NCBI GenBank assembly: GCA_019661865.1
Contig: JAIFWJ010000002.1
Coordinates: 1 to 50,897 of the forward strand
Direction: 5' to 3'
Origin: Candidatus Parcubacteria bacterium
GTDB lineage: Bacteria; Patescibacteriota; Minisyncoccia; Phycocordibacterales; Zambryskibacteraceae
Length of the DNA: 50,897 nt
In this document: piece by piece, positions 1-50,897 of the stretch
How the letters are laid out: each line of letters begins with the position of its first letter
How positions within the stretch are numbered: position 1 is the first letter of the stretch
The notes under the pieces: generated by a model
The model's input: the letters and a program-made list of their open reading frames with translations, nothing else
The model's database searches: none
What the model was told of the DNA's origin: nothing
Made by a program: the position numbers and the translations under genes

Positions 1-2
1 CT

Positions 3-161
3 ACGTAGATCATAATCGGTTATCACTCCCTTATTTACCAAGATGTGACCGATACTTATATCTTTCGTCTCAGCTTCCTTGGAGGCCTCTTCTATCTCCT
101 TCTTGGAGACAAGACCGGAGTCCATCATGAAGTTCTTTAACTGAGTTTCATCAATGTGCAT
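3..161 (-). CDS. 5' part of a probable PilB/GspE-family ATPase (N-terminal MshEN-like region), truncated by the window edge
   Basis: Hand translation from ATG at 161: MHIDETQLKNFMMDSGLVSKKEIEEASKEAETKDISIGHILVNKGVITDYDLR. The 'IGHILVNKGVIT' segment resembles the MshEN motif. Not in the ORF track because it is incomplete. Confidence 0.65.
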   Translation of the reverse strand, partial: MHIDETQLKNFMMDSGLVSKKEIEEASKEAETKDISIGHILVNKGVITDYDLR

Positions 162-201
162 GTAACAATAATGTTACCACGCTCCTTGAATAATTTTCTA
201 G

Positions 202-1533
202 TTAAAATTCCTCAAACTTTGGGTTAAGTCCTACCTGTACAGTGGCCTCTGTACATGAACCCTTAACACCATTGGAGTCGGTGACGGTTGCTCGTAATGA
301 CTTTGAGCCGACAGTAGAGTAGCTAGTAGAAAATGGATTAGAAGTTGGAGCTGGAGAAGGTACGTTTGTACCAGACCAAGAATAAGTATATGGAGGAGTG
401 CCACCAGTAGCGTTAGCTGTCCATGTAACAATCTGACCTACTTTCACCACAGGAGAAGAAGGGGTGCAGGTGACGGCTACCGTGTCTGAATTATTGATAA
501 CAAGATTAAACTGAGTGGTTTTATCTAAGGGTGTTCCCCTTACATGAATCATTTGTGTCCCCGTCGGAGCAGACGGTGAAATGGTGAAAGTGATGGTGGA
601 CTGACAATTTGGTGCACAATCTCTTCCCGCTATGGAGTACGAGACTCCTGGTATATCTTCCTCGATAGACAAGTTGACCGACTGGCCTAGGCCGGATAGG
701 AGATTCTTTATAATAGTGTTTTGGACAAAGACATTGCCTGAAGACTTGGAAACGCTTACTGATGACGAGGTTCTATCCAAAGAGTAATTAAATCCAAACG
801 GACCATTAGGGTCAACTGCATACGTGAGGGTAAATCCTGCTTCCTCTCCACCAAAGAGAGCCATGGACGAGCCGAACCCGGTCACGGTGTTAGAGATTGT
901 AGGAGGATATAGATATCCACTTACCACTCCTGGAGTAATAGTATAAATAGTACCCACTGGTGAAGGAGTAACTTGTACTGATCCACTGCCGGAACCAGAA
1001 GCATTCCCTGGAGAAATACTCCAAGCTCCGGTGGTGTTACTAGTAACGGATATGGTAGATGGAGAACTGGTTTCAGGAGTACAAGAACTTATAACAGAGA
1101 CTTCCGGCATGCAGGCATTATTCTTGGAATAATGAGTGTCGGTAATTATTGATCCAGTTTCTCCAACCGGACAACTTTCTGTCGTGGAAGTATCCACCGG
1201 ACAAATACACTCAGTACTATCCAGAAGGTCAGTACACGGATTTGTATCTCCTCCATCACCTCCTCCAGTTCCACCTCCGCCTCCTCCTCCGCCAGAGTCA
1301 CCAGTACAAATATCACATGAGCACCATCCACCACCGCAACTTACATCACCAGTACATGAAGGAGAGCGTCCTTTATCGTATTCATCTGATAAGAAAACTG
1401 TGTGACTACAACTGCTCTGGGCAATGACTGCCGGAGTTGGTTCAAAGACGTATGCTGCCACAATTAGCCCCATGGATAAAACCACGGAGGTTAACATAAG
1501 GTTATTTAAAATATATGCAACAATTTTTTTCAT
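202..1533 (-). CDS. Exported Cys/Gly/Ser/Thr-rich surface protein with Ig-like and C-terminal PKD-like domains
   Basis: N-terminal hydrophobic signal, Cys-rich segment with poly-Gly linker, and 'VTWTANATGGTPPYTYSWSG' PKD-like signature. Confidence 0.75.
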   Translation of the reverse strand: MKKIVAYILNNLMLTSVVLSMGLIVAAYVFEPTPAVIAQSSCSHTVFLSDEYDKGRSPSCTGDVSCGGGWCSCDICTGDSGGGGGGGGTGGGDGGDTNPCTDLLDSTECICPVDTSTTESCPVGETGSIITDTHYSKNNACMPEVSVISSCTPETSSPSTISVTSNTTGAWSISPGNASGSGSGSVQVTPSPVGTIYTITPGVVSGYLYPPTISNTVTGFGSSMALFGGEEAGFTLTYAVDPNGPFGFNYSLDRTSSSVSVSKSSGNVFVQNTIIKNLLSGLGQSVNLSIEEDIPGVSYSIAGRDCAPNCQSTITFTISPSAPTGTQMIHVRGTPLDKTTQFNLVINNSDTVAVTCTPSSPVVKVGQIVTWTANATGGTPPYTYSWSGTNVPSPAPTSNPFSTSYSTVGSKSLRATVTDSNGVKGSCTEATVQVGLNPKFEEF

Positions 1534-2018
1534 TGTATTTCTTTGTCTAATGTAATACGCACTTCAGAAAATGTTGGATTTAGGGACCTAACAACAACGA
1601 AGAGCACTTCCCCTTCTTTCCTAGCTGAAATACTAATTACACCGTTTGCCTCTACACTCTTAGTGTCAGTGAACCCAGCATGCTTGGCATAATTCGTATA
1701 AAGATTGTTTAAAGCATCACGAGAGGTTTTAGTGTTATAAGTAGTAATAGATACTTCAGTATTAAATCCTTTGCTAACCTCGCTCACCACATACTGAGCT
1801 GAGTCTTCAATAACTGCATCCTTGGCTAGAATCATTTCTGGCGGGACATTGGTAGCCAGAGATCCCTTCGGAGCATTCTCCACTACTCGTGTACTGAACC
1901 CATAATTCTTTTTCATTTTTAAATACCAGAAGGCTCCACCCAAAATGATAATGATCACAGCTATAGAAACTAGAAGCTCAGAAACATTTTTATGACTTGA
2001 TGTGGATTGTGGTTCCAT
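1530..2018 (-). CDS. Hypothetical single-pass membrane protein
   Basis: 162 aa with an N-terminal TM helix. 4-bp overlap with the downstream gene. Confidence 0.75.
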   Translation of the reverse strand: MEPQSTSSHKNVSELLVSIAVIIIILGGAFWYLKMKKNYGFSTRVVENAPKGSLATNVPPEMILAKDAVIEDSAQYVVSEVSKGFNTEVSITTYNTKTSRDALNNLYTNYAKHAGFTDTKSVEANGVISISARKEGEVLFVVVRSLNPTFSEVRITLDKEIQ

Positions 2019-2019
2019 G

Positions 2020-2514
2020 TTACCTGTCTAAGAAACTCAACTGTACATAAGTCTTACCCGCCACCGGTGAGAGCACCACCGTGAGCACATCGCTAGTCTT
2101 CTGTCCTCCGACACGAGTCTTGGTCTTATTATCCGTCATGTTCGGATCTACACTGAAGCCAGACTTCACTAAGAAATCTTTATATGTCTGCCAGACTGCT
2201 GCTAGAGAACGACTAGAGGTAAAGCTTATGGAATATTGGATTACGTTTTTATTTGTATAAGATGCTTTGTAACTTTCTGTAACAGCATCAGCGTCTAGAG
2301 GGACGTCTTCTGGGAACCCAGAAGGGATATTGAGAGCTCCAGTATTCCCTACCGCAGATTGGGTAACCTTAACATCTGATCGAGGAGTTGGAGTTTGCCT
2401 AATTCCAGGAAGATTAGGAACCTTAGAGGAATAAAAACCCCAATACCAAATGGCCACAACCATAAGGAAAATGGTTGCTGAAATCACTATGTGTGATTCT
2501 TTATTACTTTCCAT
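2020..2514 (-). CDS. Hypothetical single-pass membrane protein
   Basis: 164 aa with an N-terminal TM helix and 'PSGFPEDVP' motif. 1-bp gap to the next gene. Confidence 0.75.
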   Translation of the reverse strand: MESNKESHIVISATIFLMVVAIWYWGFYSSKVPNLPGIRQTPTPRSDVKVTQSAVGNTGALNIPSGFPEDVPLDADAVTESYKASYTNKNVIQYSISFTSSRSLAAVWQTYKDFLVKSGFSVDPNMTDNKTKTRVGGQKTSDVLTVVLSPVAGKTYVQLSFLDR

Positions 2515-2598
2515 AAAGAAGAGCTAAAAAAAGTATAGCAGAGTTAACTCTTTTAATGTGAAAGTTGTTCACATCCCCGCCCCGTGTATACTGAACCC

Positions 2599-3363
2599 AT
2601 GAAAATACTTTCTTGGAATGTAAATGGCCTAAGAGCGCTCCATAAGAAAGGCCAATTCGACTGGTTGCTTAAAGAAAGTCCAGATATCATCTGTCTACAG
2701 GAAACTAAGTCACAACCGGACCAGCTATCTCCAGAGGTGAGGAATCCAGAAGGTTACCATTCCTACTTCCACTTCCCTACAGTAAAGAAGGGTTACAGCG
2801 GAGTCTCTATATATAGTAAGAAAGAGCCAGAGAAGGTCATAAATGACTTAGGTATAGAGGAAATGGACCAAGAAGGCAGGCTAATACTGGCTGAATTTGA
2901 AGATTTTACCCTTATAAATACATACTTTCCCAATGGAGGAGGAGCACCCGAGAGGCTCGAATATAAACTTGAATTTTACAAGCATTTTCTAGATTTTGTC
3001 GAGAATTTGAGGAAAAAGCAGCCCAATATTGTGTTCTGCGGGGATGTAAATGTAGCTCATAAGCCCATAGATCTAGCTCGGCCTAAGGAGAATGAGACCC
3101 ATGTAGGCTTCCTCCCTATTGAAAGAGAGTGGATGAGCAAGGTAATTCAACATGATTGGATAGACGTATTCCGACATTTCTATCCTGAGAAAATTCAGTA
3201 TACATATTGGGATCAGAAGAGCTTCGCTCGTGAGAGAAATGTAGGCTGGAGAATAGATTATTTTTTTGTTACCCAAGAAATGTTAGACAAGGTAAAGTCC
3301 ATAAGAGTCCTTGATGAAGTCCTGGGCTCCGACCACTGTCCTATTGTCCTGGAGCTGAAATAA
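2599..3363 (+). CDS. xth: Exodeoxyribonuclease III / AP endonuclease
   Basis: MKILSWNVNGLRA, LQETK, GDVNVAH, GWRIDY and SDHCP motifs. Start moved to ATG 2599, 6 nt after TATACT. Confidence 0.97.
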   Translation: MKILSWNVNGLRALHKKGQFDWLLKESPDIICLQETKSQPDQLSPEVRNPEGYHSYFHFPTVKKGYSGVSIYSKKEPEKVINDLGIEEMDQEGRLILAEFEDFTLINTYFPNGGGAPERLEYKLEFYKHFLDFVENLRKKQPNIVFCGDVNVAHKPIDLARPKENETHVGFLPIEREWMSKVIQHDWIDVFRHFYPEKIQYTYWDQKSFARERNVGWRIDYFFVTQEMLDKVKSIRVLDEVLGSDHCPIVLELK

Positions 3364-3373
3364 GAGACAAAAG

Positions 3374-3382
3374 TTATCCACA
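3374..3382 (+). promoter_or_regulatory. Perfect DnaA box
   Basis: TTATCCACA in intergenic DNA. Confidence 0.65.
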
Positions 3383-3391
3383 GTTTTGTAT

Positions 3392-3419
3392 TGGACATTT
3401 TGTCCTTTACATTTACAAT
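3392..3419 (+). promoter_or_regulatory. Sigma70-like promoter
   Basis: TGGACA-16 bp-TACAAT. The -35 overlaps the palindrome GGACATTTTGTCC. Confidence 0.5.
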
Positions 3420-3422
3420 TGA

Positions 3423-3659
3423 CTCCAGACGCTTGAGGAAACTTCTGGCCCTAATCCCCTCTGTGGATTGCGAGAACCCAGATCAAAATCAAGCATTTGT
3501 TTTTTCGAGAGAGGCCACTCTCTGAAAGGTGTGCTGGTTCTAAACCGGCTACGCCCTGGAGCGCTCATCCTCAACTTTATTTTTTGCGATGTAGACCTCC
3601 TGGCTCCCCTTTTTGTTCTGGCACTTACTTTCACCGCTGCGCTTGCGCGGCGGTTTTTT
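3423..3659 (+). ncRNA. Candidate structured non-coding RNA (~235 nt), family unknown
   Basis: Upstream promoter, several stems (TTGAGGA/TCCTCAA, TCTGG/CCAGA, AATCC/GGATT, AGAGAG/CTCTCT, GCTGGTT/AACCGGC), a 3' terminator and no credible ORF. Confidence 0.5.
3633..3659 (+). terminator. Intrinsic terminator
   Basis: ACCGCTGCG-CTTG-CGCGGCGGT hairpin followed by a T tract. Confidence 0.75.
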
Positions 3660-3793
3660 ATTCTATAGAAATCCCTACCTTGAAGACATTTGGTCTTAAT
3701 CTACATTTGTCTCCTATTGCAAACTGTCTTCAAATAATGTTCATAAGGAAAATGGCTTAAAATAAGGCTTTTTTAGATCCTTAAGTACAATTC

Positions 3794-3821
3794 TGTGGAT
3801 AAGTGTGGGGAATGTGTGCAT
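3794..3821 (-). promoter_or_regulatory. DnaA box plus two degenerate tandem boxes
   Basis: TGTGGATAA (perfect, 3794-3802), then TGTGGGGAA and TGTGTGCAT. Confidence 0.6.
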
Positions 3822-3841
3822 TAGAGACAAATGGCCATAAT

Positions 3842-4100
3842 GTTTTCACGTGAAACTTTTATTAATATGTTTTACATGTAACATTAAGCCATGTACTCAG
3901 CAAAGCGTAAGTTCGGCAATATAGGGGAAAATGTGGCTGTAATGTTTCTCGAGAAACGTGGATTCAAAGTTCTGGAGCGTAATTACTTAAGAAAATGGGG
4001 TGAAATAGATATAGTGGCTGAGAAGTCAGATGTTCTACGCTTTATAGAGGTTAAAAGTGTTTCAGGTGAAATAAATAATAGGGAAGTTACACCTGAAACA
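3842..4100. repeat. parS: Cluster of four parS-like palindromes
   Basis: Matches to TGTTNCACGTGAAACA: 3842-3857 GTTTTCACGTGAAACT (13/16), 3943-3958 TGTTTCTCGAGAAACG (13/16), 4058-4073 TGTTTCAGGTGAAATA (14/16), 4085-4100 AGTTACACCTGAAACA (14/16). Confidence 0.65.
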
Positions 4101-4277
4101 GGTTATAGGCCGGAGGAAAACATGCATCCAGGCAAGATTAAGAGGCTCCATAGAGCCATTCAGACTTACTTACTTGAGAAACACCTAGATAAAGACTGGC
4201 AACTTGACCTTATAACTGTAAGGATTGATGAGAAGAATAGGAAAGCCAAAGCAGAAATGCTTGAAAACATCATTTAA
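3891..4277 (+). CDS. yraN: YraN (UPF0102) family nuclease
   Basis: G..GE..A..FL...GF..LERN...WGEIDIV...FIEVK signature. Confidence 0.93.
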   Translation: MYSAKRKFGNIGENVAVMFLEKRGFKVLERNYLRKWGEIDIVAEKSDVLRFIEVKSVSGEINNREVTPETGYRPEENMHPGKIKRLHRAIQTYLLEKHLDKDWQLDLITVRIDEKNRKAKAEMLENII

Positions 4278-4728
4278 CTATATACATGTACCAACGGTAG
4301 TTAGTTCTACCATCTCGGTAGAAGTCGTACCATTTATTTAAAAATTTCTCTTTCTCTATCCGTCTGTCGGCTCCAATCTCTGGATCCATGAGAGTGATAT
4401 GGGTATCGGACATTTCTGAGACAACAGAATAATGTCCGTCATAAGGTTCTTCGTAGTCTGACCACCAGTTTACAAGTACAGGAGTTCCTTCTTGGACAAG
4501 TCTCTCCAGATCTTCCCAAGTTCCCTCAGCTTTGGCCACAACTCTAAATCCGAGACTTTCAGCACCTCTTACAAGATCGCCCGGTTCTGTGCCGAATTCC
4601 TCTGTAGCATTACAAATTTTAACCAATTCTTCCTCGCTTGTATGGTACCCATAGAAGTCTAGTAGGGAGGCGAGGCTAGCTGGTCCGCACATACTGCTGG
4701 ATTGGAGAACTGGTTTAAGTTTTATCAT
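4270..4728 (-). CDS. Stand-alone C39-like cysteine peptidase
   Basis: Q-x4-CGPASL, GHYSVV and LMDP catalytic motifs. Confidence 0.85.
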   Translation of the reverse strand: MIKLKPVLQSSSMCGPASLASLLDFYGYHTSEEELVKICNATEEFGTEPGDLVRGAESLGFRVVAKAEGTWEDLERLVQEGTPVLVNWWSDYEEPYDGHYSVVSEMSDTHITLMDPEIGADRRIEKEKFLNKWYDFYRDGRTNYRWYMYIVK

Positions 4729-4764
4729 TTTGTAATCTTACATCACCATGCTAGGATGCTGAAA

Positions 4765-4835
4765 CGGAGTGTAGTACAGCGGTAGTATACATCCATGGGG
4801 TGGATGCGGCCCGGGTTCAATTCCCGGCAGCCCGA
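4765..4835 (+). tRNA. tRNA-Pro(GGG), acceptor stem with two mismatches, no encoded CCA
   Basis: Anticodon arm CATCC-ATGGGGT-GGATG and T arm CCGGG-TTCAATT-CCCGG. Confidence 0.88.
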
Positions 4836-4874
4836 ATTGAATCGGTCGTTCAAGTTTGCTAGATTTGATCTTAC

Positions 4875-4945
4875 GCGGGATTAGTTTAATGGTAGAATGA
4901 CAGTTTTCCAAACTGTAGGTGGGAGTTCGATTCTCCCATCCCGCA
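4875..4945 (+). tRNA. tRNA-Gly(TCC), no encoded CCA
   Basis: Acceptor GCGGGAT/ATCCCGC, anticodon arm ACAGT-TTTCCAA-ACTGT, T loop TTCGATT. Confidence 0.95.
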
Positions 4946-5095
4946 CAAAATGAAAAAGTTCTGACTTCTGCCAGGGCTTTTTCATTTCTGATGGGAGAAT
5001 CGAACGAGGTGGGGTCGGGAGGAGATTCTCCTCCCGTGGAGGAAGGATTCGGAAAACCGTGGGTTTCCGAGAGGTGAGATATCTCCCATCCCGCA
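4946..5095. mobile_element. 150-bp tRNA-associated hairpin element bounded by a 14-bp direct repeat of the tRNA-Gly 3' end
   Basis: TCTCCCATCCCGCA at 4932-4945 and 5082-5095, an inverted copy of the T arm at 4990-5005, and three internal hairpins. Confidence 0.6.
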
Positions 5096-5148
5096 TAACT
5101 CACTGACTCTCGATTTTTTAGACAGGATAGGCTATTATCTTTTCACTT

Positions 5149-5222
5149 GCGACCATGGTTTAGTGGTAGAACACGTCCTTGCCAAGGATGAGATGGGAGT
5201 TCGATTCTCCCTGGTCGCACCA
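5149..5222 (+). tRNA. tRNA-Gly(GCC) with encoded CCA
   Basis: Acceptor GCGACCA/TGGTCGC, anticodon loop TTGCCAA, ends ACCA. Confidence 0.95.
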
Positions 5223-5251
5223 ACTCGCTTCTCGTGTAGAATTAGATAATT

Positions 5252-5326
5252 GCCCTCATAGCTCAATGGATAGAGTACTTGTCTTCGGAACAAGGGATGT
5301 GGGTTCGATTCCTGCTGGGGGCACCA
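5252..5326 (+). tRNA. tRNA-Arg(TCG) with encoded CCA
   Basis: Acceptor GCCCTCA/TGGGGGC, anticodon arm CTTGT-CTTCGGA-ACAAG, ends ACCA. Confidence 0.95.
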
Positions 5327-5327
5327 T

Positions 5328-6800
5328 ATGACACTTAAGCCAAAATTTAATATCCCCGAAGAGGTGAAGATTATTTCACGCGTCCTTTGGTCTGCCAAGT
5401 TTGAGAACTTTCTTGTCGGAGGATGCGTCCGAGACATCTTGTTGGGAAAAAAGCCCAAGGACTGGGATATCACAACTTCAGCACTTCCTCGAGAGATAGA
5501 AGCCTTATTTGAAAATACATTTTATGAAAATGCATACGGCACTGTCGGAGTGGTAAACGACACAACTACAGATTCAACACTCAAGGTTGTAGAAATTACT
5601 CCGTATCGTACTGAGTCTGGGTACTCAGATTTTCGTCATCCTGATGGAGTAAAGTGGGCTAAGACTCTAGAAGAGGACCTCAAGCGTCGTGACTTCACCA
5701 TAAATGCGCTCGCCTTAGATATAGAAAAAGTAGAATTAATTGATCTCTTCGACGGAGAGAAAGATCTTAAGAAGAATGTTATACGAACAGTTGGAGATCC
5801 GAACGAGCGCTTCACTGAAGATGCACTCCGCATGCTTAGAGCTCTGCGCTTCGCTTCTGAACTCGGCTTCGCTATTGATAGTGATACGCTTCTTGCAATA
5901 GATAAAAATAAAAATCTGCTTGAACATGTTTCTAAAGAGCGCATAAGAGATGAATTCGTGAAGATCATTATGTCCGACAATCCCTCGGTGGCACTCGGAA
6001 TCGCTACACAACTTGGATTACTCCAGTATATTTCTCCGGAATTTGAGAGGGGAGTGGGTATGGAGCAGAACAAGGCACATGCATACACTGTCTGGGAGCA
6101 TTTACTCCGCTCACTTGACCATGCGGCTAAGAAAAATTACCCTCTTCATGTACGCATCGCGGTCCTTCTCCATGATATAGCCAAGCCTCATACACGTAAG
6201 TGGCAGAACGAACAGTGGACTTTCTACGGACACGATGTAGTGGGGGCAAAAGTGACCAAGCAGATTCTCACAGATCTCAAGTTCCCAAAAGAAATTATAG
6301 ACAAGGTGCTGAAGCTCGTGCGCTGGCATATGTTCTTCTCCGACACGGAGACCATTACGCTCTCTGCAGTCCGTCGAATGGTGAGAAACGTTACCCCGGA
6401 GTTAATCTGGGATCTTATGGATGTCCGTGCAGCAGACCGCATCGGCACTGGAAGGCCTAAGGAGAGTCCATACAGACTCAGAAAGTATCACTCCATGATA
6501 GAAGAAGTGATGCGAGATCCCATATCAGTAAAGCAGCTCAAAGTAAGCGGGGGAGATGTCATGAAGATCGCGAGCATTACTCCTGGTCCAAAGATTGGGT
6601 TTATTCTAGAAATTCTTCTTTCAGAAGTTCTAGATGATCCTAAGCGAAATGAAACAGGCTACCTAGAGGAAAGAGTTAAAGAACTTGCAACCCTTCCTGA
6701 AAATGAGCTCAGGAAACAAGGAAGTGAGGCTCGAAGCAGGAATGAAAGTGAGGACGAGAAAGAAAGCGAGGAGATAAAAAAGAAATTCGGAGTGAAATAA
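5328..6800 (+). CDS. cca: CCA-adding tRNA nucleotidyltransferase with HD domain
   Basis: VGGCVRD...KDWDI, RRDFTINA, EDALRMLRALRF and LLHDIAK motifs. Confidence 0.92.
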   Translation: MTLKPKFNIPEEVKIISRVLWSAKFENFLVGGCVRDILLGKKPKDWDITTSALPREIEALFENTFYENAYGTVGVVNDTTTDSTLKVVEITPYRTESGYSDFRHPDGVKWAKTLEEDLKRRDFTINALALDIEKVELIDLFDGEKDLKKNVIRTVGDPNERFTEDALRMLRALRFASELGFAIDSDTLLAIDKNKNLLEHVSKERIRDEFVKIIMSDNPSVALGIATQLGLLQYISPEFERGVGMEQNKAHAYTVWEHLLRSLDHAAKKNYPLHVRIAVLLHDIAKPHTRKWQNEQWTFYGHDVVGAKVTKQILTDLKFPKEIIDKVLKLVRWHMFFSDTETITLSAVRRMVRNVTPELIWDLMDVRAADRIGTGRPKESPYRLRKYHSMIEEVMRDPISVKQLKVSGGDVMKIASITPGPKIGFILEILLSEVLDDPKRNETGYLEERVKELATLPENELRKQGSEARSRNESEDEKESEEIKKKFGVK

Positions 6801-6831
6801 CGAAAAATCCGGGAGTTCCCGGATTTTTCGT
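6800..6831. terminator. Bidirectional terminator between cca and HU
   Basis: ACGAAAAATCCGGGA-GT-TCCCGGATTTTTCGT perfect inverted repeat between convergent genes. Confidence 0.85.
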
Positions 6832-6845
6832 GAGGATAGTTAGTT

Positions 6846-7121
6846 TTATTGTTTAACTGCGTCCTTCAAGCCCTTAGCTGGACGGAATTTAGGGACCCGC
6901 ATCGTGGAAACGTTTATAGGATCACCTGTGCGAGGATTCCTAGCTAGTCTTGCAGCGCGAATCTTGGTTGAGAAGATTCCAAGACCTGCAATAGATACCT
7001 CTCCACCTTTTTTCAAAGTTGAGACGATAGAATCAATCACAATGTCGAGAACTTCCTCAGCTTGCACTTTAGTGCCACCAAGCTTCTCGTGTACTGCATT
7101 TGCAATGTCTGCCTTATTCAT
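6846..7121 (-). CDS. hup: DNA-binding protein HU
   Basis: MNKADIA...GLGIF...ARNPRTG...PKFRPAKGLKDAV. Start moved to ATG 7121. Confidence 0.95.
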   Translation of the reverse strand: MNKADIANAVHEKLGGTKVQAEEVLDIVIDSIVSTLKKGGEVSIAGLGIFSTKIRAARLARNPRTGDPINVSTMRVPKFRPAKGLKDAVKQ

Positions 7122-7214
7122 TTTGCTGATTAATAATATGGATAAACCCACAAATAATTATATACTAGGCCATATTTTAAGCAATACACTAGACCAAGTT
7201 GGAGGTTCGTGTTC

Positions 7215-8744
7215 TTATCGAGCAAACTCAATAGCCCTGGCCTCACGGATTACATTAACTTTGATCTCTCCTGGGTACTTGAGCTCTCTTTCAATACGTA
7301 CAGCGATCTCTCGAGCAAGTTTCTTAGCCTCAAGATCACTAATCTTCTCAGGAATGACGAAAACTCTAATCTCTCGGCCAGCTTGTAAGGCGTAGGCTTT
7401 CTCCACTCCTTCGAAACTTCCTGCAATATGCTCCAAGTCCAGGAGACGCTTAAGATAATTCTCCACCGTGTCTCGCCTTGCTCCAGGTCTTCCACCAGAT
7501 ATAGCATCAGCAGTCTGCACGATTATGGACTCGACGGTTTCATAGGGATACTCACCATGGTGAGCTTGCATAGCTTTAATGATATCCTCCGAAACTCCGA
7601 ACTTTTGTAAAATTTTCCTTCCAATCTCCACATGAGTTCCTTGGACCTCGTGATCAAGCGCCTTACCGATGTCATGAAGTAGTGACCCGGTTTTAGCTAC
7701 AGCCACATTGGCTCCGAGCTCCTCGGCAATCATGCCGGAGAGATGGGCCATTTCTATGGAGTGCTCCAACACATTCTGTCCATATGATGTACGGAAATGA
7801 AGTCTGCCTAAGATAGCCAGAATCTTGGGATCCAAGTTATAAACTCCTGCCTCGAAGGCAGCAGCTTCACCTCTCTCCTTTATAATTTTATTTACTTCCA
7901 CACGGGCTTTATCCACGAACTCCTCAATCTTGGCTGGCTGGATGCGACCGTCTTGAATAAGATTATCAAGCGCGAGCTTGGCCACTGCACGACGTACTGG
8001 GTCGAATGAAGAAAGAGTGATAGAGCCCGGTGTATCATCAACTATCACTTCTACTCCTGTAGCCCGTTCGAAGGCTTTTATGTTCCTTCCTTCCTTACCG
8101 ATTATCTTTCCTTTAATTTCATCTGTAGGGAGGGGGACCGAGGTGGCCATAATCTCTCCAGAAACTGTAGTTGCGAGACGTTGTATAGCAGTAGCCAAGA
8201 TTTCCTGAGCACGAGAGGCAAGTTTCTCTTCACCTTGTGTCTCCAACTTCTGCATTCTCACTCTGAGATCCTCTTCGTTCTCTTCCTCTAAAGTTTTTAC
8301 CAGCTCATTTCGAGCTTCGTCTAAAGAGAGCTTGCTTATCCTTGAAAGTTCCTTAGTCCGTGCTGAAAGAAGCTTGTCAGCATCATCTCTAAGAGTCTCG
8401 ATCTCATCTATTCTTTCCTTTATAGCCTCAACCTCCTTATCGATATCAGTTTGGCGCTTATCTAAGAACTCTTCCTTTTTTATCAAACGATCTTCAGCTT
8501 TCTGAATTCTTTCCTCACGTTCGTGTATAGAAACTTCAGCCCTTTCTAAGACTTCCTTGGACTGCTCTTCCGCTTCATCTATGATTACCTGTGCTTCCTC
8601 GCGAGCCTTGAGCTCCATCTGCTTAATGTCTAGCTCCATGGAACCCTTCTTCCCGAGAGCAATTATAAGACGCAGCAAATACCCAAAGCCGATTCCGGCC
8701 GATGCGGATAGTAATGCTAAAAGTAGGGCAAGCTTAAGCGACAT
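7215..8744 (-). CDS. rny: Ribonuclease Y
   Basis: N-terminal TM, coiled coil, KH (KGKIIGKEGRNI), HD (LLHDIGK) and RPGARR. Confidence 0.97.
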   Translation of the reverse strand: MSLKLALLLALLSASAGIGFGYLLRLIIALGKKGSMELDIKQMELKAREEAQVIIDEAEEQSKEVLERAEVSIHEREERIQKAEDRLIKKEEFLDKRQTDIDKEVEAIKERIDEIETLRDDADKLLSARTKELSRISKLSLDEARNELVKTLEEENEEDLRVRMQKLETQGEEKLASRAQEILATAIQRLATTVSGEIMATSVPLPTDEIKGKIIGKEGRNIKAFERATGVEVIVDDTPGSITLSSFDPVRRAVAKLALDNLIQDGRIQPAKIEEFVDKARVEVNKIIKERGEAAAFEAGVYNLDPKILAILGRLHFRTSYGQNVLEHSIEMAHLSGMIAEELGANVAVAKTGSLLHDIGKALDHEVQGTHVEIGRKILQKFGVSEDIIKAMQAHHGEYPYETVESIIVQTADAISGGRPGARRDTVENYLKRLLDLEHIAGSFEGVEKAYALQAGREIRVFVIPEKISDLEAKKLAREIAVRIERELKYPGEIKVNVIREARAIEFAR

Positions 8745-8887
8745 TTAGGTCGATCCATCTGAGAAACGGGATATGTAGGTTTAGTCAGGCGGTAAGGTCG
8801 GGAAGGTCGGTAGGAACAACAAACGTTTCAAGTTTTATTACAATGGAACATCCACAGAGTACTACACCAAGGTATCCTTGTCTAGGA

Positions 8888-9463
8888 TTAGATAACTTTG
8901 TCTATAATTCCGTATTTCTTGGCCTCATCTGCACCCATAAAGAAGTCTCTATCCTCATCCTTTTCAACCTTAGATAGAGGCTGGTCAGTGGCTTCAGACA
9001 TCATTTTGGACAACCTTTTCTTGAGTCTTACATACCATTCTGCACGTATGGCAATATCTGAAGTCTGCCCCTCCGCGCCTCCGAGTGGTTGGTGGATCAT
9101 AATCTCCGAATTAGGTAGAGCAAAACGCTTACCCTTTTTACCATTGGCAAGGATATGGGCACCCTTGGATGCCGCCATTCCGTCACAAACCGTAGAAACA
9201 TCTGGCTTAATATGATTCATGGTGTCGATGATGGCGAGACCGGCAGTGACAGAGCCTCCGGGGGAGTTTATATATAGAGATATATCCTTCTTAGGATCTT
9301 CAGACTGGAGGAAGAGAAGTTGGGCAATGATGATGTTTGCAACATCGTCATCTATATGACCAGCAAGGAAAACAATACGCTCACGCAAGAGCCGCGAGTA
9401 TATGTCGTAGGCCCTCTCACCGAACTGACTCTTCTCTATAACCGTGGGGATTAAATATGCCAT
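8888..9463 (-). CDS. clpP: ATP-dependent Clp protease proteolytic subunit
   Basis: [21 protein letters not shown](K)GA, MIHQP and DRD motifs. Start set at MAYLIP. Confidence 0.95.
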
Positions 9464-9529
9464 TGGACCCATACAATATCTGAAACCTGATCTCAAATCA
9501 AGTATAAAAAATCCGCCTTGTTAGACGGA

Positions 9530-10792
9530 CTAAGGGAGGACAATAGCTGTCACTCTTCTGTTTTTCTCGAGCAGAGAAACAACCTCTCTAACATTCTCGA
9601 TTGTTAAAGACTGCCTTCGTTCCATCTCCTCAATAGATGAAATGATTCTGCCCCAATAGGTGAGGTCGTCCATTGAGTCAGATACCAAACTCTTTGCGTT
9701 CAAATCGGTTAGAGTATATGACTTCACCATCGAAGTTTTCTGCCGTTCGAAAGCATCGAGATCATTGACGACATCTTGAATGGACTTGTCGACTAGATCA
9801 TCGATGAGATCAGCACTTTCATGCTGAAATGAATCACACTCTATTTTAATTTCTCGAAGAAAGGTGTGGTTCCTACATCTCACACTCACATTGTATGTAA
9901 GGTTCTTTTCCTCTCTGATGCGCTTGAAGAGCAGAGGACGCAACATTAAAGCATACAGGAGAGGAGCGGTGTACTGCATTGTTCCAGGTAGAAGAGCGAA
10001 TGATGTATATGATCCAGTGGGCTTCCCATCTGAAACTCCAAGCTTCTCCTGCCGACTTACTCTGTACACAGACTGAAGTGGACTAGGAGCCTTATCTAGA
10101 GCTTCGGGAAGGGGATTTCTCTTCCCGGGTTTCTCAGCGGCCAATGGAGTAGTCGAAATGATTTTCACAAGTTCACGCAAATTCATTCCTCCCACGACTA
10201 CCATGCTCACATTTGCCGGGACATAGTGAGTGTCATAGTAAGTCTGAACATCCTTTTGCGTAAATCTTGAGATCGTTTCGGCATATCCAAGAGGACGTAA
10301 GTGTCTTGATCGATGGTGTCCATTGAATAAACTTCTTCCCACTTCGCGGATGAGGTCGAACTCCCAAGGAAACTGTGGTCTGGACCTTAGTTCTTCCTCG
10401 AGTACGATCTTCCTTTCTTTCTCCAACCCTTCACTCATCTCTTCTGTGAAAAGAAGATTACCAAGGATTGAGAAAGCGTTAAGTGCAGTTGAGGGATCGT
10501 TCGGGAGAGAACAGGTATAGCGTATGTATGGGAAAGCAGTAGCACCCAGAGTTACTTCTCCTCCATGCCGATCGAAAAACTTATCGACGAAATCAGATCC
10601 AGTGACTAAATTGGCTACCACCATGTGTTCTGTGAAATGAGCCAGACCTTCAAGATCACTCGGATCCTGGTCTGCACCACTGTGAACTTGAAAACCGACT
10701 CTGATCCATGGTCTATTTGGCCAGTGGGCACAATGAACCGTTAACCCGTTCGGAAGCACTTCTGTTTCGAATTCAGCATATGGATCCCACAC
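9530..10792 (-). CDS. M16 (insulinase) family zinc peptidase
   Basis: GLAHFTEHM (HxxEH) and LFKRIREEKNLTY motifs. GTG start with a GAGGTG SD. Confidence 0.9.
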   Translation of the reverse strand: MWDPYAEFETEVLPNGLTVHCAHWPNRPWIRVGFQVHSGADQDPSDLEGLAHFTEHMVVANLVTGSDFVDKFFDRHGGEVTLGATAFPYIRYTCSLPNDPSTALNAFSILGNLLFTEEMSEGLEKERKIVLEEELRSRPQFPWEFDLIREVGRSLFNGHHRSRHLRPLGYAETISRFTQKDVQTYYDTHYVPANVSMVVVGGMNLRELVKIISTTPLAAEKPGKRNPLPEALDKAPSPLQSVYRVSRQEKLGVSDGKPTGSYTSFALLPGTMQYTAPLLYALMLRPLLFKRIREEKNLTYNVSVRCRNHTFLREIKIECDSFQHESADLIDDLVDKSIQDVVNDLDAFERQKTSMVKSYTLTDLNAKSLVSDSMDDLTYWGRIISSIEEMERRQSLTIENVREVVSLLEKNRRVTAIVLP

Positions 10793-10842
10793 TTTTCACC
10801 TCACGATTGTTGTTTAGGAACTGTTTCCAGCTTGAGAATGCA

Positions 10843-11817
10843 CTATATTTTAGTATCAGTCAAACTCTCTAGGAACTCTAGAACTTTCTGGTTACGGAGA
10901 AGTCCGTATACATATATACGTGCACGGAGAGGATCAGCGTCAGGGTAGTGGGAGAGAAGATGCTTTACTTCGTGTTCAAGATCTTCTACAGATGGTTCAA
11001 TCTTCTCAGTCTCAGCAATTTTCATAATAATAAGTTCTGCCTTGGCTCTATCCTTAGCCTTCTCGAACCATTCTCCACGGATTTCATCTTCGCTCTTCTT
11101 TATAGACTCAAGATATTTCTCCCAGGTGAGACCCAGACGCACTACATCATCCTTAAACTGTCCCATCATCTTCTCGAGTTCACTTATCACCAAGACCTGA
11201 GGGAGTGGGATCTCCGTCGACTTCACAAGTTTCTCTACAATCTCCATGCGATGTTTCTCTTTAATCCGAAGTTTCTTTTCATTTAAAATATTTTCTTTAA
11301 CTTTCTCATTTAGATTCTCTCCTTCTTTCACATCCGGCTTCCAGTCTCTCTTCTTTATCTCCTCCAACACATCTTCCACTTCTTTATCTGTTACTTCCAT
11401 ATCCTTCTCATCAACCTTCGTCTTGCGAGCAAGATTTTTATAATCAGGAAGTGTAAACTCCGGTTCAAGAGAAACTTTAATCTTAAATTCTAAAGGAATA
11501 CCTGGTGCGATCTTAGTAATAGATATCTCCGGGCGACCGATGGGGGAAAGCTTGGCTTCTTTCATTATTTCTCCATAGGCATCTCCTAGAGCAACCTCCG
11601 CAGTCTCTTCTACTATCTTCATCTCACCAAGATTCTTCACAAGAACATCTTCAGGTACCTTGCCGGATCTAAAGCCGGGAATGTTGGCTCGGTCGTTTAA
11701 AGACTTGAGAGCTTTTTTCCTCGACTCGTTTAAGAACTCGAGAGTTATCTCTCCAGTAACTTGTGCCTCTGAAGCTGAGGCGAGTTTCTCTATCTTCAGT
11801 CTTTCGAACTGTTTCAT
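10843..11817 (-). CDS. tig: Trigger factor lacking the PPIase domain
   Basis: IPGFRSGKVP ribosome-binding signature and C-terminal domain present. Only 324 aa. Confidence 0.92.
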   Translation of the reverse strand: MKQFERLKIEKLASASEAQVTGEITLEFLNESRKKALKSLNDRANIPGFRSGKVPEDVLVKNLGEMKIVEETAEVALGDAYGEIMKEAKLSPIGRPEISITKIAPGIPLEFKIKVSLEPEFTLPDYKNLARKTKVDEKDMEVTDKEVEDVLEEIKKRDWKPDVKEGENLNEKVKENILNEKKLRIKEKHRMEIVEKLVKSTEIPLPQVLVISELEKMMGQFKDDVVRLGLTWEKYLESIKKSEDEIRGEWFEKAKDRAKAELIIMKIAETEKIEPSVEDLEHEVKHLLSHYPDADPLRARIYVYGLLRNQKVLEFLESLTDTKI

Positions 11818-11853
11818 TGTTAAACCAACTTATATTAGACAGAAGAAAATTGC

Positions 11854-11893
11854 AAACAAAAAGCCCTTCGACTAACTCAAGGACTTTTTGTTT
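11854..11893 (-). terminator. Terminator-like inverted repeat
   Basis: AAACAAAAAGCCCTT...AAGGACTTTTTGTTT downstream of the 11915 ORF. Confidence 0.6.
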
Positions 11894-11914
11894 CAACGTA
11901 TAAGATTACTAAAG

Positions 11915-12220
11915 TTACGAAGCGTTGATTTCGGCGTCTAGGTTATTGGTGTCAGTGTTGTTTAGATCTGTTTGGATCGAAGTTGAGTTGAGAGGAGAAG
12001 ATTGATTCACCGATGAAGAATTCGAGTCAGGAGTTGGTGCAGTAGAATTTCTCTGGCCCCAGAAGTAGAGACCGCCCAAGATAATCACTGCCAGGATAAT
12101 AACTGTGGCAGCTATAGGTCCCCATGAGCTCTCATGATGCGGAGCGGGCATGTTGTAGTTGGGCCTTTGAGGTGCAGGTGACTGAGGCATCTGGTAGTTG
12201 GGCTGATTGTTTGGCTCCAT
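11915..12220 (-). CDS. Hypothetical small membrane protein
   Basis: Pro/Gln-rich N-terminus, one TM helix, Ser/Asn/Thr-rich tail. Confidence 0.75.
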   Translation of the reverse strand: MEPNNQPNYQMPQSPAPQRPNYNMPAPHHESSWGPIAATVIILAVIILGGLYFWGQRNSTAPTPDSNSSSVNQSSPLNSTSIQTDLNNTDTNNLDAEINAS

Positions 12221-12238
12221 AGTTTTAAGTGTTAATTA

Positions 12239-12835
12239 TTAATCGTTATGTTTCTCTCTTTGATCTCTTTGATCCTTAAAGTAACTCCTAAATAATTCTA
12301 CTATCTTAAGTAAGTTCTTGCGAGCAGACTCTATGGAAGTCTTAGCTGCACGAGCCTCAACTCTTATAGTTTCGAAGTTGGTCTTAAGAGTAGTGGTGCT
12401 CGTAGTACTAGAGAAGTTTAATGACTGAATGTTTGCAATGTGACCTCGGGCGTCAGTAATGTTCGCCTTCGCAGCATTCAAGAGCCCTTGAGGAGTAGTA
12501 GTACCGACAGCCGCTGAGGTAGAAGCAAGGCTTGTCTCGATGCGACCTATAATACTATCCAGTCTACCTACTGCAGCATTCAACATATTTACAGTTGCTG
12601 CTACGCGCATCTTAGTTTCAGCCACTTTAAAGTCCTGTTTATTCTCCTTAAGTTGCTCCTTCAACTCCTCTCTCGAGGCTTTCGACTGTTCTAGGATCCT
12701 CTTAAGTTCAGGCTTAACACCTTGAGTAGTAGTGCTGGTGCCTCTACCGCCATCTTCTGCTCTTACTAGAGCTGGGCTAACTAGAGCCGTAATAAGAAGA
12801 ACGGGGAGAATAGCAGGGATAAATTTTCGAATCAT
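12239..12835 (-). CDS. Hypothetical exported coiled-coil protein
   Basis: Signal peptide ending VRA-E and heptad-like helical body. Confidence 0.78.
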   Translation of the reverse strand: MIRKFIPAILPVLLITALVSPALVRAEDGGRGTSTTTQGVKPELKRILEQSKASREELKEQLKENKQDFKVAETKMRVAATVNMLNAAVGRLDSIIGRIETSLASTSAAVGTTTPQGLLNAAKANITDARGHIANIQSLNFSSTTSTTTLKTNFETIRVEARAAKTSIESARKNLLKIVELFRSYFKDQRDQREKHND

Positions 12836-12880
12836 TCTAAGCTTGAGTTTAATGGTAATCTCTATGCCGTATCCGAAGAG

Positions 12881-13408
12881 TTAAATTTTACCATATTTAG
12901 ACTTATAGAGTGCCAGACCTTCCTCGAAGGCTTTTTCAGCCTCAAGACGACCATCTGTACCGTTTATAACTACTTCCTTGTTCTGTAACTTCTTGTAAGT
13001 AATGAAAAAGTGCTCAATTTCTTTTAGAGTGTGCTTATTTATATCCTCCAAATCCTTCGTATCGTTAAAACGTGGGTCATCTACTGGTACTGCAATAATC
13101 TTCTCATCTTTCTCACCCCCATCAACCATATGTATAACTGCTAGTGGACGAGCTTTAACCAAGATTCCAGGGAAAAGTGGATAAGTAGTAAGTAGGACCA
13201 CATCTAGAGGATCATTGTCATGCCAAAGAGACTGAGGGATAAATCCGTAATCGAACGGATAATCCTGGGCAGTATGAAGAACTCTATCGAGTGCTATGAG
13301 TCCAGTCTTCTTGTCTACTTCGTACTTATTCTTGGATCCTTTGTTTATCTCAATGATGACATTCATTTCATCTTTCGAGCCGGGATCTATTTCGTGCCAA
13401 AGATTCAT
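12881..13408 (-). CDS. ppa: Family I inorganic pyrophosphatase
   Basis: KNKYE, LDRVL, YGFIP and DNDPLDV motifs. Confidence 0.97.
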   Translation of the reverse strand: MNLWHEIDPGSKDEMNVIIEINKGSKNKYEVDKKTGLIALDRVLHTAQDYPFDYGFIPQSLWHDNDPLDVVLLTTYPLFPGILVKARPLAVIHMVDGGEKDEKIIAVPVDDPRFNDTKDLEDINKHTLKEIEHFFITYKKLQNKEVVINGTDGRLEAEKAFEEGLALYKSKYGKI

Positions 13409-13425
13409 GATCTTATATTATCAGA

Positions 13426-14559
13426 TTATTCTAAGTTTCCTGGAACCTCAGCACTTGCGAGTTCAACACCTTTAGCAGATTCAATATCGATCTTCCAACC
13501 AGTGAGCTTGGCTGCCAGTCTCACATTCTGTCCGCCCTTGCCTATGGCAAGTGACTGTTGATCTTCTGCCACATGAACCTTAGCTGCCTTCTCGGCATCA
13601 TTTACATCTATATCCATGACCTTGGCAGGAGAAAGTGCTTCCTCTATAAACTTCTTTGGATCTTCATTCCATTCCACTACATCTATCTTCTCACCACGAA
13701 GTTCAGACATCACAGTAGAGACTCTCACTCCTCTCTGACCGACAAGTGCACCAACAGGATCAATGTGTGAGTCGAGTGCAAGAGCCGCAATCTTAGATCT
13801 GTAACCTGCCTCACGTGCGATAGCCTTTATGACGACTGCTCCATTCTGGAGTTCAGGTGCCTCGGCTTCAAACAATTTCTCTAAGAATTTAGGATGAGAG
13901 CGGGAGAGACGAAGGAATACTCCTCTTGGAGACTCCTCTACTCTATATAAGTATGCACGGACTCTTTCACCCTGTGAGAATCTCTCACCAGGAATCTGCT
14001 CTTCGTAAGGAAGAAGTCCTGTAGCACGTCCCATGTCGACGAATATATTGCCACGCTCAATGCGCTGCACTGTGCCGGAGACAATGTCACCCTCTCGCTT
14101 GCCGAATTCATTGACTACAGAAACTTTCTCGGCTTCGCGGATCTTCTGCATGATCACCTGTTTGGCTGTCTGAGCGGCGATGCGACCGTAGTCACCCTTG
14201 GATTCAATTGGGAAGACAATCTCTTCATCGAGTTGAGCATCACGCTTAATCTTTCTGGCATCTTCTATGAGTATGTGGTGCTCTGGGTTGTAGAGAACCC
14301 TTTCATCACCTTCTGCGAGCTCTGCATCTTCGTCGAAGTAGACGCGAGTCTCATCTACGACAATCTTCACCTGGAAGAAGTTAGTCTCGCCATTACGAAT
14401 ATCAAATGTAGCTCTGACGATCTGACCCTTCTTGCCGTACTCCTTCTTATATGCAGTGGCGAGAGCTGCTTCAATAGCCTCGATAATCTTCTCACGAGGA
14501 ATACCGCGAACTTCTTCGAGTTCGCCCAGGACTGAATTTATGACTTTTAGATCAAACAT
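13426..14559 (-). CDS. nusA: Transcription termination/antitermination factor NusA
   Basis: GRIAAQTAKQVI, S1 domain, AREAGYRSK and AIGKGGQNVRLAAKLTGW. Confidence 0.98.
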   Translation of the reverse strand: MFDLKVINSVLGELEEVRGIPREKIIEAIEAALATAYKKEYGKKGQIVRATFDIRNGETNFFQVKIVVDETRVYFDEDAELAEGDERVLYNPEHHILIEDARKIKRDAQLDEEIVFPIESKGDYGRIAAQTAKQVIMQKIREAEKVSVVNEFGKREGDIVSGTVQRIERGNIFVDMGRATGLLPYEEQIPGERFSQGERVRAYLYRVEESPRGVFLRLSRSHPKFLEKLFEAEAPELQNGAVVIKAIAREAGYRSKIAALALDSHIDPVGALVGQRGVRVSTVMSELRGEKIDVVEWNEDPKKFIEEALSPAKVMDIDVNDAEKAAKVHVAEDQQSLAIGKGGQNVRLAAKLTGWKIDIESAKGVELASAEVPGNLE

Positions 14560-14577
14560 ATATATTTATTTTACGAA

Positions 14578-14603
14578 ACGGGCCCGCCTTTCGGCGAACC
14601 CGT
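14578..14603 (-). promoter_or_regulatory. GC-rich hairpin in the nusA 5' leader
   Basis: Minus strand ACGGGTTCGCC-GAAA-GGCGGGCCCGT followed by TTCGT. Confidence 0.6.
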
Positions 14604-14625
14604 CCCAAGCACTTATTACCTCTAT

Positions 14626-14655
14626 ATTATATACCTAACAGCTAGAATTTGTCAA
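14626..14655 (-). promoter_or_regulatory. Sigma70 promoter of nusA
   Basis: TTGACA-18 bp-TATAAT on the minus strand. Confidence 0.75.
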
Positions 14656-14679
14656 ATAGATAAATAAAACACCTCGCTG

Positions 14680-14856
14680 TTACGAAGTGTGTGGAACTTG
14701 ATATGATGTGAGTTCAGTGCGACATGTACTGCAGAGCTTGAGGTGCTTCACCTCGTAAGGATGAGGATTTCGACGCTTTGCTATTTCCTCGAGTCGCTTC
14801 TCAGATATGCACGTCTCTTCATCAGGCTTGTGAGTCGAGGTTGTTGGTCTCGTCAT
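14680..14856 (-). CDS. 58-aa protein with an HxxxCxxC (ZAS/zf-HC2-like) zinc motif
   Basis: MTRPTT...CISEKRLEE...HLKLCSTCR. GAGGAG SD 5 nt before ATG 14856. Confidence 0.55.
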   Translation of the reverse strand: MTRPTTSTHKPDEETCISEKRLEEIAKRRNPHPYEVKHLKLCSTCRTELTSYQVPHTS

Positions 14857-14931
14857 ACACGCTCCTCTGTCCGGGTCTATAGCCACCCTATCACTTAAAA
14901 ATCTTATTGCAATTATTCTCTAATATTTTAT

Positions 14932-15674
14932 TTATTTCCTTCTGGAATGAAATTTCTTGTGTGTTTCGCGCAGTCCTTTGTCTGTAAGGTGAGTGTAGAT
15001 CTGTGTAGTAGAAATATTTGCATGTCCAAGAAGCATTTGCACACTTCTGAGATCTGCACCGTTCGAAAGTAAGTCAGTGGCGAATGAGTGACGGATAACG
15101 TGCGGAGTAACCTTCTTACTGATACCAGCTTTTATGGCGTACCGTTTCACTAGTCTCTCTATAGAGCGAGTAGTGAGACGTGTCGGTGCAGTCTTCTTCG
15201 CATCACGCACTATGTTTACAAACATTGCATCCTCTAGATCATTTCTTTTTTTCAAATAATTTTTCACGGCATCACGAGCCTCTCCTGAAATAAATACCAC
15301 GCGCACTTTCTCTCCCTTACCACGCACAGAAAACTCGTCTCTATCAATGTCTAAGTCTCGCGAGAGGGAAGCGAGCTCAGAGACACGCAGCCCAGTAGAG
15401 AAGAGAAGTTCGAGCATGGCTTTATCGCGCAGCCCCTGGAGAGTGGTGACATCAGGCGCATTAAGTAAGCGCGTAAGTTCTTCAAGCGAGATAAGGTCGA
15501 GTGAACGCTCACTAACTTTCGCCAATTCTATGGTCTCGGGGGAGACCGAGATTCTAAAAACCTTGTGAGATACCTGTTGTAGTTCTCGACTGTCTTAAGA
15601 GACCGACCGCGTTCTATCTCGGTATTTTCAAGGAACTCACGCTTCAAAGTTTCTAATTCGTTCGTAGAGGTCAT
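14932..15674 (-). pseudogene. XerC/XerD-type tyrosine recombinase, frameshifted with an internal deletion
   Basis: Frame 1 from ATG 15674 reads MTSTNELETLKREFLENTEIERGRSLKTVENYNRYLTRFLE and then stops. A different frame carries SVSPETIELAKV...TGLRVSEL...GKGEK...PHVIRHSFAT...LGHANISTTQIY. Confidence 0.8.
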
Positions 15675-15768
15675 GTCGCACAACATTATAGCATTTGCAT
15701 TTTAGACCTCTCGGGAATAAGGTGAGGAGAGAGATCCTGGACCAGTTCTATTCCACTCGTGAGGAACT

Positions 15769-16134
15769 ATGACTACCGCATCCGCACCAGAGGTCAAAAA
15801 GTACAAGCCGGAAAACCTATTCTTTTACAGGGACCTTCGGGAACGCTGTCTCAAAGCCGTCGAGGGGCCCCCTGCTTTGACCCCAGAGGAGGCGACCAGA
15901 AACACAGAATTCCTCCGGGCATACGAAAGAATCGAAACGATCAGATACTTTGGCAAAAGTGGCTTCCTGGCTCCAGCAATGGCGGAGAGTTTGTACCATG
16001 ATGTCCAGGCGCTCGTTGTTGAACTCCGGAGCATTGCCTCAGACAGAAGGAGTGGCACTGATTTCCGCTTCGCCATTATTCTTTCCAATCTCCAAGCTCT
16101 CCACTTGGAGAACGATAGGGTCTCGACGAGGTGA
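15769..16134 (+). CDS. Hypothetical protein (orphan-like)
   Basis: 121 aa, ATG with GAGGA SD, fills the xer-rpsO gap. Confidence 0.6.
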   Translation: MTTASAPEVKKYKPENLFFYRDLRERCLKAVEGPPALTPEEATRNTEFLRAYERIETIRYFGKSGFLAPAMAESLYHDVQALVVELRSIASDRRSGTDFRFAIILSNLQALHLENDRVSTR

Positions 16135-16177
16135 ACCAACTGCATTGGATCCTCATCCATGCAGTTTTTATTTAGAC

Positions 16178-16206
16178 TTGCAAAAGGGGAGGGAACGTGC
16201 TATTGT
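16178..16206 (+). promoter_or_regulatory. Sigma70 promoter of rpsO (leaderless geometry)
   Basis: TTGCAA-17 bp-TATTGT, then 6 nt to GTG. Confidence 0.6.
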
Positions 16207-16212
16207 ACTGAC

Positions 16213-16485
16213 GTGATTTCAAAGACCAAAAAAGCCCGCATTCTAAAAGGAGCCCAAGTTCACGAAAAGGACTCAGGCTCTCCAGAAGTGCAAATTTCAA
16301 TATTAACTGCGCGTATAGATGAGCTAGCAGCTCATCTCAAGAAGCATAATAAGGACAATCACTCACGCCGTGGACTACTTGGCCTCGTGGCTAGTCGTCA
16401 GGCACATATGAAATATCTAGAGAAGAAGAATCCCAAGCGCTACGCAAGCTTAGTAAAGAAGCTCGGTCTGAAGAAATCCGTCTAA
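16213..16485 (+). CDS. rpsO: 30S ribosomal protein S15
   Basis: DSGSPEVQISILT...HLKKHNKDNHSRRGLL. GTG start. Confidence 0.96.
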   Translation: MISKTKKARILKGAQVHEKDSGSPEVQISILTARIDELAAHLKKHNKDNHSRRGLLGLVASRQAHMKYLEKKNPKRYASLVKKLGLKKSV

Positions 16486-16505
16486 CAGTTTCAAATTTAA
16501 TTTTA

Positions 16506-17069
16506 ATGACAGTTATAAAACACAAAGCCCAGCGTGTCGGCATTTTTATAGATACGCAGAACCTTTATCACTCAGCTAAGAATCTCTACCACGCCAAGGC
16601 GAACTTCGGTGCCATAGTTAAGGAAGCGCTCGACGGTCGCACTCTAGTGCGCGCTATCGCGTATGTAGCATCTACTGAAAGCGGTGAAGAGAAAAGTTTC
16701 TTCGAAGCATTAAGTAAGGTTGGTATCGAGACTCGTACCAAACCCCTTCAGATCTTTCTCGGCGGTGCTAAGAAAGCCAACTGGGATATCGATCTCGCCA
16801 TAGATGCAGTCAAGTTAGCTCCCAAGCTCGACACTATTATCATCTGTTCAGGTGACGGAGACTTCGCATCCCTCGTCGAATACCTTAAGAACACGCATGG
16901 TACCCAAGTAGAAGTAGTTTCATTCGGTAAATCTTCTTCTTCCAAGCTTATTGAAGTTGCAGATGACTTCCTAGACCTAGATCTTGGTCCAAAGAAATAT
17001 TTAATGGGTTTCAACGGCGGTAGTGAACCTCGACGCGTAGTTCGTCGTCTTCCAGCAGATAAAATGTAG
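16506..17069 (+). CDS. NYN domain (LabA/DUF88) protein
   Basis: FIDTQNLY, D.DLAIDA, SGDGDF and ADDFLDL motifs. Confidence 0.9.
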   Translation: MTVIKHKAQRVGIFIDTQNLYHSAKNLYHAKANFGAIVKEALDGRTLVRAIAYVASTESGEEKSFFEALSKVGIETRTKPLQIFLGGAKKANWDIDLAIDAVKLAPKLDTIIICSGDGDFASLVEYLKNTHGTQVEVVSFGKSSSSKLIEVADDFLDLDLGPKKYLMGFNGGSEPRRVVRRLPADKM

Positions 17070-17081
17070 TAAAATAGGGCC

Positions 17082-17960
17082 ATGGATCCCGAGAAAGCTC
17101 CTCCTTCACAACAGACACATCAAGAATCTAGTGGCACTTTGAAGCAGATTAGAACTTTCCAAGGCGACATAGCAGAAGCGCTTAAAGAACGTCAAGCGAG
17201 TGTCGTCACAGTTGCACAAGCGGAACAGGCCAGGAAGAAAACCATTATCCCCCAAGAAGCACCAGGAGAAGGGAGAAAAGTATTTTTCCTAACTCTTGGC
17301 ACTCTTATTCTTCTCGCACTCGGTGTAGGTGGAGCTTGGTATGCATATGGAACTTATAAAACTAAAACTGCTCCACCGATAGTCGAGATCCCGAATAACA
17401 GACTTATCCCAGCTCAGAGTCAGAGGACAATGAATGTATCATCCTTAAACTTACAATCTCTTGTAAAAATATTAAATTCTTCCGAAAGAACCAAGGGTGT
17501 GGAACAAATTCAAATTACTCCTGACTCGGGAACTGGATTTATACCTACTAGTGACTTCATGAACCTTATAGGCGCTACGCCTCCCGGAGCCTTACTCCGA
17601 GCATTCAACCCGACATTTATGCTCGGTATACTCACTGATACTAAATCTCATCCTTTCCTACTCATAAAACTAGACTCGTTCGAAAATGCATTTCCAGGCA
17701 TGCTCGAATGGGAGAAGATAATGTCTGTGGACTTATTGCCCCTCTTCGCCTCGGCCAATGAAGTCACCTCGGTACCACCTACAGCTAAGTTCGAGGATAT
17801 TACTATTAAGAACAAAGATGCCAGAGTACTCCGAGATATAAATGGACAGACCCGACTCCTATATTCATTCTTCGACAGCCACATACTCATAATTACTGAT
17901 AATGAAGAGACCTTGCGTACTCTTATAACCAAGATAACCGGGGAATTACTCATTAGGTAA
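17082..17960 (+). CDS. Hypothetical single-pass membrane protein
   Basis: 292 aa, 'IRTFQGDIA' N-terminal motif and one TM helix near residues 67-88. Confidence 0.8.
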   Translation: MDPEKAPPSQQTHQESSGTLKQIRTFQGDIAEALKERQASVVTVAQAEQARKKTIIPQEAPGEGRKVFFLTLGTLILLALGVGGAWYAYGTYKTKTAPPIVEIPNNRLIPAQSQRTMNVSSLNLQSLVKILNSSERTKGVEQIQITPDSGTGFIPTSDFMNLIGATPPGALLRAFNPTFMLGILTDTKSHPFLLIKLDSFENAFPGMLEWEKIMSVDLLPLFASANEVTSVPPTAKFEDITIKNKDARVLRDINGQTRLLYSFFDSHILIITDNEETLRTLITKITGELLIR

Positions 17961-18002
17961 GCCGCTCTAGGCAGTCTCTGGTTAGTTTGTTAAAATGCCA
18001 AG

Positions 18003-18362
18003 ATGACTAGAGATGTGGAACATTTTAGGAAGAAACTTGAGGCAGAGAAGACGAGCCTGGAGGAACAGCTGAGCCAGGTTGGACGCAAGGATCCAGACAA
18101 CCCTTCCAACTGGGAAGCCAAGCCCAATGAACGTGACGTTTCCCAAGCAGATGAGAACACGGTTGCAGACGGCATAGAGGAATTCGAGGAGAACAATGCC
18201 ATAGTAAACACCCTTGAGACACGGCTTAAGGACGTACGTTCTGGGCTCGATAAGATCAAGCACAATGTTTACGGTCTCTGCCAAGTATGCAAGAAGGAGA
18301 TAGAGACCGACCGTCTAGAGGCGAACCCTGCCGCTCGCACCTGTAAGGAGCACATGGCATAA
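18003..18362 (+). CDS. TraR/DksA-family zinc finger protein
   Basis: Coiled coil plus YGLCQVC..EI...RLEANPAARTCKEH. Confidence 0.9.
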   Translation: MTRDVEHFRKKLEAEKTSLEEQLSQVGRKDPDNPSNWEAKPNERDVSQADENTVADGIEEFEENNAIVNTLETRLKDVRSGLDKIKHNVYGLCQVCKKEIETDRLEANPAARTCKEHMA

Positions 18363-18388
18363 AACACTCTGCGTGCTAGCATAAATGC

Positions 18389-19912
18389 ATGGGAGTTTCC
18401 CGAGTTTATTCTGCTCAGACCAACCTTCTCTCAGTACAGATTATTCAGGTAGAAACTGATATCTCTCGAGGACTTTATGCATTTTCTATTGTGGGACTGG
18501 CGGATAAAGCTGTAGAAGAATCTCGTGATAGGGTTAGTGCCGCCATTAAAAATTCTGGCCTCTCCTCTCCGAAAACTAAGAACCAGAAAATTGTAATCTC
18601 CTTGGCACCCGCTTCGGTACCGAAGGAGGGACCAGCCTTCGACTTAGCTATCGCTCTTTCATATTTACTATCTGCAGAGGAGATCGACTTTAGTCCAGAG
18701 GGAAAATTATTTTTAGGAGAATTGTCTCTTGATGGAACCTTGCGCTCAGTGCGAGGAATACTACCTATAACCAAAGCAGCTTTAGAAAAAGGTTTCAAAG
18801 AAATTTTCGTACCTAAGGACAATACTAAGGAAGCTGCACTCATTGATGGTATAAAGGTCTATGGTGCAGCAAATTTAAATGAAGTACTGAAACACCTAAG
18901 CGGAGAAAAATTAATTACTCCAGCTACAAGAACCAAACTTGCTACCAGCAAAATAGAAACCAAAACTGATTTCTCTGACGTGCGCGGACAAGAAAGAGCA
19001 AAGCGCGGACTCCTCATAGCTGCAGCCGGAGGACACAACGCGGCTATGTATGGACCACCAGGTACAGGTAAGACCATGCTGGCTCGGGCCTTCTCAGGGA
19101 TACTCCCTTCACTTACATTCGATGAGTCGCTCGAGACCACAAGTATTTATTCTGTAGCAGGAGTACTCTCAGGTTTTATTACAGAACCACCATTCCGATC
19201 ACCACATCACACCGCATCATATGTTTCCTTGGTCGGTGGAGGAGCTACGCCTCGGCCTGGTGAGGTAACACTTGCGCATAGAGGAGTACTTTTCATGGAT
19301 GAGTTTCCTGAGTTCGAGAGAAGAGTGATAGAGAGCTTACGCCAACCACTTGAGGATAAGGTAATTTCTGTCTCGCGTGCTAAGGGCACCGCACACTTTC
19401 CTGCAGATGTTTTACTCGTCGCAGCTATGAACCCGTGTCCATGTGGAAATTACGGATTTAAAGGAAAACAATGTATATGTACCCCATCAGCACTAGCACG
19501 CTACAGAAGAAAAATGAGTGGACCCATCGTCGATCGCATAGATATATGGCTAGAGGTGGACAGAGTCCTGCCGAGAGACCTAAGCGAGGGAGAAGCAGGA
19601 GAGAGAAGTGAAATCTTCAGAGAGAAAGTAGAAAGAGCAAGAAACATACAGAAGAAACGCTTCGAAAATAATAAAAGTAAACTTTTTAAAAATTCTGAGA
19701 TGTCCGCACGGGATATCACACTTGTTGTAGTTACATCTGACGCCAGACAAACACTCAACCTCGCCGCAGAACGACTCGGCTTCTCGCCCAGAGTTTACCA
19801 TCGCATGCTTAAGGTGGCTCGTACCATAGCTGACCTTGACTCCTCAGAGGATATAAAACGTGACCATATACTTGAGGCAGTAGAATATAGACCGAAGAAA
19901 TTTGATATGTAA
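18389..19912 (+). CDS. comM: ComM/YifB Mg-chelatase-like AAA+ helicase
   Basis: IVGLADKAVEESRDRV, GPPGTGKT, PFRSPHHTAS, LAHRGVLFMDE and MNPCPCG motifs. Confidence 0.95.
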   Translation: MGVSRVYSAQTNLLSVQIIQVETDISRGLYAFSIVGLADKAVEESRDRVSAAIKNSGLSSPKTKNQKIVISLAPASVPKEGPAFDLAIALSYLLSAEEIDFSPEGKLFLGELSLDGTLRSVRGILPITKAALEKGFKEIFVPKDNTKEAALIDGIKVYGAANLNEVLKHLSGEKLITPATRTKLATSKIETKTDFSDVRGQERAKRGLLIAAAGGHNAAMYGPPGTGKTMLARAFSGILPSLTFDESLETTSIYSVAGVLSGFITEPPFRSPHHTASYVSLVGGGATPRPGEVTLAHRGVLFMDEFPEFERRVIESLRQPLEDKVISVSRAKGTAHFPADVLLVAAMNPCPCGNYGFKGKQCICTPSALARYRRKMSGPIVDRIDIWLEVDRVLPRDLSEGEAGERSEIFREKVERARNIQKKRFENNKSKLFKNSEMSARDITLVVVTSDARQTLNLAAERLGFSPRVYHRMLKVARTIADLDSSEDIKRDHILEAVEYRPKKFDM

Positions 19913-19957
19913 AATGGTAGCGGACGTCTATAGTTCCAGGCCCCTAAAGAGAGGAAA

Positions 19958-20275
19958 ATGTTTTACGAGCACACAATCGCTGAAGTGAAGAAAACTGTAA
20001 CAGAAAGATTCCCAGAAGCTCACCCAGTCGACCTCGATAGGCTCTCTCGTCCGGAGAATCACATTCTCTGGATGGCAGATGCAATTGAGAAGCTCAATAC
20101 CAATTCACAGAAGCATGCTGCTCAAGCCGCATGGTATACAGGAAGAATTCTTCTGCTTTGCGAGCATGATCTGAGTCTCTGGAGATATCATGAGTCCCAA
20201 GACCTCTTGAGCGTTGATCTAAAGAATAAGTCACATCTTCCACACAGGAAACTTAGACTCCACTCCGGCAAATAG
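19958..20275 (+). CDS. Hypothetical protein
   Basis: 105 aa, GAGAGG SD, terminator at the 3' end. Confidence 0.65.
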   Translation: MFYEHTIAEVKKTVTERFPEAHPVDLDRLSRPENHILWMADAIEKLNTNSQKHAAQAAWYTGRILLLCEHDLSLWRYHESQDLLSVDLKNKSHLPHRKLRLHSGK

Positions 20276-20286
20276 CTGGAGTTTTT
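20262..20286 (+). terminator. Intrinsic terminator
   Basis: ACTCCGGC-AAATA-GCTGGAGT followed by TTTT. Confidence 0.6.
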
Positions 20287-20298
20287 ATTAGATTTTTA

Positions 20299-21351
20299 TT
20301 AGAAAGGATTCCTCGCACCGCGAACCTCGAAGTGAAGATGTGGGCCAGTAGTCTTACCAGTGAGTCCTATCGCTCCGATAGTTTGTCCTTGTACCACAGA
20401 ATCACCCACAGCTATGTCGTTACGCGAGAGGTGTGCATAGAGAGTTTGTGTGCCATTATCGTGCGAAACTACAATATAGGATCCATATCCTCCGTTATAT
20501 CCACCGATTTTAGAAATTATGACTTTGCCAGCGGCCGAGGCCCAGATTGGAGTGCCGACTGGTGCGCCGATGTCTATACCATTGTGTCCATGAAGCCCTT
20601 GAGTCTTTATGCCATCAACTGGTCTCATATAGTAACCAGCATAGTTCGGAAGTCTCGAGCCCACGGGTAGAATTCCTCCCCCAGATATGCTGCCTGAGGA
20701 GCCCGAACTACTAGGTACTGAATCTATTTCACCATCAGGTACGATCACAATCTGCCCAGTAACAAGCTTGGAGCTTGGTGCAAGGTCGTTATAGGCCAAG
20801 ATGTCACTAACATCTGCACCGTACTTCTTGGCAATGCTTTGAACAGTATCTCCAGAGCGCACAGTGTGACGAACTCCAGAAATAGGCAGGATTACAAGCT
20901 CCATGCCTGGGTTTATAGTGGTACCAATATCGTTTGCCCATATAATGGTGCTCTTCGAGACTCCGAACATCTGAGCAATGGAAGAAAGCGTATCTCCTTT
21001 ACGAACCACATATACAGAAATCTGTCCGGTGCCAGACTTGCCGTAGTCTATGAAGGCCTCGCCGCTATCCTTCTCTGTCGAGAGAGCAGAATTATCTACT
21101 ACCGCAAGTTGTGAACCACTCTTGGCGTTGGGATTTGTATTTAAAGGCGCTTCAAGAAGACTCATAGTCTGAGAGTTCTTATGCACAATCGTCTCAGGAG
21201 CCCGGAAGAGCTTAGAGGCAGAGGAGCGGGCCAACACTAGAGCTGGCACAGCAACCAAAATAAAAAGCCCGAGAATAAACTTCGCTCGAACTTGGCCACG
21301 ATTTTTCTTATTTAAGACGCGAAATTCATTATTACCCGGGCGTCTCTTCAA
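20299..21351 (-). CDS. 2xLysM + M23 peptidoglycan endopeptidase
   Basis: YVVRKGDTLSSIA and HTVRSGDTVQSIA LysM repeats; HNGID, YAHL and HLHFE M23 motifs. Start uncertain. Confidence 0.93.
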   Translation of the reverse strand: MKRRPGNNEFRVLNKKNRGQVRAKFILGLFILVAVPALVLARSSASKLFRAPETIVHKNSQTMSLLEAPLNTNPNAKSGSQLAVVDNSALSTEKDSGEAFIDYGKSGTGQISVYVVRKGDTLSSIAQMFGVSKSTIIWANDIGTTINPGMELVILPISGVRHTVRSGDTVQSIAKKYGADVSDILAYNDLAPSSKLVTGQIVIVPDGEIDSVPSSSGSSGSISGGGILPVGSRLPNYAGYYMRPVDGIKTQGLHGHNGIDIGAPVGTPIWASAAGKVIISKIGGYNGGYGSYIVVSHDNGTQTLYAHLSRNDIAVGDSVVQGQTIGAIGLTGKTTGPHLHFEVRGARNPF

Positions 21352-21487
21352 CTTTGAAATACAGATTGGTTAAACTTGTAGGTTCGGCGTATCTGTCAGG
21401 ACTTCCGTGCGGCTACCTGTAATTATAGCACTTACCCCTAGCGCGACAACCAAGGTTTATGGTCTTATTTAGTAAATTAACATGATA

Positions 21488-21520
21488 AAGGCCCGCAGAC
21501 GCCTAAGCGCTGCGGGCCTT
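21488..21520 (-). terminator. Terminator hairpin after the 21531 ORF
   Basis: AAGGCCCGCAG...CTGCGGGCCTT inverted repeat. Confidence 0.7.
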
Positions 21521-21530
21521 GTGTGATGAG

Positions 21531-22160
21531 TTAAGACCTTTTAACCGATGCCCATGAGCTCAGGCCAGAGATCAGCCTCTCCTTGCCATCGGGACCGACG
21601 ATGAAATCCTCGCGGAGGTAGGTCGGACCGAGCCATCTGAGCGACTGGATGGGAAAACGTTGGGTCCATCGAGTCTTCGTGATGGTAATGGAAGGGAAGG
21701 AATCCAGGACAACCTTCGCTTCGTCATCTACTCGGATCAGCTTGCTGGCGTGACTCTTGGGGTCCGGATTGGCCTGGATGAAGAGAAGATCCCTTTTACC
21801 CAGAAAAGCTTGCGCGCTCTTGGGAAGATCTGTCTTCGACACCCTGACATACTTGCCAGTGCCGAAGGTGGAGTCCACCTGAACAACTACCGGCGCACTC
21901 GGCAAGCTTGCCGTGAAGCTTTGAAGTGCCAGGCAGCCGATGAGGAAGACCACGCCCACTCCTCCGAGAACTCCCATGGTCATGATTGCTCGTATGAACA
22001 GGAACTCGGGGTAATGGCTCGGATACATGTTCTTCGGGCGTCCCTTGACCCTGTAGACCAAGTGCCAGACGAGCCCCAAAACGAGGAGAATACTCCCCAC
22101 AGTGAGGGTAGTCACAACCAACGCTTTGAAAATGAATGCTGCTTTCGCCAAACCACTCAT
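21531..22160 (-). CDS. Hypothetical membrane protein (2 TM), GC-richer than its flanks
   Basis: 209 aa, AGGGGG SD, upstream TGCTATAAT and downstream hairpin. Confidence 0.7.
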   Translation of the reverse strand: MSGLAKAAFIFKALVVTTLTVGSILLVLGLVWHLVYRVKGRPKNMYPSHYPEFLFIRAIMTMGVLGGVGVVFLIGCLALQSFTASLPSAPVVVQVDSTFGTGKYVRVSKTDLPKSAQAFLGKRDLLFIQANPDPKSHASKLIRVDDEAKVVLDSFPSITITKTRWTQRFPIQSLRWLGPTYLREDFIVGPDGKERLISGLSSWASVKRS

Positions 22161-22273
22161 AGAGCCCCCTGTTTGATGTGAATTGATATAAACATTTACT
22201 TCTTGTTGTATTATAGCATATCCAGTACCAGTCTGTCAATAGGAGAATTGAGATTATGTTATACTAGTAGAAA

Positions 22274-24232
22274 ATGGCTATAAACCTAGATCATTTGAAT
22301 GCTCCCCAGAGGCAGGCGGTGGAGGCCCTAGACGGCCCTTTACTTATACTGGCTGGGGCAGGAGCGGGGAAAACCAAGACCCTTACAGAGAGGATTAGGC
22401 ACCTTATATATAAAGGAGTGGCCCCACACCAGATCTTAGCTATTACGTTTACTAATAAAGCTGCTCGCGAGATGAGAGAGCGCCTTCACAGAATGCTTGA
22501 GAGCGATAAAAACCTTAACCGACCAGTAACAAGCTTCGAGAGGCCCTTTGTCTCTACTTTCCATGCACTGTGTGTATTTATACTTAAGGCAGAGCATCAG
22601 AAGGTGGGAATCCATAAACACTTCACAATATTCGATAAAGCAGACGGTAAGCGTGCGATTAAAGAAGCTCTTGAGAAGAAAGGTCTCGACCCCAAGCTTC
22701 ATGAACCAGAAAGAATCCTCTCTATCATTTCTAAGGAGAAAGGCCGAGACACTACCGCAGAAGAATACGCGATCCACAGCGAGGGAGGATACTTCACTAG
22801 TGTGGTGGCAGAAATATGGACAGAGTACGAGAAGATACTCAAGCGTGACAGCGCATTAGACTTTGATGATCTCTTACTTAAAACGGCAAGGCTATTAAGA
22901 AATGACAAGGAGGTAAGAATGAAGTACCAAAACTTCTGGCAGTACGTGCATATCGATGAGTATCAGGATACAAATAAAGTGCAGTACGAAATATCCAAGC
23001 TCTTAGTAGGAGACAGACACAACATATGCGTAGTCGGAGATATAGATCAGAATATTTATTCTTGGCGCGGAGCAGATATCCAGAATATTTTAAACTTCGA
23101 AAGAGATTACTCGGAGGCTAAAGTGATAATACTCGAAGAGAACTATAGATCAACTAAGACAATCCTAAACGCTGCGAACATCATCATTGAAAAGAACAGG
23201 ATCAGAAGGAAGAAAAATCTTTTCACTAGTAATTCAGAAGGAGATAGAATTGGAATTTATTCCGGCTTCGATGAAGTGGCAGAGGCGAACTTCATCGTAA
23301 GTAAGGTGCGCGAGTTTATTAAGAACGGCATGAGACCAGATGAGATAGCCGTGCTATACCGAGCCAACTTTCAGTCGCGCGCACTAGAAGAAGCATTTCT
23401 TGTAGAAGGTGTACCGTATCAACTCTTAGGTACACAGTTCTTCGACAGACGTGAGGTGAAAGATATTCTCTCATATATTCGTGCAGCACTTAACCCAGAT
23501 GCTCTCTCAGACAAAAAGAGAATCATAAACGTTCCCGCCAGAGGACTCGGTAAGACAACTGTGGCGAAAATATTCTTAAGCCAAGAGGAAGGTTTACCCG
23601 CTGCTACGAAACTGAAGCTCAGGAGCTTTAACGAACTACTCGAGGAGATTAAGAAGACCGCCGAAGAGAAATCGCCCTCGGAAACAGTAGCATTCGTTAT
23701 CCGAGCATCTGGCTTAGAAGACGAATGGAAAGCGGCGAAGAAAGAAGAAGATGCAGAAAGACTATTAAACGCTTATGAACTGGCAAGCTTCGCCGCACGC
23801 TACGACTCACTTCCTCTAGGAGAGGGCATAGAGAAGTTCCTTGAAGATGCAGCGCTCCAGAGTGACCAAGACACTTTAGATGAAGAAAAAAATGGTGTGA
23901 GACTGATGACCGTACACGCATCTAAAGGACTGGAGTTTGACATCGTCTTCATCTCTGGACTTGAAGATGGACTTTTTCCACATCAGAAGGTTACTAAGGA
24001 AGGTATTACTCCCGAGGAAGCAGAGGAAGAAAGGAGACTCTTCTATGTAGCGCTCACTCGTGCCAGAAAAAAAGTTTTTCTCACATATGCACAAGTGCGT
24101 ATGGTCTACGGCAGAAGACAAGTAAACATCCCATCTGAATTTATATTCGATGTACCTGAAGAATTAACAGAAGAAGAGATTTTCAATGAAGAAGGGATAC
24201 CTAGGAGACCATTAATGCGAATCGACTTCTAA
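22274..24232 (+). CDS. pcrA: UvrD/PcrA SF1 DNA helicase
   Basis: AGAGAGKT, TFTNKAA, DEYQD, VGDIDQ, NYRS, TVHASKGLEF and YVALTRA motifs. Confidence 0.96.
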   Translation: MAINLDHLNAPQRQAVEALDGPLLILAGAGAGKTKTLTERIRHLIYKGVAPHQILAITFTNKAAREMRERLHRMLESDKNLNRPVTSFERPFVSTFHALCVFILKAEHQKVGIHKHFTIFDKADGKRAIKEALEKKGLDPKLHEPERILSIISKEKGRDTTAEEYAIHSEGGYFTSVVAEIWTEYEKILKRDSALDFDDLLLKTARLLRNDKEVRMKYQNFWQYVHIDEYQDTNKVQYEISKLLVGDRHNICVVGDIDQNIYSWRGADIQNILNFERDYSEAKVIILEENYRSTKTILNAANIIIEKNRIRRKKNLFTSNSEGDRIGIYSGFDEVAEANFIVSKVREFIKNGMRPDEIAVLYRANFQSRALEEAFLVEGVPYQLLGTQFFDRREVKDILSYIRAALNPDALSDKKRIINVPARGLGKTTVAKIFLSQEEGLPAATKLKLRSFNELLEEIKKTAEEKSPSETVAFVIRASGLEDEWKAAKKEEDAERLLNAYELASFAARYDSLPLGEGIEKFLEDAALQSDQDTLDEEKNGVRLMTVHASKGLEFDIVFISGLEDGLFPHQKVTKEGITPEEAEEERRLFYVALTRARKKVFLTYAQVRMVYGRRQVNIPSEFIFDVPEELTEEEIFNEEGIPRRPLMRIDF

Positions 24233-24242
24233 AATTTCTAAA

Positions 24243-25028
24243 ATGAAAGCGAAAAAATCTCTAGGCCAGCATTTCTTGAAATCTGATAAAGCTCTGAAGG
24301 AGATTGTAAATGCGGGAGAGGTAGGGGCAGATGATATTGTCTTAGAAATCGGACCGGGACACGGTGATCTTACCTGGAGACTTATTGTTCTGGCTGCTAA
24401 GGTTATAGCAGTAGAGAAAGATGATAACTTATACGCAGAACTCAAGGAGAAGTTTGCAAAAGAAATTAATGCAGGGAGACTAGATTTAATTCATGGAGAT
24501 ATATTGGATTTCAATCCAGAATTATTAAGATTTTATAAAGACTTAGATTACAAAATTGTCTCTAACATTCCGTACAATATTACTGGTGCTATATTAAAAA
24601 AGTTTTTAACTAGCGAGTATCAGCCGGAGAGTGTGGTGCTCTTAGTCCAGAAGGAGGTGGCAGAAAGAATTGTCGCTCGCGATGATAAAGAAAGCATTCT
24701 CTCACTCTCAATCAAATGCTACGGTACACCGCACTATAAGGGGACCGTTAAGGCAGGATCATTCGCTCCAGCACCTAAGGTAGACTCAGCGGTTTTACTT
24801 GTTGATGATATTTCTAAAGAGTTTTTCATAAACTTTAATGAAGAGAAGTTCTTTAAGCTTCTCCATGAAGGGTTTAAGTCGAAGAGAAAGAAGCTCTTAT
24901 CTAACCTTTCTAACCTATCAGAGAAAAAACGCCTGGAAGAAGTGTTTAAGAAGCTTGGATTAGATCCAAACGTCCGAGCCGAGGATGTACACATAGAAGA
25001 CTGGCAAAAATTGGCACAGAGTATATAG
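24243..25028 (+). CDS. rsmA: 16S rRNA dimethyladenosine transferase
   Basis: KKSLGQHFL, LEIGPG.G.LT, NIPYNIT, QKEVAERI and F.PAPKVDS motifs. Confidence 0.97.
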   Translation: MKAKKSLGQHFLKSDKALKEIVNAGEVGADDIVLEIGPGHGDLTWRLIVLAAKVIAVEKDDNLYAELKEKFAKEINAGRLDLIHGDILDFNPELLRFYKDLDYKIVSNIPYNITGAILKKFLTSEYQPESVVLLVQKEVAERIVARDDKESILSLSIKCYGTPHYKGTVKAGSFAPAPKVDSAVLLVDDISKEFFINFNEEKFFKLLHEGFKSKRKKLLSNLSNLSEKKRLEEVFKKLGLDPNVRAEDVHIEDWQKLAQSI

Positions 25029-25035
25029 TGAGCAC

Positions 25036-25398
25036 ATGAAATCAGAACATGTAGTGGCCACCCTGGTCGGGATCCTGGTATTCGTAGGAGTTACTTCCGG
25101 TGTCTATATAACCCTGGTCGGGGCAGAGGATACCCCTCACCTTAAGACCGTTCCTACGACTGTAGAGAACCTCAATGCCTATAGTGCCTCAGTAATGGCC
25201 ATATTTAGTAAGTATAAAGACCTTACCGACGATAATATAAAGAAAGGGGCCTCTTCAGAAGCTTTATCCACCCTTTACCACAGAGCAGCTGTAGAACTCT
25301 TGAATCTTTCTGTACCTACAGACCTCCTAGACACCCATACTCAGTTGGTAGATACCTATCTTAACAACGAACGCCAGCTCAAGGACGCCAAGAAGTAA
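25036..25398 (+). CDS. Hypothetical membrane-anchored protein, short paralog-like partner of the next gene
   Basis: N-terminal TM helix. LLNLSVPTDLLDTHTQLVDTY resembles LKSLPVPLSLASLHLQLVNSY of the next ORF. Confidence 0.7.
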   Translation: MKSEHVVATLVGILVFVGVTSGVYITLVGAEDTPHLKTVPTTVENLNAYSASVMAIFSKYKDLTDDNIKKGASSEALSTLYHRAAVELLNLSVPTDLLDTHTQLVDTYLNNERQLKDAKK

Positions 25399-25477
25399 GA
25401 GAACCAGAGTAAGAACTAAGATTAGAGTGGATTCCGTATACATAGGAGCTTAATTGTCTGTTATACTTTTAGGTAAC

Positions 25478-26248
25478 ATGCGATTTCGCTTGAGTATTGC
25501 TCTTTTAGTATCAGTTGTCCTTATCGGTGGAGCGCTTTTTTACAAATTGAGTGCGTCTCATGGTGAAGCCCAGATTTCTTTTGTACAAGGAGATGAGAAT
25601 AACCTGGCAGATGTCTCTATAAGTCTAGACGGTGACACGGTTACTGATTTATCTGTACCGACCTCTAGCACAAGTACTGACAACCTTTCTACTACTGACC
25701 TTATCGGTCGCTCTCTCTTGTCAGATTATATAAACTTAGCTGCCAACGGAGAGGACACCGAGGACAATGTAAACGCTCTAGCTAATAAGTACGCCGACCA
25801 AGTTCCTACATTAACCATATCTCAAGAGTTAAAAGCCTCAGACGTACAGACTGTCGATGATACCCAGAGTAATTACCAGAAGTATGCAGATGCATTTACT
25901 AAAATCCATAAGACTTACGTAGATTATATAAATAAAACTGGAATCCAGAAGAAAAACATTACCGATCTGGGTCCAGACCTATACTTCGCTGCACGGGCCT
26001 TCAGTATTGCCTACACTCAGGCGGGAGACTCACTTAAGAGTCTTCCGGTGCCACTCTCTCTGGCCTCACTTCACTTACAGCTAGTGAATAGTTATTACTC
26101 GAGCGGAGCAGCCATGCTCGCTATTTCAAAAACTGAGAATGATTCTGCATCGGCCTTCGCCGGACTTGTAACGCTTAGCTCCAATTTGAAAATCGAGGAT
26201 TCTCTTATGGCAGAGATCACAAAGACAATAAATAGTCATGGAGTCTAA
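25478..26248 (+). CDS. Hypothetical membrane-anchored helical protein (start of T4SS-like cluster)
   Basis: ATG 25478 after TGTTATACT, N-terminal TM helix, overlaps the next gene. Confidence 0.78.
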   Translation: MRFRLSIALLVSVVLIGGALFYKLSASHGEAQISFVQGDENNLADVSISLDGDTVTDLSVPTSSTSTDNLSTTDLIGRSLLSDYINLAANGEDTEDNVNALANKYADQVPTLTISQELKASDVQTVDDTQSNYQKYADAFTKIHKTYVDYINKTGIQKKNITDLGPDLYFAARAFSIAYTQAGDSLKSLPVPLSLASLHLQLVNSYYSSGAAMLAISKTENDSASAFAGLVTLSSNLKIEDSLMAEITKTINSHGV

Positions 26249-27980
26249 ACTTAAGAAAAATCTGGTGAGAAAGATTACGACAGTTCTAGTTATTTTTTCT
26301 GTTATAGGTGTAAACTTTTTACCTACGTTTACTCCTAGAGCCAATGCTCAGTTTTCTTCCCTTATAAATAAAGCCCTAGTACAACCCGTAACAGATATTA
26401 AGACCCTTGCTAAATCAATAGCCGATGGCATTGCCATGCACTTGGCACAAAGAATGGTGGATGAAATGGTGAAGTCGACCATTCGTTGGGCTAACACCGG
26501 TTTCGATGGATCTCCAGCATATGTCACAAATCCAGTGCAATATGCAGCAAGCATAGCCAATGGCGTAGCAGGAGATGTCATTAAGGGCACAGATCTTGGC
26601 TTCCTCTGCTCACCCTTCCAAGCCCAAATAAAAATTTCACTTCAGAAATATTATGTTGGAAGTTCGTATCAGCCACAGTGTACTCTTACTCAGATTGGAG
26701 TAAATATAGATAACTTTTACCAGGACTTTAAACAAGGTGGGTGGAATGCTTGGATAGCTATGAGCCAGGATGGAGGAAACCCCTATAGTGCATACATAAA
26801 CGCCCAAGGAGTCTTCGACGATAAGGTGGCTTCAGCTTTAGCAGCTGTGAACCAGAAGCTCGATTGGGCAAGCGGATTTAAGTCTAAGGGAGACTGTATT
26901 GCATATAACCCATCCCAGTCAGACATTGATGATTATGTAAATGGAGGCTTTATAACAGAACATGACACAACACGAAAAATAGACCCGAGTATGCCACCAG
27001 GCGCCTGTATTGAACACGGTCCAGATAAGACTCCTGGAGTTATCATTAAAGATCAGCTAGACAAGGTTCTACCTTCTGGCTTGGATAAGCTCATTACAGT
27101 CCAACACGTCGAGCAGCTCGTTGGTGCCTTCGCTAACGGGCTCCTCACTCGATATGTCTTCGGCCCGAAAGGCCTATTCAGTAAAGACTATGGAGACCAC
27201 TTCGGTGCAAGCAACCAGGCCCCAACAGGTCCGGCAGAACAAGAAGCTACATGTTCTGCCAACAGAGATACTGCCATAACCAATGAGACGGAAGTGACCT
27301 GGTCTGTGACCTCAAGCTTGGGCACACATCTTTCATATACATGGACAGGTGAAGGGCTTGAGAGTGCCACCTCAAGCTCCGCTAAAGTTATCTACACCAC
27401 TCCAGGATCTAAGACTGCATCTGCTACCGTCACAGCAAACCAGGTAGATACCGAAGGAAACATTATAGGCATCTCGGCTGTAAGAACAGTACCCTGTGAA
27501 GGAAACGTGATAGTCACCCAATTTACTCCACTTGCCATGTCATGCTCGGTAAACACTGCCCGTGCCGGAAGAGGAGTGCCGGTAACATGGAAAGCTACTG
27601 TGACCGGAGGATCTGGAGCCTTTACCAAGATCCAGTGGGGAGGAGATGAAACGGATATACCTGGAACACATACATCTGTAGTGCCGCCGATATTCTTATA
27701 CAACCCAAGCTCTGGTATTCCTCCGACTCAGGAGAGAGCATCTGTAAATACGGCAGGCAACACCACCACCCTTACTATCTCTTATGGCCTAGGGCTACAA
27801 TCCATAACCACGATAACTAATAACGGAAGTTCAACAGACATCACACTTAGTAGGCCTTACACCGATAGCGCTCACATACCTGGAGAGAGAGGAGCCAACC
27901 TCACTCTCCTCGATAACGACTCGAGTTTACCAGTGGTTGTGAACCAGGCCTGTACTAATTCAGTGTATATTAGTGATTAA
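26238..27980 (+). CDS. Exported Cys-containing protein with two C-terminal PKD-like repeats
   Basis: Signal ending ANA-Q, 'LCSPF' and 'GGWNAW' motifs, two 'C....VTW...W.G' repeats. Confidence 0.78.
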   Translation: MESKLKKNLVRKITTVLVIFSVIGVNFLPTFTPRANAQFSSLINKALVQPVTDIKTLAKSIADGIAMHLAQRMVDEMVKSTIRWANTGFDGSPAYVTNPVQYAASIANGVAGDVIKGTDLGFLCSPFQAQIKISLQKYYVGSSYQPQCTLTQIGVNIDNFYQDFKQGGWNAWIAMSQDGGNPYSAYINAQGVFDDKVASALAAVNQKLDWASGFKSKGDCIAYNPSQSDIDDYVNGGFITEHDTTRKIDPSMPPGACIEHGPDKTPGVIIKDQLDKVLPSGLDKLITVQHVEQLVGAFANGLLTRYVFGPKGLFSKDYGDHFGASNQAPTGPAEQEATCSANRDTAITNETEVTWSVTSSLGTHLSYTWTGEGLESATSSSAKVIYTTPGSKTASATVTANQVDTEGNIIGISAVRTVPCEGNVIVTQFTPLAMSCSVNTARAGRGVPVTWKATVTGGSGAFTKIQWGGDETDIPGTHTSVVPPIFLYNPSSGIPPTQERASVNTAGNTTTLTISYGLGLQSITTITNNGSSTDITLSRPYTDSAHIPGERGANLTLLDNDSSLPVVVNQACTNSVYISD

Positions 27981-27981
27981 G

Positions 27982-30207
27982 ATGAAGAAAAAACTCCCTT
28001 ACATATTAATCTCAGTACTGGTATTCTCTACAATCTTTCTTGTCCCTCATATTACTCACGCTCAAATAATCTCATCTATTACTGGTGGTGCTGCTAAGTG
28101 GTTACTTGCATTACCAGGAACCATTGCTACCAAGTATTTACTCCCTCTAGTAGGATACCTCACTGCTTTCGCGGGACTGATTCTTAACTATGTTATTTAT
28201 CAGACTGTACTCCACATGTCTGATTTGTTCCCTAACGCTAGCATCATTAATGATACTTGGAATGTTATTCGTGATGTTGCCAATATGTGCTTCATCTTCT
28301 TGCTTCTGTACTCCGCTATTCAAACCATCTTTGGCCAAGGTAAAACCCGAGAGTTAATTGTAAATATTATCATCGCAGCCTTGTTGGTTAACTTCAGTCT
28401 CTTCTTTACTAAAGTTATAGTGGATTCTTCAAACATTTTGGCCATTTCTATCTATAACTCTATTGCTCCAGGTGCTATAAGTACTCCTGACGTAACTAAC
28501 GCGGGGCTCTCGAATTCTGTCATGGCTCCATTACAGTTACAGACTATTTATAAATATACCCAACCACTCGACGGGGTTAAGTTACTTACTATAGGAGTGC
28601 TGGGTTCGATTTTCGCTCTTGTTGCGGCATTCGTATTTTTCGTGGCGGCAATAATGTTCGTGGTGAGATTCGTAGTAATCCTTTTCTTAATGATACTTTC
28701 TCCCGTGTGGATACTTGGAGGCGTGATCCCGGGACTGAAGGGGATACAGAAACAATGGCTGGAGTCACTAGTTGGCCAAGCTGTCTTCGCCCCTATATTT
28801 TTCTTATTGGTCTGGATTGTGCTAAAGATCGGCAATGCTTTATACAAACCGGGAAGCATTGCAGATGCTCTACTGAATACCGCTGCAGCGGGAGCGAACA
28901 ATACTAGCCAGATCAACACTAGTGGTAGCACCATGGGTGTAATCTTCAGCTTCGTCATTATGATAGGAATGCTCATCGCAGCCCTCATCATTTCTAAGAG
29001 CTTCTCCACCCGAGGAGCTAAACAGATTGGACAACTTACCGGCTTTGCCGCAGGTGCAGTCATGGGTGGAGCAGCAAGCCTCGGCAGAAAATCCTTTGGT
29101 GCTGCTGGTTCTAAATTTGCTGATAGTGAAGCCCTGAAGAACCGTGCTCAACAGGGGGGCTTAAGCGGCTTTGCTGCTCGGAGAGCTCTCGACCTTAGCA
29201 GTGCTGCGTCGAAAACAAGCTTCGATCTTCGAGGCGCGGGTGGCCCAGCTAAGGGTCTTGTGGGTATAGCAGGGGGAGGCAAGGCGGGTGGCCAAGGAGG
29301 TTATGCCAAACAAGTTGCTGACGAGACCAAGAGAAAGGAAGAGAAGGTCAAACTGTATACGCAGACGTCAGATATCACTAAGGACAAAGCCAAGCGGGAT
29401 CTAGAAGCGGCTAAGAAGATGGAGTTACAGGATCCGGAAACGCTAACCGCCTGGAAAGCAGAACAAAACAAGAGATCACAAGAAGCTAGAGAGGCAGAAA
29501 GAGAGTTGGCCAACGCCCAAGCACGAGGTGCAGACCCAGATACTATTACAGCATTAAGGAAGAAATCCAATGATGCTAATAATGAAAGACAGAAAATTCA
29601 GACCATTCGAGGATTTAAAGACGCAAGGATTGAAATGGCTCAGAAGCGAGCTGATAAGCTTGAGGGAATAAATAAAAAAGAATCAGACAGTAGAAAAGCT
29701 GACCTTAACAAAGAAGAAGAGGCGAAATTAAAAAATGATCCGGCAATCAAGAGACAGGTGGATCTTAAAAAAGAGATGGAGGATCTTACTAAACAAATCG
29801 CTACTCAGACAGGCACGATTAAAGATGATATGCAGCGTGAACTCGACGCCAAAAGTAAGTTATTTGAAACGGTAGCAAAGGAAGCAGAGGAGAGAAGTAA
29901 GACCATCAAAGCAGAATTCCAAGAAAGAAGAGATCTTATAAGAGAAGAGAAGAGTCTAGGTGAGGAGAGAAAGGAAGCTGCCATAAAGAGCATGCTAAAC
30001 CCGAGCATAATAGACAGTGACAGAATACTCTTTGTTGGCCCGGTTAAAAGATCTAATCTCCAAGCTGCAGCAAACTTAAGAAAAGGTAAGAAATCAATCA
30101 GGGAGCGGGTTGAGGAACTGATGAAAGACAATGAAGATATTCCAAAGAAGGACGAAGAGAGGAAAGAGGGAGGAGAAAAACCTGAAGGTGAGGGCGAAAA
30201 GAAATAA
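27982..30207 (+). CDS. VirB6/TrbL-like polytopic membrane protein with Gly/Ala linker and charged coiled-coil tail
   Basis: W...RD.AN, LLVNFSLFFTK..VD.SN and RFVVILFLMILSP...W motifs, 6-7 TM helices, adjacent to PrgI/VirB4. Confidence 0.72.
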   Translation: MKKKLPYILISVLVFSTIFLVPHITHAQIISSITGGAAKWLLALPGTIATKYLLPLVGYLTAFAGLILNYVIYQTVLHMSDLFPNASIINDTWNVIRDVANMCFIFLLLYSAIQTIFGQGKTRELIVNIIIAALLVNFSLFFTKVIVDSSNILAISIYNSIAPGAISTPDVTNAGLSNSVMAPLQLQTIYKYTQPLDGVKLLTIGVLGSIFALVAAFVFFVAAIMFVVRFVVILFLMILSPVWILGGVIPGLKGIQKQWLESLVGQAVFAPIFFLLVWIVLKIGNALYKPGSIADALLNTAAAGANNTSQINTSGSTMGVIFSFVIMIGMLIAALIISKSFSTRGAKQIGQLTGFAAGAVMGGAASLGRKSFGAAGSKFADSEALKNRAQQGGLSGFAARRALDLSSAASKTSFDLRGAGGPAKGLVGIAGGGKAGGQGGYAKQVADETKRKEEKVKLYTQTSDITKDKAKRDLEAAKKMELQDPETLTAWKAEQNKRSQEAREAERELANAQARGADPDTITALRKKSNDANNERQKIQTIRGFKDARIEMAQKRADKLEGINKKESDSRKADLNKEEEAKLKNDPAIKRQVDLKKEMEDLTKQIATQTGTIKDDMQRELDAKSKLFETVAKEAEERSKTIKAEFQERRDLIREEKSLGEERKEAAIKSMLNPSIIDSDRILFVGPVKRSNLQAAANLRKGKKSIRERVEELMKDNEDIPKKDEERKEGGEKPEGEGEKK

Positions 30208-30209
30208 TT

Positions 30210-30908
30210 ATGAACCCCGAAGAAGTACTTAAACAACAAATAGAATCTGCCCCTCAAGAAATTAAAGAATTTCTTGCTGGAGAAGAGTGGGAACCGGTTA
30301 TTAATAATCTTGCAAACAACTCCGGACTGACAGAGGAACAGAAAACTTCAGTAGAAAATGAAATAATTTTCGTTCTTGTAGGTTTAGACCTAAGGTCAAA
30401 CCTTAAACAAAATCTTCAAAACATCGGCCTCTCAGATACCATAGCTAAGTTCGTAGCTGCACAAATAGATACAAAGATCTTAGAAAGATTTGAAGGAATC
30501 TTACCCACCTCTGAGGAAGCTCCTAGGAAAACGATTTCTTGGCCGGAGGAACCAGATTCACAAACTCATACCGCCCCTCCAGAGAACTTGCCGGTAGTTG
30601 AAGAACATGAGCCCACTCCAATGGTAGTAGAAATTAAGGAGAAACCGCCAGAACCTATAGTTCCAAGAGCAAGTACATATCAAGAGACTATAAATAAGCT
30701 ATTTACCCGCCCTGCCGCTCCTCCTGGAGCTGCCCCTTCCACTCCACCTACAAAAAGTCTAAACCTTATAGACTCAACACCCGAGGTAAAACCAGCGTTT
30801 GAGATTAAGAGCACCCCTCCTACACAGCCAGAGGCTCCGGATCTCGCTTCAGATCCACAAAAAAACTACCCCGGAGATAAGGATCCATATCGCGAACCGC
30901 TAGAGTAG
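30210..30908 (+). CDS. Hypothetical protein: helical N-terminus, Pro-rich linker, C-terminal DPYREP motif
   Basis: 232 aa, tightly packed in the cluster. Confidence 0.78.
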   Translation: MNPEEVLKQQIESAPQEIKEFLAGEEWEPVINNLANNSGLTEEQKTSVENEIIFVLVGLDLRSNLKQNLQNIGLSDTIAKFVAAQIDTKILERFEGILPTSEEAPRKTISWPEEPDSQTHTAPPENLPVVEEHEPTPMVVEIKEKPPEPIVPRASTYQETINKLFTRPAAPPGAAPSTPPTKSLNLIDSTPEVKPAFEIKSTPPTQPEAPDLASDPQKNYPGDKDPYREPLE

Positions 30909-30922
30909 GGTAAAATACTCTC

Positions 30923-31348
30923 ATGCGTTTCCAAGTTCCTCAGTTCATTGAAGTCGAGGACAAGATCTTCGGCCCTCTTACCTTCAAACAGTTCATTTAC
31001 ATCGCTGGTGGGGTAGGAATATGTGTAATTCTATTCACCTTTCTACCGAAATTCTTCGCCCTTTTACTCTCAGCACCAATTGTAGCTCTGGCTGGCTCAC
31101 TGGCATTTTATAAAGTTAACGGCAAACCTTTCGCCTCGCTGCTTGAAGCTTTTTTAAAGTACGAATTTTCAGAGAAGTTATATGTATGGAAGAAGCAAGA
31201 CAAGACACCGGTCCACACCGAGATGAAGAGGGAAGCCAGTGAAGTTTATATCCCTAAGCTCTCTTCCTCCAAGCTCAAGGATCTTTCATGGAGCCTCGAT
31301 GTTCAGGACAATCAGAATCCTGTAACACAGGAAGAAACCAAGATATAA
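30923..31348 (+). CDS. PrgI family (VirB3-like) membrane protein
   Basis: F.VPQFIEVEDKIFGPLTFKQF plus two TM helices. Confidence 0.85.
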   Translation: MRFQVPQFIEVEDKIFGPLTFKQFIYIAGGVGICVILFTFLPKFFALLLSAPIVALAGSLAFYKVNGKPFASLLEAFLKYEFSEKLYVWKKQDKTPVHTEMKREASEVYIPKLSSSKLKDLSWSLDVQDNQNPVTQEETKI

Positions 31349-31357
31349 TTGAGATAA

Positions 31358-31996
31358 ATGGCACCTAGTAAAAGCAGCACCCAGGAGTTTGTACCCATTC
31401 AAGAAGTACGCGACGGCATCTTGGTACTTAAGGATGGCGGCATGCGTGCGGTAGTGCTCGCCTCGTCACTTAACTTTTCTTTAAAATCAGATGATGAGAA
31501 GAACGCAATACTATTCCAGTTTCAAGATTTCCTAAACTCCCTCGATTTCTCCATCGAAATAGTAATTCAGTCTAGGAAACTAGATATCAGACCCTACATC
31601 GCCCTACTCGAAGAACAACATAAGAAGCAACTAAACAGCCTTTTAAAGATCCAAACGGAAGAATATATCGAGTTCGTGAGAAACTTCGCTGAGAATACCA
31701 ATATCATGACTAAGAACTTCTTTATCGTGGTGCCTTATGACCCGGCAATCATAGGCTCTAGCACGGTCTCTGGGATCTCAAGCCTCATAGGCGGTAAGAA
31801 AACTACTCCTGCACAAGCGAGTGAGATGAGTTTCGAGGAAAACCGTACACAGCTTGAGGAAAGAGTGGGGGTGGTAGAACAGGGACTTGTGCGCACCGGT
31901 ATACGAGTAGCAAGGCTTGGTACAGAAGAATTGATCGAGCTCTTCTACAAGGCATTTAACCCCGGAGAAACTGAGAAGCCCCTTAAAGCAGCTTAA
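31358..31996 (+). CDS. TraC/VirB4 N-terminal-like protein
   Basis: LNF.LKS.DE......FQ.FLNSLDF..IQS and KNFFIVVPY motifs; lies between PrgI and the ATPase. Confidence 0.72.
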   Translation: MAPSKSSTQEFVPIQEVRDGILVLKDGGMRAVVLASSLNFSLKSDDEKNAILFQFQDFLNSLDFSIEIVIQSRKLDIRPYIALLEEQHKKQLNSLLKIQTEEYIEFVRNFAENTNIMTKNFFIVVPYDPAIIGSSTVSGISSLIGGKKTTPAQASEMSFEENRTQLEERVGVVEQGLVRTGIRVARLGTEELIELFYKAFNPGETEKPLKAA

Positions 31997-32005
31997 AATA
32001 AAGTT

Positions 32006-33838
32006 ATGGCACTTTTTTCAGGATTATTTAGTAAAGGAGAGGAGAAGAGGAAAGATATTCCTTCCATATTGCCTAAGGAAATTTTCCAAGCCTCGGTACT
32101 CGAGCTTAAAGACATTATTGCTCCTTCTGCGCTTAAAGTAACACCAAAAGAATTAAACCTGGGTGAGAAAATTACTAGATCCTTCTTCGTTATATCGTAT
32201 CCCAGATTCTTAACAGAGAGTTGGTTCTCACCGATTATAAATATGGATAAGGTTTTCGATGTATCCATCTTTATCCATCCGATAGAGACTTCTAAAGTTC
32301 TCCGCCAATTTCAAAAGAAGGTGGCCGAAGTTCAAAGTCAGATCCACACCAGGGAAGAAAGAGGTCTTGTGCGTGACCCCATGCTCGACGTAGCCTACCA
32401 AGACCTCGAAAGCTTACGTGATCAACTCCAACAGGCACAGGAGAAGCTTTATGATGTAGGTCTCTACATAACTATTTATGGAGACAATGAAGAAGGGCTC
32501 GATAAGATCGAATCCGAGATAAAGTCTATTCTCGAAGCCAAGCTTGTATACATAAAGCCAGCACTCTTCCAACAAGAAGAAGGGTACAAGAGCACACTTC
32601 CATTAGGAAATGACCTTCTGGCAGTCCACTCCAAACTTAATTCTTCACCACTTTCATCCCTTTTCCCATTTACATCCTTCGACCTTACCTCAGACAAGGG
32701 CATTCTGTATGGTATTAACCGCCACAACTCCTCCCTTGTCCTCTTCGACCGGTTCTCACTGGAGAACTACAACTCCATCACCTTCGCCAAGTCTGGTGCG
32801 GGTAAGTCATATGCCACTAAGCTTGAGATTCTGCGTACGCTTATGTTCGACACAGAGGTCATATGCATGGATCCAGAAAACGAGTATGAGTACCTCGCTG
32901 AGGCCGTAGGCGGAAGGTATTTTAAAATTTCTCTTAACTCCGAGCACCACATAAATCCTTTTGACCTGCCTCTACCCGGCCCTGACGAGTCGGCTGCCAA
33001 TGTGCTGCGTAGTAACATCATTAACCTAGTGGGACTCTTCAGACTTATGATGGGAGGACTTACAGCAGAGGAAGATGCCATCATAGACCGTGCCATCACC
33101 GAGACTTATGCACTTAAGGATATTACAGCTGATTCTGACTTCAGAAATATAGAACCTCCACTTATGTCTGACTTCGAGCTTGTACTTTCTGGTATGGAAG
33201 GAGGGGACTCCTTAGCCCAAAGACTTACTAAGTACACTAAAGGTACATGGGCCGGATTCATAAACAAACCGACCAATGTAGATATAAATAAGAAGTTCGT
33301 GGTTTTTTCTCTCCGTGATATGGAAGACGAGCTCAAGCCCATCGCCATGTACATTGTCACTCACTACATCTGGAATGCTATTCGTAAGGAACTTAAGAAA
33401 AGACTACTTGTTATCGATGAAGCTTGGTGGATGATGAAGTCTGACGACACCGCCTCCTTCCTTATGGGACTTGTGAAGCGCGGAAGAAAGTACTACTTGG
33501 GCGTGGCTACCATTACCCAAGATGTAGATGACTTCTTGAAGTCTCCCTACGGATTACCTATCATTACTAACTCATCTATCCAGGTACTTCTTAAACAGTC
33601 TCCGACGATTATCGATAAACTCCAAACTACTTTTAATCTTACCGACGAAGAAAAATATTTACTCTTGGAGTCTGATGTAGGAGAGGGGATATTCTTCGCC
33701 GGGCTTAAGCACGTAGCCATTAAGATAATTGCTTCTTACACAGAAGACCAAATTATCACATCCGATCCTTCGCAGGTTCTGGCCATAAAGAAGGCTAGGG
33801 AATTAGAACAACATGGAAACACAAGAGAAGGGCAGTAA
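32006..33838 (+). CDS. VirB4-like T4SS ATPase
   Basis: GILYGIN, Walker A AKSGAGKS, DPENEY, INPFD, Walker B LLVIDEAW and RGRKY...ITQ. Confidence 0.9.
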   Translation: MALFSGLFSKGEEKRKDIPSILPKEIFQASVLELKDIIAPSALKVTPKELNLGEKITRSFFVISYPRFLTESWFSPIINMDKVFDVSIFIHPIETSKVLRQFQKKVAEVQSQIHTREERGLVRDPMLDVAYQDLESLRDQLQQAQEKLYDVGLYITIYGDNEEGLDKIESEIKSILEAKLVYIKPALFQQEEGYKSTLPLGNDLLAVHSKLNSSPLSSLFPFTSFDLTSDKGILYGINRHNSSLVLFDRFSLENYNSITFAKSGAGKSYATKLEILRTLMFDTEVICMDPENEYEYLAEAVGGRYFKISLNSEHHINPFDLPLPGPDESAANVLRSNIINLVGLFRLMMGGLTAEEDAIIDRAITETYALKDITADSDFRNIEPPLMSDFELVLSGMEGGDSLAQRLTKYTKGTWAGFINKPTNVDINKKFVVFSLRDMEDELKPIAMYIVTHYIWNAIRKELKKRLLVIDEAWWMMKSDDTASFLMGLVKRGRKYYLGVATITQDVDDFLKSPYGLPIITNSSIQVLLKQSPTIIDKLQTTFNLTDEEKYLLLESDVGEGIFFAGLKHVAIKIIASYTEDQIITSDPSQVLAIKKARELEQHGNTREGQ

Positions 33839-34130
33839 AATACTTGATGGAGAATGGGAAGTTTTGACCTATGCAGTTATTTTCCTTGATGGAATACAGA
33901 TAGTGTTTGATTTTACCCTCCCTGGACTAAATGAGGTTTTAGATCCGTTTGTGGGTTTAGGGTTAGCAATTTATTTCATTATTAGAGGGGTGAGGATGAC
34001 ACTAGGAAGGGTATTTATGTTAATCGGCTTCGGTATAGGAGAGGAGATTCCCTTCGTTGATGCATTGCCGTTCTGGACTCTTGAAGTTCTAAGGGTTAAG
34101 AGTTGGGATATGCAGGACAAAAATTCTTGA
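33813..34130 (+). CDS. Small hydrophobic membrane protein
   Basis: 105 aa with 'EEIPFVDALPFWT' motif. Overlaps the end of VirB4. Confidence 0.72.
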   Translation: METQEKGSKILDGEWEVLTYAVIFLDGIQIVFDFTLPGLNEVLDPFVGLGLAIYFIIRGVRMTLGRVFMLIGFGIGEEIPFVDALPFWTLEVLRVKSWDMQDKNS

Positions 34131-34150
34131 TCTTCCTATATAATAGATTT

Positions 34151-35176
34151 ATGTATAAATTGTTCTTGGTGTGGACTTTACCTGTGTTTCTCTTCACCTC
34201 TTTTGCCTTCACCCAGACGACTGTTCAGGCTCAAGTAGACATTCCTGAAGTTCCCGATGAACAGATTCCGACTGACATAACTCTGGAACCAATTTCTTTC
34301 CTAATAGTACCTGAGACTCCGGCCCCTGGAGATCTGGTCACAGTAAGCATTGAGTCTACGAACTTGGATTTAGACTCAGCCATTATGCGTTGGACGGTTA
34401 ATGGAGGACTGGTAAAAAGCGGCAAGGGTATCAAGCAGATTAACGTCACGAATGGTGGCTCGGGCTCTCAGACAACCGTAAGTGTAAGTATTTCTTCCGG
34501 CGGAGCCACCATTACCCGGTCAACTACCTTCGGGGCTGGTAATGTAGATCTTCTCTGGCAAGGAGACACCTATGCTCCTCCTTTCTATGCTGGGAGACAC
34601 CTCTGGACTCACGGAAGCCGCCTAACTCTACTCGCTATCCCAGACTCAAGTCTTGGAAGCGCCTCGGCTCTTATATATAGATGGAGCCAGAGCGGCACAA
34701 TTCTTGGAGCTTCCTCTGGTGCAGGGAGGAGTTCTCTTTCTTTCTATGACTCAATCCTATCTTTACCTCAGGATATATCTGTAGATGTAATGACTGACCA
34801 AGACACCGTCGTGGCGACTAAAACCATCCACCTACAACCCACAGATGTCACAACTCTTCTCTACGAGGACAATCCACTTATTGGTCTGCTTTTAAATAAA
34901 GAAGTAGACGGATCATATGGTCTTACTGATAAAGAGGTAACCTTCTCAGCCATGCCTATGTTCTACTCTGTTCAAAATAGAACAGACAAGAGAGTGAGTT
35001 ATACCTGGAGCACCAACAGTGGAGCTGCGAACACCGGCAACCACATAACACTCCGCATTCCAGATAACTCGAGTGGCCAAGCCCAAGTGGGAGTTAACAT
35101 AAATAATTCTGCTAACCTCCTACAAACTGCTTCCAAAAGCTTTTTAGTAAAATTCGGTAACACACCGAGCTTCTGA
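34151..35176 (+). CDS. Exported Ig-like beta-rich protein
   Basis: ATG 34151 lies 6 nt after TATAAT. Signal peptide and repeated 'Y.W' Ig-type motifs. Confidence 0.78.
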   Translation: MYKLFLVWTLPVFLFTSFAFTQTTVQAQVDIPEVPDEQIPTDITLEPISFLIVPETPAPGDLVTVSIESTNLDLDSAIMRWTVNGGLVKSGKGIKQINVTNGGSGSQTTVSVSISSGGATITRSTTFGAGNVDLLWQGDTYAPPFYAGRHLWTHGSRLTLLAIPDSSLGSASALIYRWSQSGTILGASSGAGRSSLSFYDSILSLPQDISVDVMTDQDTVVATKTIHLQPTDVTTLLYEDNPLIGLLLNKEVDGSYGLTDKEVTFSAMPMFYSVQNRTDKRVSYTWSTNSGAANTGNHITLRIPDNSSGQAQVGVNINNSANLLQTASKSFLVKFGNTPSF

Positions 35177-35177
35177 T

Positions 35178-36248
35178 ATGAACAACGTGAAGAAAATCTT
35201 TTTATTAATATTCACACTTGCGACTCTAAGTCCTTTTACTCTTCTTCATGCACAAACCAAAACAGGTTGTCCCGCTGGGCAATACTGTCTTCTCGCGCCT
35301 CTCCCGGTGGGGAATCCTACTGGAGGTAATATAGATCATGTAACAGTAACCGGCGCAGGAGACTATATTGCAAACCTGGTGAAGCTCATCATAGCTATAG
35401 CAGGTGGTCTCGCTGTCTTGCGTATAATCATTGGAGGGTTTCAGTACATCACCTCTGAGGCTTTCAGCAGTAAGTCCGCTGCGAAAGATACTATCCAGAA
35501 CGCTGTCCTGGGATTCCTCCTTGCTGCTGGATCATTCTTAATATTGAATACAATAAACCCGGATTTAACCAACATTAATTTGACACTGGAAAATGTCGGA
35601 TCAACTCAAAAACTCGACACATCCTTCAGTGGCGGGACAGACTCCACAGAACCTGACGGAACAAGTGGTGGTAAAACTGCGGCAGAGGTGGATTGTTTGG
35701 TTGACTGTGTACCAATACCTGACGAGATTCCCCACAAACCTCCAGGCCCAGCTGGCAGCCCATCGGCGGGGTGTCTTACTCCCGGACCGTGTTATGTTTA
35801 TTCAGGCCTTGCGACTAAGTTATCTGCATTAAATGAGGCCCTCCAACACAACCCTTATAATTTAGACTGGGAGGTTACGGAAATGTTTCCGCCTGTAGCT
35901 AGTCATGATAGTGATTGCCACAAACCAAACAATGGAAATACGGGAAAATGCGTTGACGCAACCCTTAGAAGTCCCACAACTCCAGAGAACACTGTAAAGT
36001 TTTTCATAGCCATAAATAAATTTGTCAGCCCAAGTTTCCAATGGGAGGAGCCGGACAATGCTTCAAGAGACGCCCGCAGACTTGCTCTTAAACAATACAT
36101 CCAGTCCCGCCCTCCATCGGACTTCAACATAACTGCGTCTCAGGTTCCTCAATTCATAACTGATATAATTTGCAAAGTTAAGACTGTCGCTCACGCAACA
36201 GGTGAGCATGTTCACATTAACTGGGCTGGTCAAGCACCATCATGTTAA
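35178..36248 (+). CDS. TrbC/VirB2-like pilin fused to a Cys-rich putative zinc peptidase domain
   Basis: Two-TM pilin signature AVLRIIIGGFQYITS...AKDTIQNAVLG...ILNTINPDL. C-terminal H..CH...G.CVD...EHVH. Confidence 0.7.
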   Translation: MNNVKKIFLLIFTLATLSPFTLLHAQTKTGCPAGQYCLLAPLPVGNPTGGNIDHVTVTGAGDYIANLVKLIIAIAGGLAVLRIIIGGFQYITSEAFSSKSAAKDTIQNAVLGFLLAAGSFLILNTINPDLTNINLTLENVGSTQKLDTSFSGGTDSTEPDGTSGGKTAAEVDCLVDCVPIPDEIPHKPPGPAGSPSAGCLTPGPCYVYSGLATKLSALNEALQHNPYNLDWEVTEMFPPVASHDSDCHKPNNGNTGKCVDATLRSPTTPENTVKFFIAINKFVSPSFQWEEPDNASRDARRLALKQYIQSRPPSDFNITASQVPQFITDIICKVKTVAHATGEHVHINWAGQAPSC

Positions 36249-37477
36249 AAAAGATTCTTTTAATACTAATTGTTCTAGTTATCCTCGGCGGTGGTTGGTA
36301 TTACTACTCACACAGGAGCACTAATCCACTCGATGGGGGAACTATGGGGACTGACAACCCGTTTGGTAATGCTCCGGGTGGAAACTCTGGTGGAAGTAAC
36401 AGCGGTTCAAACTCCGGCCCAGGTACTGGCTCTGCATCCTCAGGGTCTACAAGCACTGGAGGCACAACGGCAAATGTAGCCCGACTCTTCAAGATCTCTT
36501 CTGACCCTGTGTCAGGCGCAGTCTTCATCACTAGGAATAAGTCTCAATATATACGTTATGTAGACCGAGCTACGGGTCACATATATGATGTGAATCCACT
36601 AAATCTCGAGAAAGTTTCTGCTACCAACAATACCCTTCCAAGAATTTATGACGCTTTATGGAAATCAGATGGAACAAGTGTTATTTTCAGAACTCTAGAG
36701 AGTGGTAGTGACACCGCGGACAACACCTTCATCACTCTTATAGCTTCCAAGTCGACTTCTACAGAACCTCTTTATACTGTTACTTCCACTTCAATGCGCG
36801 GCAATGTGGCTGACATGAAAGTAGGGCCAGGGAATAGTCTGGCTTATGTATTAAGCGATACCGGAAGTGTGGTTGTTTCAAACATCGATGGTACGAAGCC
36901 TACTAGCATTTATTCTTCTCCGTTTACTCAGTGGCGCCTTAACTGGTCTGACGCAGCACATGTGACGCTTACTACTGCCGCTAGTGCATTTGTCGATGGA
37001 TATTCATACAACATAAACATAAGTACAGGAGGAAGAACCAAACTTCTCGGCCCGCTCCAAGGCCTCACTACTCTTATGAGCCCAGACAACCTACGGGTTG
37101 CCTACTCATACAACGACGTAAACGGTATGAAATCATACATAGAAACTATTTCATCGAAATCTTCCGAGGAGTTGGTACCCAACACTCTTGTAGAGAAGTG
37201 CGCCTGGGATATAAAAAATAAAAATGTTATTTACTGCGGAGTGCCAAGCACTGGAGTAGTAGCAGGGGAACCAGATAAGTGGTACCAAGGGATAACACAT
37301 TACTCGGATAGAATTTGGAAATATGATACTACAAATCAGTATGCAGAACTTCTTACTGATCCGAAAAAAAGCTTCAACGTCGATCTAGACGTCATGAAAC
37401 CTAAGATATCCCCTGATGGAAAGTACATTGTGTTTATAAACAGAAGTGACTTATCACTCTGGGCACTTTCACTTTAA
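36242..37477 (+). CDS. Membrane-anchored beta-propeller (TolB/WD40-like) protein
   Basis: N-terminal TM helix, Gly/Ser linker, and WKSDG, SPDN and SPDGKYIVF blade motifs. Confidence 0.75.
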   Translation: MLKKILLILIVLVILGGGWYYYSHRSTNPLDGGTMGTDNPFGNAPGGNSGGSNSGSNSGPGTGSASSGSTSTGGTTANVARLFKISSDPVSGAVFITRNKSQYIRYVDRATGHIYDVNPLNLEKVSATNNTLPRIYDALWKSDGTSVIFRTLESGSDTADNTFITLIASKSTSTEPLYTVTSTSMRGNVADMKVGPGNSLAYVLSDTGSVVVSNIDGTKPTSIYSSPFTQWRLNWSDAAHVTLTTAASAFVDGYSYNINISTGGRTKLLGPLQGLTTLMSPDNLRVAYSYNDVNGMKSYIETISSKSSEELVPNTLVEKCAWDIKNKNVIYCGVPSTGVVAGEPDKWYQGITHYSDRIWKYDTTNQYAELLTDPKKSFNVDLDVMKPKISPDGKYIVFINRSDLSLWALSL

Positions 37478-37479
37478 CC

Positions 37480-38181
37480 CTAGGCTGTTTTCAATTTTCT
37501 TCTTACGAAGATCTCTTGAGCGATGGTGAATAAGTTTGTGGTAAACCAATACAAGGCGAGAACTCCAGAAACTTTATAAGCAATTAGGAACACTAGGACA
37601 GGAAAGACGTATTTCATCTGCTTCTGCATGTTAGCTGCCAAGTCATTGCCGCTACTTTGGGTATTCTGTGAACCTGCCAATCGAATCTGAAAGTAGGTAG
37701 CTAAGGATGCTAGCACTGCAAGGATTACACTTTTCTCTGTAAGATTCAGTCCGAGGAACTGAGTGGAGATATGCGCCGGAGCATGAACAAACGGATAGAG
37801 TATCTGAATATCAACATTTGGAAACCCCGCATGTGTAAAGATTCTATAGAGAGCAAGGATTATGGGAAGCTGGATAAAAAGTAGAAAGAAACTTGAAAAT
37901 GGATTAACTCCTGCTTCTCTATAGAGCTCTAGAGTTTTTTTAGCCTGTTCTTCTGTATTGTTTTTGTATTTTTCTTTTATCTCATTTAACTTCGGGGTAA
38001 TACTTTGCATCTTCACCTGAGTGACAACCGCCTTTTTAGAAATGGGAAAGAGAATGAGCCGCACCAAGATGGTAACAATGACAACGGCAATTCCTGCATC
38101 AGAAAACGGAACCACTGACAGAAGAAAGATCAGAACATTGTAGAGTGGATTGAATATAAGAACGTGATAGATCCAAGTCAT
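37480..38181 (-). CDS. yidC: YidC/Oxa1 membrane protein insertase
   Basis: TILVRLILFP, GVNPFSS, IQLPI and LALYW motifs; rpmH-rnpA-yidC synteny. Confidence 0.95.
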   Translation of the reverse strand: MTWIYHVLIFNPLYNVLIFLLSVVPFSDAGIAVVIVTILVRLILFPISKKAVVTQVKMQSITPKLNEIKEKYKNNTEEQAKKTLELYREAGVNPFSSFFLLFIQLPIILALYRIFTHAGFPNVDIQILYPFVHAPAHISTQFLGLNLTEKSVILAVLASLATYFQIRLAGSQNTQSSGNDLAANMQKQMKYVFPVLVFLIAYKVSGVLALYWFTTNLFTIAQEIFVRRKLKTA

Positions 38182-38188
38182 TGGAGCA

Positions 38189-38500
38189 TTATATCAAAAG
38201 GTCCCTAAGAATTGCCTCCAGACTCTTGCCCCGGAGCTTCTCAGCCCCTGGTCTGGCAGTAAGAAGATAAAGCCCCGGCTTTAACTTAGAGAAAATAGGT
38301 CCAATAGCAGAGTAAACCCTACGCCTGACAGTATTTCGCACTACAGCGCTCTTAGAGACCTTCTTCGACACCGAGACACCCACCCGCACAACCTCAGACT
38401 TACCAGTCTTTAGCAAAAAAGCACCAGAATTAGCCATTTTTTGGCTTTTTTCTAGCTTACTAAACAGAGCTCGCGAGAGCCTCTTGGCTTTAGGGAGCAT
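38189..38500 (-). CDS. rnpA: Ribonuclease P protein component
   Basis: MLPKAKRL and RVGVSVSKKVSKSAVVRNTVRRR motifs. Confidence 0.95.
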   Translation of the reverse strand: MLPKAKRLSRALFSKLEKSQKMANSGAFLLKTGKSEVVRVGVSVSKKVSKSAVVRNTVRRRVYSAIGPIFSKLKPGLYLLTARPGAEKLRGKSLEAILRDLLI

Positions 38501-38634
38501 TATACAGCTAGGCGCTTGCGGCCCTTGTGTCGGCGAGATTTCAAAACTCGTCTACCTCCGCTGGTTTTAGATCTCTTCCTGAATCCATGGACTCGGGCGC
38601 GCTTGCGTTTCTTCGGTTGGTATGTCGTCGACAT
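38500..38634 (-). CDS. rpmH: 50S ribosomal protein L34
   Basis: Hand translation [44 protein letters not shown]; below the ORF-track cutoff. Confidence 0.96.
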
Positions 38635-38725
38635 GATTTAACAAGTTATGAACACATTATAAACACTTTTCAGCCTTAGAACAAGACTTCCTACCTGAAG
38701 GAGAAAAGTTATACTGTTGTACAAC

Positions 38726-40075
38726 ATGCGAGATTACAAGGAACTATGGCATTCCGTTCTAGTAGAAATTGAACTTGCTATCTCGCGGGCCAACTTTACC
38801 ACCTGGTTTAAAGATACTCACATCGTTAAGGAAGAGGGGGGAACGGTGGTTCTCTCAGTACCCAACGCTTTTGCTAAAGAGTGGCTCATGGAAAGGTACC
38901 ACACCATGATCCTGAAGGCTCTACGGGGGGTAGAGAGCTCCGTCCACGCCATAGAGTATGTGGTAAACAAGGAAGAAACTCGAAGAAGAGAGGAAAGAGC
39001 CTTGGGAGACGCTCTAGGTATGCGAGAGTTGCCCCTACAAGAACCTCAGATAAACAAAGAGGACGGATTGAACCCTCGCTACACCTTCGAGACCTTTATC
39101 ATTGGTCCATTTAACGAGCTTGCTCACGCTGCTGCACAGGCTGTTATAAAGAAGCCTGGGATTATGTATAACCCACTCTTTATCTATGGCTCAACAGGTC
39201 ACGGAAAGACCCATTTAATCCAGGCCATAGGCAACTTTGTGAAAAATACTAGTCCGGGCAAGAAAGTTTTCTATATGACATCTGAGAAATTCGGGCAGGA
39301 CTGCATGAACGCCCTCCAAACTCAGAAAATGTCCGTATTTAAGGAAAAATATCGTAAATACGACGTGCTTATCATGGACGATATTCAATTTTTCTCAGAA
39401 AAACAGAAGTTCCAGGAGGAACTCTTCCACCTTTTTAACACTCTATACGACAACAACAAGCAAATTATCTTCTCTTCAGACAAACACCCACATTTTATCC
39501 CAGGTCTAGAAGATAGACTTAAGTCCCGCTTTGCTGCTGGGATGATTGTAGATATCCCGCCACCAGATCAAGAGTCTCGAATAGCCATACTTATGAATAA
39601 ATCTCGTACTCAGGATCTAAATCTTTCTCCTGAGATTATCGAGTATCTAGCACACTCTATAAGTGGAAACATTAGAGACCTCGAGGGTGTCGTTAACACC
39701 CTGGCGGTCCATGCCCAACTTAAAGGCCGTGAGATTACTCTCTCTGACGCCCGAAACTTCATTAAGAACAATGCCAAGCCGAAGAAGTCTGTGGCCATTA
39801 AAGATATTGTAAAAATAATTTCCGATTTCTACTCAATAGAAGAGGAGAGTATATATGAGAAGACCAGGAGGAAGGAGGTTATTAAGCCCAGACAAATAAT
39901 AATGTACATTTTACGAGAGGATTTCAACATCTCTTACCCCTCTATCGGACAAAAGTTGGGTGGCAGAGACCACACAACAGTTATCCATTCTTGCGAGAAA
40001 ATAAAAGGCGATCTTAAGGAAGACCAGAGTCTGTCGCAAGAAATTAATCAGATTAGGAATCTTTTAGCGGTATAA
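38726..40075 (+). CDS. dnaA: Chromosomal replication initiator DnaA
   Basis: LNPRYTF, NPLFIYGSTGHGKTHL, DDIQF, RLKSRF and GGRDHTTVIH motifs. Confidence 0.98.
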   Translation: MRDYKELWHSVLVEIELAISRANFTTWFKDTHIVKEEGGTVVLSVPNAFAKEWLMERYHTMILKALRGVESSVHAIEYVVNKEETRRREERALGDALGMRELPLQEPQINKEDGLNPRYTFETFIIGPFNELAHAAAQAVIKKPGIMYNPLFIYGSTGHGKTHLIQAIGNFVKNTSPGKKVFYMTSEKFGQDCMNALQTQKMSVFKEKYRKYDVLIMDDIQFFSEKQKFQEELFHLFNTLYDNNKQIIFSSDKHPHFIPGLEDRLKSRFAAGMIVDIPPPDQESRIAILMNKSRTQDLNLSPEIIEYLAHSISGNIRDLEGVVNTLAVHAQLKGREITLSDARNFIKNNAKPKKSVAIKDIVKIISDFYSIEEESIYEKTRRKEVIKPRQIIMYILREDFNISYPSIGQKLGGRDHTTVIHSCEKIKGDLKEDQSLSQEINQIRNLLAV

Positions 40076-40287
40076 CCTGTGGAATAAATGTTTACAAACT
40101 GAAGCTACGAGTGGAATAAATCAGCAGTTATGAACAGAGAAACAGAAAACAAAGAAAAAGCTATCTCCGATATTAATTCTTATACACATTTTAATTTTTT
40201 AAAAAACAAGATTCCATCTCTCAACAAAGAGCTTAAAAAGTTTTCCCCAGTTTCCACACCCCTAATAGTATTAACAAGTATTTATAT
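40076..40287 (+). other. oriC: Probable oriC
   Basis: AT-rich dnaA-dnaN spacer with boxes TTATGAACA (40128), TTATACACA (40180) and tandem TTTTCCCCA/GTTTCCACA (40241-40258), followed by CCC and TAA-TAG-TAT-TAA-CAA DnaA-trio-like repeats. Confidence 0.8.
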
Positions 40288-41400
40288 ATGAAAATAGAAT
40301 CTATTAGAGAAACACTTGTGGACGCAGTCTCTCGGGCGGAGAAGGTGTCAGGAAGAAACACAACCTTACCTGTGCTTGCTGGCATCTTACTTTCAACAGA
40401 CAAAAATCAACTTATTCTAAAGGCCACTAATTTAGATTTGGGAATTACAATTAAAGTGCCCGTTAAGGTTTCTCTAGAAGGAAAGGTGGTTGTACCGGCC
40501 CAAACTCTTAATCAGTTTCTAAACTCTATATCGAAAGAAAAATCTATCAGTCTCGAAAGTGTGAACCAGACTTTAAAGATAGTAACCTCTGGAAGTAGGG
40601 CCACGTTTAAAACTCTTCCTACAGAGGACTTTCCCATCATTCCAGAGCTAAGTGATGACCTGGCCTTCACTATGCCCACACGGGACTTTATAGGCGGTCT
40701 GAAGGCTGTTTCCTTTGCCGCTGCTCAAGGAAGTATGAAGCCAGAACTTTCCTCGGTTTTAGTTTCCTACCAGGGAGATGAATTGGTGTTTGCTGCTACG
40801 GATTCGTTTAGGCTGGCAGAAAAGAGAATTAAGGTAAAAAAGATTCCCCATTTTAATCAACTTCTCATTCCGGCTAAAAACGCTTCAGATGTGGTTAGGC
40901 TTTTCGATGGAATATCAGACGATCTGTCCGTTACCTTAGGAGATAATCAAATTGCCTTGAGGTCGGGAAATGTCTGCTTAACTTCAAGGGTTATTGACGG
41001 AACGTTCCCGGACTATAAACAGATAATTAAACAAATTTTTCTTGAAGAAAACATTTCTAGGGTCGTAGTTCTAAAACAAGATTTAACTAATGCTCTTAAA
41101 ACAGCTGTCGTCTTTTCAGATAATTTTAATCAGCTTATTCTAAAGGTAGTTCCTAAAGAAAAAGTCTTTCAGATAGAGTCTAAGAACAAGGATGTGGGAG
41201 AGAATGAGCAGTCTGTGCCAGCTGTGATAGAGGGTAAGGAGGTGACGATGAGTGTTAATAGCAGATATTTCACTGACAGTTTCCAGTCCATAGGGGTAGA
41301 TAGCATGAGTTTAAGTTTTAGTGGTGAGGGCCGGCCGATCTTGATACAAGGAGTGGGTGATAAAAGCTTTTTGTACATTGTGATGCCAATGAATAGATAA
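40288..41400 (+). CDS. dnaN: DNA polymerase III beta clamp
   Basis: ATNLD, ATDSFRLAE, SRVIDGTFPDY and IVMPM motifs. Confidence 0.97.
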   Translation: MKIESIRETLVDAVSRAEKVSGRNTTLPVLAGILLSTDKNQLILKATNLDLGITIKVPVKVSLEGKVVVPAQTLNQFLNSISKEKSISLESVNQTLKIVTSGSRATFKTLPTEDFPIIPELSDDLAFTMPTRDFIGGLKAVSFAAAQGSMKPELSSVLVSYQGDELVFAATDSFRLAEKRIKVKKIPHFNQLLIPAKNASDVVRLFDGISDDLSVTLGDNQIALRSGNVCLTSRVIDGTFPDYKQIIKQIFLEENISRVVVLKQDLTNALKTAVVFSDNFNQLILKVVPKEKVFQIESKNKDVGENEQSVPAVIEGKEVTMSVNSRYFTDSFQSIGVDSMSLSFSGEGRPILIQGVGDKSFLYIVMPMNR

Positions 41401-41415
41401 GTTTAAATAGATAAA

Positions 41416-41673
41416 ATGAAAAATCTTGACTCTTTACTGGAAAGAATCTCGAAATCACTGGGTAGGTCTGTGGTAGAGAAAGATCTAGTAATTTCGTGTC
41501 TTAAAAAGGTGCTAGATATTAGCTTCCTAGCAGAGGATATATCTATAAAAAATGGCACACTTGAAATTCACACAACTCCAACCAAGAAAAGTTTAATAAA
41601 AATTAAAGAATCACAAATTTTGCGAGAGCTTAACGAGGGTGGAGTTAGAGTAGAAAGAGTTTTCTATAAGTAA
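41416..41673 (+). CDS. Putative minimal DciA (DUF721-like) protein
   Basis: 85 aa directly after dnaN with the pattern I.I.NG.L.I....P..KS.I......IL..LN. Confidence 0.55.
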   Translation: MKNLDSLLERISKSLGRSVVEKDLVISCLKKVLDISFLAEDISIKNGTLEIHTTPTKKSLIKIKESQILRELNEGGVRVERVFYK

Positions 41674-41683
41674 TTAAAGTAAT

Positions 41684-43921
41684 CTAGAAGAATGGAATGC
41701 CAGTGCCGTATCCGGCGCCGTTTTGCTCTGGTCTTGGCTGAGATTGGGTTGGTTGGGCGGGTTGAGTGTTCGTTTGTATTGTCGTTCCAGCTTCACTAAC
41801 ACCGTTTTCTGTAGCCCACTTGCGCACAGAGTATTCCCAATTCTTAAACTGGGGATCGGATGCAGGGTTTAGGGGTATTGGACCGCGAGGATTGTTTTTA
41901 TCTACCCAGTAGAGTATCGAGTGTACACCTCCAGTGACAGTCTCTACAGAGTTGTAACCATTACTTGATACACTAGAGACTCCACCTTGCCAAATACCTC
42001 GAAGCACAGGTTTTAGTGTTGGATCAATTGCCGGAGGTGCTGGAAAAGTTTCTACAGGAAGGTTGGGTAGAATCTGATCCATTAGTGCTCGCCACAGAGG
42101 TGCAATGATGTAACCAGAAACTTTTTTATCCATTGGAGTGTTGTCATTATTTCCTGCCCAAGCACCCACGGCAATGTTTGGTGTGTATCCCACAATCCAG
42201 GCATCTTTATAATCATTGGTAGTACCAGTTTTTACCGCAACCTGCCTATCGGGGAAATAAAGGACCGAGTTAGCGCCGTAGGCAGGAGTTCTAGCCGCAT
42301 TATCCGAAAGAATACTGCTTATCATCCGAGCTGTTTCGGAAGGGAGTACAGGCTTAGGAGACTGGGCAAAGCTCTGAACCACATTTCCACTTAAGTCCTC
42401 AATACGAAGGACAGGATTATATGGATTTCTCACACCGTCGTTTGCAAAGGTTGAGTAAGCAGAAACCATGTCGAGTAGAGTTACCTCCCCGCCTCCAAGC
42501 ACAAGTGTTAATCCATATTGGTTCGAATCGGCTAGTCCTTGAATTCCCATGTTATGGGCCAAGTTAATGGAGTCTTGGATGCCGGCAAGATAAAGAGCTT
42601 CGACTGCGGGAATATTTATAGACTGAGCTAAGGCATCGCGGATTGTCATAGGACCTCGATATTTCTCGTCGTAGTCAACCGGAGAGTAGCATCCATTTTC
42701 AGATGTTAAGTCGTCGGACTTACAAGCACTTGAGAATTGAGTAGGAACATCGAAGAGAACGGTACTCGGAGTGTATCCTTTATTAAACAGTGTTGAGTAG
42801 ACGAATGGTTTAAATGTGGAACCGGGTTGTCTATGAGCCGTGGTGACATTGAAGTTGCCCCCATTAGCTGTGTCGAAATAGTTTCGTGATCCAACCATGG
42901 CCAGAATGTCGCCGGTTTTCGGATCTATTACAACTATGCCGTTATTCTTGGCGTGGAATTTAGTTTCATTTATGTCACCGTACTCTTTGGCTACTGCCTC
43001 GGCCTTCTTCTGGATGTCGTAGTCGAGTGTGGTAATTACTTTAAACCCTCCTCGCTCTAAGAATTCTGGTCCGAATTTATTTTCCAGATAATCGATAATG
43101 TAGAAGACGAAGTGAGGAGCTTTCAGTCCAGAAGCTTCCTCCTTTGGTCTAAATGTTACTACCTCAGCCATAGCCTTGTTGTAGTCATCTTGTGAGAGGA
43201 AGTTATTTGTAAGCATTTCCTTCAAAACTAAATTCTTTCTACTCTCCAAGGCTTCGCGGTGTTGTCCATAAGGTGAGTAGTAGCTTGGAGCCTTGGCTAG
43301 AGCGGCTAAGTATGCAGCTTCTGACACGGTTACATCGTGCGAGGATTTGCCGAAGAAGTTCTGGGAAGCTTCTTCAACTCCGTATATTCTTCCTCCATAA
43401 GGGATTTCGTTTAGATAAAGATTAAGGATTTGATCTTTGGAAAGAGCTTTGTCGAGTTTTATGGCCAGTATCCATTCCTTCAGTTTCCTGGTTGGGGTTT
43501 TATCATTGGTGAGAATGGTGTTTTTAACTACTTGTTGAGTGATGGTTGAACCTCCTTGGTTAAAGGAGAGCGTGGCCACGTTTACAAATATGGCTCGCAT
43601 GATGGAACTTATCTTTATTCCTCCGTGGTTATAAAAGTCCTTGTCCTCAATAGCAAGAGTTGCGTCCTTAATATTCTTAGAAATATTCTCAAACGGTACT
43701 TGGGTTCGGAGGATATCCTGAGACATGTCATAAAGAAGCACGGTGCCCGTGCGATCGTAGATCTTCGCTGACTGAACGACCTTCCTGTCTGAAAGATCAT
43801 CAAGTGACGGCAGGCGCAAGGTGGCCAGCCAGAGAAAACCTCCTCCCAACACAAAGAGTAATATCGAGAGAATTATAAACCACCTATTGCGGCGCAAATT
43901 GCCCGCACGACGCTCCTTCAT
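41684..43921 (-). CDS. Class A penicillin-binding protein (PBP1A family)
   Basis: IEDKDFY.HGG, QGGSTITQQ, RKLKE transglycosylase motifs; STFK, SIN and KTGT transpeptidase motifs. Confidence 0.96.
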   Translation of the reverse strand: MKERRAGNLRRNRWFIILSILLFVLGGGFLWLATLRLPSLDDLSDRKVVQSAKIYDRTGTVLLYDMSQDILRTQVPFENISKNIKDATLAIEDKDFYNHGGIKISSIMRAIFVNVATLSFNQGGSTITQQVVKNTILTNDKTPTRKLKEWILAIKLDKALSKDQILNLYLNEIPYGGRIYGVEEASQNFFGKSSHDVTVSEAAYLAALAKAPSYYSPYGQHREALESRKNLVLKEMLTNNFLSQDDYNKAMAEVVTFRPKEEASGLKAPHFVFYIIDYLENKFGPEFLERGGFKVITTLDYDIQKKAEAVAKEYGDINETKFHAKNNGIVVIDPKTGDILAMVGSRNYFDTANGGNFNVTTAHRQPGSTFKPFVYSTLFNKGYTPSTVLFDVPTQFSSACKSDDLTSENGCYSPVDYDEKYRGPMTIRDALAQSINIPAVEALYLAGIQDSINLAHNMGIQGLADSNQYGLTLVLGGGEVTLLDMVSAYSTFANDGVRNPYNPVLRIEDLSGNVVQSFAQSPKPVLPSETARMISSILSDNAARTPAYGANSVLYFPDRQVAVKTGTTNDYKDAWIVGYTPNIAVGAWAGNNDNTPMDKKVSGYIIAPLWRALMDQILPNLPVETFPAPPAIDPTLKPVLRGIWQGGVSSVSSNGYNSVETVTGGVHSILYWVDKNNPRGPIPLNPASDPQFKNWEYSVRKWATENGVSEAGTTIQTNTQPAQPTQSQPRPEQNGAGYGTGIPFF

Positions 43922-43951
43922 AAATGCATTCTAACATGCTAGATTACTTGA

Positions 43952-45349
43952 ATGGAAACCGATATTGAGTCCCTCATTACACGCGGAGTTGGTACCTTTA
44001 TCGACCCCGAAGGTAGCTTCAAGGAGAAACTTCTCAAAAAAGCTCAGGGTGAATACCCTCAAGATATTGTTATAAAACTTGGAGTGGATCCATCTCGTCC
44101 TGATATTCACCTCGGTCACGCAGTGATCTTACGCAAACTCCGTCAATTTCAAGACGTGGGCTGTAAGGTTATCTTTCTAGTAGGAGACTTCACGGCCCGC
44201 ATTGGAGATCCAGAAGGAAAAGGCAAGACTCGACCCGAGATTGAACAAGCCGAAGTAGATAAAAATGCCCAAACCTATATTGATCAAGTTGGGAAAATTT
44301 TACGAACCGAGGATCCGAAGCTTTTCTCCTGGATTAGAAATTCTGATTGGTTCACCAATATCACAGACCTAAATCTTCCTGATGATTACCAAATATCACT
44401 CGATGTCACAGTGGATGAAAAGACTGCTAAGGTTAAATTTCCTCCGAACTCCACTGTTGGCAAGGCCATTGTCTTCGAGGAATCTCGTATGCAGAAGAAG
44501 TTAGGCACGCCAGGGATTTACAGTATTACTCTAAACGGACTTCTTTGGACTCTTCGACACTTCACCTTCTCCAGACTCTCCGACAGAGATATGTTTCAAG
44601 ATCGCTTGAAAGGTGGAGGAGAACTCTATATGCATGAGATGCTCTATCCAGTTCTCCAGGGGATTGATTCTGTGGCTATCGCACGTATATATGGGTCATG
44701 TGATTTGGAGATTGGTGGGACGGATCAAACATTTAACATGCTTGCAGGTAGAGATGCCATGAAAGCAAACAAGATAGCTCCTCAATCGGTTATGTCACTT
44801 GAAATTCTTCCCGGACTTGACGGCACAGAGAAGATGTCTAAGTCCTCAGACAATTACATTGCCATTACGGATTTATCAGGAGATATGTACGGCAAGGTTA
44901 TGTCTATACCGGACGCAGTTATCCCACAATACTTCCGTCTAGCAACATACACTCCGGACAATGAGATAAAAAACATTGAAAAGAAACTTGGGGAGAATAA
45001 GGAGAACCCTCGCGATATAAAAATGCGTCTTGCACGTGAGATCGTGGCTATTTATCACGGAGAAGAAGCCGCTAAGCATGCAGAGGAGGATTTCGTTTCT
45101 ACGTTTAGAGATAAGAGCGTGCCTAAGGACACCCAGAGAGTTAAAGTTTCTTCTGGAACTAAGCTCGTGGACGTAGTTTTATCCCAAGGACTAGTTGAAT
45201 CAAAGAGTGAGTTCGCTCGTCTAATACGTGAGGGAGCAATCAGAAATGCTGAAAGCGAGGAGGTCATCAGTGCTCCAGACTTCACGATCGAAATTTCCCA
45301 GACCTTGAAAATTGGCAAGAGACGGTTTATATCTATAGAGATTCTTTAG
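43952..45349 (+). CDS. tyrS: Tyrosine--tRNA ligase with an internal insertion
   Basis: DPSRPDIHLGH, YPVLQGID, GGTDQ, KMSKS motifs and C-terminal S4 domain. Confidence 0.96.
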   Translation: METDIESLITRGVGTFIDPEGSFKEKLLKKAQGEYPQDIVIKLGVDPSRPDIHLGHAVILRKLRQFQDVGCKVIFLVGDFTARIGDPEGKGKTRPEIEQAEVDKNAQTYIDQVGKILRTEDPKLFSWIRNSDWFTNITDLNLPDDYQISLDVTVDEKTAKVKFPPNSTVGKAIVFEESRMQKKLGTPGIYSITLNGLLWTLRHFTFSRLSDRDMFQDRLKGGGELYMHEMLYPVLQGIDSVAIARIYGSCDLEIGGTDQTFNMLAGRDAMKANKIAPQSVMSLEILPGLDGTEKMSKSSDNYIAITDLSGDMYGKVMSIPDAVIPQYFRLATYTPDNEIKNIEKKLGENKENPRDIKMRLAREIVAIYHGEEAAKHAEEDFVSTFRDKSVPKDTQRVKVSSGTKLVDVVLSQGLVESKSEFARLIREGAIRNAESEEVISAPDFTIEISQTLKIGKRRFISIEIL

Positions 45350-45364
45350 AAGTTAACAGACAAC

Positions 45365-46069
45365 ATGAAATCACAAGAAAAGCAGCGCGGCTTGATTATT
45401 CCGCTTATAGCCCTAGGGGTGATGCTCGTCCTCGGAGGTGTGCTTTACTATTACTCGCATCGGGAGAATGGCCAAATAGCCCAGAACGGTAACCCTGCGG
45501 CTATAGGAGTCGTAACCAGTACACCCGTCGTCTTGGGCACACTTACCCCAGGACCCGTATTTGGAGAGGTAACGCCTTCCAGGCCTATTACCTCAAGTCC
45601 TAAGCCCATAAAGCCTAAAGTTACCCGGCCCATAGCTACCTCTTACAGATATACCGGAAGTGCCATAGAGGGCTTAGCCGAGGTCTCAAGTCGGGGGGTA
45701 CTTGCTGAAAGGCTGGGTTGGAATACCTTTACTAACCGAGATTACAGCTATGCCCTAAGTTTCCCTCGTGAGTGGTCACAAGTTGGAGGGGGGAACCTGG
45801 TTCTTGCTGGAGCCGGAGGTGCACAGGTTTCTGTCTCGGCTGGAAGTGTGGCCGGACAAGATCTCGCCACGTTCGCGGTACAAAGTGGAGCAACTAGTGC
45901 CACAGCAACTACGGTAAATGGGTACCAAGCAGTGAAATCCTACGAAGGAGCTTCAACGGTATATTACATAGTAAATGGAGATATGGGATACCGGATCGCT
46001 CTCAGTGGAGTCTCGGAAAGCTTAAGTCGGGCGATACTTCTCACATTTACCTTCACTTCATATAGATAA
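45365..46069 (+). CDS. Membrane-anchored protein with Pro/Thr linker and PsbP-like C-terminal domain
   Basis: N-terminal TM helix; W.TFTN..Y.Y.LSFP.EW and TTVNG motifs. Confidence 0.7.
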   Translation: MKSQEKQRGLIIPLIALGVMLVLGGVLYYYSHRENGQIAQNGNPAAIGVVTSTPVVLGTLTPGPVFGEVTPSRPITSSPKPIKPKVTRPIATSYRYTGSAIEGLAEVSSRGVLAERLGWNTFTNRDYSYALSFPREWSQVGGGNLVLAGAGGAQVSVSAGSVAGQDLATFAVQSGATSATATTVNGYQAVKSYEGASTVYYIVNGDMGYRIALSGVSESLSRAILLTFTFTSYR

Positions 46070-46071
46070 AT

Positions 46072-46099
46072 GATAAAACCCCTTAAAAGGGGTTTTATC
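46072..46099. terminator. Bidirectional terminator
   Basis: GATAAAACCCCT-TAAA-AGGGGTTTTATC between convergent genes. Confidence 0.85.
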
Positions 46100-46101
46100 G
46101 A

Positions 46102-46296
46102 CTAGTACCCTCCCTCTTCTCCATCTTCCTCATCGTCGAGGTCTATGGGCTCACCGTCATCATCATCGCCATCATCCATAGTGAACTCCTCGCCCTCTTC
46201 TTCACCCTCTTCCTCTTTAAGGGCCTTATCGAGATCTACGGTCTCTTCTTCGTCCTCGGATTCCTCGTCGTTTTTAACTACATCATCGTCTGGCAT
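46102..46296 (-). CDS. Small extremely acidic protein
   Basis: 64 aa, more than half D/E. Fills the gap exactly and ends at a terminator. Confidence 0.7.
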   Translation of the reverse strand: MPDDDVVKNDEESEDEEETVDLDKALKEEEGEEEGEEFTMDDGDDDDGEPIDLDDEEDGEEGGY

Positions 46297-46375
46297 GTTC
46301 TTTAATTATATTTTCAAAAACTGATAATTTTTGAATGAGTCTATTTGTAACAAATGCGTCTTTCAAATGCAATAG

Positions 46376-46879
46376 CTAGCCGCGAGTTTTGTGGATAATC
46401 TCTCTCTGGTGAGCCAGGTGGGTGAGAGCCACAGCCCATGCATCTGCCTCGTCATCGAACTTGGGCTTACTCCTTATCCCTAAGAGCTTCATGGTCATAT
46501 CCTGCATCTGACGCTTGGCCGCCTTCCCATAACCTGTCACAGCAATCTTTATTTGTTGAGGATTATACTCGAAGACCAGAAGCCCCGCCTTCTCGGCCTC
46601 GTAGAGTATTACTCCGCGTGCCTCAGCCACTCTAAGTGCAGTGGTGATGTTTTGATTAAAAAACAATTTTTCTATACAAAGTTCAGTTGGCCTCCATTCA
46701 GAAATTATTTTTTTCACTTCACGACCGATGTGGGCCAGGCGCTCGGACTGATTTTCTTTTCTGTTTGTGGATATGCAAGCTGAATAGAGAAGTTTCTCCT
46801 TGCTGTTTTCTCTAGATAGAATTGCTATCCCAATACGATCGAAGCCTGGGTCAATCCCAAGAACGATACTACTCTGCAT
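46376..46879 (-). CDS. ruvC: Holliday junction resolvase
   Basis: VLGIDPG, IEKLFF, EARGV, GYGKA and DDEADA motifs. Start set at ATG 46879. Confidence 0.95.
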   Translation of the reverse strand: MQSSIVLGIDPGFDRIGIAILSRENSKEKLLYSACISTNRKENQSERLAHIGREVKKIISEWRPTELCIEKLFFNQNITTALRVAEARGVILYEAEKAGLLVFEYNPQQIKIAVTGYGKAAKRQMQDMTMKLLGIRSKPKFDDEADAWAVALTHLAHQREIIHKTRG

Positions 46880-47399
46880 TGGTATAAACGTCTTGGACTT
46901 CTTCATTGTCTTCTAAGTCTCCGATTAATTCTTCGAGAACTTTTCCATCTTCTTCAGATACAGGCACAGTTACGGTGGGCTTCCATTCGTTGTTCTCCTT
47001 TGTAAATGCCCATGAAGCAGAACCTGGTTGGGCTAACTCGAACCCGTGGTTTGATAGTATGTGCTTCACTTCTTGGGCAGCCTTGTTTCTGTTTGTTGTC
47101 AGGGCATCTATGATAATGGCACAGCCGCCAGGACCATACGACTCGTACGTAATAGATTCCATGGCCTCACTCTCGCTGCCGGTGCCCTTCTTCACCGCTC
47201 TTTCAATGTTGTCAGCAGGCATGTTGTACTCGCGAGCCTTATCTATGGCCGCGCGAAGACTAGGAGAGTTTACATCTCCATGCACCTGCCTTGATGCAGT
47301 TGAGATAAGCTTCGACAACTTGGAGAAAATCTTCGACTTAGCTGCATCTGTCCCAGCCTTCTTATGTTTAATCTTCGACCATTTGTTATGTCCGCTCAT
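46869..47399 (-). CDS. yebC: YebC/PmpR/TACO1 family protein (short form)
   Basis: MSGHNKWSKIKHKK, YE.YGPGG and DVYTN motifs. 176 aa. Confidence 0.95.
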   Translation of the reverse strand: MSGHNKWSKIKHKKAGTDAAKSKIFSKLSKLISTASRQVHGDVNSPSLRAAIDKAREYNMPADNIERAVKKGTGSESEAMESITYESYGPGGCAIIIDALTTNRNKAAQEVKHILSNHGFELAQPGSASWAFTKENNEWKPTVTVPVSEEDGKVLEELIGDLEDNEEVQDVYTNAE

Positions 47400-48421
47400 A
47401 ATAATTTCTCCTGAATATTCTTGGGAGCGCTTAGACCAAGATGTTTGTAACCGTTCTGAGTTAAGGCGCGGCCGCGGGATGTGCGTTCTATTAGACCAAG
47501 CTGGAGAAGATACGGTTCGTTGAATTCTTCGATCGTTGCCTCTTCTTCAGAAAGCGCAGCTGCTAAGGTCGAAAGTCCAACAGGCCCACCACTAAACTTG
47601 TGTGCAATAGTTTCAAGGAGCTTCCTGTCAGATGGAGTAAGTCCCGACTCGTCTACTCCAAGGAGAGATAGGGCTTCTTCAACTGACTTTTTATCCAAAG
47701 ATCTTTTAGAAACTTGGGCGAAGTCACGAGCCCGCTTCAAGAAGTAGTTGGCAGTGCGTGGTGTGTGGCGGCTACGCTTAGCAATCTCTTTCTCTGCACC
47801 GTCTTTAAGATCAACTCCTAGTATTTTCGCTGAACGTTTAATGATCTCCTCAAGTTCTTTGTCTGTATAAAACTCAAGTCGAAAGACTCCTCCAGAGAAG
47901 CGAGAACGCAAGGGAGATGAGACTCCGGCTACACGTGTGGTTGCAGCGAGGAGGGTGAAGGGTGGAAGTTCGAGTTGTATGGTGCGTGCGGAAGGACCTT
48001 TACCAATGATGATGTCTAAGGTGCCGGATTCCATGGCAGGGTAGAGGACTTCTTCAATGGTTTTGTTCAATCTGTGGATCTCGTCTATGAAGAGTATGTC
48101 TCCAGAGGCAAGATTTGTAAGTATTGAGGCTAAGTCTCCTACCTTCTCTATGGCGGGACCTGAAGTAATCTTCATATTTCTTCCCGTTTCCTTAGATATA
48201 AGATGGGCAAGAGTAGTCTTCCCAAGACCTGGTGGACCGTAGAAGAGAATGTGCTCTGGAGGAGTGTTGCGTTCCTTGGCTGCTTTAAGCAAGATCTCAA
48301 GATTATTTTTTATATTCTGTTGGCCGATGTAGTCTTCCCAACGTGAGGGTCTGAGTTCCTGATCGAGGTAACCCGTGTCGTTCACTTCTTCTTTTATTTC
48401 TTTGGTATTCTTACTTGACAT
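47396..48421 (-). CDS. ruvB: Holliday junction branch migration helicase
   Basis: LRP, GPPGLGKTT, DEIHRL, LYPAME and ATTR motifs. Confidence 0.97.
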   Translation of the reverse strand: MSSKNTKEIKEEVNDTGYLDQELRPSRWEDYIGQQNIKNNLEILLKAAKERNTPPEHILFYGPPGLGKTTLAHLISKETGRNMKITSGPAIEKVGDLASILTNLASGDILFIDEIHRLNKTIEEVLYPAMESGTLDIIIGKGPSARTIQLELPPFTLLAATTRVAGVSSPLRSRFSGGVFRLEFYTDKELEEIIKRSAKILGVDLKDGAEKEIAKRSRHTPRTANYFLKRARDFAQVSKRSLDKKSVEEALSLLGVDESGLTPSDRKLLETIAHKFSGGPVGLSTLAAALSEEEATIEEFNEPYLLQLGLIERTSRGRALTQNGYKHLGLSAPKNIQEKLL

Positions 48422-48478
48422 AAAAAGTATTGTATGCTAAACTACAAGAAGCCTAAGGTTCTACAAATTTCTTCTTTT

Positions 48479-48648
48479 CTCCAAGTCATAAATCTCTAAG
48501 CAACGTTGCTTTGCGGCTTCCTAGCGTTTCCTCGAGGACGTGGTGGTTAAACCTTGTGTTTACTCTGTCACTATCCTTATTGGACTCTCTTAACTTTTAT
48601 CTTGTATAAAAGTGTTGCTTAGAGATTCATGCTTTGGAGTCTACCCCC
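48479..48648 (-). ncRNA. Candidate structured RNA closed by a 26-bp imperfect stem
   Basis: 48479-48504 and 48614-48639 are inverted repeats (23/26, plus one G-U pair only on the minus strand). TGGTATTAT extended -10 lies upstream on the minus strand. Confidence 0.5.
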
Positions 48649-48691
48649 ATTATTCATAATACCACTTCTGGATCAATCGAAATTCTTACCT

Positions 48692-50371
48692 CTACAACAC
48701 ATTTGACAGGTCTACAACTCTCACGAGTTCTTGTAAGGAAGTCTCGCCAGATAAAACTTTTAATACTCCATCTTGTGCTAGATTAAGTAACTTCTGATCC
48801 TTGGATGCCTCTTCTATGTCTCGCTCTGAAGGGTTTTCTATAACAGCCTTTTCTATCTTCCCATCTACCACTATAGCTTCATAAACTCCGAACCTTCCGC
48901 GGAATCCGCCCTGACATTTATCACACCCTACGGGTACCCACATTTTTTCTCTCTGTACTCCTTCCAAATAATTTTCATCTGGAATACTACCGAGAACTGC
49001 GTCGATAAGTTTCTTGTCATCGCCTGAAATTTCAATTTCTTTTTTACAATCGGGACAGAGTTGACGCACTAGACGTTGGGCGATAGAGACATTCAGTGCG
49101 CTCGAGATTACCTTCGGATTAACTCCGAGATCTAGGAGACGGGGGAAGGAGCCTGCGGCATTGTTCGTGTGTAAAGTTGAAAGCACCAAGTGACCAGTGA
49201 GAGCTGCGTTTACTGCGGTAGTGGCAGTTTCAGTGTCGCGGATTTCTCCAACCATGATTACATCGGGATCTTGTCTTAGAGCTGAACGTAATCCTTCTGC
49301 AAACGTGTAGCCTTTCTCCTCATCCGTCTGAGTTTGGACAATACCATCAAGATGATACTCGATAGGGTTCTCGATGGTGATGACTTTTATTTCTGGATTA
49401 TAAATTTTACGCAGGAATGCATAGAGAGTGGTAGTTTTACCGGACCCTGTTGGGCCGGTGGTGAGTATCATGCCGTTCGGCTTGGTAATTTCCTTCTGTA
49501 GAACTTTAAGAAGTCTTGGATGAATGCCGAGCTTCTCGAGTGGAACCTCAATGGATTCGGGACTTAATACACGGAGTACTACTGACTCGCCGTTTGGTCC
49601 CGGAAGAAGTGAGGTTCTTACTTCGGTCTCATGGTCGGCGAGCTTAATGGAGAATCTGCCATCTTGAGCCTTCTCTTTAATATTTAATTTCAAATTTGAA
49701 ACAAGTTTTATGCGCGAGACCAGGAGGTCGAATGTTTCTTTATCGAAATGTAGCACATCTACGAGCACTCCATCGAGTCTGTAGCGGAGTCTCACATGCT
49801 TTTCTTCTGGTTCAAGGTGTACATCAGATGCCAAGAGAGCTATGGCTCCAGCCAGAATGATTTCTAAGATTTTAGAAATCCTGTATGCCTTCTTCTGTCC
49901 TAAAACATCCTGGATAAGTTTCTCTATGTCCGGAAGTGTCTTAACTTCATTAACAATGTTTAAAATTTCTTCATTAGAAATGTCTAAGGCTCCCGCTTTC
50001 GTTTCAAATGAGTATGAGAGATCCTTATATCTCTCCCAAACCTTCTTCAAACTCTCATGCGAGACCATGAAGACTTCTGGCTGATAACCGCGAGCACTGA
50101 AGCCTCTGATGATTTCCTTAGTTTTCTCGTTTTCGGGAGCGAGAACTCCTATATCAAGTCTTTTGTCTGTCAGGTCAAAGGCAGCCACTTCAGCCTCGCG
50201 AGCGTCTTCCTCCTTAATAACTCGAAGAGCATCGATGTTTATGGGGTGTGTCGTAAGGTCTAAGTATGGGAGGCCGAAGCGGTCAGCAAGGGTGGCTGCC
50301 AGGTTCTCCTCTTCTTTCTTATGCAGAAATTCCACTCGTTCCTCTTCTCTTTCTTCATTAAACTCTACCAT
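48692..50371 (-). CDS. pilB: Type IV pilus assembly / GspE-family ATPase
   Basis: ASDVHLEP, QDGRF, GPTGSGKTTT, LRQDPDVIMVGEIRD, TGHLVLSTLHTN and CPDC...CDKC motifs. Start moved to ATG 50371. Confidence 0.9.
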   Translation of the reverse strand: MVEFNEEREEERVEFLHKKEEENLAATLADRFGLPYLDLTTHPINIDALRVIKEEDAREAEVAAFDLTDKRLDIGVLAPENEKTKEIIRGFSARGYQPEVFMVSHESLKKVWERYKDLSYSFETKAGALDISNEEILNIVNEVKTLPDIEKLIQDVLGQKKAYRISKILEIILAGAIALLASDVHLEPEEKHVRLRYRLDGVLVDVLHFDKETFDLLVSRIKLVSNLKLNIKEKAQDGRFSIKLADHETEVRTSLLPGPNGESVVLRVLSPESIEVPLEKLGIHPRLLKVLQKEITKPNGMILTTGPTGSGKTTTLYAFLRKIYNPEIKVITIENPIEYHLDGIVQTQTDEEKGYTFAEGLRSALRQDPDVIMVGEIRDTETATTAVNAALTGHLVLSTLHTNNAAGSFPRLLDLGVNPKVISSALNVSIAQRLVRQLCPDCKKEIEISGDDKKLIDAVLGSIPDENYLEGVQREKMWVPVGCDKCQGGFRGRFGVYEAIVVDGKIEKAVIENPSERDIEEASKDQKLLNLAQDGVLKVLSGETSLQELVRVVDLSNVL

Positions 50372-50448
50372 GGGGTAATTGTAACTTAGAGCCAATGTAA
50401 GTTAAATGCCTAATTCTCGTTCATATACCCAGACTAAAAGGAGGTTGT

Positions 50449-50826
50449 ATGAGATTAAAATCCGCCTGTCTTCTCATTTCTCTCTTCTCTCATGCGGGAT
50501 GTGTGACTCCCTCGCTTCTGGTGCACAACACCTGCCGGGGAGTGGAGTTACAAGTGCATGATGTATACGGTAAGGAGCTCACCAGAAGACTTGGATACAA
50601 CCAGTCGGACGTAGCTGTCCTTACTCTCACGCCGTCTGACAGCAGTTACAAGGTTTCTGTGGCGGGTACGCTCTACAAGCCGGGTACTGATACAGTTCTT
50701 GCCGCTCCTATTAAAATCGTTCAGTTGGACCAACTGGCGAGGGTAGGAAAGTCTCAGGACGAGTGGTTTGTCACGGCCATAAGTGCTGATCCGTCCATAA
50801 CCTGCGTAGCACCAAGCACAAAGTAG
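50449..50826 (+). CDS. Putative lipoprotein
   Basis: AAGGAGGT SD and signal with lipobox-like HAG-C. Confidence 0.65.
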   Translation: MRLKSACLLISLFSHAGCVTPSLLVHNTCRGVELQVHDVYGKELTRRLGYNQSDVAVLTLTPSDSSYKVSVAGTLYKPGTDTVLAAPIKIVQLDQLARVGKSQDEWFVTAISADPSITCVAPSTK

Positions 50827-50846
50827 GGCCTAGTGGGGCCCTTTTT
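50825..50846 (+). terminator. Intrinsic terminator
   Basis: AGGGCCT-AGT-GGGGCCCT followed by TTTT. Confidence 0.7.
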
Positions 50847-50852
50847 CATACC

Positions 50853-50882
50853 TTGACTTTTATCTAAATAATGTGATATAAT
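50853..50882 (+). promoter_or_regulatory. Sigma70 promoter for a gene beyond the window
   Basis: TTGACT-18 bp-TGATATAAT. Confidence 0.65.
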
Positions 50883-50897
50883 GTAAGTAGAAATCCA

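Follow-up and report, generated by a model that had tools for sequence, protein, structure and literature searches.

Comparative genomics has brought to light several orphan classes of structured bacterial non-coding RNA, among them OLE, the raiA motif, ROOL and GOLLD. Patescibacteria (CPR) comprise a large share of bacterial diversity and almost none have been cultured; to our knowledge, their RNA biology is nearly unexplored. Here we describe a ~235-nt structured non-coding RNA gene lying on the + strand between two nuclease genes, xth and yraN, in a 50,897-nt stretch of patescibacterial DNA (the window). Like the orphan classes, this RNA is lineage-restricted and multi-helix, with strong covariation, conserved single-stranded blocks and a conserved neighbourhood; unlike them, it is confined to Patescibacteria and marked by a DnaA-box promoter. 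It has no homology to these classes, all of which are in Rfam, and OLE, ROOL and GOLLD are larger. Like 6S RNA (RF00013) and Ms1 it is a stand-alone RNA of housekeeping type, single-copy, a few hundred nt long and highly structured, with most of its length helical, but there is no match in sequence or structure, the central bubble and closing stem are absent, and it carries additional 5′ domains as well as a large apical loop that is conserved. Its ~110-nt imperfect rod with conserved internal motifs resembles SRP (4.5S) RNA in size and shape, whereas SRP models do not match it, it has neither a GNAR tetraloop nor domain-IV loops, and it would have no Ffh to bind because SRP54-type GTPases were found neither in the genome nor in 40 relatives. 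At DnaA-controlled promoters such as those of E. coli dnaA and nrdAB, as here, a consensus DnaA box closely precedes the core promoter with conserved spacing; the differences are that the product here is a non-coding RNA, that the box is joined by a second site, TGTCCTTTA, and that DnaA boxes mark many promoters in this lineage. Finally, the plasmid antisense RNAs RNA I and CopA carry long hairpins with recognition loops, and in the new RNA too a long imperfect hairpin presents a conserved loop, with replication control proteins linked at the promoter. The new RNA, however, is chromosomal, single-copy and much larger, with additional domains and no overlapping sense transcript.

We are highly confident that positions 3426-3659 (Table 1) form a real gene of a structured RNA family absent from Rfam 15. 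The locus has the general properties of a stand-alone bacterial ncRNA gene, namely a promoter, an intrinsic terminator, no conserved ORF, retention in relatives, and a conserved secondary structure whose compensatory changes stand up to shuffle and slide controls. The original prediction, made from this DNA alone, had placed a structured RNA gene here between a TGGACA-16-TACAAT promoter and a strong CUUG-tetraloop terminator, and our signal scan recovered both: the promoter-like site agrees with consensus at 10 of 12 positions, and the terminator hairpin (3633-3654) has 9 pairs, 7 of them G-C, followed by a T-run. By themselves these signals are weak proof, because the scan counts are close to expectation (2 promoter-like sites vs. 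1.3 expected, and 2 terminator-like sites vs. 0.9). The -35-like TGGACA is specific to the window copy, while homologs have a -10 (TATACT, TACAAT or TATAAT) 5-8 nt ahead of the conserved 5′ motif; a terminator hairpin and U-run end the RNA in 30/30 family loci. The + strand folds at -77.2 kcal/mol (z -2.77, with 1/200 shuffles as good) vs. z -0.98 and 31/200 for the - strand, and the RNA has a G+C content of 50.4% vs. 32-41% in its flanks. What raises the gene above chance is its conservation with compensatory changes rather than any single-sequence signal. With this support, a position as constant as that of a housekeeping gene throughout an order, and nothing matching in Rfam, the RNA is a promising candidate for a functional class of its own.

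Table 1. Predicted features of the RNA gene and its surroundings, in window positions
Feature	Position	Strand	Description
AAGAGACAA site	3362..3370	+	Variant of recurring TAAAGGACA-type site; overlaps xth stop codon; just 5′ of DnaA box
Perfect DnaA box	3374..3382	+	TTATCCACA; ~45-52 nt 5′ of predicted RNA 5′ end
Promoter	3392..3419	+	-35-like TGGACA 3392-3397, 16-nt spacer, -10 TACAAT 3414-3419
TGTCCTTTA site	3401..3409	+	In promoter spacer; starts ~25-27 nt after DnaA box start
RNA gene	3426..3659	+	Predicted transcript ~234 nt; 5′ end inferred from -10 spacing, 3′ end from terminator
Conserved 5′ end	3425..3432	+	Single-stranded; CCAGACGC; family consensus YAGRCGC
5′ domain P2/P2a	3431..3494	+	P2: GCUUGA 3431-3436/UCAAGC 3489-3494
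P2a hairpin	3444..3482	+	UCUGG 3444-3448/CCAGA 3478-3482; AAUCC 3453-3457/GGAUU 3465-3469; loop CCUCUGU
Linker J2/3	3495..3507	+	AUUUGUUUUUUCG; family consensus (G)CAUUGUUCUU / UAGUUCUUU, UUGUUCUU-like
P3 hairpin	3508..3523	+	AGAGAG-GCCA-CUCUCU
Rod-like long hairpin P4-P4′-P5-P7	3524..3632	+	~110 nt; comparative model
P4	GAAAG 3524-3528/CUUUC 3628-3632; GUG 3529-3531/CAC 3622-3624; CUGG 3534-3537/CUGG 3618-3621	+	
P4′	AAA 3542-3544/UUU 3612-3614; GG 3547-3548/CC 3608-3609	+	Weak in window copy
P5	GCC 3553-3555/GGC 3602-3604; GGAG 3558-3561/CUCC 3597-3600	+	
P7	CAUC 3566-3569/GAUG 3588-3591	+	
Apical loop	3570..3587	+	CUCAACUUUAUUUUUUGC; consensus C-N-C-A-(A/C)-Y-Y-U-U, then U/A-rich run
Intrinsic terminator	3633..3659	+	9-bp G+C-rich stem, CUUG loop, U6
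Downstream control region before yraN	3794..3829		Outside RNA; perfect DnaA box TGTGGATAA 3794-3802, opposite orientation; degenerate DnaA box TGTGGGGAA 3804-3812; TTAGAGACA 3821-3829

The RNA family occurs once per genome, directly 3′ of xth, through much of one Paceibacteria-type Patescibacteria order. The order xth-RNA-yraN is kept in 30/30 family loci, each with an RNA homolog, and model R1 gave exactly one match per genome in 50 of the 86 family genomes. Anchoring on xth and running covariance model R2, which covers the 3′ domain (144 positions), with filters off, we found the RNA in 4/5 further genera and in 6 (plus 1 marginal) of 29 other families; whole-genome searches added the members G027, G036 and G183, and the RNA is present in at least nine other families of the same order. 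The module of DnaA box and TGTCCTTTA lies 3′ of xth in 15/29 families. Matches beyond the family are patchy, comprising 6 among 149 order genomes (a seventh, G233, lies inside gyrA) and 1 marginal match in a class sample of 150 genomes, and the true breadth of the RNA family there is uncertain. Two model matches are false positives, one in a coding region (L097) and one inside gyrA (L102), and a third probably is (L104; 77 nt, E 0.006). A pattern scan of contigs returned at least 120 stretches, many of them chance matches in unrelated phyla; of these, only the model matches were used. When the RNA was sought upstream of yraN in other genera, a single weak match was obtained in 19 loci; the RNA follows xth and not yraN. 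In genera g23 and g29 it is 2.3-2.8 kb from yraN, and in four other families (L093, L095, L098 and L101) the next gene is a convergent cca. The window copy, matched by R1 and R2 at 3497-3635 with E 1e-16 and 1e-14, is a diverged member, scoring 67.6 bits with R2 (41st of 57 matches) where the best members reach 120-130 bits. R2 is ready for annotating the RNA gene in metagenome-assembled genomes. At the level of listings and abstracts, the literature yielded no description of this RNA.

The original prediction had proposed collecting homologs and looking for covariation, and both came out in its favor, with covarying helices under shuffle and slide controls. We used several alignments, of which A2 is a structure-blind MAFFT alignment and A5 comprises 57 rows, including one probable false positive (L102). 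Because A4 and A5 were fitted to models that hold P3, P4 and P4′, the counts for those helices lean towards the structure. In A5, 76.0% of cells are paired vs. 65.8% in shuffles, double changes occur in 33/39 pairs, and the covariation score is 0.351 vs. 0.205 in shuffles that ignore phylogenetic relatedness, none of 500 being as high; sliding the partners by 1 lowers it to 0.15-0.17. P3 (helix 1) shows compensatory changes at 6/6 pairs, with 78.8% of cells paired in A5, where its columns are gapped in ~20/57 rows; P4′ and P5a are just 61-63% paired. P7 and P5b covary on A4 even though R1, the model used for aligning, lacked both, and the A4 pair 150/195 reads GC10 CG8 AU7 UA7. For the 5′ domain we relied on A2, in which 77.4% of cells are paired vs. 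59.3% in shuffles, double changes are seen in 10/11 pairs, and covariation is 0.536 vs. 0.265 (0/500, the shuffles again ignoring phylogenetic relatedness). RNAalifold on a plain MAFFT alignment predicted 4 pairs and no more, and the structure was therefore built by hand and via models. Two early elements, a GAGGA/UCCUC hairpin (P5), poorly supported on A4, and GCGAU/AUCGC (P6), gave way to P5b and P7; GCGAU/AUCGC is a possible alternative pairing in some genus-g1 members.

The fold that emerges from the comparison differs from the one first drawn from the single sequence, about half of whose stems are among the conserved ones. The TCTGG/CCAGA stem enclosing AATCC/GGATT is supported as P2a, and the AGAGAG-gcca-CTCTCT core of a longer hairpin as P3, although its TTTC/GAAA extension is not a conserved pairing. 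The other half did not hold. GCTGGTT-cta-AACCGGC is not conserved, and the family pairs GAAAG with CUUUC and the two CUGG words with each other in P4; an alternative pairing of CTCCAG with CTGGAG is not among the conserved ones; and a stem 3433-3439/3568-3574 is not kept by other members, judged by eye and without a count. The word CCUCAAC (3569-3575) runs from the last pair of P7 (C3569) into the apical loop. In the 5′ domain, the columns of the conserved 5′ end (AGACGC in the family) are invariant or nearly so in alignments A1 and A2, and P2 encloses a purine-rich internal loop (GGAAAC) along with P2a. The linker J2/3 of the window copy is, by alignment, diverged and U-rich. Constrained MFE folding gives the rod as a single hairpin in 49/51 homologs; its internal loops are small, and it ends in the apical loop, which measures 15-30 nt across 56 loci, contains 4% G, and has C at position 3 in 55/56 and A at position 4 in 53/56. 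Within P4, the CUGG/CUGG pairing forms a tandem U.G/G.U that is near-invariant in A5 (U.G 54/56, G.U 57/57), in keeping with the earlier suggestion that G-U pairs favor the + strand. The pairs neighboring this wobble covary freely, and its invariance amid such neighbors argues for sequence-specific recognition. Together with the conserved loop, it offers a ready target for pull-down, structure probing and mutagenesis.

The perfect DnaA box that had been noticed ahead of the promoter is conserved. A box with at most one mismatch, oriented alike and set at a fixed distance, precedes the RNA in 55/56 loci (37 of them perfect), as against 19/199 control windows. In 53/56 loci a TGTCCTTTA-like word, probably bound by a regulator, stands 5′ of the RNA with unvarying spacing from the box, and many homologous loci have AAGGACAA/AAAGACAA-type words at the AAGAGACAA position. 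This conserved architecture suggests that the RNA gene is probably DnaA-regulated. DnaA would then set its transcription, tying it to replication or cell-cycle status, and a TGTCCTTTA-binding factor may act jointly with DnaA on the promoter. The cell-cycle control proposed earlier is upheld as regards the box, but DnaA control is not special to this gene: the window has just 3 perfect boxes, 14 of the 19 in the genome are intergenic, and since DnaA boxes are common at its promoters, the one here is no pointer to a role specific to replication. The box and second site provide a testable link from the replication initiator to RNA-based regulation in ~600-kb genomes.

As had been anticipated, the RNA does not correspond to tmRNA, RNase P RNA, SRP RNA or 6S RNA. 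A cmscan of the whole window against Rfam 15, a check suggested at the outset, returned four tRNAs alone at gathering scores and none at the RNA, so that its novelty stands; between 3300 and 3950 the best match at E ≤ 10 was anti-hemB, at 22.7 bits vs. the 49.5 required, a terminator-driven chance match. The genome has its genes for RNase P RNA and tmRNA at other loci (C1:16669-16995, 105.6 bits, and C9:19031-19435, 82.3 bits, respectively). The SRP RNA models RF00169 and RF01854 had no match in the genome or in the RNA region, RF00169 matched 0/41 family genomes, and the 15-30-nt apical loop is unlike the GNAR tetraloop and domain-IV loops of SRP RNA. Searches of the genome for Ffh (PF02978, PF00448 and TIGR00959) found none, a motif search for SRP GTPases gave no DTAGR word with G1 and G4 motifs nearby, and the 40 relatives contained P-loop-only fragments but no SRP54-type GTPase.

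As to what the RNA does, our committed guess is a stable RNA that may be bound by protein and act in trans. Its recognition surfaces would be provided by the sequence-invariant parts of rod, apical loop and 5′ end, and its scaffold by the covarying helices; the idea of a protein partner comes from this pattern of invariant versus covarying positions and from nothing else. We favor a protein-bound RNA over a base-pairing antisense regulator tentatively, as a possibility rather than a probability. The combined reading, in which a new RNA family, regulation by DnaA and protein-bound action in trans go together, we regard on balance as somewhat probable, a single compromise judgment over all three.

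In a rather unlikely alternative, the RNA would be a trans-acting small RNA whose single-stranded elements, the apical loop CNCA(A/C)YYUU with its U-run, the 5′ end AGACGC and the linker UUGUUCUU, pair with target mRNAs or another RNA and control target translation or stability, the rod merely presenting the loop as in plasmid antisense RNAs. Three conserved single-stranded blocks do exist, the promoter-terminator architecture is stand-alone, and the apical loop is G-poor and pyrimidine-rich, as are the seed loops of C/U-rich regulatory RNAs. Neither an Hfq nor a CsrA gene was found in the genome, which would fit loop pairing independent of a chaperone and led us to reject the RNA as an Hfq partner or CsrA sponge. 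However, the usual target site is missing, as most genes appear leaderless and without Shine-Dalgarno (usage 14.6% vs. a background of 16.9%); a 240-310-nt RNA with a ~55-bp rod and invariant internal motifs is much more elaborate than known base-pairing sRNAs require, and this reading leaves unexplained why the CUGG/CUGG wobble within the rod is invariant. The resemblance of the loop to GAUCACCUCCUU had suggested an anti-Shine-Dalgarno mimic, a decoy that makes little sense in a genome without Shine-Dalgarno usage. The RNA could instead be the lineage's counterpart of 6S or Ms1, an abundant polymerase-binding RNA that tunes global transcription and has diverged beyond the Rfam model. Among the near-universal housekeeping RNAs, 6S alone went undetected in the genome (RF00013, E ≤ 10); the new RNA is present as one copy, is helical over most of its length and has a strong promoter of its own, and a growth or replication link through DnaA would suit a global regulator. 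We judge this improbable, as no 6S family matches the RNA region at E ≤ 10 and the family consensus departs from the 6S layout of large central bubble, closing stem and terminal stem: the rod has small internal loops where a bubble between two long helices would be expected, the 5′ and 3′ ends form no closing stem, and no partner for the conserved 5′ end was seen in the 3′ part when the alignments were read by eye. A -10 mimic in the apical loop was likewise rejected, given that -10-like words with 5/6 matches occur at 0.16 vs. 0.17 in shuffles, with a modest enrichment at 4/6 matches (0.70 vs. 0.53, 2/500).

Readings that deny the RNA a role in trans fare worse against the comparative data. 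A cis-acting leader, attenuator or riboswitch controlling yraN through the terminator would account for an RNA that ends in a terminator and, in the window as in 30/30 family loci, precedes yraN in the same orientation. Yet between it and yraN lies a 230-nt spacer that contains a DnaA-box cluster of its own and, immediately ahead of the yraN ATG, a promoter-like -10, and there is no conserved antiterminator pairing, the terminator being constitutive in form in 30/30; moreover, the distance to yraN ranges from 0.23 to 2.8 kb, the longest in g23 and g29, and four other families have convergent cca next. The leader reading is already largely refuted by this synteny, and we give it very little chance. 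Equally slight is the likelihood that conservation acts at the DNA level, on a replication origin or a DnaA-titrating or -reactivating locus (datA- or DARS-like) to which the RNA is incidental. Two perfect and additional degenerate DnaA boxes flank the interval and the boxes are conserved, but in other families the upstream box alone accompanies the RNA, and compensatory changes, + strand-only G.U pairs, promoter and terminator indicate selection on the transcript. An origin at this locus was rejected on GC skew, whose cumulative minimum on the contig falls at 40681, in the dnaA-dnaN spacer, a spacer that holds degenerate boxes and an AT-rich tract. Scarcely credible, finally, is a small protein encoded by one of the four overlapping ORFs of 44-87 codons, for which one permissive tblastn match (E 3.7e-4 over 27 residues) might speak. 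This match and the weaker ones all land in the apical region, which is conserved as nucleotide sequence; their frames vary, and no match extends across an ORF. The longest ORFs of 30 homologs range from 32 to 86 codons without a common frame, apical-loop lengths do not keep to multiples of three (length mod 3: 25, 18, 13), and helix substitutions are compensatory. None of the short ORFs is conserved, as the original prediction of an interval without a plausible ORF implied, and the search it called for revealed no conserved peptide in them.

Returning to a protein-bound RNA acting in trans, one elaboration is that the RNA is a subunit of a lineage-specific ribonucleoprotein that would couple DnaA (replication) status to a core process, an idea that we consider quite improbable. 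The bacteria in question would have shed several universal RNA-linked systems: SRP proteins and SRP RNA, a 6S match and an anti-Shine-Dalgarno tail on 16S rRNA were not found. In one version of this ribonucleoprotein, the two facing invariant UGG triplets of CUGG/CUGG might open and bind tRNA CCA ends, for which the T-box bulge and the L15 loop of RNase P are parallels. Such binding would account for the RNA keeping its position between xth and the gene for the CCA-adding enzyme and, if true, would mean that the RNA senses or regulates tRNA 3′-end integrity.

Some smaller observations round off the analysis. The word GGAAGAAAGCAG at C4:~62150, which has an SRP-like look, is without an SRP match and belongs to a plain hairpin adjoining a tRNA, and a likeness of GAGGAAAC and AACCGGC to the RNase P core was abandoned as a lead when the genuine RNase P RNA turned up on C1. 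In genera where yraN stays at this position, the control region before it shares a conserved intergenic module with the RNA.

The promoter, terminator hairpin and upstream DnaA box of the original prediction are all present where they had been described, around a predicted structured RNA gene of about 234 nt. By chance alone, the consensus scans used for promoters and terminators would be expected to return a site roughly every 800 bp. The + strand of the RNA folds at -77.2 kcal/mol (z -2.77 against shuffles, vs. -0.98 for the - strand), and the interval has a G+C content of 50.4% within a context of 32-41%. Because the promoter, terminator and fold signals are weak taken alone, the case for the gene rests on comparison with relatives.

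Features at and around the RNA locus (window coordinates)
Feature	Position	Strand	Remarks
xth	2584-3363	same as RNA	exonuclease III family gene, upstream of RNA
DnaA box, perfect	3374-3382		upstream of RNA promoter
Promoter, sigma-70-like	3392-3419	+	TGGACA-16-TACAAT; consensus scan
5′ end, single-stranded	3425-3432	+	conserved CCAGACGC
P2	3431-3436 / 3489-3494	+	family consensus; encloses purine-rich internal loop and hairpin P2a
Linker		+	family consensus GCAUUGUUCUU / UAGUUCUUU; degenerate in window copy
P3 hairpin	3508-3523	+	family consensus
Rod	3524-3632	+	family consensus; single long imperfect hairpin
Terminator	3633-3659	+	G+C-rich 9-bp hairpin, CUUG loop, T-run; consensus scan
DnaA box, perfect	3794-3802	inverted	downstream of RNA
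yraN	3891-4277		UPF0102/YraN gene, downstream of RNA
cca	5328-6800		CCA-adding enzyme/poly(A) polymerase family, HD domain; 1.7 kb downstream of RNA
DnaA box, perfect	46390		listed with window boxes 3374 and 3794

A DNA search of 40 relatives matched only the DnaA-box/promoter segment, in five genomes, and exposed a conserved xth-gap-yraN synteny. Searching 86 genomes of the family for YraN gave 30 loci, all of which kept the synteny and carried a related RNA of 183 to 312 nt (median 259), preceded by a -10 box and ended by a terminator; of these 30, an initial profile HMM picked up 23. A covariance model of the 3′ domain (R1) had exactly one match per genome in 50/86 family genomes, and whole-genome searches of 149 genomes from the order gave four true matches with R1 and six with a second 3′-domain model (R2), plus one false positive each; all of these are under-counts caused by strict filters. 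When R2 was run with filters off and anchored on xth, the RNA was found directly 3′ of xth in four of five genomes of previously negative genera. The same anchoring in 29 other families yielded six matches at E<0.01 and one marginal match, and a module consisting of a DnaA box and a second conserved site, TGTCCTTTA, lay downstream of xth in 15 of these 29 loci. Eight module-bearing loci were inspected by eye, six of which had recognisably similar RNAs that the model had missed. Of 150 genomes sampled across the class (145 from other orders), one gave a marginal match, which is probably false. Among the matches listed, the public records belong to Candidatus Zambryskibacteria, Candidatus Taylorbacteria and the Parcubacteria group. 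Shortened versions occur in two genomes of one genus (g32) and are possibly decaying copies: the 183-nt RNA at L031 (genome G072; E 0.004 with R1) is without most of the 5′ domain, P3 and the P4 5′ strand, and L122 (genome G077) is a 117-nt match.

The fold originally proposed was half right, as some of its stems fit the family consensus while others were replaced by the comparative fold. The spacing to the -10 box suggests that CCAGACGC may be the very start of the transcript. In the 5′ domain, the loop of P2a contains CUCU. The rod begins with P4, which reaches 15 pairs in the best members and includes GAAAG/CUUUC, or the compensatory GGAAG/CUUCC, as well as CUGG/CUGG. Above it follow P4′, P5a and P5b (GGAUG/CAUCC or GGACG/CGUCC), and the rod is capped by P7 with its apical loop of 15-30 nt, in which position 3 is C in 55/56 members and position 4 is A in 53/56, followed by a U-rich run, with G making up 4% of loop bases. 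With this loop held open, the minimum-energy fold is a single hairpin in 49/51 homologs, and its energy differs from that of the unconstrained fold by a few kcal/mol at most. Between rod and terminator lie zero to three variable hairpins. A terminator loop GAUCGCC (e.g., CCGCGGAUCGCCCCGC) is common to many members, such as L019, L021, L033 and L034, and no covariation was seen by eye between this loop and the conserved 5′ end.

In A5, an alignment of 57 rows that is biased towards its own model (R2) and includes one probable false positive (L102), 76.0% of cells were paired vs. 65.8 ± 0.6% in shuffles, the covariation score was 0.351 vs. 0.205 ± 0.008 (0/500 as high; 0.15-0.17 with partners slid by one column), and 33 of 39 pairs had double changes. 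Since A5 leans to its model, two unbiased tests weigh more. P7 and P5b were found, with strong covariation, on an alignment (A4) made to R1, which had neither helix (pair 150/195: GC 10, CG 8, AU 7, UA 7; pair 143/203: CG 21, UA 14). P2 and P2a covaried on a structure-blind MAFFT alignment, with 77.4% vs. 59.3% paired and a score of 0.536 vs. 0.265 (0/500). The weak points are P4′ and P5a, at 61-63% paired. The tandem U.G/G.U of CUGG/CUGG in P4 is essentially invariant (54/56 and 57/57; G-C 57/57), and adjacent pairs covary freely. This invariance fixes the strand and is the signature of a putative recognition element, more than the upkeep of a helix would require.

The family is absent from Rfam 15. 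At gathering thresholds the whole window matched four tRNAs only, and at E<=10 the region 3300-3950 gave just low-scoring, terminator-driven matches. In the abstracts and listings covered, no paper describing the family was found; subscription journals and supplements might still contain one. The window's own genome (599 kb, 97% complete) has its RNase P RNA and tmRNA genes at other loci and shows no match to the 6S, small SRP or large SRP RNA models. Identity with SRP RNA is excluded more firmly, as partner-protein domains (Ffh M domain, SRP54 GTPase domain, Ffh equivalog model), an all-frame motif search for a DTAGR word with G1 and G4 motifs nearby, and the SRP RNA model were all negative in this genome. 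The SRP-GTPase search of 40 relatives spanning 17 families gave P-loop-only fragments and nothing else, and RF00169 matched in 0/41 family genomes. If real, this absence would make for a whole order of bacteria without SRP and FtsY, on which no paper was found among the titles returned by a literature search.

A protein-coding origin was rejected because four overlapping ORFs match only short stretches within the nucleotide-conserved block (best E 3.7e-4 over 27 residues, under very permissive settings) and differences in apical-loop length are not multiples of three. Neither is the RNA a yraN leader, since the two are 2.3-2.8 kb apart in genera g23 and g29 and the next gene is a convergent cca in four other families; cca adjoins the RNA in two further families. 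The constant neighbour is xth, upstream and on the same strand. In the window, yraN, a C39 peptidase gene and four tRNA genes separate the RNA from cca, the tRNA genes (4765-5323) leading straight into its start (5328). A replication origin at the RNA was also rejected, as cumulative GC skew along the contig is lowest at 40681, by the dnaA-dnaN spacer. That spacer (40076-40287) has degenerate DnaA boxes (TGTGGAATAA, AGTGGAATAA, TTATACACA, TTTCCACA) and an AT-rich tract, and most likely holds oriC, 37 kb from the RNA.

A DnaA box (<=1 mismatch) in the same orientation precedes the RNA in 55/56 loci, 37 of them perfect, vs. 19/199 control windows, and a TGTCCTTTA-like word begins about 25-27 nt after the box start in 53/56. 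By hand count at L019, the box lies at about -53 to -45 and TTGTCC at about -28 to -23 relative to the inferred start. The TGTCCTTTA / TAAAGGACA word (variants AAAGACA and AGAGACA; window 3401-3409, 3362-3370, 3821-3829, and many loci) is found at four places: within the spacer of the RNA promoter, immediately 5′ of the DnaA box, beyond the DnaA-box cluster on the downstream side, and ahead of yraN. In g23 and g29 the RNA 5′ domain has a further copy (CAAGGACAA), which forms an inverted repeat with the one in the promoter. A regulator probably binds this word. Promoters of this genome resemble the extended -10 type without -35, and the TGnTAnnAT profile that precedes ATG codons at -15 to -7 suggests that its mRNAs may be mostly leaderless. 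Since 14 of its 19 perfect DnaA boxes are intergenic, though coding sequence takes up about 90% of the genome, DnaA probably acts as a general transcription factor there; several boxes are located 40-180 nt before the start of a gene.

The architecture of the RNA consists of long covarying scaffold helices and a few patches of invariant sequence (5′ end, linker, tandem wobble, loop). Protein-bound RNAs such as SRP, 6S and Y RNAs are typically built in this way, and this likeness led us to commit, tentatively and at less than even probability, to a reading in which DnaA status would set the synthesis, and so the level, of the RNA, and the RNA would act in trans as part of a ribonucleoprotein. 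Alternatively, it could be a base-pairing regulator. Shine-Dalgarno-like words stand upstream of 14.6% of 349 ATG-started ORFs vs. 16.9% inside genes, and with no Shine-Dalgarno usage the customary target of C/U-rich regulatory loops is gone; we consider this alternative unlikely. The other main rival, a 6S-like polymerase binder, is more doubtful still: there is no match to the 6S model and no central bubble, and a closing stem was not seen by eye. CsrA, Hfq and SRP proteins, partners of familiar RNA regulators, were not found in this genome.

Outside the window, the 16S rRNA gene (contig C2, 56961-57538, - strand; L090) stops matching the Rfam SSU model at position 1520 of 1533, with GGAGUAAUUCAAUUUG in place of GAUCACCUCCUU after helix 45 and no CCUCC in the following 900 nt. 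Between the terminator of the RNA and the DnaA boxes further downstream there is a weak A+U-rich hairpin followed by T6 (window 3753-3776; GGCTTAAAATAAGGCTTTTTT), which the relatives inspected do not conserve. In most loci of the family a conserved palindrome, TTTCACGTGAAAC (window 3844-3856), precedes the yraN start by about 35-45 nt, and the similar TTCACGTG comes after a TGTCCTTTA site at about position 957 of contig C1.

Follow-up and report, generated by a model that had tools for sequence, protein, structure and literature searches.

A cluster of parS-like palindromes at and within yraN, conserved across the Parcubacteria group

Introduction

How should a set of 16-bp palindromes resembling the chromosomal centromere parS be read when most of them lie inside a protein-coding gene? 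This question is raised by the region around yraN in a contig of Candidatus Parcubacteria bacterium, of which the whole stretch of 50,897 nucleotides analysed here is referred to as the window. An initial annotation of this DNA read the palindromes as dual-coded, that is, as a centromere that overlaps the yraN promoter, shapes a loop of the encoded nuclease and may couple ParB to the expression of a recombination gene. To our knowledge, the chromosome biology of candidate-phyla-radiation bacteria is almost unstudied. Our literature search returned nothing relevant on ParB or parS in Parcubacteria, Patescibacteria, Saccharibacteria or the candidate phyla radiation, nothing relevant joining parS to YraN and nothing on parS in coding sequence under synonymous constraint; nor did it find a description of a DnaA box coupled to a parS pair upstream of a gene. 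We were interested in whether the sites at yraN differ from chance, whether relatives keep them, and which of several readings accounts for them best.

Results

Five parS-like sites cluster at yraN

The chromosomal parS consensus is TGTTNCACGTGAAACA, as given in the review PMC7022226. With up to three mismatches to this consensus, the 50,897 bases contain five matches, all of which fall within 259 bp (3842–4100), and none elsewhere (Table 1). The initial annotation had listed four matches of 13–14/16 within about 260 bp, three of them inside yraN and encoding MFLEKR, VSGEI and VTPET; its coordinates, sequences and peptides are all correct, and the related dyad that it described separately, TTACATGTAA at 3872–3881, is contained in U2 (3868–3883). 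The −10 box of yraN that this dyad was thought to overlap was not confirmed, as a consensus scan of 3662–3890, which spans U1 and U2, passed no sigma-70-like promoter. Each of the five sites departs from the consensus by 2–3 mismatches, none scores above 14/16, and the central ACGT is altered to TCGA, AGGT and ACCT in C1, L1 and L2, respectively. The inner 12 bp of U1, TTTCACGTGAAA, form a perfect palindrome, as do 14 bp of C1, and L2 follows L1 by 27 bp (9 codons) in the same frame.

Table 1. Positions of the parS-like sites, DnaA boxes and genes discussed in the text.
Feature	Positions	Strand	Sequence	Match	Remarks
Perfect DnaA box	3794–3802	−	TTATCCACA (TGTGGATAA on +)	0 mismatches	40 bp upstream of the first parS-like site
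DnaA-box-like 9-mer	3804–3812	−	TGTGGGGAA	2 mismatches	adjoins the perfect box
DnaA-box-like 9-mer	3815–3823	−	TGTGCATTA	2 mismatches	adjoins the perfect box
U1, parS-like site	3842–3857		GTTTTCACGTGAAACT	13/16	49 bp 5' of the yraN start codon
U2, parS-like site	3868–3883		TGTTTTACATGTAACA	13/16	23 bp 5' of the yraN start codon
yraN	3891–4277	+			128 aa; UPF0102/YraN family, predicted PD-(D/E)xK nuclease
C1, parS-like site inside yraN	3943–3958		TGTTTCTCGAGAAACG	13/16	encodes M-F-L-E-K-R
L1, parS-like site inside yraN	4058–4073		TGTTTCAGGTGAAATA	14/16	encodes V-S-G-E-I
L2, parS-like site inside yraN	4085–4100		AGTTACACCTGAAACA	13/16	encodes V-T-P-E-T
comM	18389–19912	+			YifB/ComM helicase
dnaA	38717–40075				35–36 kb from the parS-like sites
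dnaA–dnaN spacer	40076–40287				70% A+T; several degenerate DnaA boxes; A/T tract
dnaN	40288–41400				35–36 kb from the parS-like sites

Dinucleotide shuffles of the window yielded 0.17 ± 0.38 matches against the five observed, and none of 100 shuffles reached five. We also scored the window with a weight matrix trained on 193 sites from relatives, themselves picked by similarity to the consensus. The five sites are its top five, at 16.0–21.1 bits with C1 the highest (21.1 bits), the next best position reaches 11.0 bits, and simulated windows held a mean of 0.05 sites at 16.0 bits or above. The earlier claim of clustered, non-random palindromes of the parS type is borne out by these scores, and the random scatter of similar matches that would have spoken against it was not seen anywhere in the 50.9 kb. 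The half-site GTTTCAC is not enriched in the window (2 against 5.8 ± 2.6 expected), and the relaxed core TTTCAYRTGAAA, at up to one mismatch, gave three matches against 0.8 expected, two of the three within the cluster.

The sites recur at yraN across the Parcubacteria group

We surveyed the yraN loci of the best 80 of 360 relatives (L001–L080). L056, in which yraN is broken at a contig end, was excluded from every coding-sequence and position count, leaving 79 loci; L023, with an N in its coding sequence, was excluded from codon resampling and from alignment A1, and L031, here the same as L030, from alignment A1. At least one parS-like site is present at yraN in 74 of these 79 Parcubacteria-group loci, and NCBI taxonomy assigns the lineages that carry the island to separate candidate phyla within the group. 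Such counts overstate the number of independent events, given the shared ancestry of the loci and the identity of L030 and L031 in this region.

The upstream homologue of U1 is found with up to three mismatches in 69/79 loci and with at most one in 25/79; three loci (L030, L031 and L044) carry a perfect TGTTTCACGTGAAACA (16/16) at the homologous position. Among seven close relatives, 11 of the 12 positions of the U1 core are invariant amid unconserved intergenic DNA. A weaker second site of the U2 type recurs 16 or 23–27 bp after U1, exemplified by TGTTTTACATGAAACA at −24/−23 in L063 and L066, and nearly all loci have two sites less than 50 bp from the start codon, some of them ending at the ATG. 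Inside the gene, the C1 position is occupied (up to three mismatches) in 33/79 loci and the L1 offset in 32/79, while second loop sites, 24 or 27 bp past the first position, occur in 16 loci; every one of the 59 loop sites lies in one shared frame. Loci hold 3–8 sites over 0.3–1.7 kb at a spacing of 16–27 bp. Counted over the 79 loci at up to three mismatches, the density is 11.3 sites per kb in the 100 bp 5' of yraN and 2.5–5.2 per kb in its first 300 bp, against five matches in some 200 kb of downstream DNA (0.025 per kb). Judged by position, the five sites of the window are homologues of those conserved at yraN in relatives.

Three points had escaped the first reading. One is that the sites in the window are weak copies of much better ones in relatives; the others, taken up below, are that the island reaches into cca in other lineages and that a conserved DnaA box goes with it. 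The sites accompany yraN in two different synteny types. In the synteny group of the window (n = 14) the best upstream site has 1–4 mismatches, most commonly three, so that the weak sites seen here (2–3 mismatches each) are typical of their group; in the 49 loci with cca upstream and divergent, the best upstream site most commonly has only 1–2.

Codon choice maintains the sites within coding sequence

Across 78 loci, 500 synonymous resamplings left 7.1 ± 2.3 coding-sequence parS sites (maximum 15), against 96 observed; at up to two mismatches the figures were 1.5 and 42. The yraN of the window has three sites where 0.038 are expected, and none of the 500 resamplings reached three. Since the observed sites lie far above synonymous resampling, the DNA motif is under selection over and above the protein that it encodes. 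The initial annotation had staked the idea of dual coding on conservation at synonymous positions in relatives, and this is what the resampling reveals.

Individual codons follow the same pattern. In the C1 column, CTC accounts for 34 of 78 Leu codons at Leu20 (19% background); in the L1 column, GTT makes up 57 of the 73 Val codons at Val57 (32% background) and CGT 26 of the 40 Arg codons at Arg59 (13% background). The F-L-x-K motif overlapped by C1 is a conserved part of YraN, and where C1 is missing, the same F-L-E-K is spelled TTT TTA GAA AAA. Moreover, the same 16-mer is found in intergenic DNA, in yraN on the + strand and in cca on the − strand, and the flanks of 76 coding-sequence sites carry at most 0.9 bit per position, with conservation confined to the 16-bp core. 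The recurrence of one 16-mer across these contexts, its uninformative flanks and the single loop frame together argue that DNA rather than peptide is selected. On this comparative evidence, the arrangement is best described as a selected DNA signal running through protein-coding sequence, rather than chance. Spread of a mobile 27-bp module carrying parS was also entertained and is ruled out by the same flanks, since only the 16-bp core is kept.

Loop length follows the sites in two unrelated proteins

The product of yraN scores 65.7 bits with Pfam PF02021 (UPF0102; cut-off 23.6, E 4.9e-18) and matches the structure PDB 3FOV (E 2.8e-6); no NCBIfam equivalog model reaches its cut-off, the best YraN model standing at 89.4 bits under a cut-off of 111. 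D40, E53 and K55 do not vary among 78 aligned YraN sequences and align with E. coli YraN, and from the fold family we take these three to be the PD-(D/E)xK catalytic residues. L1 starts one codon past the E53-V54-K55 motif. Counted from the catalytic K/R up to the following invariant K, the protein of the window has 28 residues, compared with 18 in the shortest Parcubacteria forms and 19 in E. coli YraN; the latter is the sole outside comparator for the earlier remark, which it supports, that this loop is longer than in typical YraN. L2 falls within the stretch of loop that E. coli YraN and the short Parcubacteria forms lack. Among relatives, the loop that follows the catalytic E-V-K can have as few as 8 or as many as 43 residues. 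It contains, time and again, V-S-x-E-T, which is parS translated in frame, and its length follows the number of these units.

In other lineages cca carries the same V-S-x-E-T units in an expanded loop. Where cca lies downstream (15/15 loci), the loop has its canonical 14 aa and contains no sites; where cca abuts the island, the median loop is 22 aa (13–50), with 28 sites in 31 parsed loci. Loop length and number of sites are strongly correlated (Spearman 0.85, n = 46; the loop pattern failed to parse 18 of 64 cca genes). Within the synteny group of the window, cca has no parS-like sites. Alignment gaps and length variation suggest that the V-S-x-E-T units occupy surface loops. The proposal that the palindromes shape a protein loop gains from both observations: length tracks the units in YraN, and the cca protein, though unrelated, has the same units.

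A conserved DnaA box accompanies the parS-like sites

The initial annotation did not mention a DnaA box, which we find conserved as part of the same module. The box at 3794–3802 is invariant in 7/7 aligned close relatives, and 67/79 loci have a perfect box within 300 bp upstream of yraN, mostly in one orientation and at a roughly fixed distance, about 50–130 bp, from the parS pair. A second box-like 9-mer recurs in relatives 12 or ~21 bp from the perfect one, and conserved AAAGGACA/TGTCTTTT repeats come after the box. DnaA boxes with up to one mismatch are not enriched across the window (16 against 11.7 expected; 15 of 100 shuffles reach 16). The 300 bp 5' of the sites have the highest DnaA-box score of the window, 8 against 7 for the dnaA–dnaN spacer.

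From its composition and boxes, this spacer is the likeliest oriC, which would put some 36 kb between origin and cluster; GC skew tracks gene strand in the window and does not locate oriC. With the spacer as presumptive origin, the parS-like cluster is origin-proximal, ~35 kb from dnaA. The window also encodes comM, recognized by Pfam and by TIGR00368 (561.5 bits against a cut-off of 362.4) and free of parS-like sites. The link between YraN and ComM in transformation, to which the initial annotation appealed, is published: PMC13663708 presents YraN as ComM's partner, in terms of co-evolution and natural transformation.

Weighing the possible readings

We searched for the protein that would read these sites. 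No ParB was detected among the 53 ORFs of the window at E 1e-5 or among its 22 unassigned ORFs at E ≤ 1, and a crude six-frame search for GERR and EN[ILV]QR motifs in the window and in the 80 loci (3-kb flanks) found none either. The ParB result for window and flanks, the ceiling of 14/16 on the sites of the window and their altered central bases are points against a parS island.

On balance, we consider it probable that the Parcubacteria group has a conserved parS centromere island at yraN, of which the five palindromes are the version present in this organism. By analogy with known chromosomal systems, ParB would be the reader of the island and segregation its function.

An unlikely alternative is a relic, in which an ancestral ParB-loading island has become a set of functionless, decaying remnants after the lineage of the window lost ParB or changed its specificity. 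Such a history would agree with the 2–3 mismatches in every site of the window, with upstream sites that are poorer at their best in this synteny group than in the group with cca upstream and divergent, with the lack of cca sites in the former and with the failure to find ParB in the window. However, relatives that are only 62–69% identical in YraN keep 11 of 12 positions of the U1 core and keep C1 by rare codon choices, a divergence over which neutral decay should have removed the sites, and the window by itself retains its coding-sequence sites at many times the resampled expectation.

We give slightly less credence to an operator array, bound by a local transcription factor, a KorB/Noc-like relative of ParB or YraN itself, and controlling yraN (and cca) instead of segregation. 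The two sites close to the start codon in nearly all loci, the persistence of the sites with yraN through two synteny types, the co-conserved DnaA box and the lack of a detected ParB in the window and 80 flanks are all compatible with such an array. Against it, the consensus matches canonical chromosomal parS to the base, perfect 16-mers included, and 3–8 sites spread across 0.3–1.7 kb and deep within coding sequence are unlike an operator. Among relatives we found no regulator gene conserved beside the locus; an ArsR-type gene lies 3' of yraN in some close relatives only and is absent at the yraN of the window.

Less probable again is an element of replication control made up of the DnaA boxes, A/T-rich repeats and parS, whether the second half of an origin or a site of DnaA titration or reactivation, to which parS would be accessory. 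The perfect box upstream of yraN in most loci, the box-like 9-mers and repeats that come next and the peak DnaA-box score just 5' of the sites all point in this direction, and cross-talk among ParB, ParA and DnaA is established in other systems (PMC7022226). The window, however, offers just one perfect and two weak boxes at this place and no window-wide enrichment, the dnaA–dnaN spacer has its own boxes, A/T tract and A+T-richness, and GC skew gives no support.

We also folded the RNA, as palindromes may act as secondary structure of mRNA or DNA in attenuation or stability. The segments 4050–4108 (−15.4 kcal/mol, z −3.9) and 3836–3890 (−11.4, z −3.4) were each more stable than all of 200 shuffles, and L1 and L2 together form a 14-nt inverted repeat (93%). 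Any two similar palindromes will pair mutually, however, and as two loop sites occur in only 5/79 loci, the L1–L2 stem is not conserved; what is conserved is sequence, not pairing. In addition, sites lie in genes on both strands and in spacers that look untranscribed, C1 by itself is of ordinary stability (z −1.2), and neither the sites nor the spacer match any Rfam family. RNA or cruciform hairpins are therefore a very improbable explanation, with folds that beat shuffles but pairing partners that are unconserved among loci. That the sites arose by chance, or merely fell out of the protein sequence and codon usage, is hardly credible: although the conserved F-L-x-K eases a partial match at C1, shuffles, synonymous resampling, the weight-matrix simulation and the alternative spelling of F-L-E-K in loci lacking C1 rule it out.

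Discussion

A proposed gene-embedded parS island

Under the parS island that we favour, and by analogy with chromosomal ParB–parS, ParB dimers would recognise the 16-bp sites, shut into clamps in a CTP-dependent manner and move outwards along the DNA, so that a single complex for partition and SMC loading would form near the origin. Because the island crosses genes, selection would have written the sites into coding sequence in two stop-free frames. The first, T-GTT-TCA-CGT-GAA-ACA, reads V-S-R-E-T and would have been placed in tolerant surface loops with in-frame additions of 24–27 bp. The second, TG-TTT-CAC-GTG-AAA-CA, reads F-x-V-K and would have been fitted to the conserved F-L-x-K of YraN at a cost of one or two mismatches. 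The weak sites of the window probably act as a cluster of low-affinity loading sites for ParB. Given two sites less than 50 bp from the start codon and a DnaA box upstream, we conjecture that occupancy by ParB and DnaA may also lower yraN transcription.

A fuller version of this proposal would make the gene-embedded island the main centromere of the Parcubacteria group, have it rebuild surface loops of YraN and, in many lineages, of the CCA-adding enzyme through in-frame V-S-R-E-T additions, and pair it with the DnaA box as a cell-cycle switch at the yraN promoter. In its last step, occupancy by ParB and DnaA would make the expression of this D-loop nuclease of transformation depend on the state of the origin region in replication and segregation. 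We hold this combination to be conceivable but doubtful. Of the dual-coded centromere originally put forward, the parS-type DNA, the synonymous constraint and the shaping of the loop are retained; the overlap with a −10 box is unconfirmed, and control of yraN expression by ParB is conjectural.

The island provides a concrete centromere candidate for uncultured bacteria. It can also be thought of as a case of overlapping codes, in which codon choice and small in-frame insertions preserve a DNA-binding motif, so that two unrelated enzymes have loops whose length and sequence are set by a DNA signal. Such loop motifs call for caution, as they may be misread as protein features. Together, the DnaA box, the parS pair and yraN could serve as a landmark for orienting and checking metagenome-assembled genomes. 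If occupancy by ParB or DnaA gates yraN, then segregation and replication status would be tied to the resolution step of natural transformation.

Comparison with known systems

Chromosomal parS sites bound by ParB/Spo0J can sit inside genes, as in spo0J of B. subtilis. The sites at yraN share with these the 16-bp palindrome, the origin-proximal position and the placement of several sites within coding sequence, and the degenerate sites of the window have better counterparts in relatives. They differ in that the island is bound to yraN (and cca) across lineages rather than lying next to parAB, in the 16–27-bp packing, the in-frame loop additions and the 2–3 mismatches in all sites of the window, and in that ParB was not found in the window and flanks. 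Dense parS arrays near parAB are known from Caulobacter, Myxococcus, Corynebacterium and Streptomyces, and they resemble the present island in gathering many copies of parS within a few kb as one centromere. Whereas those arrays flank the par operon, here 3–8 sites in 0.3–1.7 kb extend across two housekeeping genes. We know of no description of the dense arrays as remodelling protein loops.

Local repression by ParB offers a second comparison. In P. aeruginosa, parS3 and parS4 lie upstream of PA0011 and PA0013, and promoter-proximal parS represses neighbouring genes (PMC7022226); in S. pneumoniae, PMC4488948 reports that ParB spreads from parS to comCDE. As at yraN, parS there lies directly upstream of a gene, and the pneumococcal target is part of competence and transformation, a pathway that also includes YraN (PMC13663708). 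In contrast to those systems, the putative target here would be the D-loop nuclease itself and not competence regulators.

A ParB-family protein acts as a regulator in the KorB–OB system of IncP plasmids, whose palindromic operators at or near promoters are reminiscent of the sites at yraN. The operator sequence and the plasmid context are different, as the motif at yraN is that of chromosomal parS. Finally, B. subtilis has promoters controlled by DnaA boxes, and clusters of DnaA boxes outside oriC. The isolated, perfectly conserved TTATCCACA upstream of a gene in the origin region is similar in kind, with the difference that at yraN the box is coupled to a parS pair in 67/79 loci.

A cluster of parS-like sites at yraN

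With up to three mismatches, TGTTTCACGTGAAACA has five matches in the 50,897 bases, all of them confined to 259 bp at yraN (see table); dinucleotide-preserving shuffles gave 0.17 ± 0.38 parS matches, and none of 100 reached five. The motif found here is the chromosomal parS consensus, as given in the available extract of PMC7022226. A relaxed query (N at position 5, up to two mismatches) kept three of the five places, against 0.05 expected. Ranked by a parS weight matrix trained on 193 sites of relatives, the five window sites are the top five, at 21.1, 17.6, 16.9, 16.3 and 16.0 bits, with the sixth match at 11.0; simulated windows held a mean of 0.05 sites at 16.0 bits or better, with one or more present in 9 of the 200 simulations. 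The three internal sites translate as M-F-L-E-K-R, V-S-G-E-I and V-T-P-E-T, just as the initial annotation had read them. The half-site GTTTCAC occurs twice in the whole 50.9 kb, against 5.8 ± 2.6 expected, a scarcity that is not significant and may hint at avoidance outside the parS-like island.

Features of the window around yraN and the dnaA region
Feature	Position	Strand	Remarks
xth	2584-3363		Upstream of yraN, 527-bp spacer between
Perfect DnaA box	3374-3382		Just upstream of the small RNA candidate
Candidate small RNA gene	3392-3662	+	Between xth and yraN
Promoter-like TGGACA-16-TACAAT	3392-3419		Of the small RNA candidate
Strong terminator	3633-3654		Of the small RNA candidate; with T-run
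Inverted repeat ATGGCTTAA ... TTAAGCCAT	3752-3760 and 3884-3892		Perfect, 9 nt; second arm overlaps yraN start codon
Perfect DnaA box TTATCCACA	3794-3802	-	40 bp before first parS-like site
GAGACA	3824-3829		Repeat copy
parS-like sites	3842, 3868, 3943, 4058, 4085 (starts)		Two before yraN, three inside
yraN	3891-4277	+	128 aa; Pfam UPF0102, 65.7 bits (cut-off 23.6)
Weak parS-like match	4168-4183		10.3 bits
C39-peptidase-like gene			Downstream of yraN, opposite strand
tRNA genes (four)			Downstream of yraN
cca	5328-6800		Downstream of yraN
comM	18389-19912		
Secretion-like block	25454-37477	+	Between rRNA dimethylase gene and yidC
rnpA-yidC			
dnaA	38717-40075		
dnaN	40288-41400		
Spacer beside ruvC	46069-46376		
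ruvC	46376-46906	-	
Third perfect DnaA box	46390-46398		3' end of ruvC, beside the spacer

By the dnaA and dnaN coordinates, 35-36 kb separate the yraN locus from the dnaA region. The partnership of YraN with ComM, which the initial annotation called established, is indeed published (available extract of PMC13663708). Close to dnaA, domains of the PrgI-like, TraG/VirB4-like ATPase and T4SS-pilin-like types occur in a gene block that adjoins many unassigned ORFs and resembles a cluster for type IV secretion or a conjugation-like process. The small RNA candidate is conserved in five relatives (L002, L003, L006, L020 and L026); its consensus fold from six sequences has compensatory changes at 22 of 41 predicted pairs, and an Rfam search of the candidate matched no family.

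Conservation in relatives

A genome-collection scan with the YraN protein found 360 relatives, and the analysis kept the best 80 (48-68% identity) with 3-kb flanks where the contig permitted; one locus cut at a contig end (L056) was excluded from position counts, leaving 79. Among these best 80, the closest relatives by yraN come from metagenome-assembled genomes. Titles name Nomurabacteria, Zambryskibacteria, Kaiserbacteria, Adlerbacteria, Taylorbacteria, Paceibacteria and Minisyncoccia, all Parcubacteria-group lineages, and many third-party assemblies are titled, as written, 'uncultured Candidatus Saccharibacteria' and one Burkholderiales. According to NCBI taxonomy, Nomurabacteria is one candidate phylum and Zambryskibacteria another, both within the Parcubacteria group.

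Relatives share the offsets of the parS-like sites. One or two sites precede the start codon by 15-130 bp; another covers the F-L-x-K codons (3943 in the window), another begins one codon past the catalytic E-V-K (4058), and a second loop site follows 24-27 bp further on (4085). Each of the five window sites thus has positional homologues among the conserved sites. Among the 79 loci from the best 80 of 360, an upstream site is present in 69 with up to three mismatches, 53 with up to two and 25 with up to one; the F-L-x-K site (up to three) is found in 33, at least one loop site in 54 and any parS-like site in 74. The perfect palindrome occurs in 3 of the 79 (L030 and L031 are identical here). 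At up to three mismatches, site density is 11.3 per kb in the 100 bp before yraN, 2.5-5.2 per kb in its first 300 bp, about 1 per kb from -1600 to -600 relative to its start, and 0.025 per kb (5 matches) across the roughly 200 kb beyond +400. Five loci (L028, L049, L060, L067 and L078) carry an extra site in a third YraN region (locus position ~3261-3300), reading N-V-S-x-E-T immediately before a conserved W-Q-x-D; the window has only the weak match nearby.

Selection at synonymous positions

The initial annotation had made its proposal depend on conservation at synonymous positions in relatives, and this conservation is borne out. The YraN protein was held fixed and codons were redrawn 500 times from the usage of the same locus, with one locus containing N (L023) omitted. 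Across the 78 remaining loci, which are related, so that the counts are not independent events, 96 coding-sequence sites were observed at up to three mismatches against 7.1 ± 2.3 resampled (maximum 15), and 42 at up to two against 1.5 ± 1.2. For the window alone, the three sites observed (up to three mismatches) compare with 0.038 resampled and were reached in none of 500 draws. Codon use at site columns is skewed in the expected direction: GTT accounts for 57 of 73 Val codons at Val57 (background 32%), CGT for 26 of 40 Arg codons at Arg59 (13%) and CTC for 34 of 78 Leu codons at Leu20 (19%). Loci without the F-L-x-K site write the same residues as TTT TTA GAA AAA. Selection acts on the DNA, not solely on the protein.

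Loops of YraN and the cca product

One parS reading frame contains TGA, and the remaining two read V-S-R-E-T and F-H-V-K. All 59 yraN loop sites are in the V-S-R-E-T frame; the F-L-x-K site uses the other, with mismatches imposed by Leu. From the catalytic Lys to a conserved R-P-E motif the YraN loop spans 8-43 residues, short loops holding one unit and common forms reading ...K-S-V-S-R-E-T-L-x-x-V-x-R-E-T-L-D.... Between the catalytic K/R and the next invariant K, the window has 28 residues, whereas E. coli YraN has 19 and a short Parcubacteria form has 18; the window's second loop site thus lies within the ~9 extra residues.

In the window and in 63 of the best 80 loci (of 360), cca adjoins yraN. 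Its loop was measured between G-T-V-G and E-V-T-P-Y-R, a pattern that left 18 genes unparsed. Where cca lies downstream on the same strand (15 loci including the window), the median loop is 14 residues (9-21) and cca has no parS-like sites; where it lies upstream, divergent and abutting the island (49 loci), the median is 22 (13-50; 31 parsed). In this divergent group 39 of 49 loci have parS-like sites inside cca, always in the V-S-x-E-T frame and often nine codons apart, with 28 sites in the loop across the 31 parsed loci. Loop length follows site number (rho 0.85, n=46). The parS motif shapes the loops of two unrelated proteins, YraN and the cca product.

A DnaA box upstream of the island

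In the window, two box-like 9-mers come after the perfect DnaA box TTATCCACA. Of the 79 loci (from the best 80 of 360), 67 have a perfect box in the 300 bp preceding yraN, oriented as in the window in all but one (L045). The usual distance in relatives from this box to the first parS is 50-130 bp, and conserved AAAGGACA/TGTCTTTT repeats come after the box. The box is unchanged in seven aligned close relatives, and the window has a shorter box-to-parS distance than these seven and no intervening hairpin-like block. Most cca-divergent loci carry AAAGGACA, TGTCTTTT and AAAAGACA repeats between box and first parS (L029-L080, ~40-170 bp upstream of yraN); in the window one copy, GAGACA, is left and the others are absent. 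The inverted repeat in the table flanks the DnaA boxes and parS sites, and both arms are kept in close relatives, where the second precedes the first parS.

A box so placed might suggest that the locus is an origin or a DnaA-control element, to which we assign a low probability. Degenerate DnaA boxes and an A/T tract are also present in the dnaA-dnaN spacer, which is the likeliest oriC; GC skew across the window tracks gene strand and is uninformative on the origin. The 300 bp up to the third perfect box, in ruvC, tie for the second-highest DnaA-box score in the window. In E. coli K-12 (L081, 5395-6400), yraN lies directly upstream of diaA, encoding the DnaA initiator-associating protein, a second yraN-DnaA link in a distant phylum that is possibly a coincidence.

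Discussion

The reading best supported by these sequences is a centromere island at which ParB would load, the window's copy of it being a weak one. The motif equals the parS consensus, forms a cluster near the origin, is seldom found elsewhere and is conserved. The reader protein is the weak link: neither the window nor the flanks of the best 80 of 360 relatives yielded a ParB gene. That a different protein binds these palindromes is improbable.

Regulation of yraN is plausible from position: the last 50 bp before its ATG contain two sites, and some relatives have a site that reaches up to the ATG. Precedents for ParB acting on neighbouring promoters in P. aeruginosa and near genes in S. pneumoniae appear in the available extracts of PMC7022226 and PMC4488948, respectively. 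A consensus promoter scan before yraN (3662-3890) returned none that passed.

Sites are weaker in the synteny group to which the window belongs (n=14), the best upstream site having 1-4 mismatches (commonest 3) and the region from -1700 to +450 a mean of 2.6 sites, as compared with 1-2 commonest mismatches and 4.3 sites in the cca-divergent group (n=49). A relic centromere would look weakened too, and is unlikely: the inner TTTCA-YR-TGAAAC core is retained in the window's group while the outer bases vary, which argues for continued, perhaps relaxed, selection and not decay. RNA hairpins, as opposed to protein-binding sites, would agree with the folds predicted at the sites, but their pairs are not conserved among loci. 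Nothing outside the 16-bp core is conserved in the flanks of 76 coding-sequence sites of the YraN/cca type; selection therefore acts on the palindrome as such, and a mobile module is ruled out. Chance or a by-product of coding is excluded by the shuffles, the synonymous resampling and the weight-matrix ranking.

Full-text searches, with most subscription journals outside their coverage, returned nothing on a yraN/cca centromere island. parS inside genes, parS arrays and ParB action on neighbouring promoters are already known. Within the literature searched, three features appear to be new: the probable centromere island is tied to yraN (and cca) throughout a whole CPR group, two enzymes accommodate it through in-frame V-S-x-E-T units in their loops, and it is paired with a conserved DnaA box.

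Follow-up and report, generated by a model that had tools for sequence, protein, structure and literature searches.

Does the T4SS cluster beside dnaA in this ultrasmall Parcubacteria-type bacterium belong to a mobile element or to the chromosome, and what might such a machine do? In the window, which is the whole 50.9-kb stretch of DNA analysed, eleven co-oriented and abutting ORFs (25454–37477, plus strand) were located between rsmA and yidC/rnpA/dnaA/dnaN. Neighboring ORFs overlapped by at most 28 nt or were separated by at most 14 nt. Six of them encode proteins that belong to no known family. The other five encode PrgI/VirB3, a VirB4 split into a TrsD-like N-terminal part and the ATPase, a VirB6-like protein and a VirB2-like pilin fusion. 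The best overall explanation, which we regard as likely, is a chromosomal, vertically inherited Patescibacteria-clade T4SS of a Parcubacteria/Paceibacteria-type genome. Such a system would descend from the conjugation apparatus of single-membrane bacteria and would no longer carry genes for DNA processing. The system is not new, as it has been in print since 2023 (2023–2025), and its outer parts are uncharacterised. Gene content, gene order, cross-species conservation and the lack of neighboring mobility genes were read from the sequence itself. The genes of the cluster and its surroundings are:

14932–15525, minus strand: tyrosine recombinase (Phage_integrase, 5.2e-43)
18389–19912: ComM-like Mg-chelatase family ATPase
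22274–24232: pcrA/uvrD, upstream of the cluster
24243–25028: rsmA, upstream of the cluster
25036–25398, plus strand: g0, 120 aa, N-terminal hydrophobic segment
25454–26248, plus strand: g1, 264 aa, bitopic or exported, N-terminal hydrophobic segment, no known family
26238–27980, plus strand: g2, 580 aa, exported, signal-like N-terminus
27973–30207, plus strand: g3, 744 aa, extended VirB6-like polytopic membrane protein
30210–30908, plus strand: g4, 232 aa, no hydrophobic segment, ending in DPYREPLE
30923–31348, plus strand: g5, 141 aa, PrgI/VirB3-family membrane protein
31358–31996, plus strand: g6, 212 aa, TrsD-like, detached N-terminal VirB4 domain
32006–33838, plus strand: g7, 610 aa, VirB4 ATPase body, the motor
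33813–34130, plus strand: g8, 105 aa, small membrane protein with a hydrophobic segment, no known family
34103–35176, plus strand: g9, 357 aa, exported, beta-rich, signal-like N-terminus
35178–36248, plus strand: g10, 356 aa, VirB2-like pilin (about residues 1–135) and a C-terminal domain of about 190 aa
36242–37477, plus strand: g11, 411 aa, membrane-anchored, N-terminal hydrophobic segment
37480–38181, minus strand: yidC, downstream of the cluster
38189–38500, minus strand: rnpA, downstream of the cluster
38717–40075: dnaA, downstream of the cluster
40288–41400: dnaN, downstream of the cluster
46–48 kb: ruvC/ruvB

A sequence-only reading of this DNA had described eleven co-oriented, tightly packed genes between rsmA and yidC, which agrees with the ORF list, and its labels (PrgI, VirB4, TraC-like, VirB6-like, DPYREP and pilin fusion) all hold by profile matches, hydropathy and sequence. 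Its count is right for the eleven ORFs but omits g0, which is partially paralogous to g1 in the C-terminal half of the latter (BLASTP against g1, E 3e-5). Iterated profiles built from g0 and from g1 retrieved an identical set of 57 ORFs, and the gene count of the cassette in this window is arguably twelve. The g1 start given there, 25478, is an in-frame ATG, and the TTG at 25454 has an AGGAG 5 nt upstream. The term origin-proximal holds for the adjacency to dnaA/dnaN but not for the DnaA boxes, which were neither enriched nor clustered near these genes (16 matches vs 11.7 expected).

The cassette was found in the same slot in all 44 related species loci that span rsmA to yidC. Ten of the eleven cluster genes were each present in 41–44 of these spanning loci, and g8 was present in 30 (the iterated profile found it in 63 of all 80 loci). 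The exact 11-gene order was kept in 20 of the 44, with one rearrangement (L001). Where enough downstream sequence was available, yidC was present in 51/51 loci and dnaA followed in 49/51; rsmA preceded the cassette in 50/52. VirB4 distances correlated with those of DnaA+DnaN+YidC (r = 0.85; Mantel test, 0/999 permutations reaching this value), markers that are linked to the cluster, so that the tree test addresses co-inheritance of the region and not congruence with a ribosomal tree. The VirB4 and housekeeping trees had 24/44 splits in common, vs 0.2 after label shuffling. Twenty of the 25 well-supported VirB4 splits recurred in the housekeeping tree, and 2 well-supported ones conflicted strongly with it. 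The median identity was 81% for VirB4 vs 61% for DnaA and 26–39% for the exposed parts, and the pilin head was swapped between species. The cytoplasmic motor is thus extremely conserved and the exposed parts evolve fast, a pattern in keeping with a constant engine that carries outer components adapted to particular hosts.

PrgI (g5; 43/44 spanning loci) matched its Pfam family at 1.7e-13 and 51.4 bits (cut-off 27). The VirB4 body scored 372.6 bits against the NCBIfam CD1110 family, above the cut-off of 325. Its P-loop residues A261, G264, G266, K267 and S268 as well as D471 and E472 were invariant in 38 sequences, and its identities over 80 species ranged from 74 to 90%. The TraC-like gene of the sequence-only reading is the detached N-terminal domain of VirB4. 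Its NCBIfam matches were all under cut-off: VirB4_plasma at 3.7e-12 (model positions 101–233), CD1110 at 5.8e-5 (2–118) and TrsD at 1.4e-4. In all 72 loci that hold both, the two VirB4 parts were separate ORFs and a fusion was never seen. The VirB6-like protein, found in 44/44 spanning loci, has seven hydrophobic segments by hydropathy and a long C-terminal tail that is Gly-rich and then Lys/Glu-rich. It matched NCBIfam CD3337/EF1877 at E 1.2e-3, far under cut-off, and 6/61 orthologues matched Pfam TrbL/VirB6. The VirB6 and pilin assignments of the window's own proteins have scores under the curated cut-offs. Neither a VirB8-like nor a VirB1-like component was detected.

The accessory proteins are lineage-specific. 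g1 had no match in Pfam, NCBIfam or PDB and no similarity to the pCF10 Prg proteins, and was found in 43/44 spanning loci by iterated profile only. g2, present in 44/44, consists of a conserved Cys-containing N-domain (about residues 40–320) and a variable beta-rich C-terminal module; W84, G88, F89, C124, C148, C220 and C257 are near-invariant in the family. Its 119 homologues, all of them from Parcubacteria-type sources, are unnamed or "hypothetical". Pfam domains of the SdrD_B, cellulase or TIG type, or a name containing PKD, were seen in a few, and g2 had no match in PDB. g8 has the conserved motif E.IP....LP.WT with an invariant P86 and no PDB match. g9 (41/44) has three repeats that contain W, of which W97, W194 and W302 are invariant, and is probably an Ig-like repeat protein, its best PDB match being the Ig-like phage Hoc (E 0.0036). 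g11 (43/44) probably carries a TolB-like beta-propeller: its profile matched TolB structures at E 3.6e-4, and among 57 orthologues 2 matched Pfam DPPIV_N and 2 PD40. In g4, an N-domain that looks helical is joined by a Pro-rich linker to the DPYREP C-terminal tail; the protein matched nothing in PDB or Pfam. D225, Y227 and E229 were invariant in 33 sequences. The motif D[PLT]Y[RH]E occurred in 62/67 orthologues, lying 2–4 residues before the C-terminus in 60 of them, and DPYRE was found in no other gene family of the loci.

The T4SS_pilin match of g10 covered residues 61–118 (E 3.2e-5; 24.4 bits, just under the cut-off of 26.6), and this domain was found in 45/48 orthologues. The C-domain profile identified 2484 relatives at E<=1e-3. 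In an alignment of the window protein with 149 of the 150 best listed relatives, H243, D260 and H344 were invariant and H248, C173, C177 and E235 near-invariant; the pilin domain was also present in 135 of these 150 sequences. The C-terminal domain may hold a zinc site. Among 66 pilin C-terminal modules, 59 were at least 60 aa long, and the modules fell into 30 BLAST-unlinked groups. The zinc-site type underwent at least 5 state changes on a VirB4 tree of 64 taxa.

The order and spacing of the invariant His...Gly..Asp, followed by a C-terminal His-x-His, are similar to those of LAS/hedgehog-DD-peptidases (M15). The His/Asp/His-type residues of hedgehog and M15 enzymes bind zinc. The top PDB profile matches of the C-domain, weak ones at E 0.034, were the N-domains of Sonic, Indian and Desert hedgehog, aligned on ...TE...H..G..VD, and one of 20 C-domain members matched Peptidase_M15_4 (E 8.9e-4). 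However, there was no significant similarity to LAS/M15 enzymes, with hhalign probabilities of 0.8–2.5% to E. coli DdpX and 0.1–0.2% to MepK. Pfam gave no C-domain match at E<=0.01 among the 150 full-length members (best listed relatives), PHROGs gave none among 20 members, and a PDB search with the full-length profile of 150 sequences gave no match. The motif and the marginal matches would be compatible with a zinc peptidase at the pilin head. In the parts of the literature covered by the search, no zinc-site domain fused to a T4SS pilin was found. A swappable C-terminal module on a single pilin, here with an invariant His/Asp/His site, and a cytoplasmic protein with an almost invariant DPYREP tail at its end were likewise not found in print.

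That T4SS-like genes are known in Patescibacteria, as the sequence-only reading stated, is documented (Wang, 2023; Quinonero-Coronel et al., 2025, PMC12102498). The entire reading of a relaxase-free, dnaA-proximal T4SS, including in Paceibacteria, was published earlier in the latter. Similar to the window, the Paceibacteria systems described there have VirB4 with a separate TrsD-like gene, PrgI/VirB3, a VirB6-like protein and a VirB2-like pilin near virB4. They have no relaxase or coupling protein nearby, few relaxases being reported. They are also chromosomal, located beside dnaA, dnaN, rnpA and ksgA/rsmA, and inherited mostly within classes. There is no essential difference, and the window is one more instance. 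The Results and Conclusions of that paper contain no account of the six conserved genes without names, of the DPYREP protein or of the pilin C-terminal modules; its supplementary tables may bear on them.

The T4SS of Southlakia epibionticum (SEML1_0006–0019; PMC10633639) likewise combines VirB4 and PrgI with VirB6-like proteins, T4SS pilins and a gene located where TrsD would be expected. It has no recognisable coupling or relaxase proteins, and most of its genes scored essential in co-culture. Different from the window with its one fused pilin, Southlakia has six small unfused pilins (104–185 aa by gene length). It also has a separate phage-tail-lysozyme/glucosaminidase protein and an NTF2-like (VirB8-like) protein, neither of which was detectable in the window cluster, as well as two very large VirB6-like proteins and a PrgI of 300 aa rather than 141 aa. 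These accessory genes, from class Saccharimonadia, were compared with those of the window by description, not by sequence homology. Among the conjugative MPF_FATA systems of Gram-positive plasmids (pCF10 prgD–pcfG), the VirB4 body was 26% identical to PrgJ across 550 residues (residues 220–772; E 1e-39; hhalign probability 99.6%). The PrgI family protein is shared, the VirB6-like protein is weakly similar to PrgH (hhalign probability 21%, E 1e-3), and g6 had no similarity to PrgJ by BLASTP or hhalign. The TrsD-type split of VirB4 is that of the pGO1 subclass (pGO1/pSK41 trs; PMC12102498). Unlike MPF_FATA systems, the window has no detected relaxase, T4CP (PcfC), PrgK-type hydrolase, PrgL/PrgD VirB8-like proteins or PrgB/PrgC adhesins, and its cluster occupies a fixed place on the chromosome and is inherited vertically. 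Gram-positive systems lack a VirB2-like pilin (FEMS review), whereas the window has one.

By comparison with other T4SSs, PrgI would anchor the split VirB4 ATPase (TrsD-like part and body) at the membrane, the membrane channel would consist of the extended VirB6-like protein, and ATP hydrolysis by VirB4 would power extraction and assembly of the VirB2-like pilin. We propose that g1, g2, g8, g9, g11 and the pilin C-terminal module could form the wall-spanning, host-facing part, that the module of this lineage, a small zinc-site domain, may cut peptidoglycan, and that the DPYREP-tailed cytoplasmic protein might dock on the motor. By analogy with another class, such a machine may serve contact-dependent exchange with a host cell, in which protein or other macromolecules pass inward or outward, and not conjugation. 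It might function in host attachment, feeding or effector delivery, since in Tn-seq the T4SS genes of Southlakia, a Saccharibacteria member, scored essential in co-culture and the system is needed there for epibiotic growth (Wang, 2023; PMC10633639). In Paceibacterales enrichments, T4SS-pilin, Ig-like, PKD and PG-binding proteins were among the most highly expressed unknown genes (Kuroda, 2024).

The strong expression of T4SS pilins in those enrichments would also suit a surface organelle only, in which the VirB4 motor assembles a pilus-like or anchored display of the pilin fusion, as an adhesin or wall hydrolase, with no channel substrate. The single pilin gene with its large, species-variable module, the lack of a coupling protein in the window and the role of VirB4 in pilus biogenesis (PMC12102498) also point that way. 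The conserved long-tailed VirB6-like channel protein and the DPYREP protein, however, are not obviously required for pilus assembly alone, a pilin extended by about 190 residues might be unable to polymerise, and we consider this explanation unlikely. Inward transport of DNA or nucleotides, similar to archaeal Ced or Helicobacter ComB and feeding host DNA to a nucleotide-synthesis-deficient cell, is about equally doubtful. Uptake of DNA or other macromolecules from hosts has been proposed (PMC12102498), export-type coupling and relaxase genes are missing from the cluster, and repair or recombination genes are nearby, with pcrA directly upstream and the ComM-like ATPase and ruvC/ruvB in the same window. 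These DNA genes are, however, ordinary housekeeping genes with the same order in relatives. The CedB model matched the cluster weakly (35.5 bits; cut-off 700), no CedA or ComB-specific parts were found, and deletion of comEC in Southlakia ended competence, not viability (FEMS review).

A further rival is a resident or decaying ICE that has recently lost its relaxase, coupling protein and integrase or carries them beyond the window. As the sequence-only reading had claimed, a Pfam scan of the 52 window ORFs (18 + 34) found no relaxase, VirD4/TraG-type coupling protein or VirB11. These ORFs come from 50.9 kb of a contig of at least 125 kb, and a VirD4 or relaxase may lie elsewhere in the genome; VirD4-like genes are reported for most Patescibacteria genomes, mostly distant from virB4 (PMC12102498). 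The claim of the sequence-only reading that the window has no integrase was wrong, given the tyrosine recombinase on the minus strand, 10 kb upstream with housekeeping genes between. Among 70 extra ORFs (at least 100 aa) within the 44 related slots, no relaxase, coupling protein or integrase was found. A weak T4CP-like gene beside prgI in 1/80 loci (L077) was the sole exception among 18 further unlabelled ORFs, and IS200-like transposases were inside the cluster in L002 and L013. No compositional break was apparent, in line with the earlier claim: GC was 0.439 for cluster genes vs 0.441 for other genes (Mann-Whitney p 0.47), GC3 was 0.417 vs 0.431 (p 0.28), 12.8% of random gene splits reached the observed codon-usage distance, and the 4-mer correlation (0.92) was inside the range of other blocks. 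The att repeats reported absent were indeed not seen, the bracketing repeats being one 18-nt pair of 83% identity, of a kind often due to chance, with no tRNA adjoining the cluster. Although its parts descend from conjugative MPF_FATA systems (PMC12102498) and the recombinase, the T4CP-like neighbor and the transposases could be read as remnants, an ICE is very unlikely because the same slot is occupied in 44/44 loci and the VirB4 and housekeeping trees agree; native composition and codon usage, a VirB4 conservation exceeding that of DnaA and a recombinase that is XerC/D-like and appears frameshifted also speak against it. Neither a patchy distribution with linked relaxase or integrase nor a VirB4 phylogeny incongruent with that of the cluster-linked markers was observed, and the earlier rejection of an ICE is well supported.

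The expression signals of the cluster appear to be of the native type. A leaderless core-type promoter had been proposed for prgI, where TAAAAT ends 6 nt before the ATG without a good -35. Consistent with this, 43 of 72 prgI orthologues, which are related sequences and not independent trials, had a -10-like hexamer 4–9 nt before the start (shuffles: mean 11.1, maximum 21), and 2/72 had an SD-like motif. Similar to prgI, trsD had a -10-like hexamer abutting the start in 27/58, above shuffles. In the window, 16/50 genes, including yidC, nusA and tig, had a start-abutting -10-like hexamer, and 6/50 an SD-like motif.

The cluster comprised 11 ORFs on the + strand (25454, or 25478, to 37477), which sit between rsmA and the convergent yidC, with overlaps of up to 28 nt and gaps of at most 14 nt. 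In the family scan, rnpA, dnaA and dnaN were found beyond yidC, and pcrA/uvrD was found upstream of the cluster. Family scans named four of the 11 ORFs with confidence, which were those for PrgI, the VirB4 body, the TrsD-like protein and the pilin. Together with hydropathy and profile matches, these scans confirmed the parts list of the sequence-only reading.

Genes of the cluster (g1 to g11) and its two flanks.
24243-25028: rsmA, upstream flank of the cluster
g1, + strand: 264 aa, bitopic, without known family
g2, + strand: 580 aa, exported, without known family
g3, + strand: VirB6-like, 744 aa, seven hydrophobic segments and a long charged tail
30210-30908, + strand: g4, 232 aa, without known family, C-terminus DPYREPLE
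30923-31348, + strand: g5, PrgI/VirB3, Pfam PrgI at 1.7e-13 and 51.4 bits (cut-off 27)
31358-31996, + strand: g6, TrsD-like, 212 aa, matched only by VirB4 N-terminal and TrsD models (3.7e-12 to 1.4e-4, below cut-offs)
32006-33838, + strand: g7, VirB4 ATPase body, NCBIfam CD1110 family, 372.6 bits (cut-off 325)
g8, + strand: 105 aa, membrane protein, without known family
g9, + strand: 357 aa, exported, without known family, weak Ig-like matches
35178-36248, + strand: g10, pilin fusion, T4SS_pilin on residues 61-118, 24.4 bits (cut-off 26.6)
g11, + strand: 411 aa, anchored, without known family, weak TolB-propeller matches
37480-38181, - strand: yidC, convergent, downstream flank of the cluster

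The VirB4 body matched PrgJ of pCF10 at an hhalign probability of 99.6%, and its P-loop and Walker B residues were invariant. The TrsD-like gene adjoined virB4 as a separate ORF in 72 of 72 loci, and its profile showed no similarity to PrgJ. The sequence-only reading had termed this gene TraC-like; the gene is indeed there, and the VirB4/TrsD models identify its product as the detached N-terminal domain of VirB4. The sequence signals of VirB6-like g3 were faint (NCBIfam at E 1.2e-3 and TrbL in 6 of 61 orthologs), and when eight cluster families were compared with 13 pCF10 proteins by hhalign, g3 with PrgH was the only match, at a probability of 21%. An all-against-all comparison of ten cluster families returned only a match in the signal-peptide region (57%). 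Searches of PDB profiles yielded nothing usable for g1, g2, g3, g4, g8 and the full-length pilin, and weak matches of g9 to Hoc (0.0036) and of g11 to TolB (3.6e-4). Moreover, g2 possessed a conserved Cys-containing N-domain followed by variable C-terminal modules. When a g2 homolog was used as the query, the protein Atlas returned only unnamed Patescibacteria clusters, with scores of 0.82.

The VirB4 body was 87-92% identical to the best 120 relatives listed of 8000 candidates scored, all of which had E<=0.001. The named organisms among the listed relatives included Parcubacteria, Zambryskibacteria and Minisyncoccota, and the others were unnamed or had unclassified '[bacterium]' or generic function names. 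Scanning one genome per species gave 561 confirmed loci, of which the best 80 (L001-L080), with VirB4 identities of 74-90%, were kept. All 80 were titled as a Patescibacteria-type MAG, an unclassified 'bacterium' or an 'uncultured bacterium', and the whole cassette was recovered in these loci by tblastn and iterated profiles. Among the 44 loci that contain the whole region from rsmA to yidC, g2, g3 and virB4 were present in 44, g1, prgI and g11 in 43, g4 and trsD in 42, g9 and the pilin gene in 41 and g8 in 30. The exact eleven-gene order was found in 20 of the 44, and the sole rearrangement was that of L001. In the loci with at least 8.5 kb of downstream sequence, yidC was downstream in 51 of 51 and dnaA in 49 of 51, and rsmA was upstream in 50 of 52 loci. 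None of the 70 extra ORFs of at least 100 aa inside the 44 slots encoded a relaxase, a coupling protein or an integrase; their products were opposite-strand PG_binding_1/TIG proteins, Jag/KhpB beside yidC, small 23S-rRNA-IVP/bAvd-like proteins, two transposases of the IS200 type and a few further proteins. Of 18 further unlabelled ORFs, one was T4CP-like, with weak TraG-D_C, T4SS-DNA_transf and DUF87 matches. This 923-aa ORF (L077:425-3196, - strand) is directly upstream of prgI, where the contig ends, and was the sole coupling-protein-like neighbor among the 80 loci.

Several other genes were found in or near the cluster. In the window, a 120-aa ORF between rsmA and the cluster (25036-25398) partly duplicated the C-terminal half of g1. 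The same rsmA-side slot of many relatives instead contained an opposite-strand PG_binding_1/TIG gene with a partner of ~120-140 aa (e.g., L017:2410-3474 and 2021-2401). Small four-helix proteins of the bAvd-like/23S-rRNA-intervening-sequence type were encoded by inserts among the T4SS genes of six relatives (L002:8497-8874, L004:8917-9312, L013:8521-8886, L033:7842-8213 and 8792-9178, L036:8542-8904, and L051:9619-9990). IS200-type (Y1) transposase genes were within or beside the cluster of L002 (12684-13352 and 1586-2254) and L013 (13116-13778), and the gene order was intact. In L044 (3590-4678), a Fic/DOC-family protein with an HTH-like N-terminus was encoded between virB4 and g8; it was dropped as a cargo candidate because of its wHTH N-terminus and degenerate motif. 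The 'PT-TG' protein of L051 was also dropped as cargo, as it resembles a membrane protein of the g8 type that has a charged tail. Finally, a LysM and Peptidase_M23 protein was encoded 4 kb upstream of the cluster in the window (20299-21351, - strand). Some VirB1-like proteins of Patescibacteria have such domains (Quinonero-Coronel et al., 2025; PMC12102498).

Different from conjugative elements, the window had no linked MOB relaxase or VirD4/TcpA. By Pfam scan, relaxase, VirD4/TraG coupling protein and VirB11 were found in none of the 52 ORFs of the 50.9-kb window, as the sequence-only reading had stated. The sole T2SSE-family ATPase in the window (48692-50395, - strand) contained an MshEN domain and was PilB-like. 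This ATPase and three ORFs at 202-2514 (- strand), which had N-terminal hydrophobic segments and of which one had a weak Ig_3 match, may belong to type IV pilus loci. The cluster also differed from conjugative elements in its lack of a border integrase, att repeats, an adjacent tRNA and foreign composition. Its GC, GC3, codon usage and 4-mer content were those of the rest of the window, and no convincing repeats bracketed it in the window; the earlier claims of no compositional break and no att repeats were thus upheld. The Rfam scan of the window identified four tRNAs only, and no tandem repeats were found in the window. The earlier statement that the window shows no integrase needs to be amended, as a 197-aa tyrosine recombinase, the only recombinase in the window, was encoded at 14932-15525 (- strand). 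It is XerC/D-like and ~10 kb from the cluster, from which it is separated by nine ORFs, mostly of housekeeping Pfam families. The ORF covered the catalytic half only (model positions 95-289). Given that a matching N-terminal segment is found upstream in another frame (region 14932-15900, - strand), the gene is either frameshifted or affected by an assembly error.

A patchy distribution and an incongruent VirB4 phylogeny had been named in advance as signs of a mobile element. The distribution was not patchy, as the cassette was present in 44 of 44 spanning loci. The pairwise distances of VirB4 were correlated with those of DnaA+DnaN+YidC among 47 taxa (r = 0.85; 0 of 999 permutations were as high). 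The VirB4 and housekeeping trees had 24 of 44 splits in common, compared with 0.2 after label shuffling. Of the well-supported VirB4 splits, 20 of 25 recurred in the housekeeping tree and two were in strong conflict with it. Because the housekeeping markers were core genes linked to the cluster and not ribosomal proteins, this agreement shows that the region was inherited with the chromosome and does not amount to full congruence with the species tree. Given the fixed slot and the agreement of the trees, it is very unlikely that the cluster is an ICE, just as the sequence-only reading had proposed. The cluster also differed from the Ced system of DNA import, as the CedB model scored 35.5 bits vs. 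a cut-off of 700 and no other Ced part was recognized.

The genes of this inherited cluster differed substantially in conservation. The median identities to the window were 81% for VirB4, 63% for TrsD, 61% for DnaA, 52% for PrgI, 39% for the pilin and 26-31% for g1-g4, g9 and g11. VirB4 was more conserved than DnaA, DnaN, YidC, PcrA and RsmA (median of 81% vs. 39-61% in 80 species). The mean p-distances were 0.20 for VirB4 and 0.48 for DnaA+DnaN+YidC, so that VirB4 evolved about half as fast. Such conservation as that of VirB4 is uncommon among genes descended from mobile elements.

The T4SS_pilin domain was detected at E<=0.01 in 45 of 48 pilin orthologs. The first ~135 residues of the pilin were conserved, and 59 of 66 pilin ORFs had 60-290 further residues, which fell into 30 BLAST-unlinked groups. 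Two of these groups of C-terminal heads, with 11 and 10 members, respectively, possessed an invariant His/Asp/His site, and others were Lys/Glu-rich or Cys-rich. L038 and L051 had two pilin genes each. In 150 sequences of the window-type head, H243, D260, and H344 were invariant and H248, C173, C177, and E235 were nearly so, and the spacing in the window pilin was H248-x11-D260 and H344-x-H346. The His/Asp/His residues of LAS/M15/hedgehog proteins serve as zinc ligands, and their pattern and order match those of the head at the motif level only. The C-domain profile matched 2484 cluster representatives at E<=0.001, and the pilin domain was found in 135 of 150 aligned head sequences (the window protein and 149 of the 150 best listed). 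The best PDB profile matches of the head were hedgehog N-domains, in which the His...Asp motif was aligned at a marginal E of 0.034, and Peptidase_M15_4 was touched by one of 20 head members. The hhalign comparisons of the C-domain with DdpX and MepK of E. coli were not significant (probability <=2.5%), the full-length 150-sequence pilin profile matched nothing in the PDB, the 150 full-length sequences gave no Pfam match to the LAS/M15/hedgehog type at E<=0.01, and none of 20 C-domain members matched PHROGs. As the hedgehog/M15 matches are marginal and those to DdpX/MepK are not significant, the head is regarded as a putative zinc site, possibly of the LAS/hedgehog type, and not as a member of that family. 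The window type of head was found in 19 of 64 taxa and needed at least 5 changes on the VirB4 tree, compared with 16.7 in shuffles.

The g4 protein contained no hydrophobic segment, and its linker was rich in Pro (21%). Of 67 g4 orthologs, 62 possessed the motif D[PLT]Y[RH]E, which in 60 was 2-4 residues from the C-terminus; no other gene family of the loci contained DPYRE. When g4 was used as a single-sequence query, only three proteins were found, and nothing relevant to DPYRE was among the literature matches listed. Judged from its sequence, the DPYREP peptide of g4 looks like a docking tail.

Similar to the T4SSs of the Patescibacteria clade, the window possessed a CD1110-type VirB4, an adjoining TrsD-like gene, PrgI and a VirB2-like pilin. 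Its locus was also near dnaA/dnaN/rnpA/ksgA and had no adjacent relaxase or coupling protein, to which L077 was the exception among the 80 loci. VirB4 was reported in 2,417 of 3,035 Patescibacteria genomes, where it forms a monophyletic clade nested in MPF_FATA; TrsD, PrgI/VirB3, VirB6, and VirB2-like genes were near virB4, and relaxases were found in only 103 Patescibacteria genomes (PMC12102498). In Paceibacteria and Microgenomatia, the frequent neighbors were dnaA, dnaN, rnpA, ksgA, and rpmH, and the system was judged to be co-opted for a role other than conjugation (PMC12102498). The interpretation given in the sequence-only reading is essentially this published view, and the system was already known. 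The T4SS genes of Southlakia were reported to be essential in co-culture, and its coupling and relaxase proteins to be lacking (Wang et al., 2023; PMC10633639). A 2025 review described these T4SSs as unique among monoderms for their essentiality and pilins. In methanogen co-cultures, T4SS-pilin, Ig-like, PKD, and PG-binding genes were among the top-expressed unknown genes of Paceibacterales (Kuroda et al., 2024). These data, which are for other genes than those of the cluster, would fit an active surface apparatus. Neither the pilin fusion nor families of the g2/g4 type were found in the literature searched, which included the main text of PMC12102498. Relative to that literature, the conservation gradient, the pilin head, the DPYREP tail and the g2 modules are the additions of this study.

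Given the established roles of VirB3, VirB4, and VirB6, it is suggested that PrgI, the TrsD-like protein, VirB4, and the VirB6-like protein would form a membrane motor and channel, and, as in pilus biogenesis, VirB4 would power pilin extraction and assembly. The wall-spanning, host-facing part would consist of the pilin head and those exported proteins that evolve fast, and g4 might dock on the cytoplasmic side. A joint and more specific reading, 'one pilin, many heads', is speculative and probably not correct. According to it, a single VirB2-like pilin would have its C-terminal head exchanged between species, and the head of the window lineage would be a hedgehog/DD-peptidase-like zinc hydrolase. 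As the head is part of the pilin, every surface subunit would show an enzyme or adhesin adapted to the envelope of the host. In addition, the DPYREP-tailed protein would dock on the split VirB4 motor in the cytoplasm and replace the missing coupling protein. A large fraction of the uncultivated bacteria belongs to Patescibacteria, whose cells are attached to those of a host. Few machines have been proven essential for such host-attached life, and the T4SS is one of them, in one cultivated class. The window does not extend the known kinds of system; it provides a clean and well-conserved example from the largest class, Paceibacteria/Parcubacteria, and six further gene families were defined that accompany the core genes in 30 to 44 of the 44 species loci. 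In a system from which the coupling protein is absent, the swapped pilin module and g4 with its invariant C-terminal peptide are candidate parts for conferring host specificity and recruiting substrates.

A core-type leaderless promoter had been proposed for prgI, and TAAAAT was found to end 6 nt before its ATG, with no good -35. A -10-like hexamer preceded the start by 4-9 nt in 43 of 72 prgI orthologs (shuffles: mean 11.1, maximum 21) and 27 of 58 trsD orthologs (mean 9.9, maximum 17), counts that overstate independence as orthologs are related sequences. The hexamers at the starts of virB4 (15 of 65) and dnaN (13 of 51) were not above shuffles. The hexamer was at the same distance from the start in 16 of 50 window genes, including yidC, nusA, and tig, and an SD-like motif was found at only six of the 50. 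This pattern suggests widespread leaderless transcripts in the source genome, and the cluster, with the promoter proposed for prgI, thus uses the ordinary, probably leaderless, signals of its genome. The sigma-70 scan identified 18 sites, which were fewer than the 22.6 in shuffles, and the literature search found nothing relevant on leaderless transcripts in Patescibacteria. Near-identical stretches ending in TATAAT were repeated upstream of prgI/trsD/virB4 in several relatives (e.g., L008, L066, L005, and L004).

The cluster had also been described as origin-proximal. It adjoins dnaA/dnaN, but the DnaA boxes at dnaA were neither enriched nor clustered (16 vs. 11.7 expected) and the origin is not obvious, so the term is retained only in the sense of being beside dnaA/dnaN. 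Two perfect DnaA boxes (3374 and 3794) flanked a 527-nt non-coding gap (3364-3890), for which no credible Rfam match was found. The gap near dnaA was at 38500-38717, and gene orientation switched at ~15.6 kb (gap 15525-15769). Transcription of the cluster would run head-on to replication from an origin at dnaA and co-directionally with replication from an origin near 15.6 kb.

Follow-up and report, generated by a model that had tools for sequence, protein, structure and literature searches.

Why should a T4SS pilin end in a domain that looks like a wall peptidase, and on whose wall would such a domain act? The question is raised by a gene on the forward strand (35178..36248, ATG start) of a Candidatus Parcubacteria contig (JAIFWJ010000002.1), which encodes a protein of 356 aa, here called P0001. 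The whole stretch of DNA analysed, 50,897 nucleotides long, is referred to below as the window. Its source organism is a tiny-genome bacterium. According to PMC10633639, the sole Patescibacterium tested genetically cannot grow as an epibiont without its T4SS and pilins. A pilin with a wall-peptidase-like head offers a concrete, testable mechanism for breaching or holding a partner's envelope. A sequence-only reading of the window had indeed described P0001 as a pilin fused to a putative zinc peptidoglycan peptidase, a pilus-borne enzyme that cuts the host cell wall at the contact site.

The layout of P0001 is modular. It begins with a probable Sec signal peptide (aa 1-25; 35178..35252, +), visible as helix 4-17 in the full-length model; A25 is conserved in at least 90% of 90 aligned relatives, and cleavage is predicted after LHA. 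A VirB2/T4SS-pilin hairpin follows (aa 60-126; 35355..35555, +), its two hydrophobic helices modelled at residues 60-92 and 96-126. Next comes a Ser/Thr/Gly-rich linker (aa 137-170; 35586..35687, +), disordered by sequence and by a pLDDT below 50 at aa 137-155 and 157-162, and then a C-terminal six-cysteine domain (aa 171-356; 35688..36245, +). The fusion of a pilin to a Cys-rich domain thus stands as first described, and its motifs recur letter for letter in the translation: WEVTEMFPPVASHDSDCHKPNNGNTGKCVD at aa 231-260 and, near the terminus, GEHVHI at aa 342-347. As for the pilin part, the Pfam family PF18895 (T4SS_pilin) matches aa 61-118 with E 3.2e-5 and 24.4 bits, for a cut-off of 26.6 bits; the same family is found at E <= 0.01 in 88 of 107 representative relatives, many of them above the cut-off (best 50.1 bits). 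Close relatives are named "pilin" or "TrbC/VirB2 family protein" by NCBI. When structures were searched with the full-length model, the hairpin retrieved many generic or unrelated two-helix structures, alongside which an archaeal conjugation pilin (8dfu_B) scored Z 6.4, so its structural matches are uninformative on pilin identity.

The surroundings are those of a secretion machine. Upstream and on the same strand, family matches identify a T4SS core made of a PrgI/VirB3-like gene (30923-31348), a TrsD/VirB4-N-like gene (31358-31996) and the VirB4 ATPase gene (32006-33838), the cluster adjoining yidC/rnpA/dnaA. The pilin gene follows virB4 at a distance of 1.3 kb and is flanked by two conserved partner genes. 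The upstream one (34103..35176, +; 357 aa, no Pfam match) ends 1 nt before P0001 starts, while the downstream one (36242..37477, +; 411 aa) overlaps it by 7 nt and encodes an N-terminal membrane helix and a possible beta-propeller (a weak DPPIV_N match of 19.4 bits, below the cut-off). Among 68 related loci, a set found with alignment A3, which is narrower than the alignment A2 used below, the order PrgI-TrsD-VirB4-pilin is common to 25, and the upstream and downstream partners are syntenic in 24 and 26. A DsbA-like gene is present in this genome, and another adjoins a related pair of pilin genes in locus L072. Together with the signal peptide, the hairpin topology and the six conserved cysteines, these genes lead us to place the C-terminal domain, on the model, outside the cytoplasm as a disulfide-stabilised structure.

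What, then, is this domain? Its AlphaFold2 model is confident (pLDDT 94.3, pTM 0.90), and its ten best structural matches among 48,161 chains searched with VIA all have the Hedgehog/DD-peptidase (LAS) fold, with Z of 8.4-5.3, values of about 8 being within reach of unrelated models. These include ShhN (Z 8.4, rmsd 3.0, 117 residues aligned), MepA (Z 8.0-8.3 in the domain and full-length searches, with the longest overlap, 147-151 residues), fly Hh (7.7), VanX (6.8), LdcB (6.3), a Streptomyces DD-peptidase (5.6), VanXYc and VanXYg (5.5) and VanYB (5.3). Foldseek ranks Hedgehog N-domains 1 to 11 (prob 0.82-0.98) and MepA 12, nothing reaching E <= 0.001 and the best E being 0.029. Sequence profiles point the same way: with the domain-only profile A2 the 18 best PDB sequences are Hedgehog N-domains only (E 0.0085-0.083), and their HMMER alignments are in register on helix-VTE-H-H-x6-D. 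The full-length profile A1 gives weaker results than A2, with Hedgehog at E 0.42 and VirB2 (8cue) at E 0.73. By hhalign, the domain aligns to VanY domains of the same order with E 0.002 and prob 13.6, H-x6-D again in register, and language-model features yield the same superfamily lead as the structure and profile searches. The M15/Hedgehog-type fold proposed from the letters is thus upheld by structure, Foldseek and profile alike, and the suggested refutation, a fold unrelated to M15, is not borne out.

Curated collections do not cover the domain. With aa 165-356, Pfam returned 0 families at E <= 10, with no match to HH_signal, to Peptidase_M15_3 or other M15 models, to VanY or to M74, and a word-index search matched the query alone among 213 candidates. 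The domain is likewise left uncovered by PHROGs (E <= 10) and, in a search with the whole protein, by NCBIfam (E <= 0.1); phmmer with all of P0001 found nothing in the PDB sequences at E <= 10, and no LAS-type Pfam family occurs among the 107 relatives. Against viral models, Foldseek found nothing at E <= 0.001 and a few rows named M15A or Hedgehog at E 0.36-2.2. Comparison of A2 with the single E. coli MepA sequence detected no sequence relation by hhalign (prob 0.12). PF08291, considered as a source of reference sequences, gave 0 in the genome itself and 2/301 in the phylum; since the first of these was truncated and the other masked, both were dropped. The domain is a new family and a new architecture inside a known fold. 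That P0001 joins a T4SS-type pilin to a Cys-rich domain whose fold is that of the Hedgehog/DD-peptidases, a statement about fold and architecture alone, is in our view highly probable.

The family is also large enough for its motifs to be examined. The C-terminal 192 aa match 108 representative proteins at E <= 1e-3 (26 at <= 1e-10), and the motif residues are near-invariant: P238 is kept in 104/104, E235, H243, C247, C258 and D260 in 103/104 each, and E290 in 102/103. With so many matches and so little variation at these positions, the motifs are not due to chance. All six cysteines (C173, C177, C199, C205, C247 and C258) are conserved in 90 of the 104 rows. The putative zinc-ligand loop (35919..35957, +) runs from H248 to D260, flanked by the conserved C247 and C258. 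Its spacing is H-x11-D, as first noted, and not the canonical H-X(6)-D which, with H-X-H, is given in PMC6027127 as defining the Hh/DD-peptidases; its His and Asp nonetheless align with the motif residues of Shh and VanY, HMMER pairing the loop with SLHYEGRAVD of Shh and hhalign with SEHQLGTxVD of VanY. The loop insertion that had to be assumed proves real, for the canonical x6 spacing is found in 53 of 104 relatives and x10 or x11 in 42.

The remaining motifs fall in the expected order. E290 (36045..36047, +), on the strand after a helix, is a candidate catalytic base and, judging from motif order (GL.A.YE in the domain, GFDWV.Y(E) in PMC6027127), would be the equivalent of Shh E177. The H-x-H motif is present as H344-V-H346, on the last beta-strand (344-348 in the model), within E343-H344-V345-H346 (36204..36215, +), which also reads as E-x-x-H; E343 is kept in 61/103 rows. 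Among the 104 relatives the motif reads HxH (38), HxS (46), SxH (10), NxH (7) or AxH (1), so that a His stands at 344 and/or 346 in 102/104, and Q replaces H248 in 14/104, each time paired with H-x-S. The full set E235, H243, H248, D260, E290, H344 and H346 is kept in 37/104 only. It follows that catalysis is not a function conserved throughout the family, the more so as most catalytic residues are lost in P0120 and P0110, close pilin relatives, and some members are probably, to judge from these residues, binding-only. No catalytic residue is missing from P0001 or from the three proteins nearest to it (P0002-P0004).

It is the head end of the pilin that varies and is exchanged. Pilins with a LAS domain occur in ~100 representative clusters (50% identity), all from Parcubacteria/Paceibacteria-type genomes, and their distribution is patchy, with 36 of the 401 genomes of the order carrying the domain (E <= 1e-5). 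Against a genome of the same genus, VirB4 is 91% and DnaA 82% identical, the N-terminal part of the pilin only 45%, and a different C-terminal module occupies the same position among the T4SS genes; a genome of the same family likewise has another head at the pilin locus. The survey of swapped heads proposed at the outset therefore finds them, and the heads at this locus in related genomes are LAS-like or Cys-rich. Heads of types B and C, exemplified by L099 3999-4844 (minus strand) and P0114, have no Pfam match, and their PDB profile matches are spurious epimerases; hhalign gives prob 0.41 against the type A domain and prob 7.5, E 0.0047 against VanY, and atlas leads all lie below 0.9, so that their LAS nature is a motif-level lead.

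These observations can be joined into a mechanism. P0001 would be exported as a VirB2-type T4SS pilin, in which a signal peptide and a two-helix membrane or pilus hairpin precede a flexible linker of ~35 residues and an outer, disulfide-stabilised domain of 190 residues. This head keeps the full catalytic set (H248, D260, H344/H346, H243 and E290) and is for that reason read as a zinc peptidase that would be active. Held on the T4SS filament, or in the membrane at the filament's base, it would act where the T4SS meets a partner cell, cutting the peptide stems or cross-links of the wall there or at least gripping them. Exchange of heads between related genomes is what would be expected if the part has to match the surface of a given partner, and its occurrence beside a conserved VirB4 and DnaA suggests a partner-directed role. 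Two points count against a pilus-borne head: a 21-kDa domain on every subunit may pack poorly, and six short pilin-like genes in tandem at another locus of the genome, where short pilin-like ORFs measure 89-137 aa, could build the filament without P0001. The incomplete residue set of most relatives and the patchy spread of the domain through the order weigh against the reading as well. The host-wall-cutting reading is plausible; taken whole, from pilin to zinc-peptidase head to the partner's wall, we hold it to be possible, at a little under even chances.

Could the wall in question be the producer's own? The hairpin might anchor the peptidase in the producer's membrane, where it would open the cell's own peptidoglycan for passage of the T4SS or pilus, as a substitute for VirB1. 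The domain is placed at the membrane's outer side near the T4SS machine, and PMC12102498 describes most Patescibacteria with VirB2-like pilins as having no VirB1 homologue near virB4, an absence that fits such a role; in the T4SS cluster of the window, no other gene matches a wall-hydrolase family in Pfam. Three M23 peptidases are, however, already encoded in the genome, the gene for one of which lies 4 kb upstream of the T4SS cluster, and housekeeping on a conserved wall would predict neither an exchange of heads within a genus, nor the loss of catalytic residues in relatives, nor a domain restricted to so few genomes of the order. We consider this role unlikely.

A low probability also attaches to a head that binds and does not cut, that is, a Hedgehog-ligand-like adhesin or pseudo-peptidase for a peptide or glycan of the partner, whose zinc site would be structural or vestigial. 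The scarcity of the full catalytic set, the frequent H-x-S and the recurrent Q248 all favour it, as do P0120 and P0110, degenerate copies that rank with the closest relatives of the pilin; Drosophila Hh keeps the fold without the motif, as stated in PMC6027127, and swapped heads suit a recognition module. Against this, the retention of every catalytic residue in P0001 and P0002-P0004, and the near-invariance of E290, H243 and D260, go beyond the needs of a pure scaffold.

The head might also be lost before the pilus is made. TrbC/VirB2 pilins are C-terminally processed ahead of assembly. The C-terminal domain could accordingly be cut off during maturation, as a pro-domain or a released soluble peptidase, leaving a mature pilus free of enzyme, and the long disordered linker would be a natural processing site. 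Neither a cleavage motif nor a dedicated maturation protease was identified, and contigs of 525-1138 bases carry the copies that seem to consist of the domain alone (P0051, P0077 and P0095), which may thus be fragments; we regard this course as quite improbable. As for the LAS likeness being a generic alpha/beta sandwich match to a domain of unrelated function, the best Z of 8.4, best Foldseek E of 0.029, failed MepA alignment and empty Pfam search would allow it, but three independent approaches (all-against-all structure search, Foldseek and sequence profiles) and the language-model features converge on one superfamily and the conserved His, Asp and Glu align onto its own catalytic motifs, which makes it very improbable indeed.

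The variable head is a candidate determinant of partner specificity in these ultrasmall bacteria. A broader and more doubtful generalisation is that T4SS filaments of Parcubacteria/Paceibacteria-type cells are modular display pili, on which an exchangeable tethered head (Hedgehog-like, possibly VanY-like, or Cys-rich) cuts or grips the partner's wall and sets the partner range. Were it true, an arms race with host envelopes would have left its mark both in the heads exchanged within a genus and in the catalytic residues that have decayed in some lineages, and the heads would form a large bacterial branch, so far without a model, of the Hedgehog/DD-peptidase fold. In any case a domain family with no curated model, spread over ~100 clusters, widens the bacterial side of that fold.

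Among known systems, the Hedgehog N-domain is both the closest structural match and the sole family found by sequence profile. The two share an order of motifs (helix, VTE strand, His, H-x6-D, helix, Y-E strand, H-x-H strand), and bacterial Hh-like domains, too, are described as C-terminal portions of membrane-anchored proteins (MEROPS M15A; PMC6027127). Unlike Hedgehog and the Hh peptidases, the domain has a five-residue insert in its zinc loop, six conserved cysteines and a T4SS pilin as fusion partner; unlike Hedgehog, it also separates the Glu strand from the H-x-H strand by ~50 residues of helices, and in the HMMER alignment it carries PP where Shh has acidic residues after VTEGW. MepA, the E. 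coli murein DD/LD-endopeptidase (M74), is an extracytoplasmic LAS-group peptidoglycan endopeptidase of similar fold, but it is soluble, periplasmic and free of any pilin. Peptidases of the VanY/LdcB/VanX type (M15) resemble the domain in fold (Z 6.8-5.3), and E343-x-x-H346 recalls the E-x-x-H (EPWH) of VanY domains of the same order, whose invariant SxYR (S43, R46) is replaced here by TE..PP.

With the VirB2/TrbC/T4SS_pilin proteins of Patescibacteria, P0001 shares its N-terminal 135 residues and PF18895, and its position near virB4, PrgI and dnaA is the placement described for Paceibacteria pilins (PMC12102498; PMC10633639); beyond the short pilins it carries a further 220 residues. Enzyme-like C-terminal domains on pilins are not mentioned in the passages of PMC12102498 and of Wang et al. 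2023 (PMC10633639) that deal with pilins, T4SS and wall enzymes, and in the literature searched, subscription journals and supplements lying outside its scope, no description was found of a pilin-LAS fusion, or of Patescibacteria, pilin and Hedgehog together. The activity predicted for P0001 does have counterparts within T4SS clusters, namely the peptidoglycan-hydrolase-like proteins VirB1, TraG of pIP501 and PrgK, as presented in PMC12102498. These, however, stand as proteins of their own and have lytic transglycosylase or CHAP folds, whereas the domain of P0001 has the LAS fold and is carried covalently on the pilin itself.

The ORF at 35178..36248 (+), which starts with ATG and encodes the 356-residue pilin fusion P0001, is closely wedged between two plus-strand ORFs, and its translation contains every sequence string quoted in the sequence-only reading. 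The T4SS_pilin model PF18895 matches aa 61-118 with an E-value of 3.2e-5, 2.2 bits below its curated cut-off. In the AlphaFold2 model of the full-length protein (90-sequence alignment, pLDDT 86.1), a signal helix (aa 4-17) and a small beta hairpin precede two long helices (60-92 and 96-126), a stretch of pLDDT below 50 (aa 137-162) and a compact C-terminal domain. In the standard VirB2 topology, once the signal peptide is cleaved, the two-helix hairpin places the C-terminus at the membrane's outer face, and for this reason the C-terminal domain of P0001 would lie there as well. All six cysteines of this domain are kept in 90 of 104 aligned relatives, and the genome encodes a DsbA-like thioredoxin (contig 7, 70531-71049). 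On contig 3, outside the window, locus L002 (1146-3255) carries six short two-helix pilin-like ORFs in tandem (113, 137, 89, 98, 121, and 95 aa), an array similar to the VirB2 arrays described in PMC12102498. Two of the six weakly resemble the pilin part of P0001 (E 8.6e-4 and 0.021); these short ORFs could be the bulk pilins, which would make P0001 a specialised subunit or a minor one.

The C-terminal domain forms a separate family. None of the curated models (Pfam, NCBIfam, PHROGs) matches it, phmmer finds no match to P0001 among PDB sequences, and a word-index search with the domain recovers the query alone. HMMER, run exhaustively over 1.84 billion representatives, finds 108 matching proteins at E ≤ 1e-3, query included; 26 of these reach E ≤ 1e-10, and 4 reach E ≤ 1e-30. 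The majority measure about 300 aa, the domain occupying the C-terminal half; PF18895 is found at the N-terminus of 88 of the 107 relatives, and no LAS-type (Hedgehog/DD-peptidase fold) Pfam family is found in any of them. Their public names are “pilin,” “seg” or “hypothetical protein,” and relatives of the gene come from records of Parcubacteria, Paceibacterota, Yonath-, Zambryski-, Kaiser-, Wolfe- and Moranbacteria. Alignment A1 holds 104 rows, leaving out three repetitive outliers (P0021, P0073, P0093) and a broken fragment (P0011). A second alignment, A2, made of 25 domain-only sequences, gives a profile that finds the domain at E ≤ 1e-5 in 36 of the 401 genomes sampled from the order, among them four of the six other genomes of the family; a single-sequence search at E ≤ 0.01 finds it in 33 of the 401. 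Longer forms also occur: in a 1101-aa protein (L065, 7073-10375, +) the pilin hairpin spans aa 809-878 and the chain ends in the Hedgehog-like domain, and a 475-aa open frame (L084, 8954-10378, +), whose 5′ end is possibly over-extended, holds a thrombospondin type 3 repeat between hairpin and C-terminal domain.

The M15/Hedgehog-type fold proposed from the sequence also leads the structure searches. With the domain model built on A1 (pLDDT 94.3, pTM 0.90), Foldseek against the PDB returns nothing at E ≤ 0.001; Hedgehog N-terminal domains fill its ranks 1-11 (E 0.029-0.12, prob 0.82-0.98), and MepA follows at rank 12. In a Foldseek-independent search of 48,161 chains, the top ten are all of one fold: ShhN (6rmg_B, Z 8.4, rmsd 3.0 Å, 117 residues aligned; 7e2i_G, 8.4, 3.0 Å, 115), MepA (1tzp_A, 8.0, 3.4 Å, 147), fly Hh (2ibg_E, 7.7, 2.9 Å, 111), VanX (1r44_A, 6.8, 3.0 Å, 115), LdcB (4jid_A, 6.3, 4.4 Å, 124), the Streptomyces Zn DD-peptidase (1lbu_A, 5.6, 3.3 Å, 105), VanXYc (4mur_A, 5.5, 5.1 Å, 120), VanXYg (4muq_A, 5.5, 4.7 Å, 114) and VanYB (5zhf_A, 5.3, 4.6 Å, 117), followed by the phage endolysins Ply500, LysB4 and T5 at Z 4.9-4.6. 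The search tool warns that a Z near 8 on its own can occur by chance; the case for the fold is made by one superfamily topping two independent searches, not by Z alone. Language-model features lead to the same families, with scores below 0.9. Against PDB sequences the A2 profile gives 26 matches at E ≤ 10, and the best 18 (E 0.0085-0.083) are without exception N-domains of Sonic or Indian Hedgehog; these entries repeat just two proteins and do not amount to 18 separate confirmations. Here the family's helix-WqVTEawPPtveHks-sCHqnGtCvDa aligns with helix-LRVTEGWDEDGHHSEeSLHYEGRAVDI of Shh, and H248 and D260 of P0001 fall on the Shh H-x6-D. According to PMC6027127, this motif supplies the zinc ligands H141 and D148, with H183 of H-X-H as the third and E177 as catalytic base. 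The same register is obtained when A2 is compared by hhalign with 24 VanY domains of the order (A6; E 0.002, prob 13.6); a single MepA sequence gives nothing. At E ≤ 1e-10, 75 of the 151 genomes sampled from the order have VanY domains (PF02557), and none is found in the window's own.

The H-x11-D spacing of P0001, for which the sequence-only reading had to assume a loop insertion, is one of several in the family: over the 104 rows, x6 occurs in 53, which bears that assumption out, x10 in 17, x11 in 25, and other spacings in 9. The insert lies between C247 and C258, the cysteines flanking His and Asp, which may staple the loop. In the P0001 model, about 50 residues of helices (294-310, 313-316, 320-332) separate E290 from the H-x-H strand; this stretch is shorter in many relatives in A2. 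Conservation in A1 is high for C173 and C177 (98/101 each), C199 (96/97), C205 (96/102), W231 (94/104), P238 (104/104), E290 (102/103), and for E235, H243, C247, C258, and D260 (103/104 each). It is lower for H248 (89/104, Gln in 14), H344 (84/103) and H346 (56/103, Ser in 46). Positions 344/346 read H-x-H in 38 of the 104 rows, H-x-S in 46, S-x-H in 10, N-x-H in 7 and A-x-H in one, at least one His being present in 102; Q248 is invariably paired with H-x-S. E235, H243, H248, D260, E290, H344, and H346 are all present in P0001, and the complete set in only 37 of the 104 rows. On this basis P0001 looks catalytically competent, while some members of the family are probably limited to binding. 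In P0120, a protein found through its pilin part, the Glu, both His and the Asp are lost and the same five-residue loop insert is kept; P0110 has decayed in similar fashion, and both are degenerate copies of the Hedgehog-like domain and likely pseudo-peptidases.

Curated-family searches place the gene in a chromosomal T4SS cluster. The genome (598,658 bases in 9 contigs, 97.3% complete) has the window as its contig 4, bases 1-50897. The mapped order starts with a UvrD-like helicase and KsgA, then four ORFs that no curated family matches above cut-off, of which 27973-30207 has a weak CD3337/EF1877 match (E 0.0012). Next come a PrgI/VirB3-like gene (30923-31348, +; 51.4 bits), a 212-aa ORF with a match to the VirB4/TrsD N-terminal region (31358-31996, +), the 610-aa VirB4 ATPase (32006-33838, +), a 105-aa ORF that no curated family matches, a conserved 357-aa partner without family match just upstream of the fusion (34103-35176, +), the fusion itself, and a conserved 411-aa partner with only a weak DPPIV_N propeller hint (36242-37477, +). 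Beyond lie yidC and rnpA, both on the opposite strand, and then dnaA. About 4 kb upstream of the cluster is an M23 peptidase gene (20299-21351, −; PF01551, 106 bits), and two further M23 genes are found elsewhere in the genome. Scanning the species genomes of GTDB by pattern gives 68 related loci. By tblastn with window proteins (E ≤ 1e-3, collinear order), VirB4 lies at −3.3 to −5.2 kb in 25 of them, and the 357-aa gene is collinear in 24, the 411-aa gene in 26, YidC in 28 and DnaA in 27. At some other loci the fusion sits amid housekeeping genes (ClpB, MiaA, ParB), and in L049, L052, and L072 another long pilin fusion stands next to it in tandem; in L072, a DsbA-like thioredoxin gene (5417-6109, +) lies upstream of the Cys-rich tandem fusions (8115-10258).

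The pilin part carries different heads. A search with aa 30-135 finds 21 proteins including the query, publicly named “pilin” or “TrbC/VirB2 family protein”; only four of the other 20 have, by motif, the six-cysteine Hedgehog-like domain (type A). Ten more (P0109, P0112-P0114, P0116, P0118, P0121-P0124) have two related tails, type B (..TGGTEYWLHG..H.PGG.VVDL..HWHV.) and type C (..TSATGGEH..CNHANGYKVDL..NHWD.), with an invariant His, VDL, Glu, and HW(H/D) in common; heads other than type A also lie at L099 (3999-4844, −) and L100 (1519-2655, +). These motifs look LAS/VanY-like, but the statistics behind this are weak: Pfam has no match to them, the Atlas gives leads only, and hhalign gives E 0.0047 (prob 7.5) against VanY and prob 0.41 against type A. 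P0125, P0127, and P0128 have Cys-rich tails on related pilins. The swap is seen directly at the orthologous locus: a genome of the same genus (G067, VirB4 91% identical) has at the same place a 281-aa pilin with a type B head, one of the same family (G236, 84%) a 378-aa pilin that has a type B head and also a Cys-rich insert, and another of the genus (G165, 90%) a type A head with an S-F-H tail, a head that tblastn aligns to that of the window over a 35-residue stretch only (34%). Between the window and G067, identity falls from 82% for DnaA and 62% for YidC to 45% for the pilin N-part and 40% for the downstream gene; the flanking partners (34103-35176, 36242-37477) are 37-43% identical within the genus vs. 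about 90% for VirB4. Judged by these identities, the cluster changes much more quickly in its exposed parts than in its core.

Because a complete LAS active site would be tethered outside the cell, within a T4SS operon, and because heads are exchanged among close relatives, our tentative preference is for a wall peptidase or wall-gripping head directed at a partner cell and carried by the T4SS filament or located at its base. A VirB1-like role on the cell's own wall would match the lack of VirB1 reported in PMC12102498, but head swapping and the decay of catalytic residues do not fit it, and we hold it unlikely. We give no better chance to a purely binding head, for which the incomplete residue sets elsewhere in the family would speak and against which the complete set of P0001 would. 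That P0001 is a processed precursor seems quite improbable, and a chance fold match, given the agreement of two structure searches, hardly credible.

The Patescibacteria T4SS cluster and its VirB2-like pilins are published (PMC12102498, PMC10633639, and PMC12857230), and the gene arrangement given for Paceibacteria in the first of these is that of the window. The VirB4 function, split here over two ORFs (31358-31996, 212 aa, and 32006-33838, 610 aa), agrees with reports of TrsD as a component in its own right in these systems. In the main texts of the open literature we found no description of C-terminal peptidase-like heads on Patescibacteria pilins, nor any work joining Patescibacteria, pilin and Hedgehog. 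Fold and pilin are each known already, and it is the family and the combination that we rate as new.
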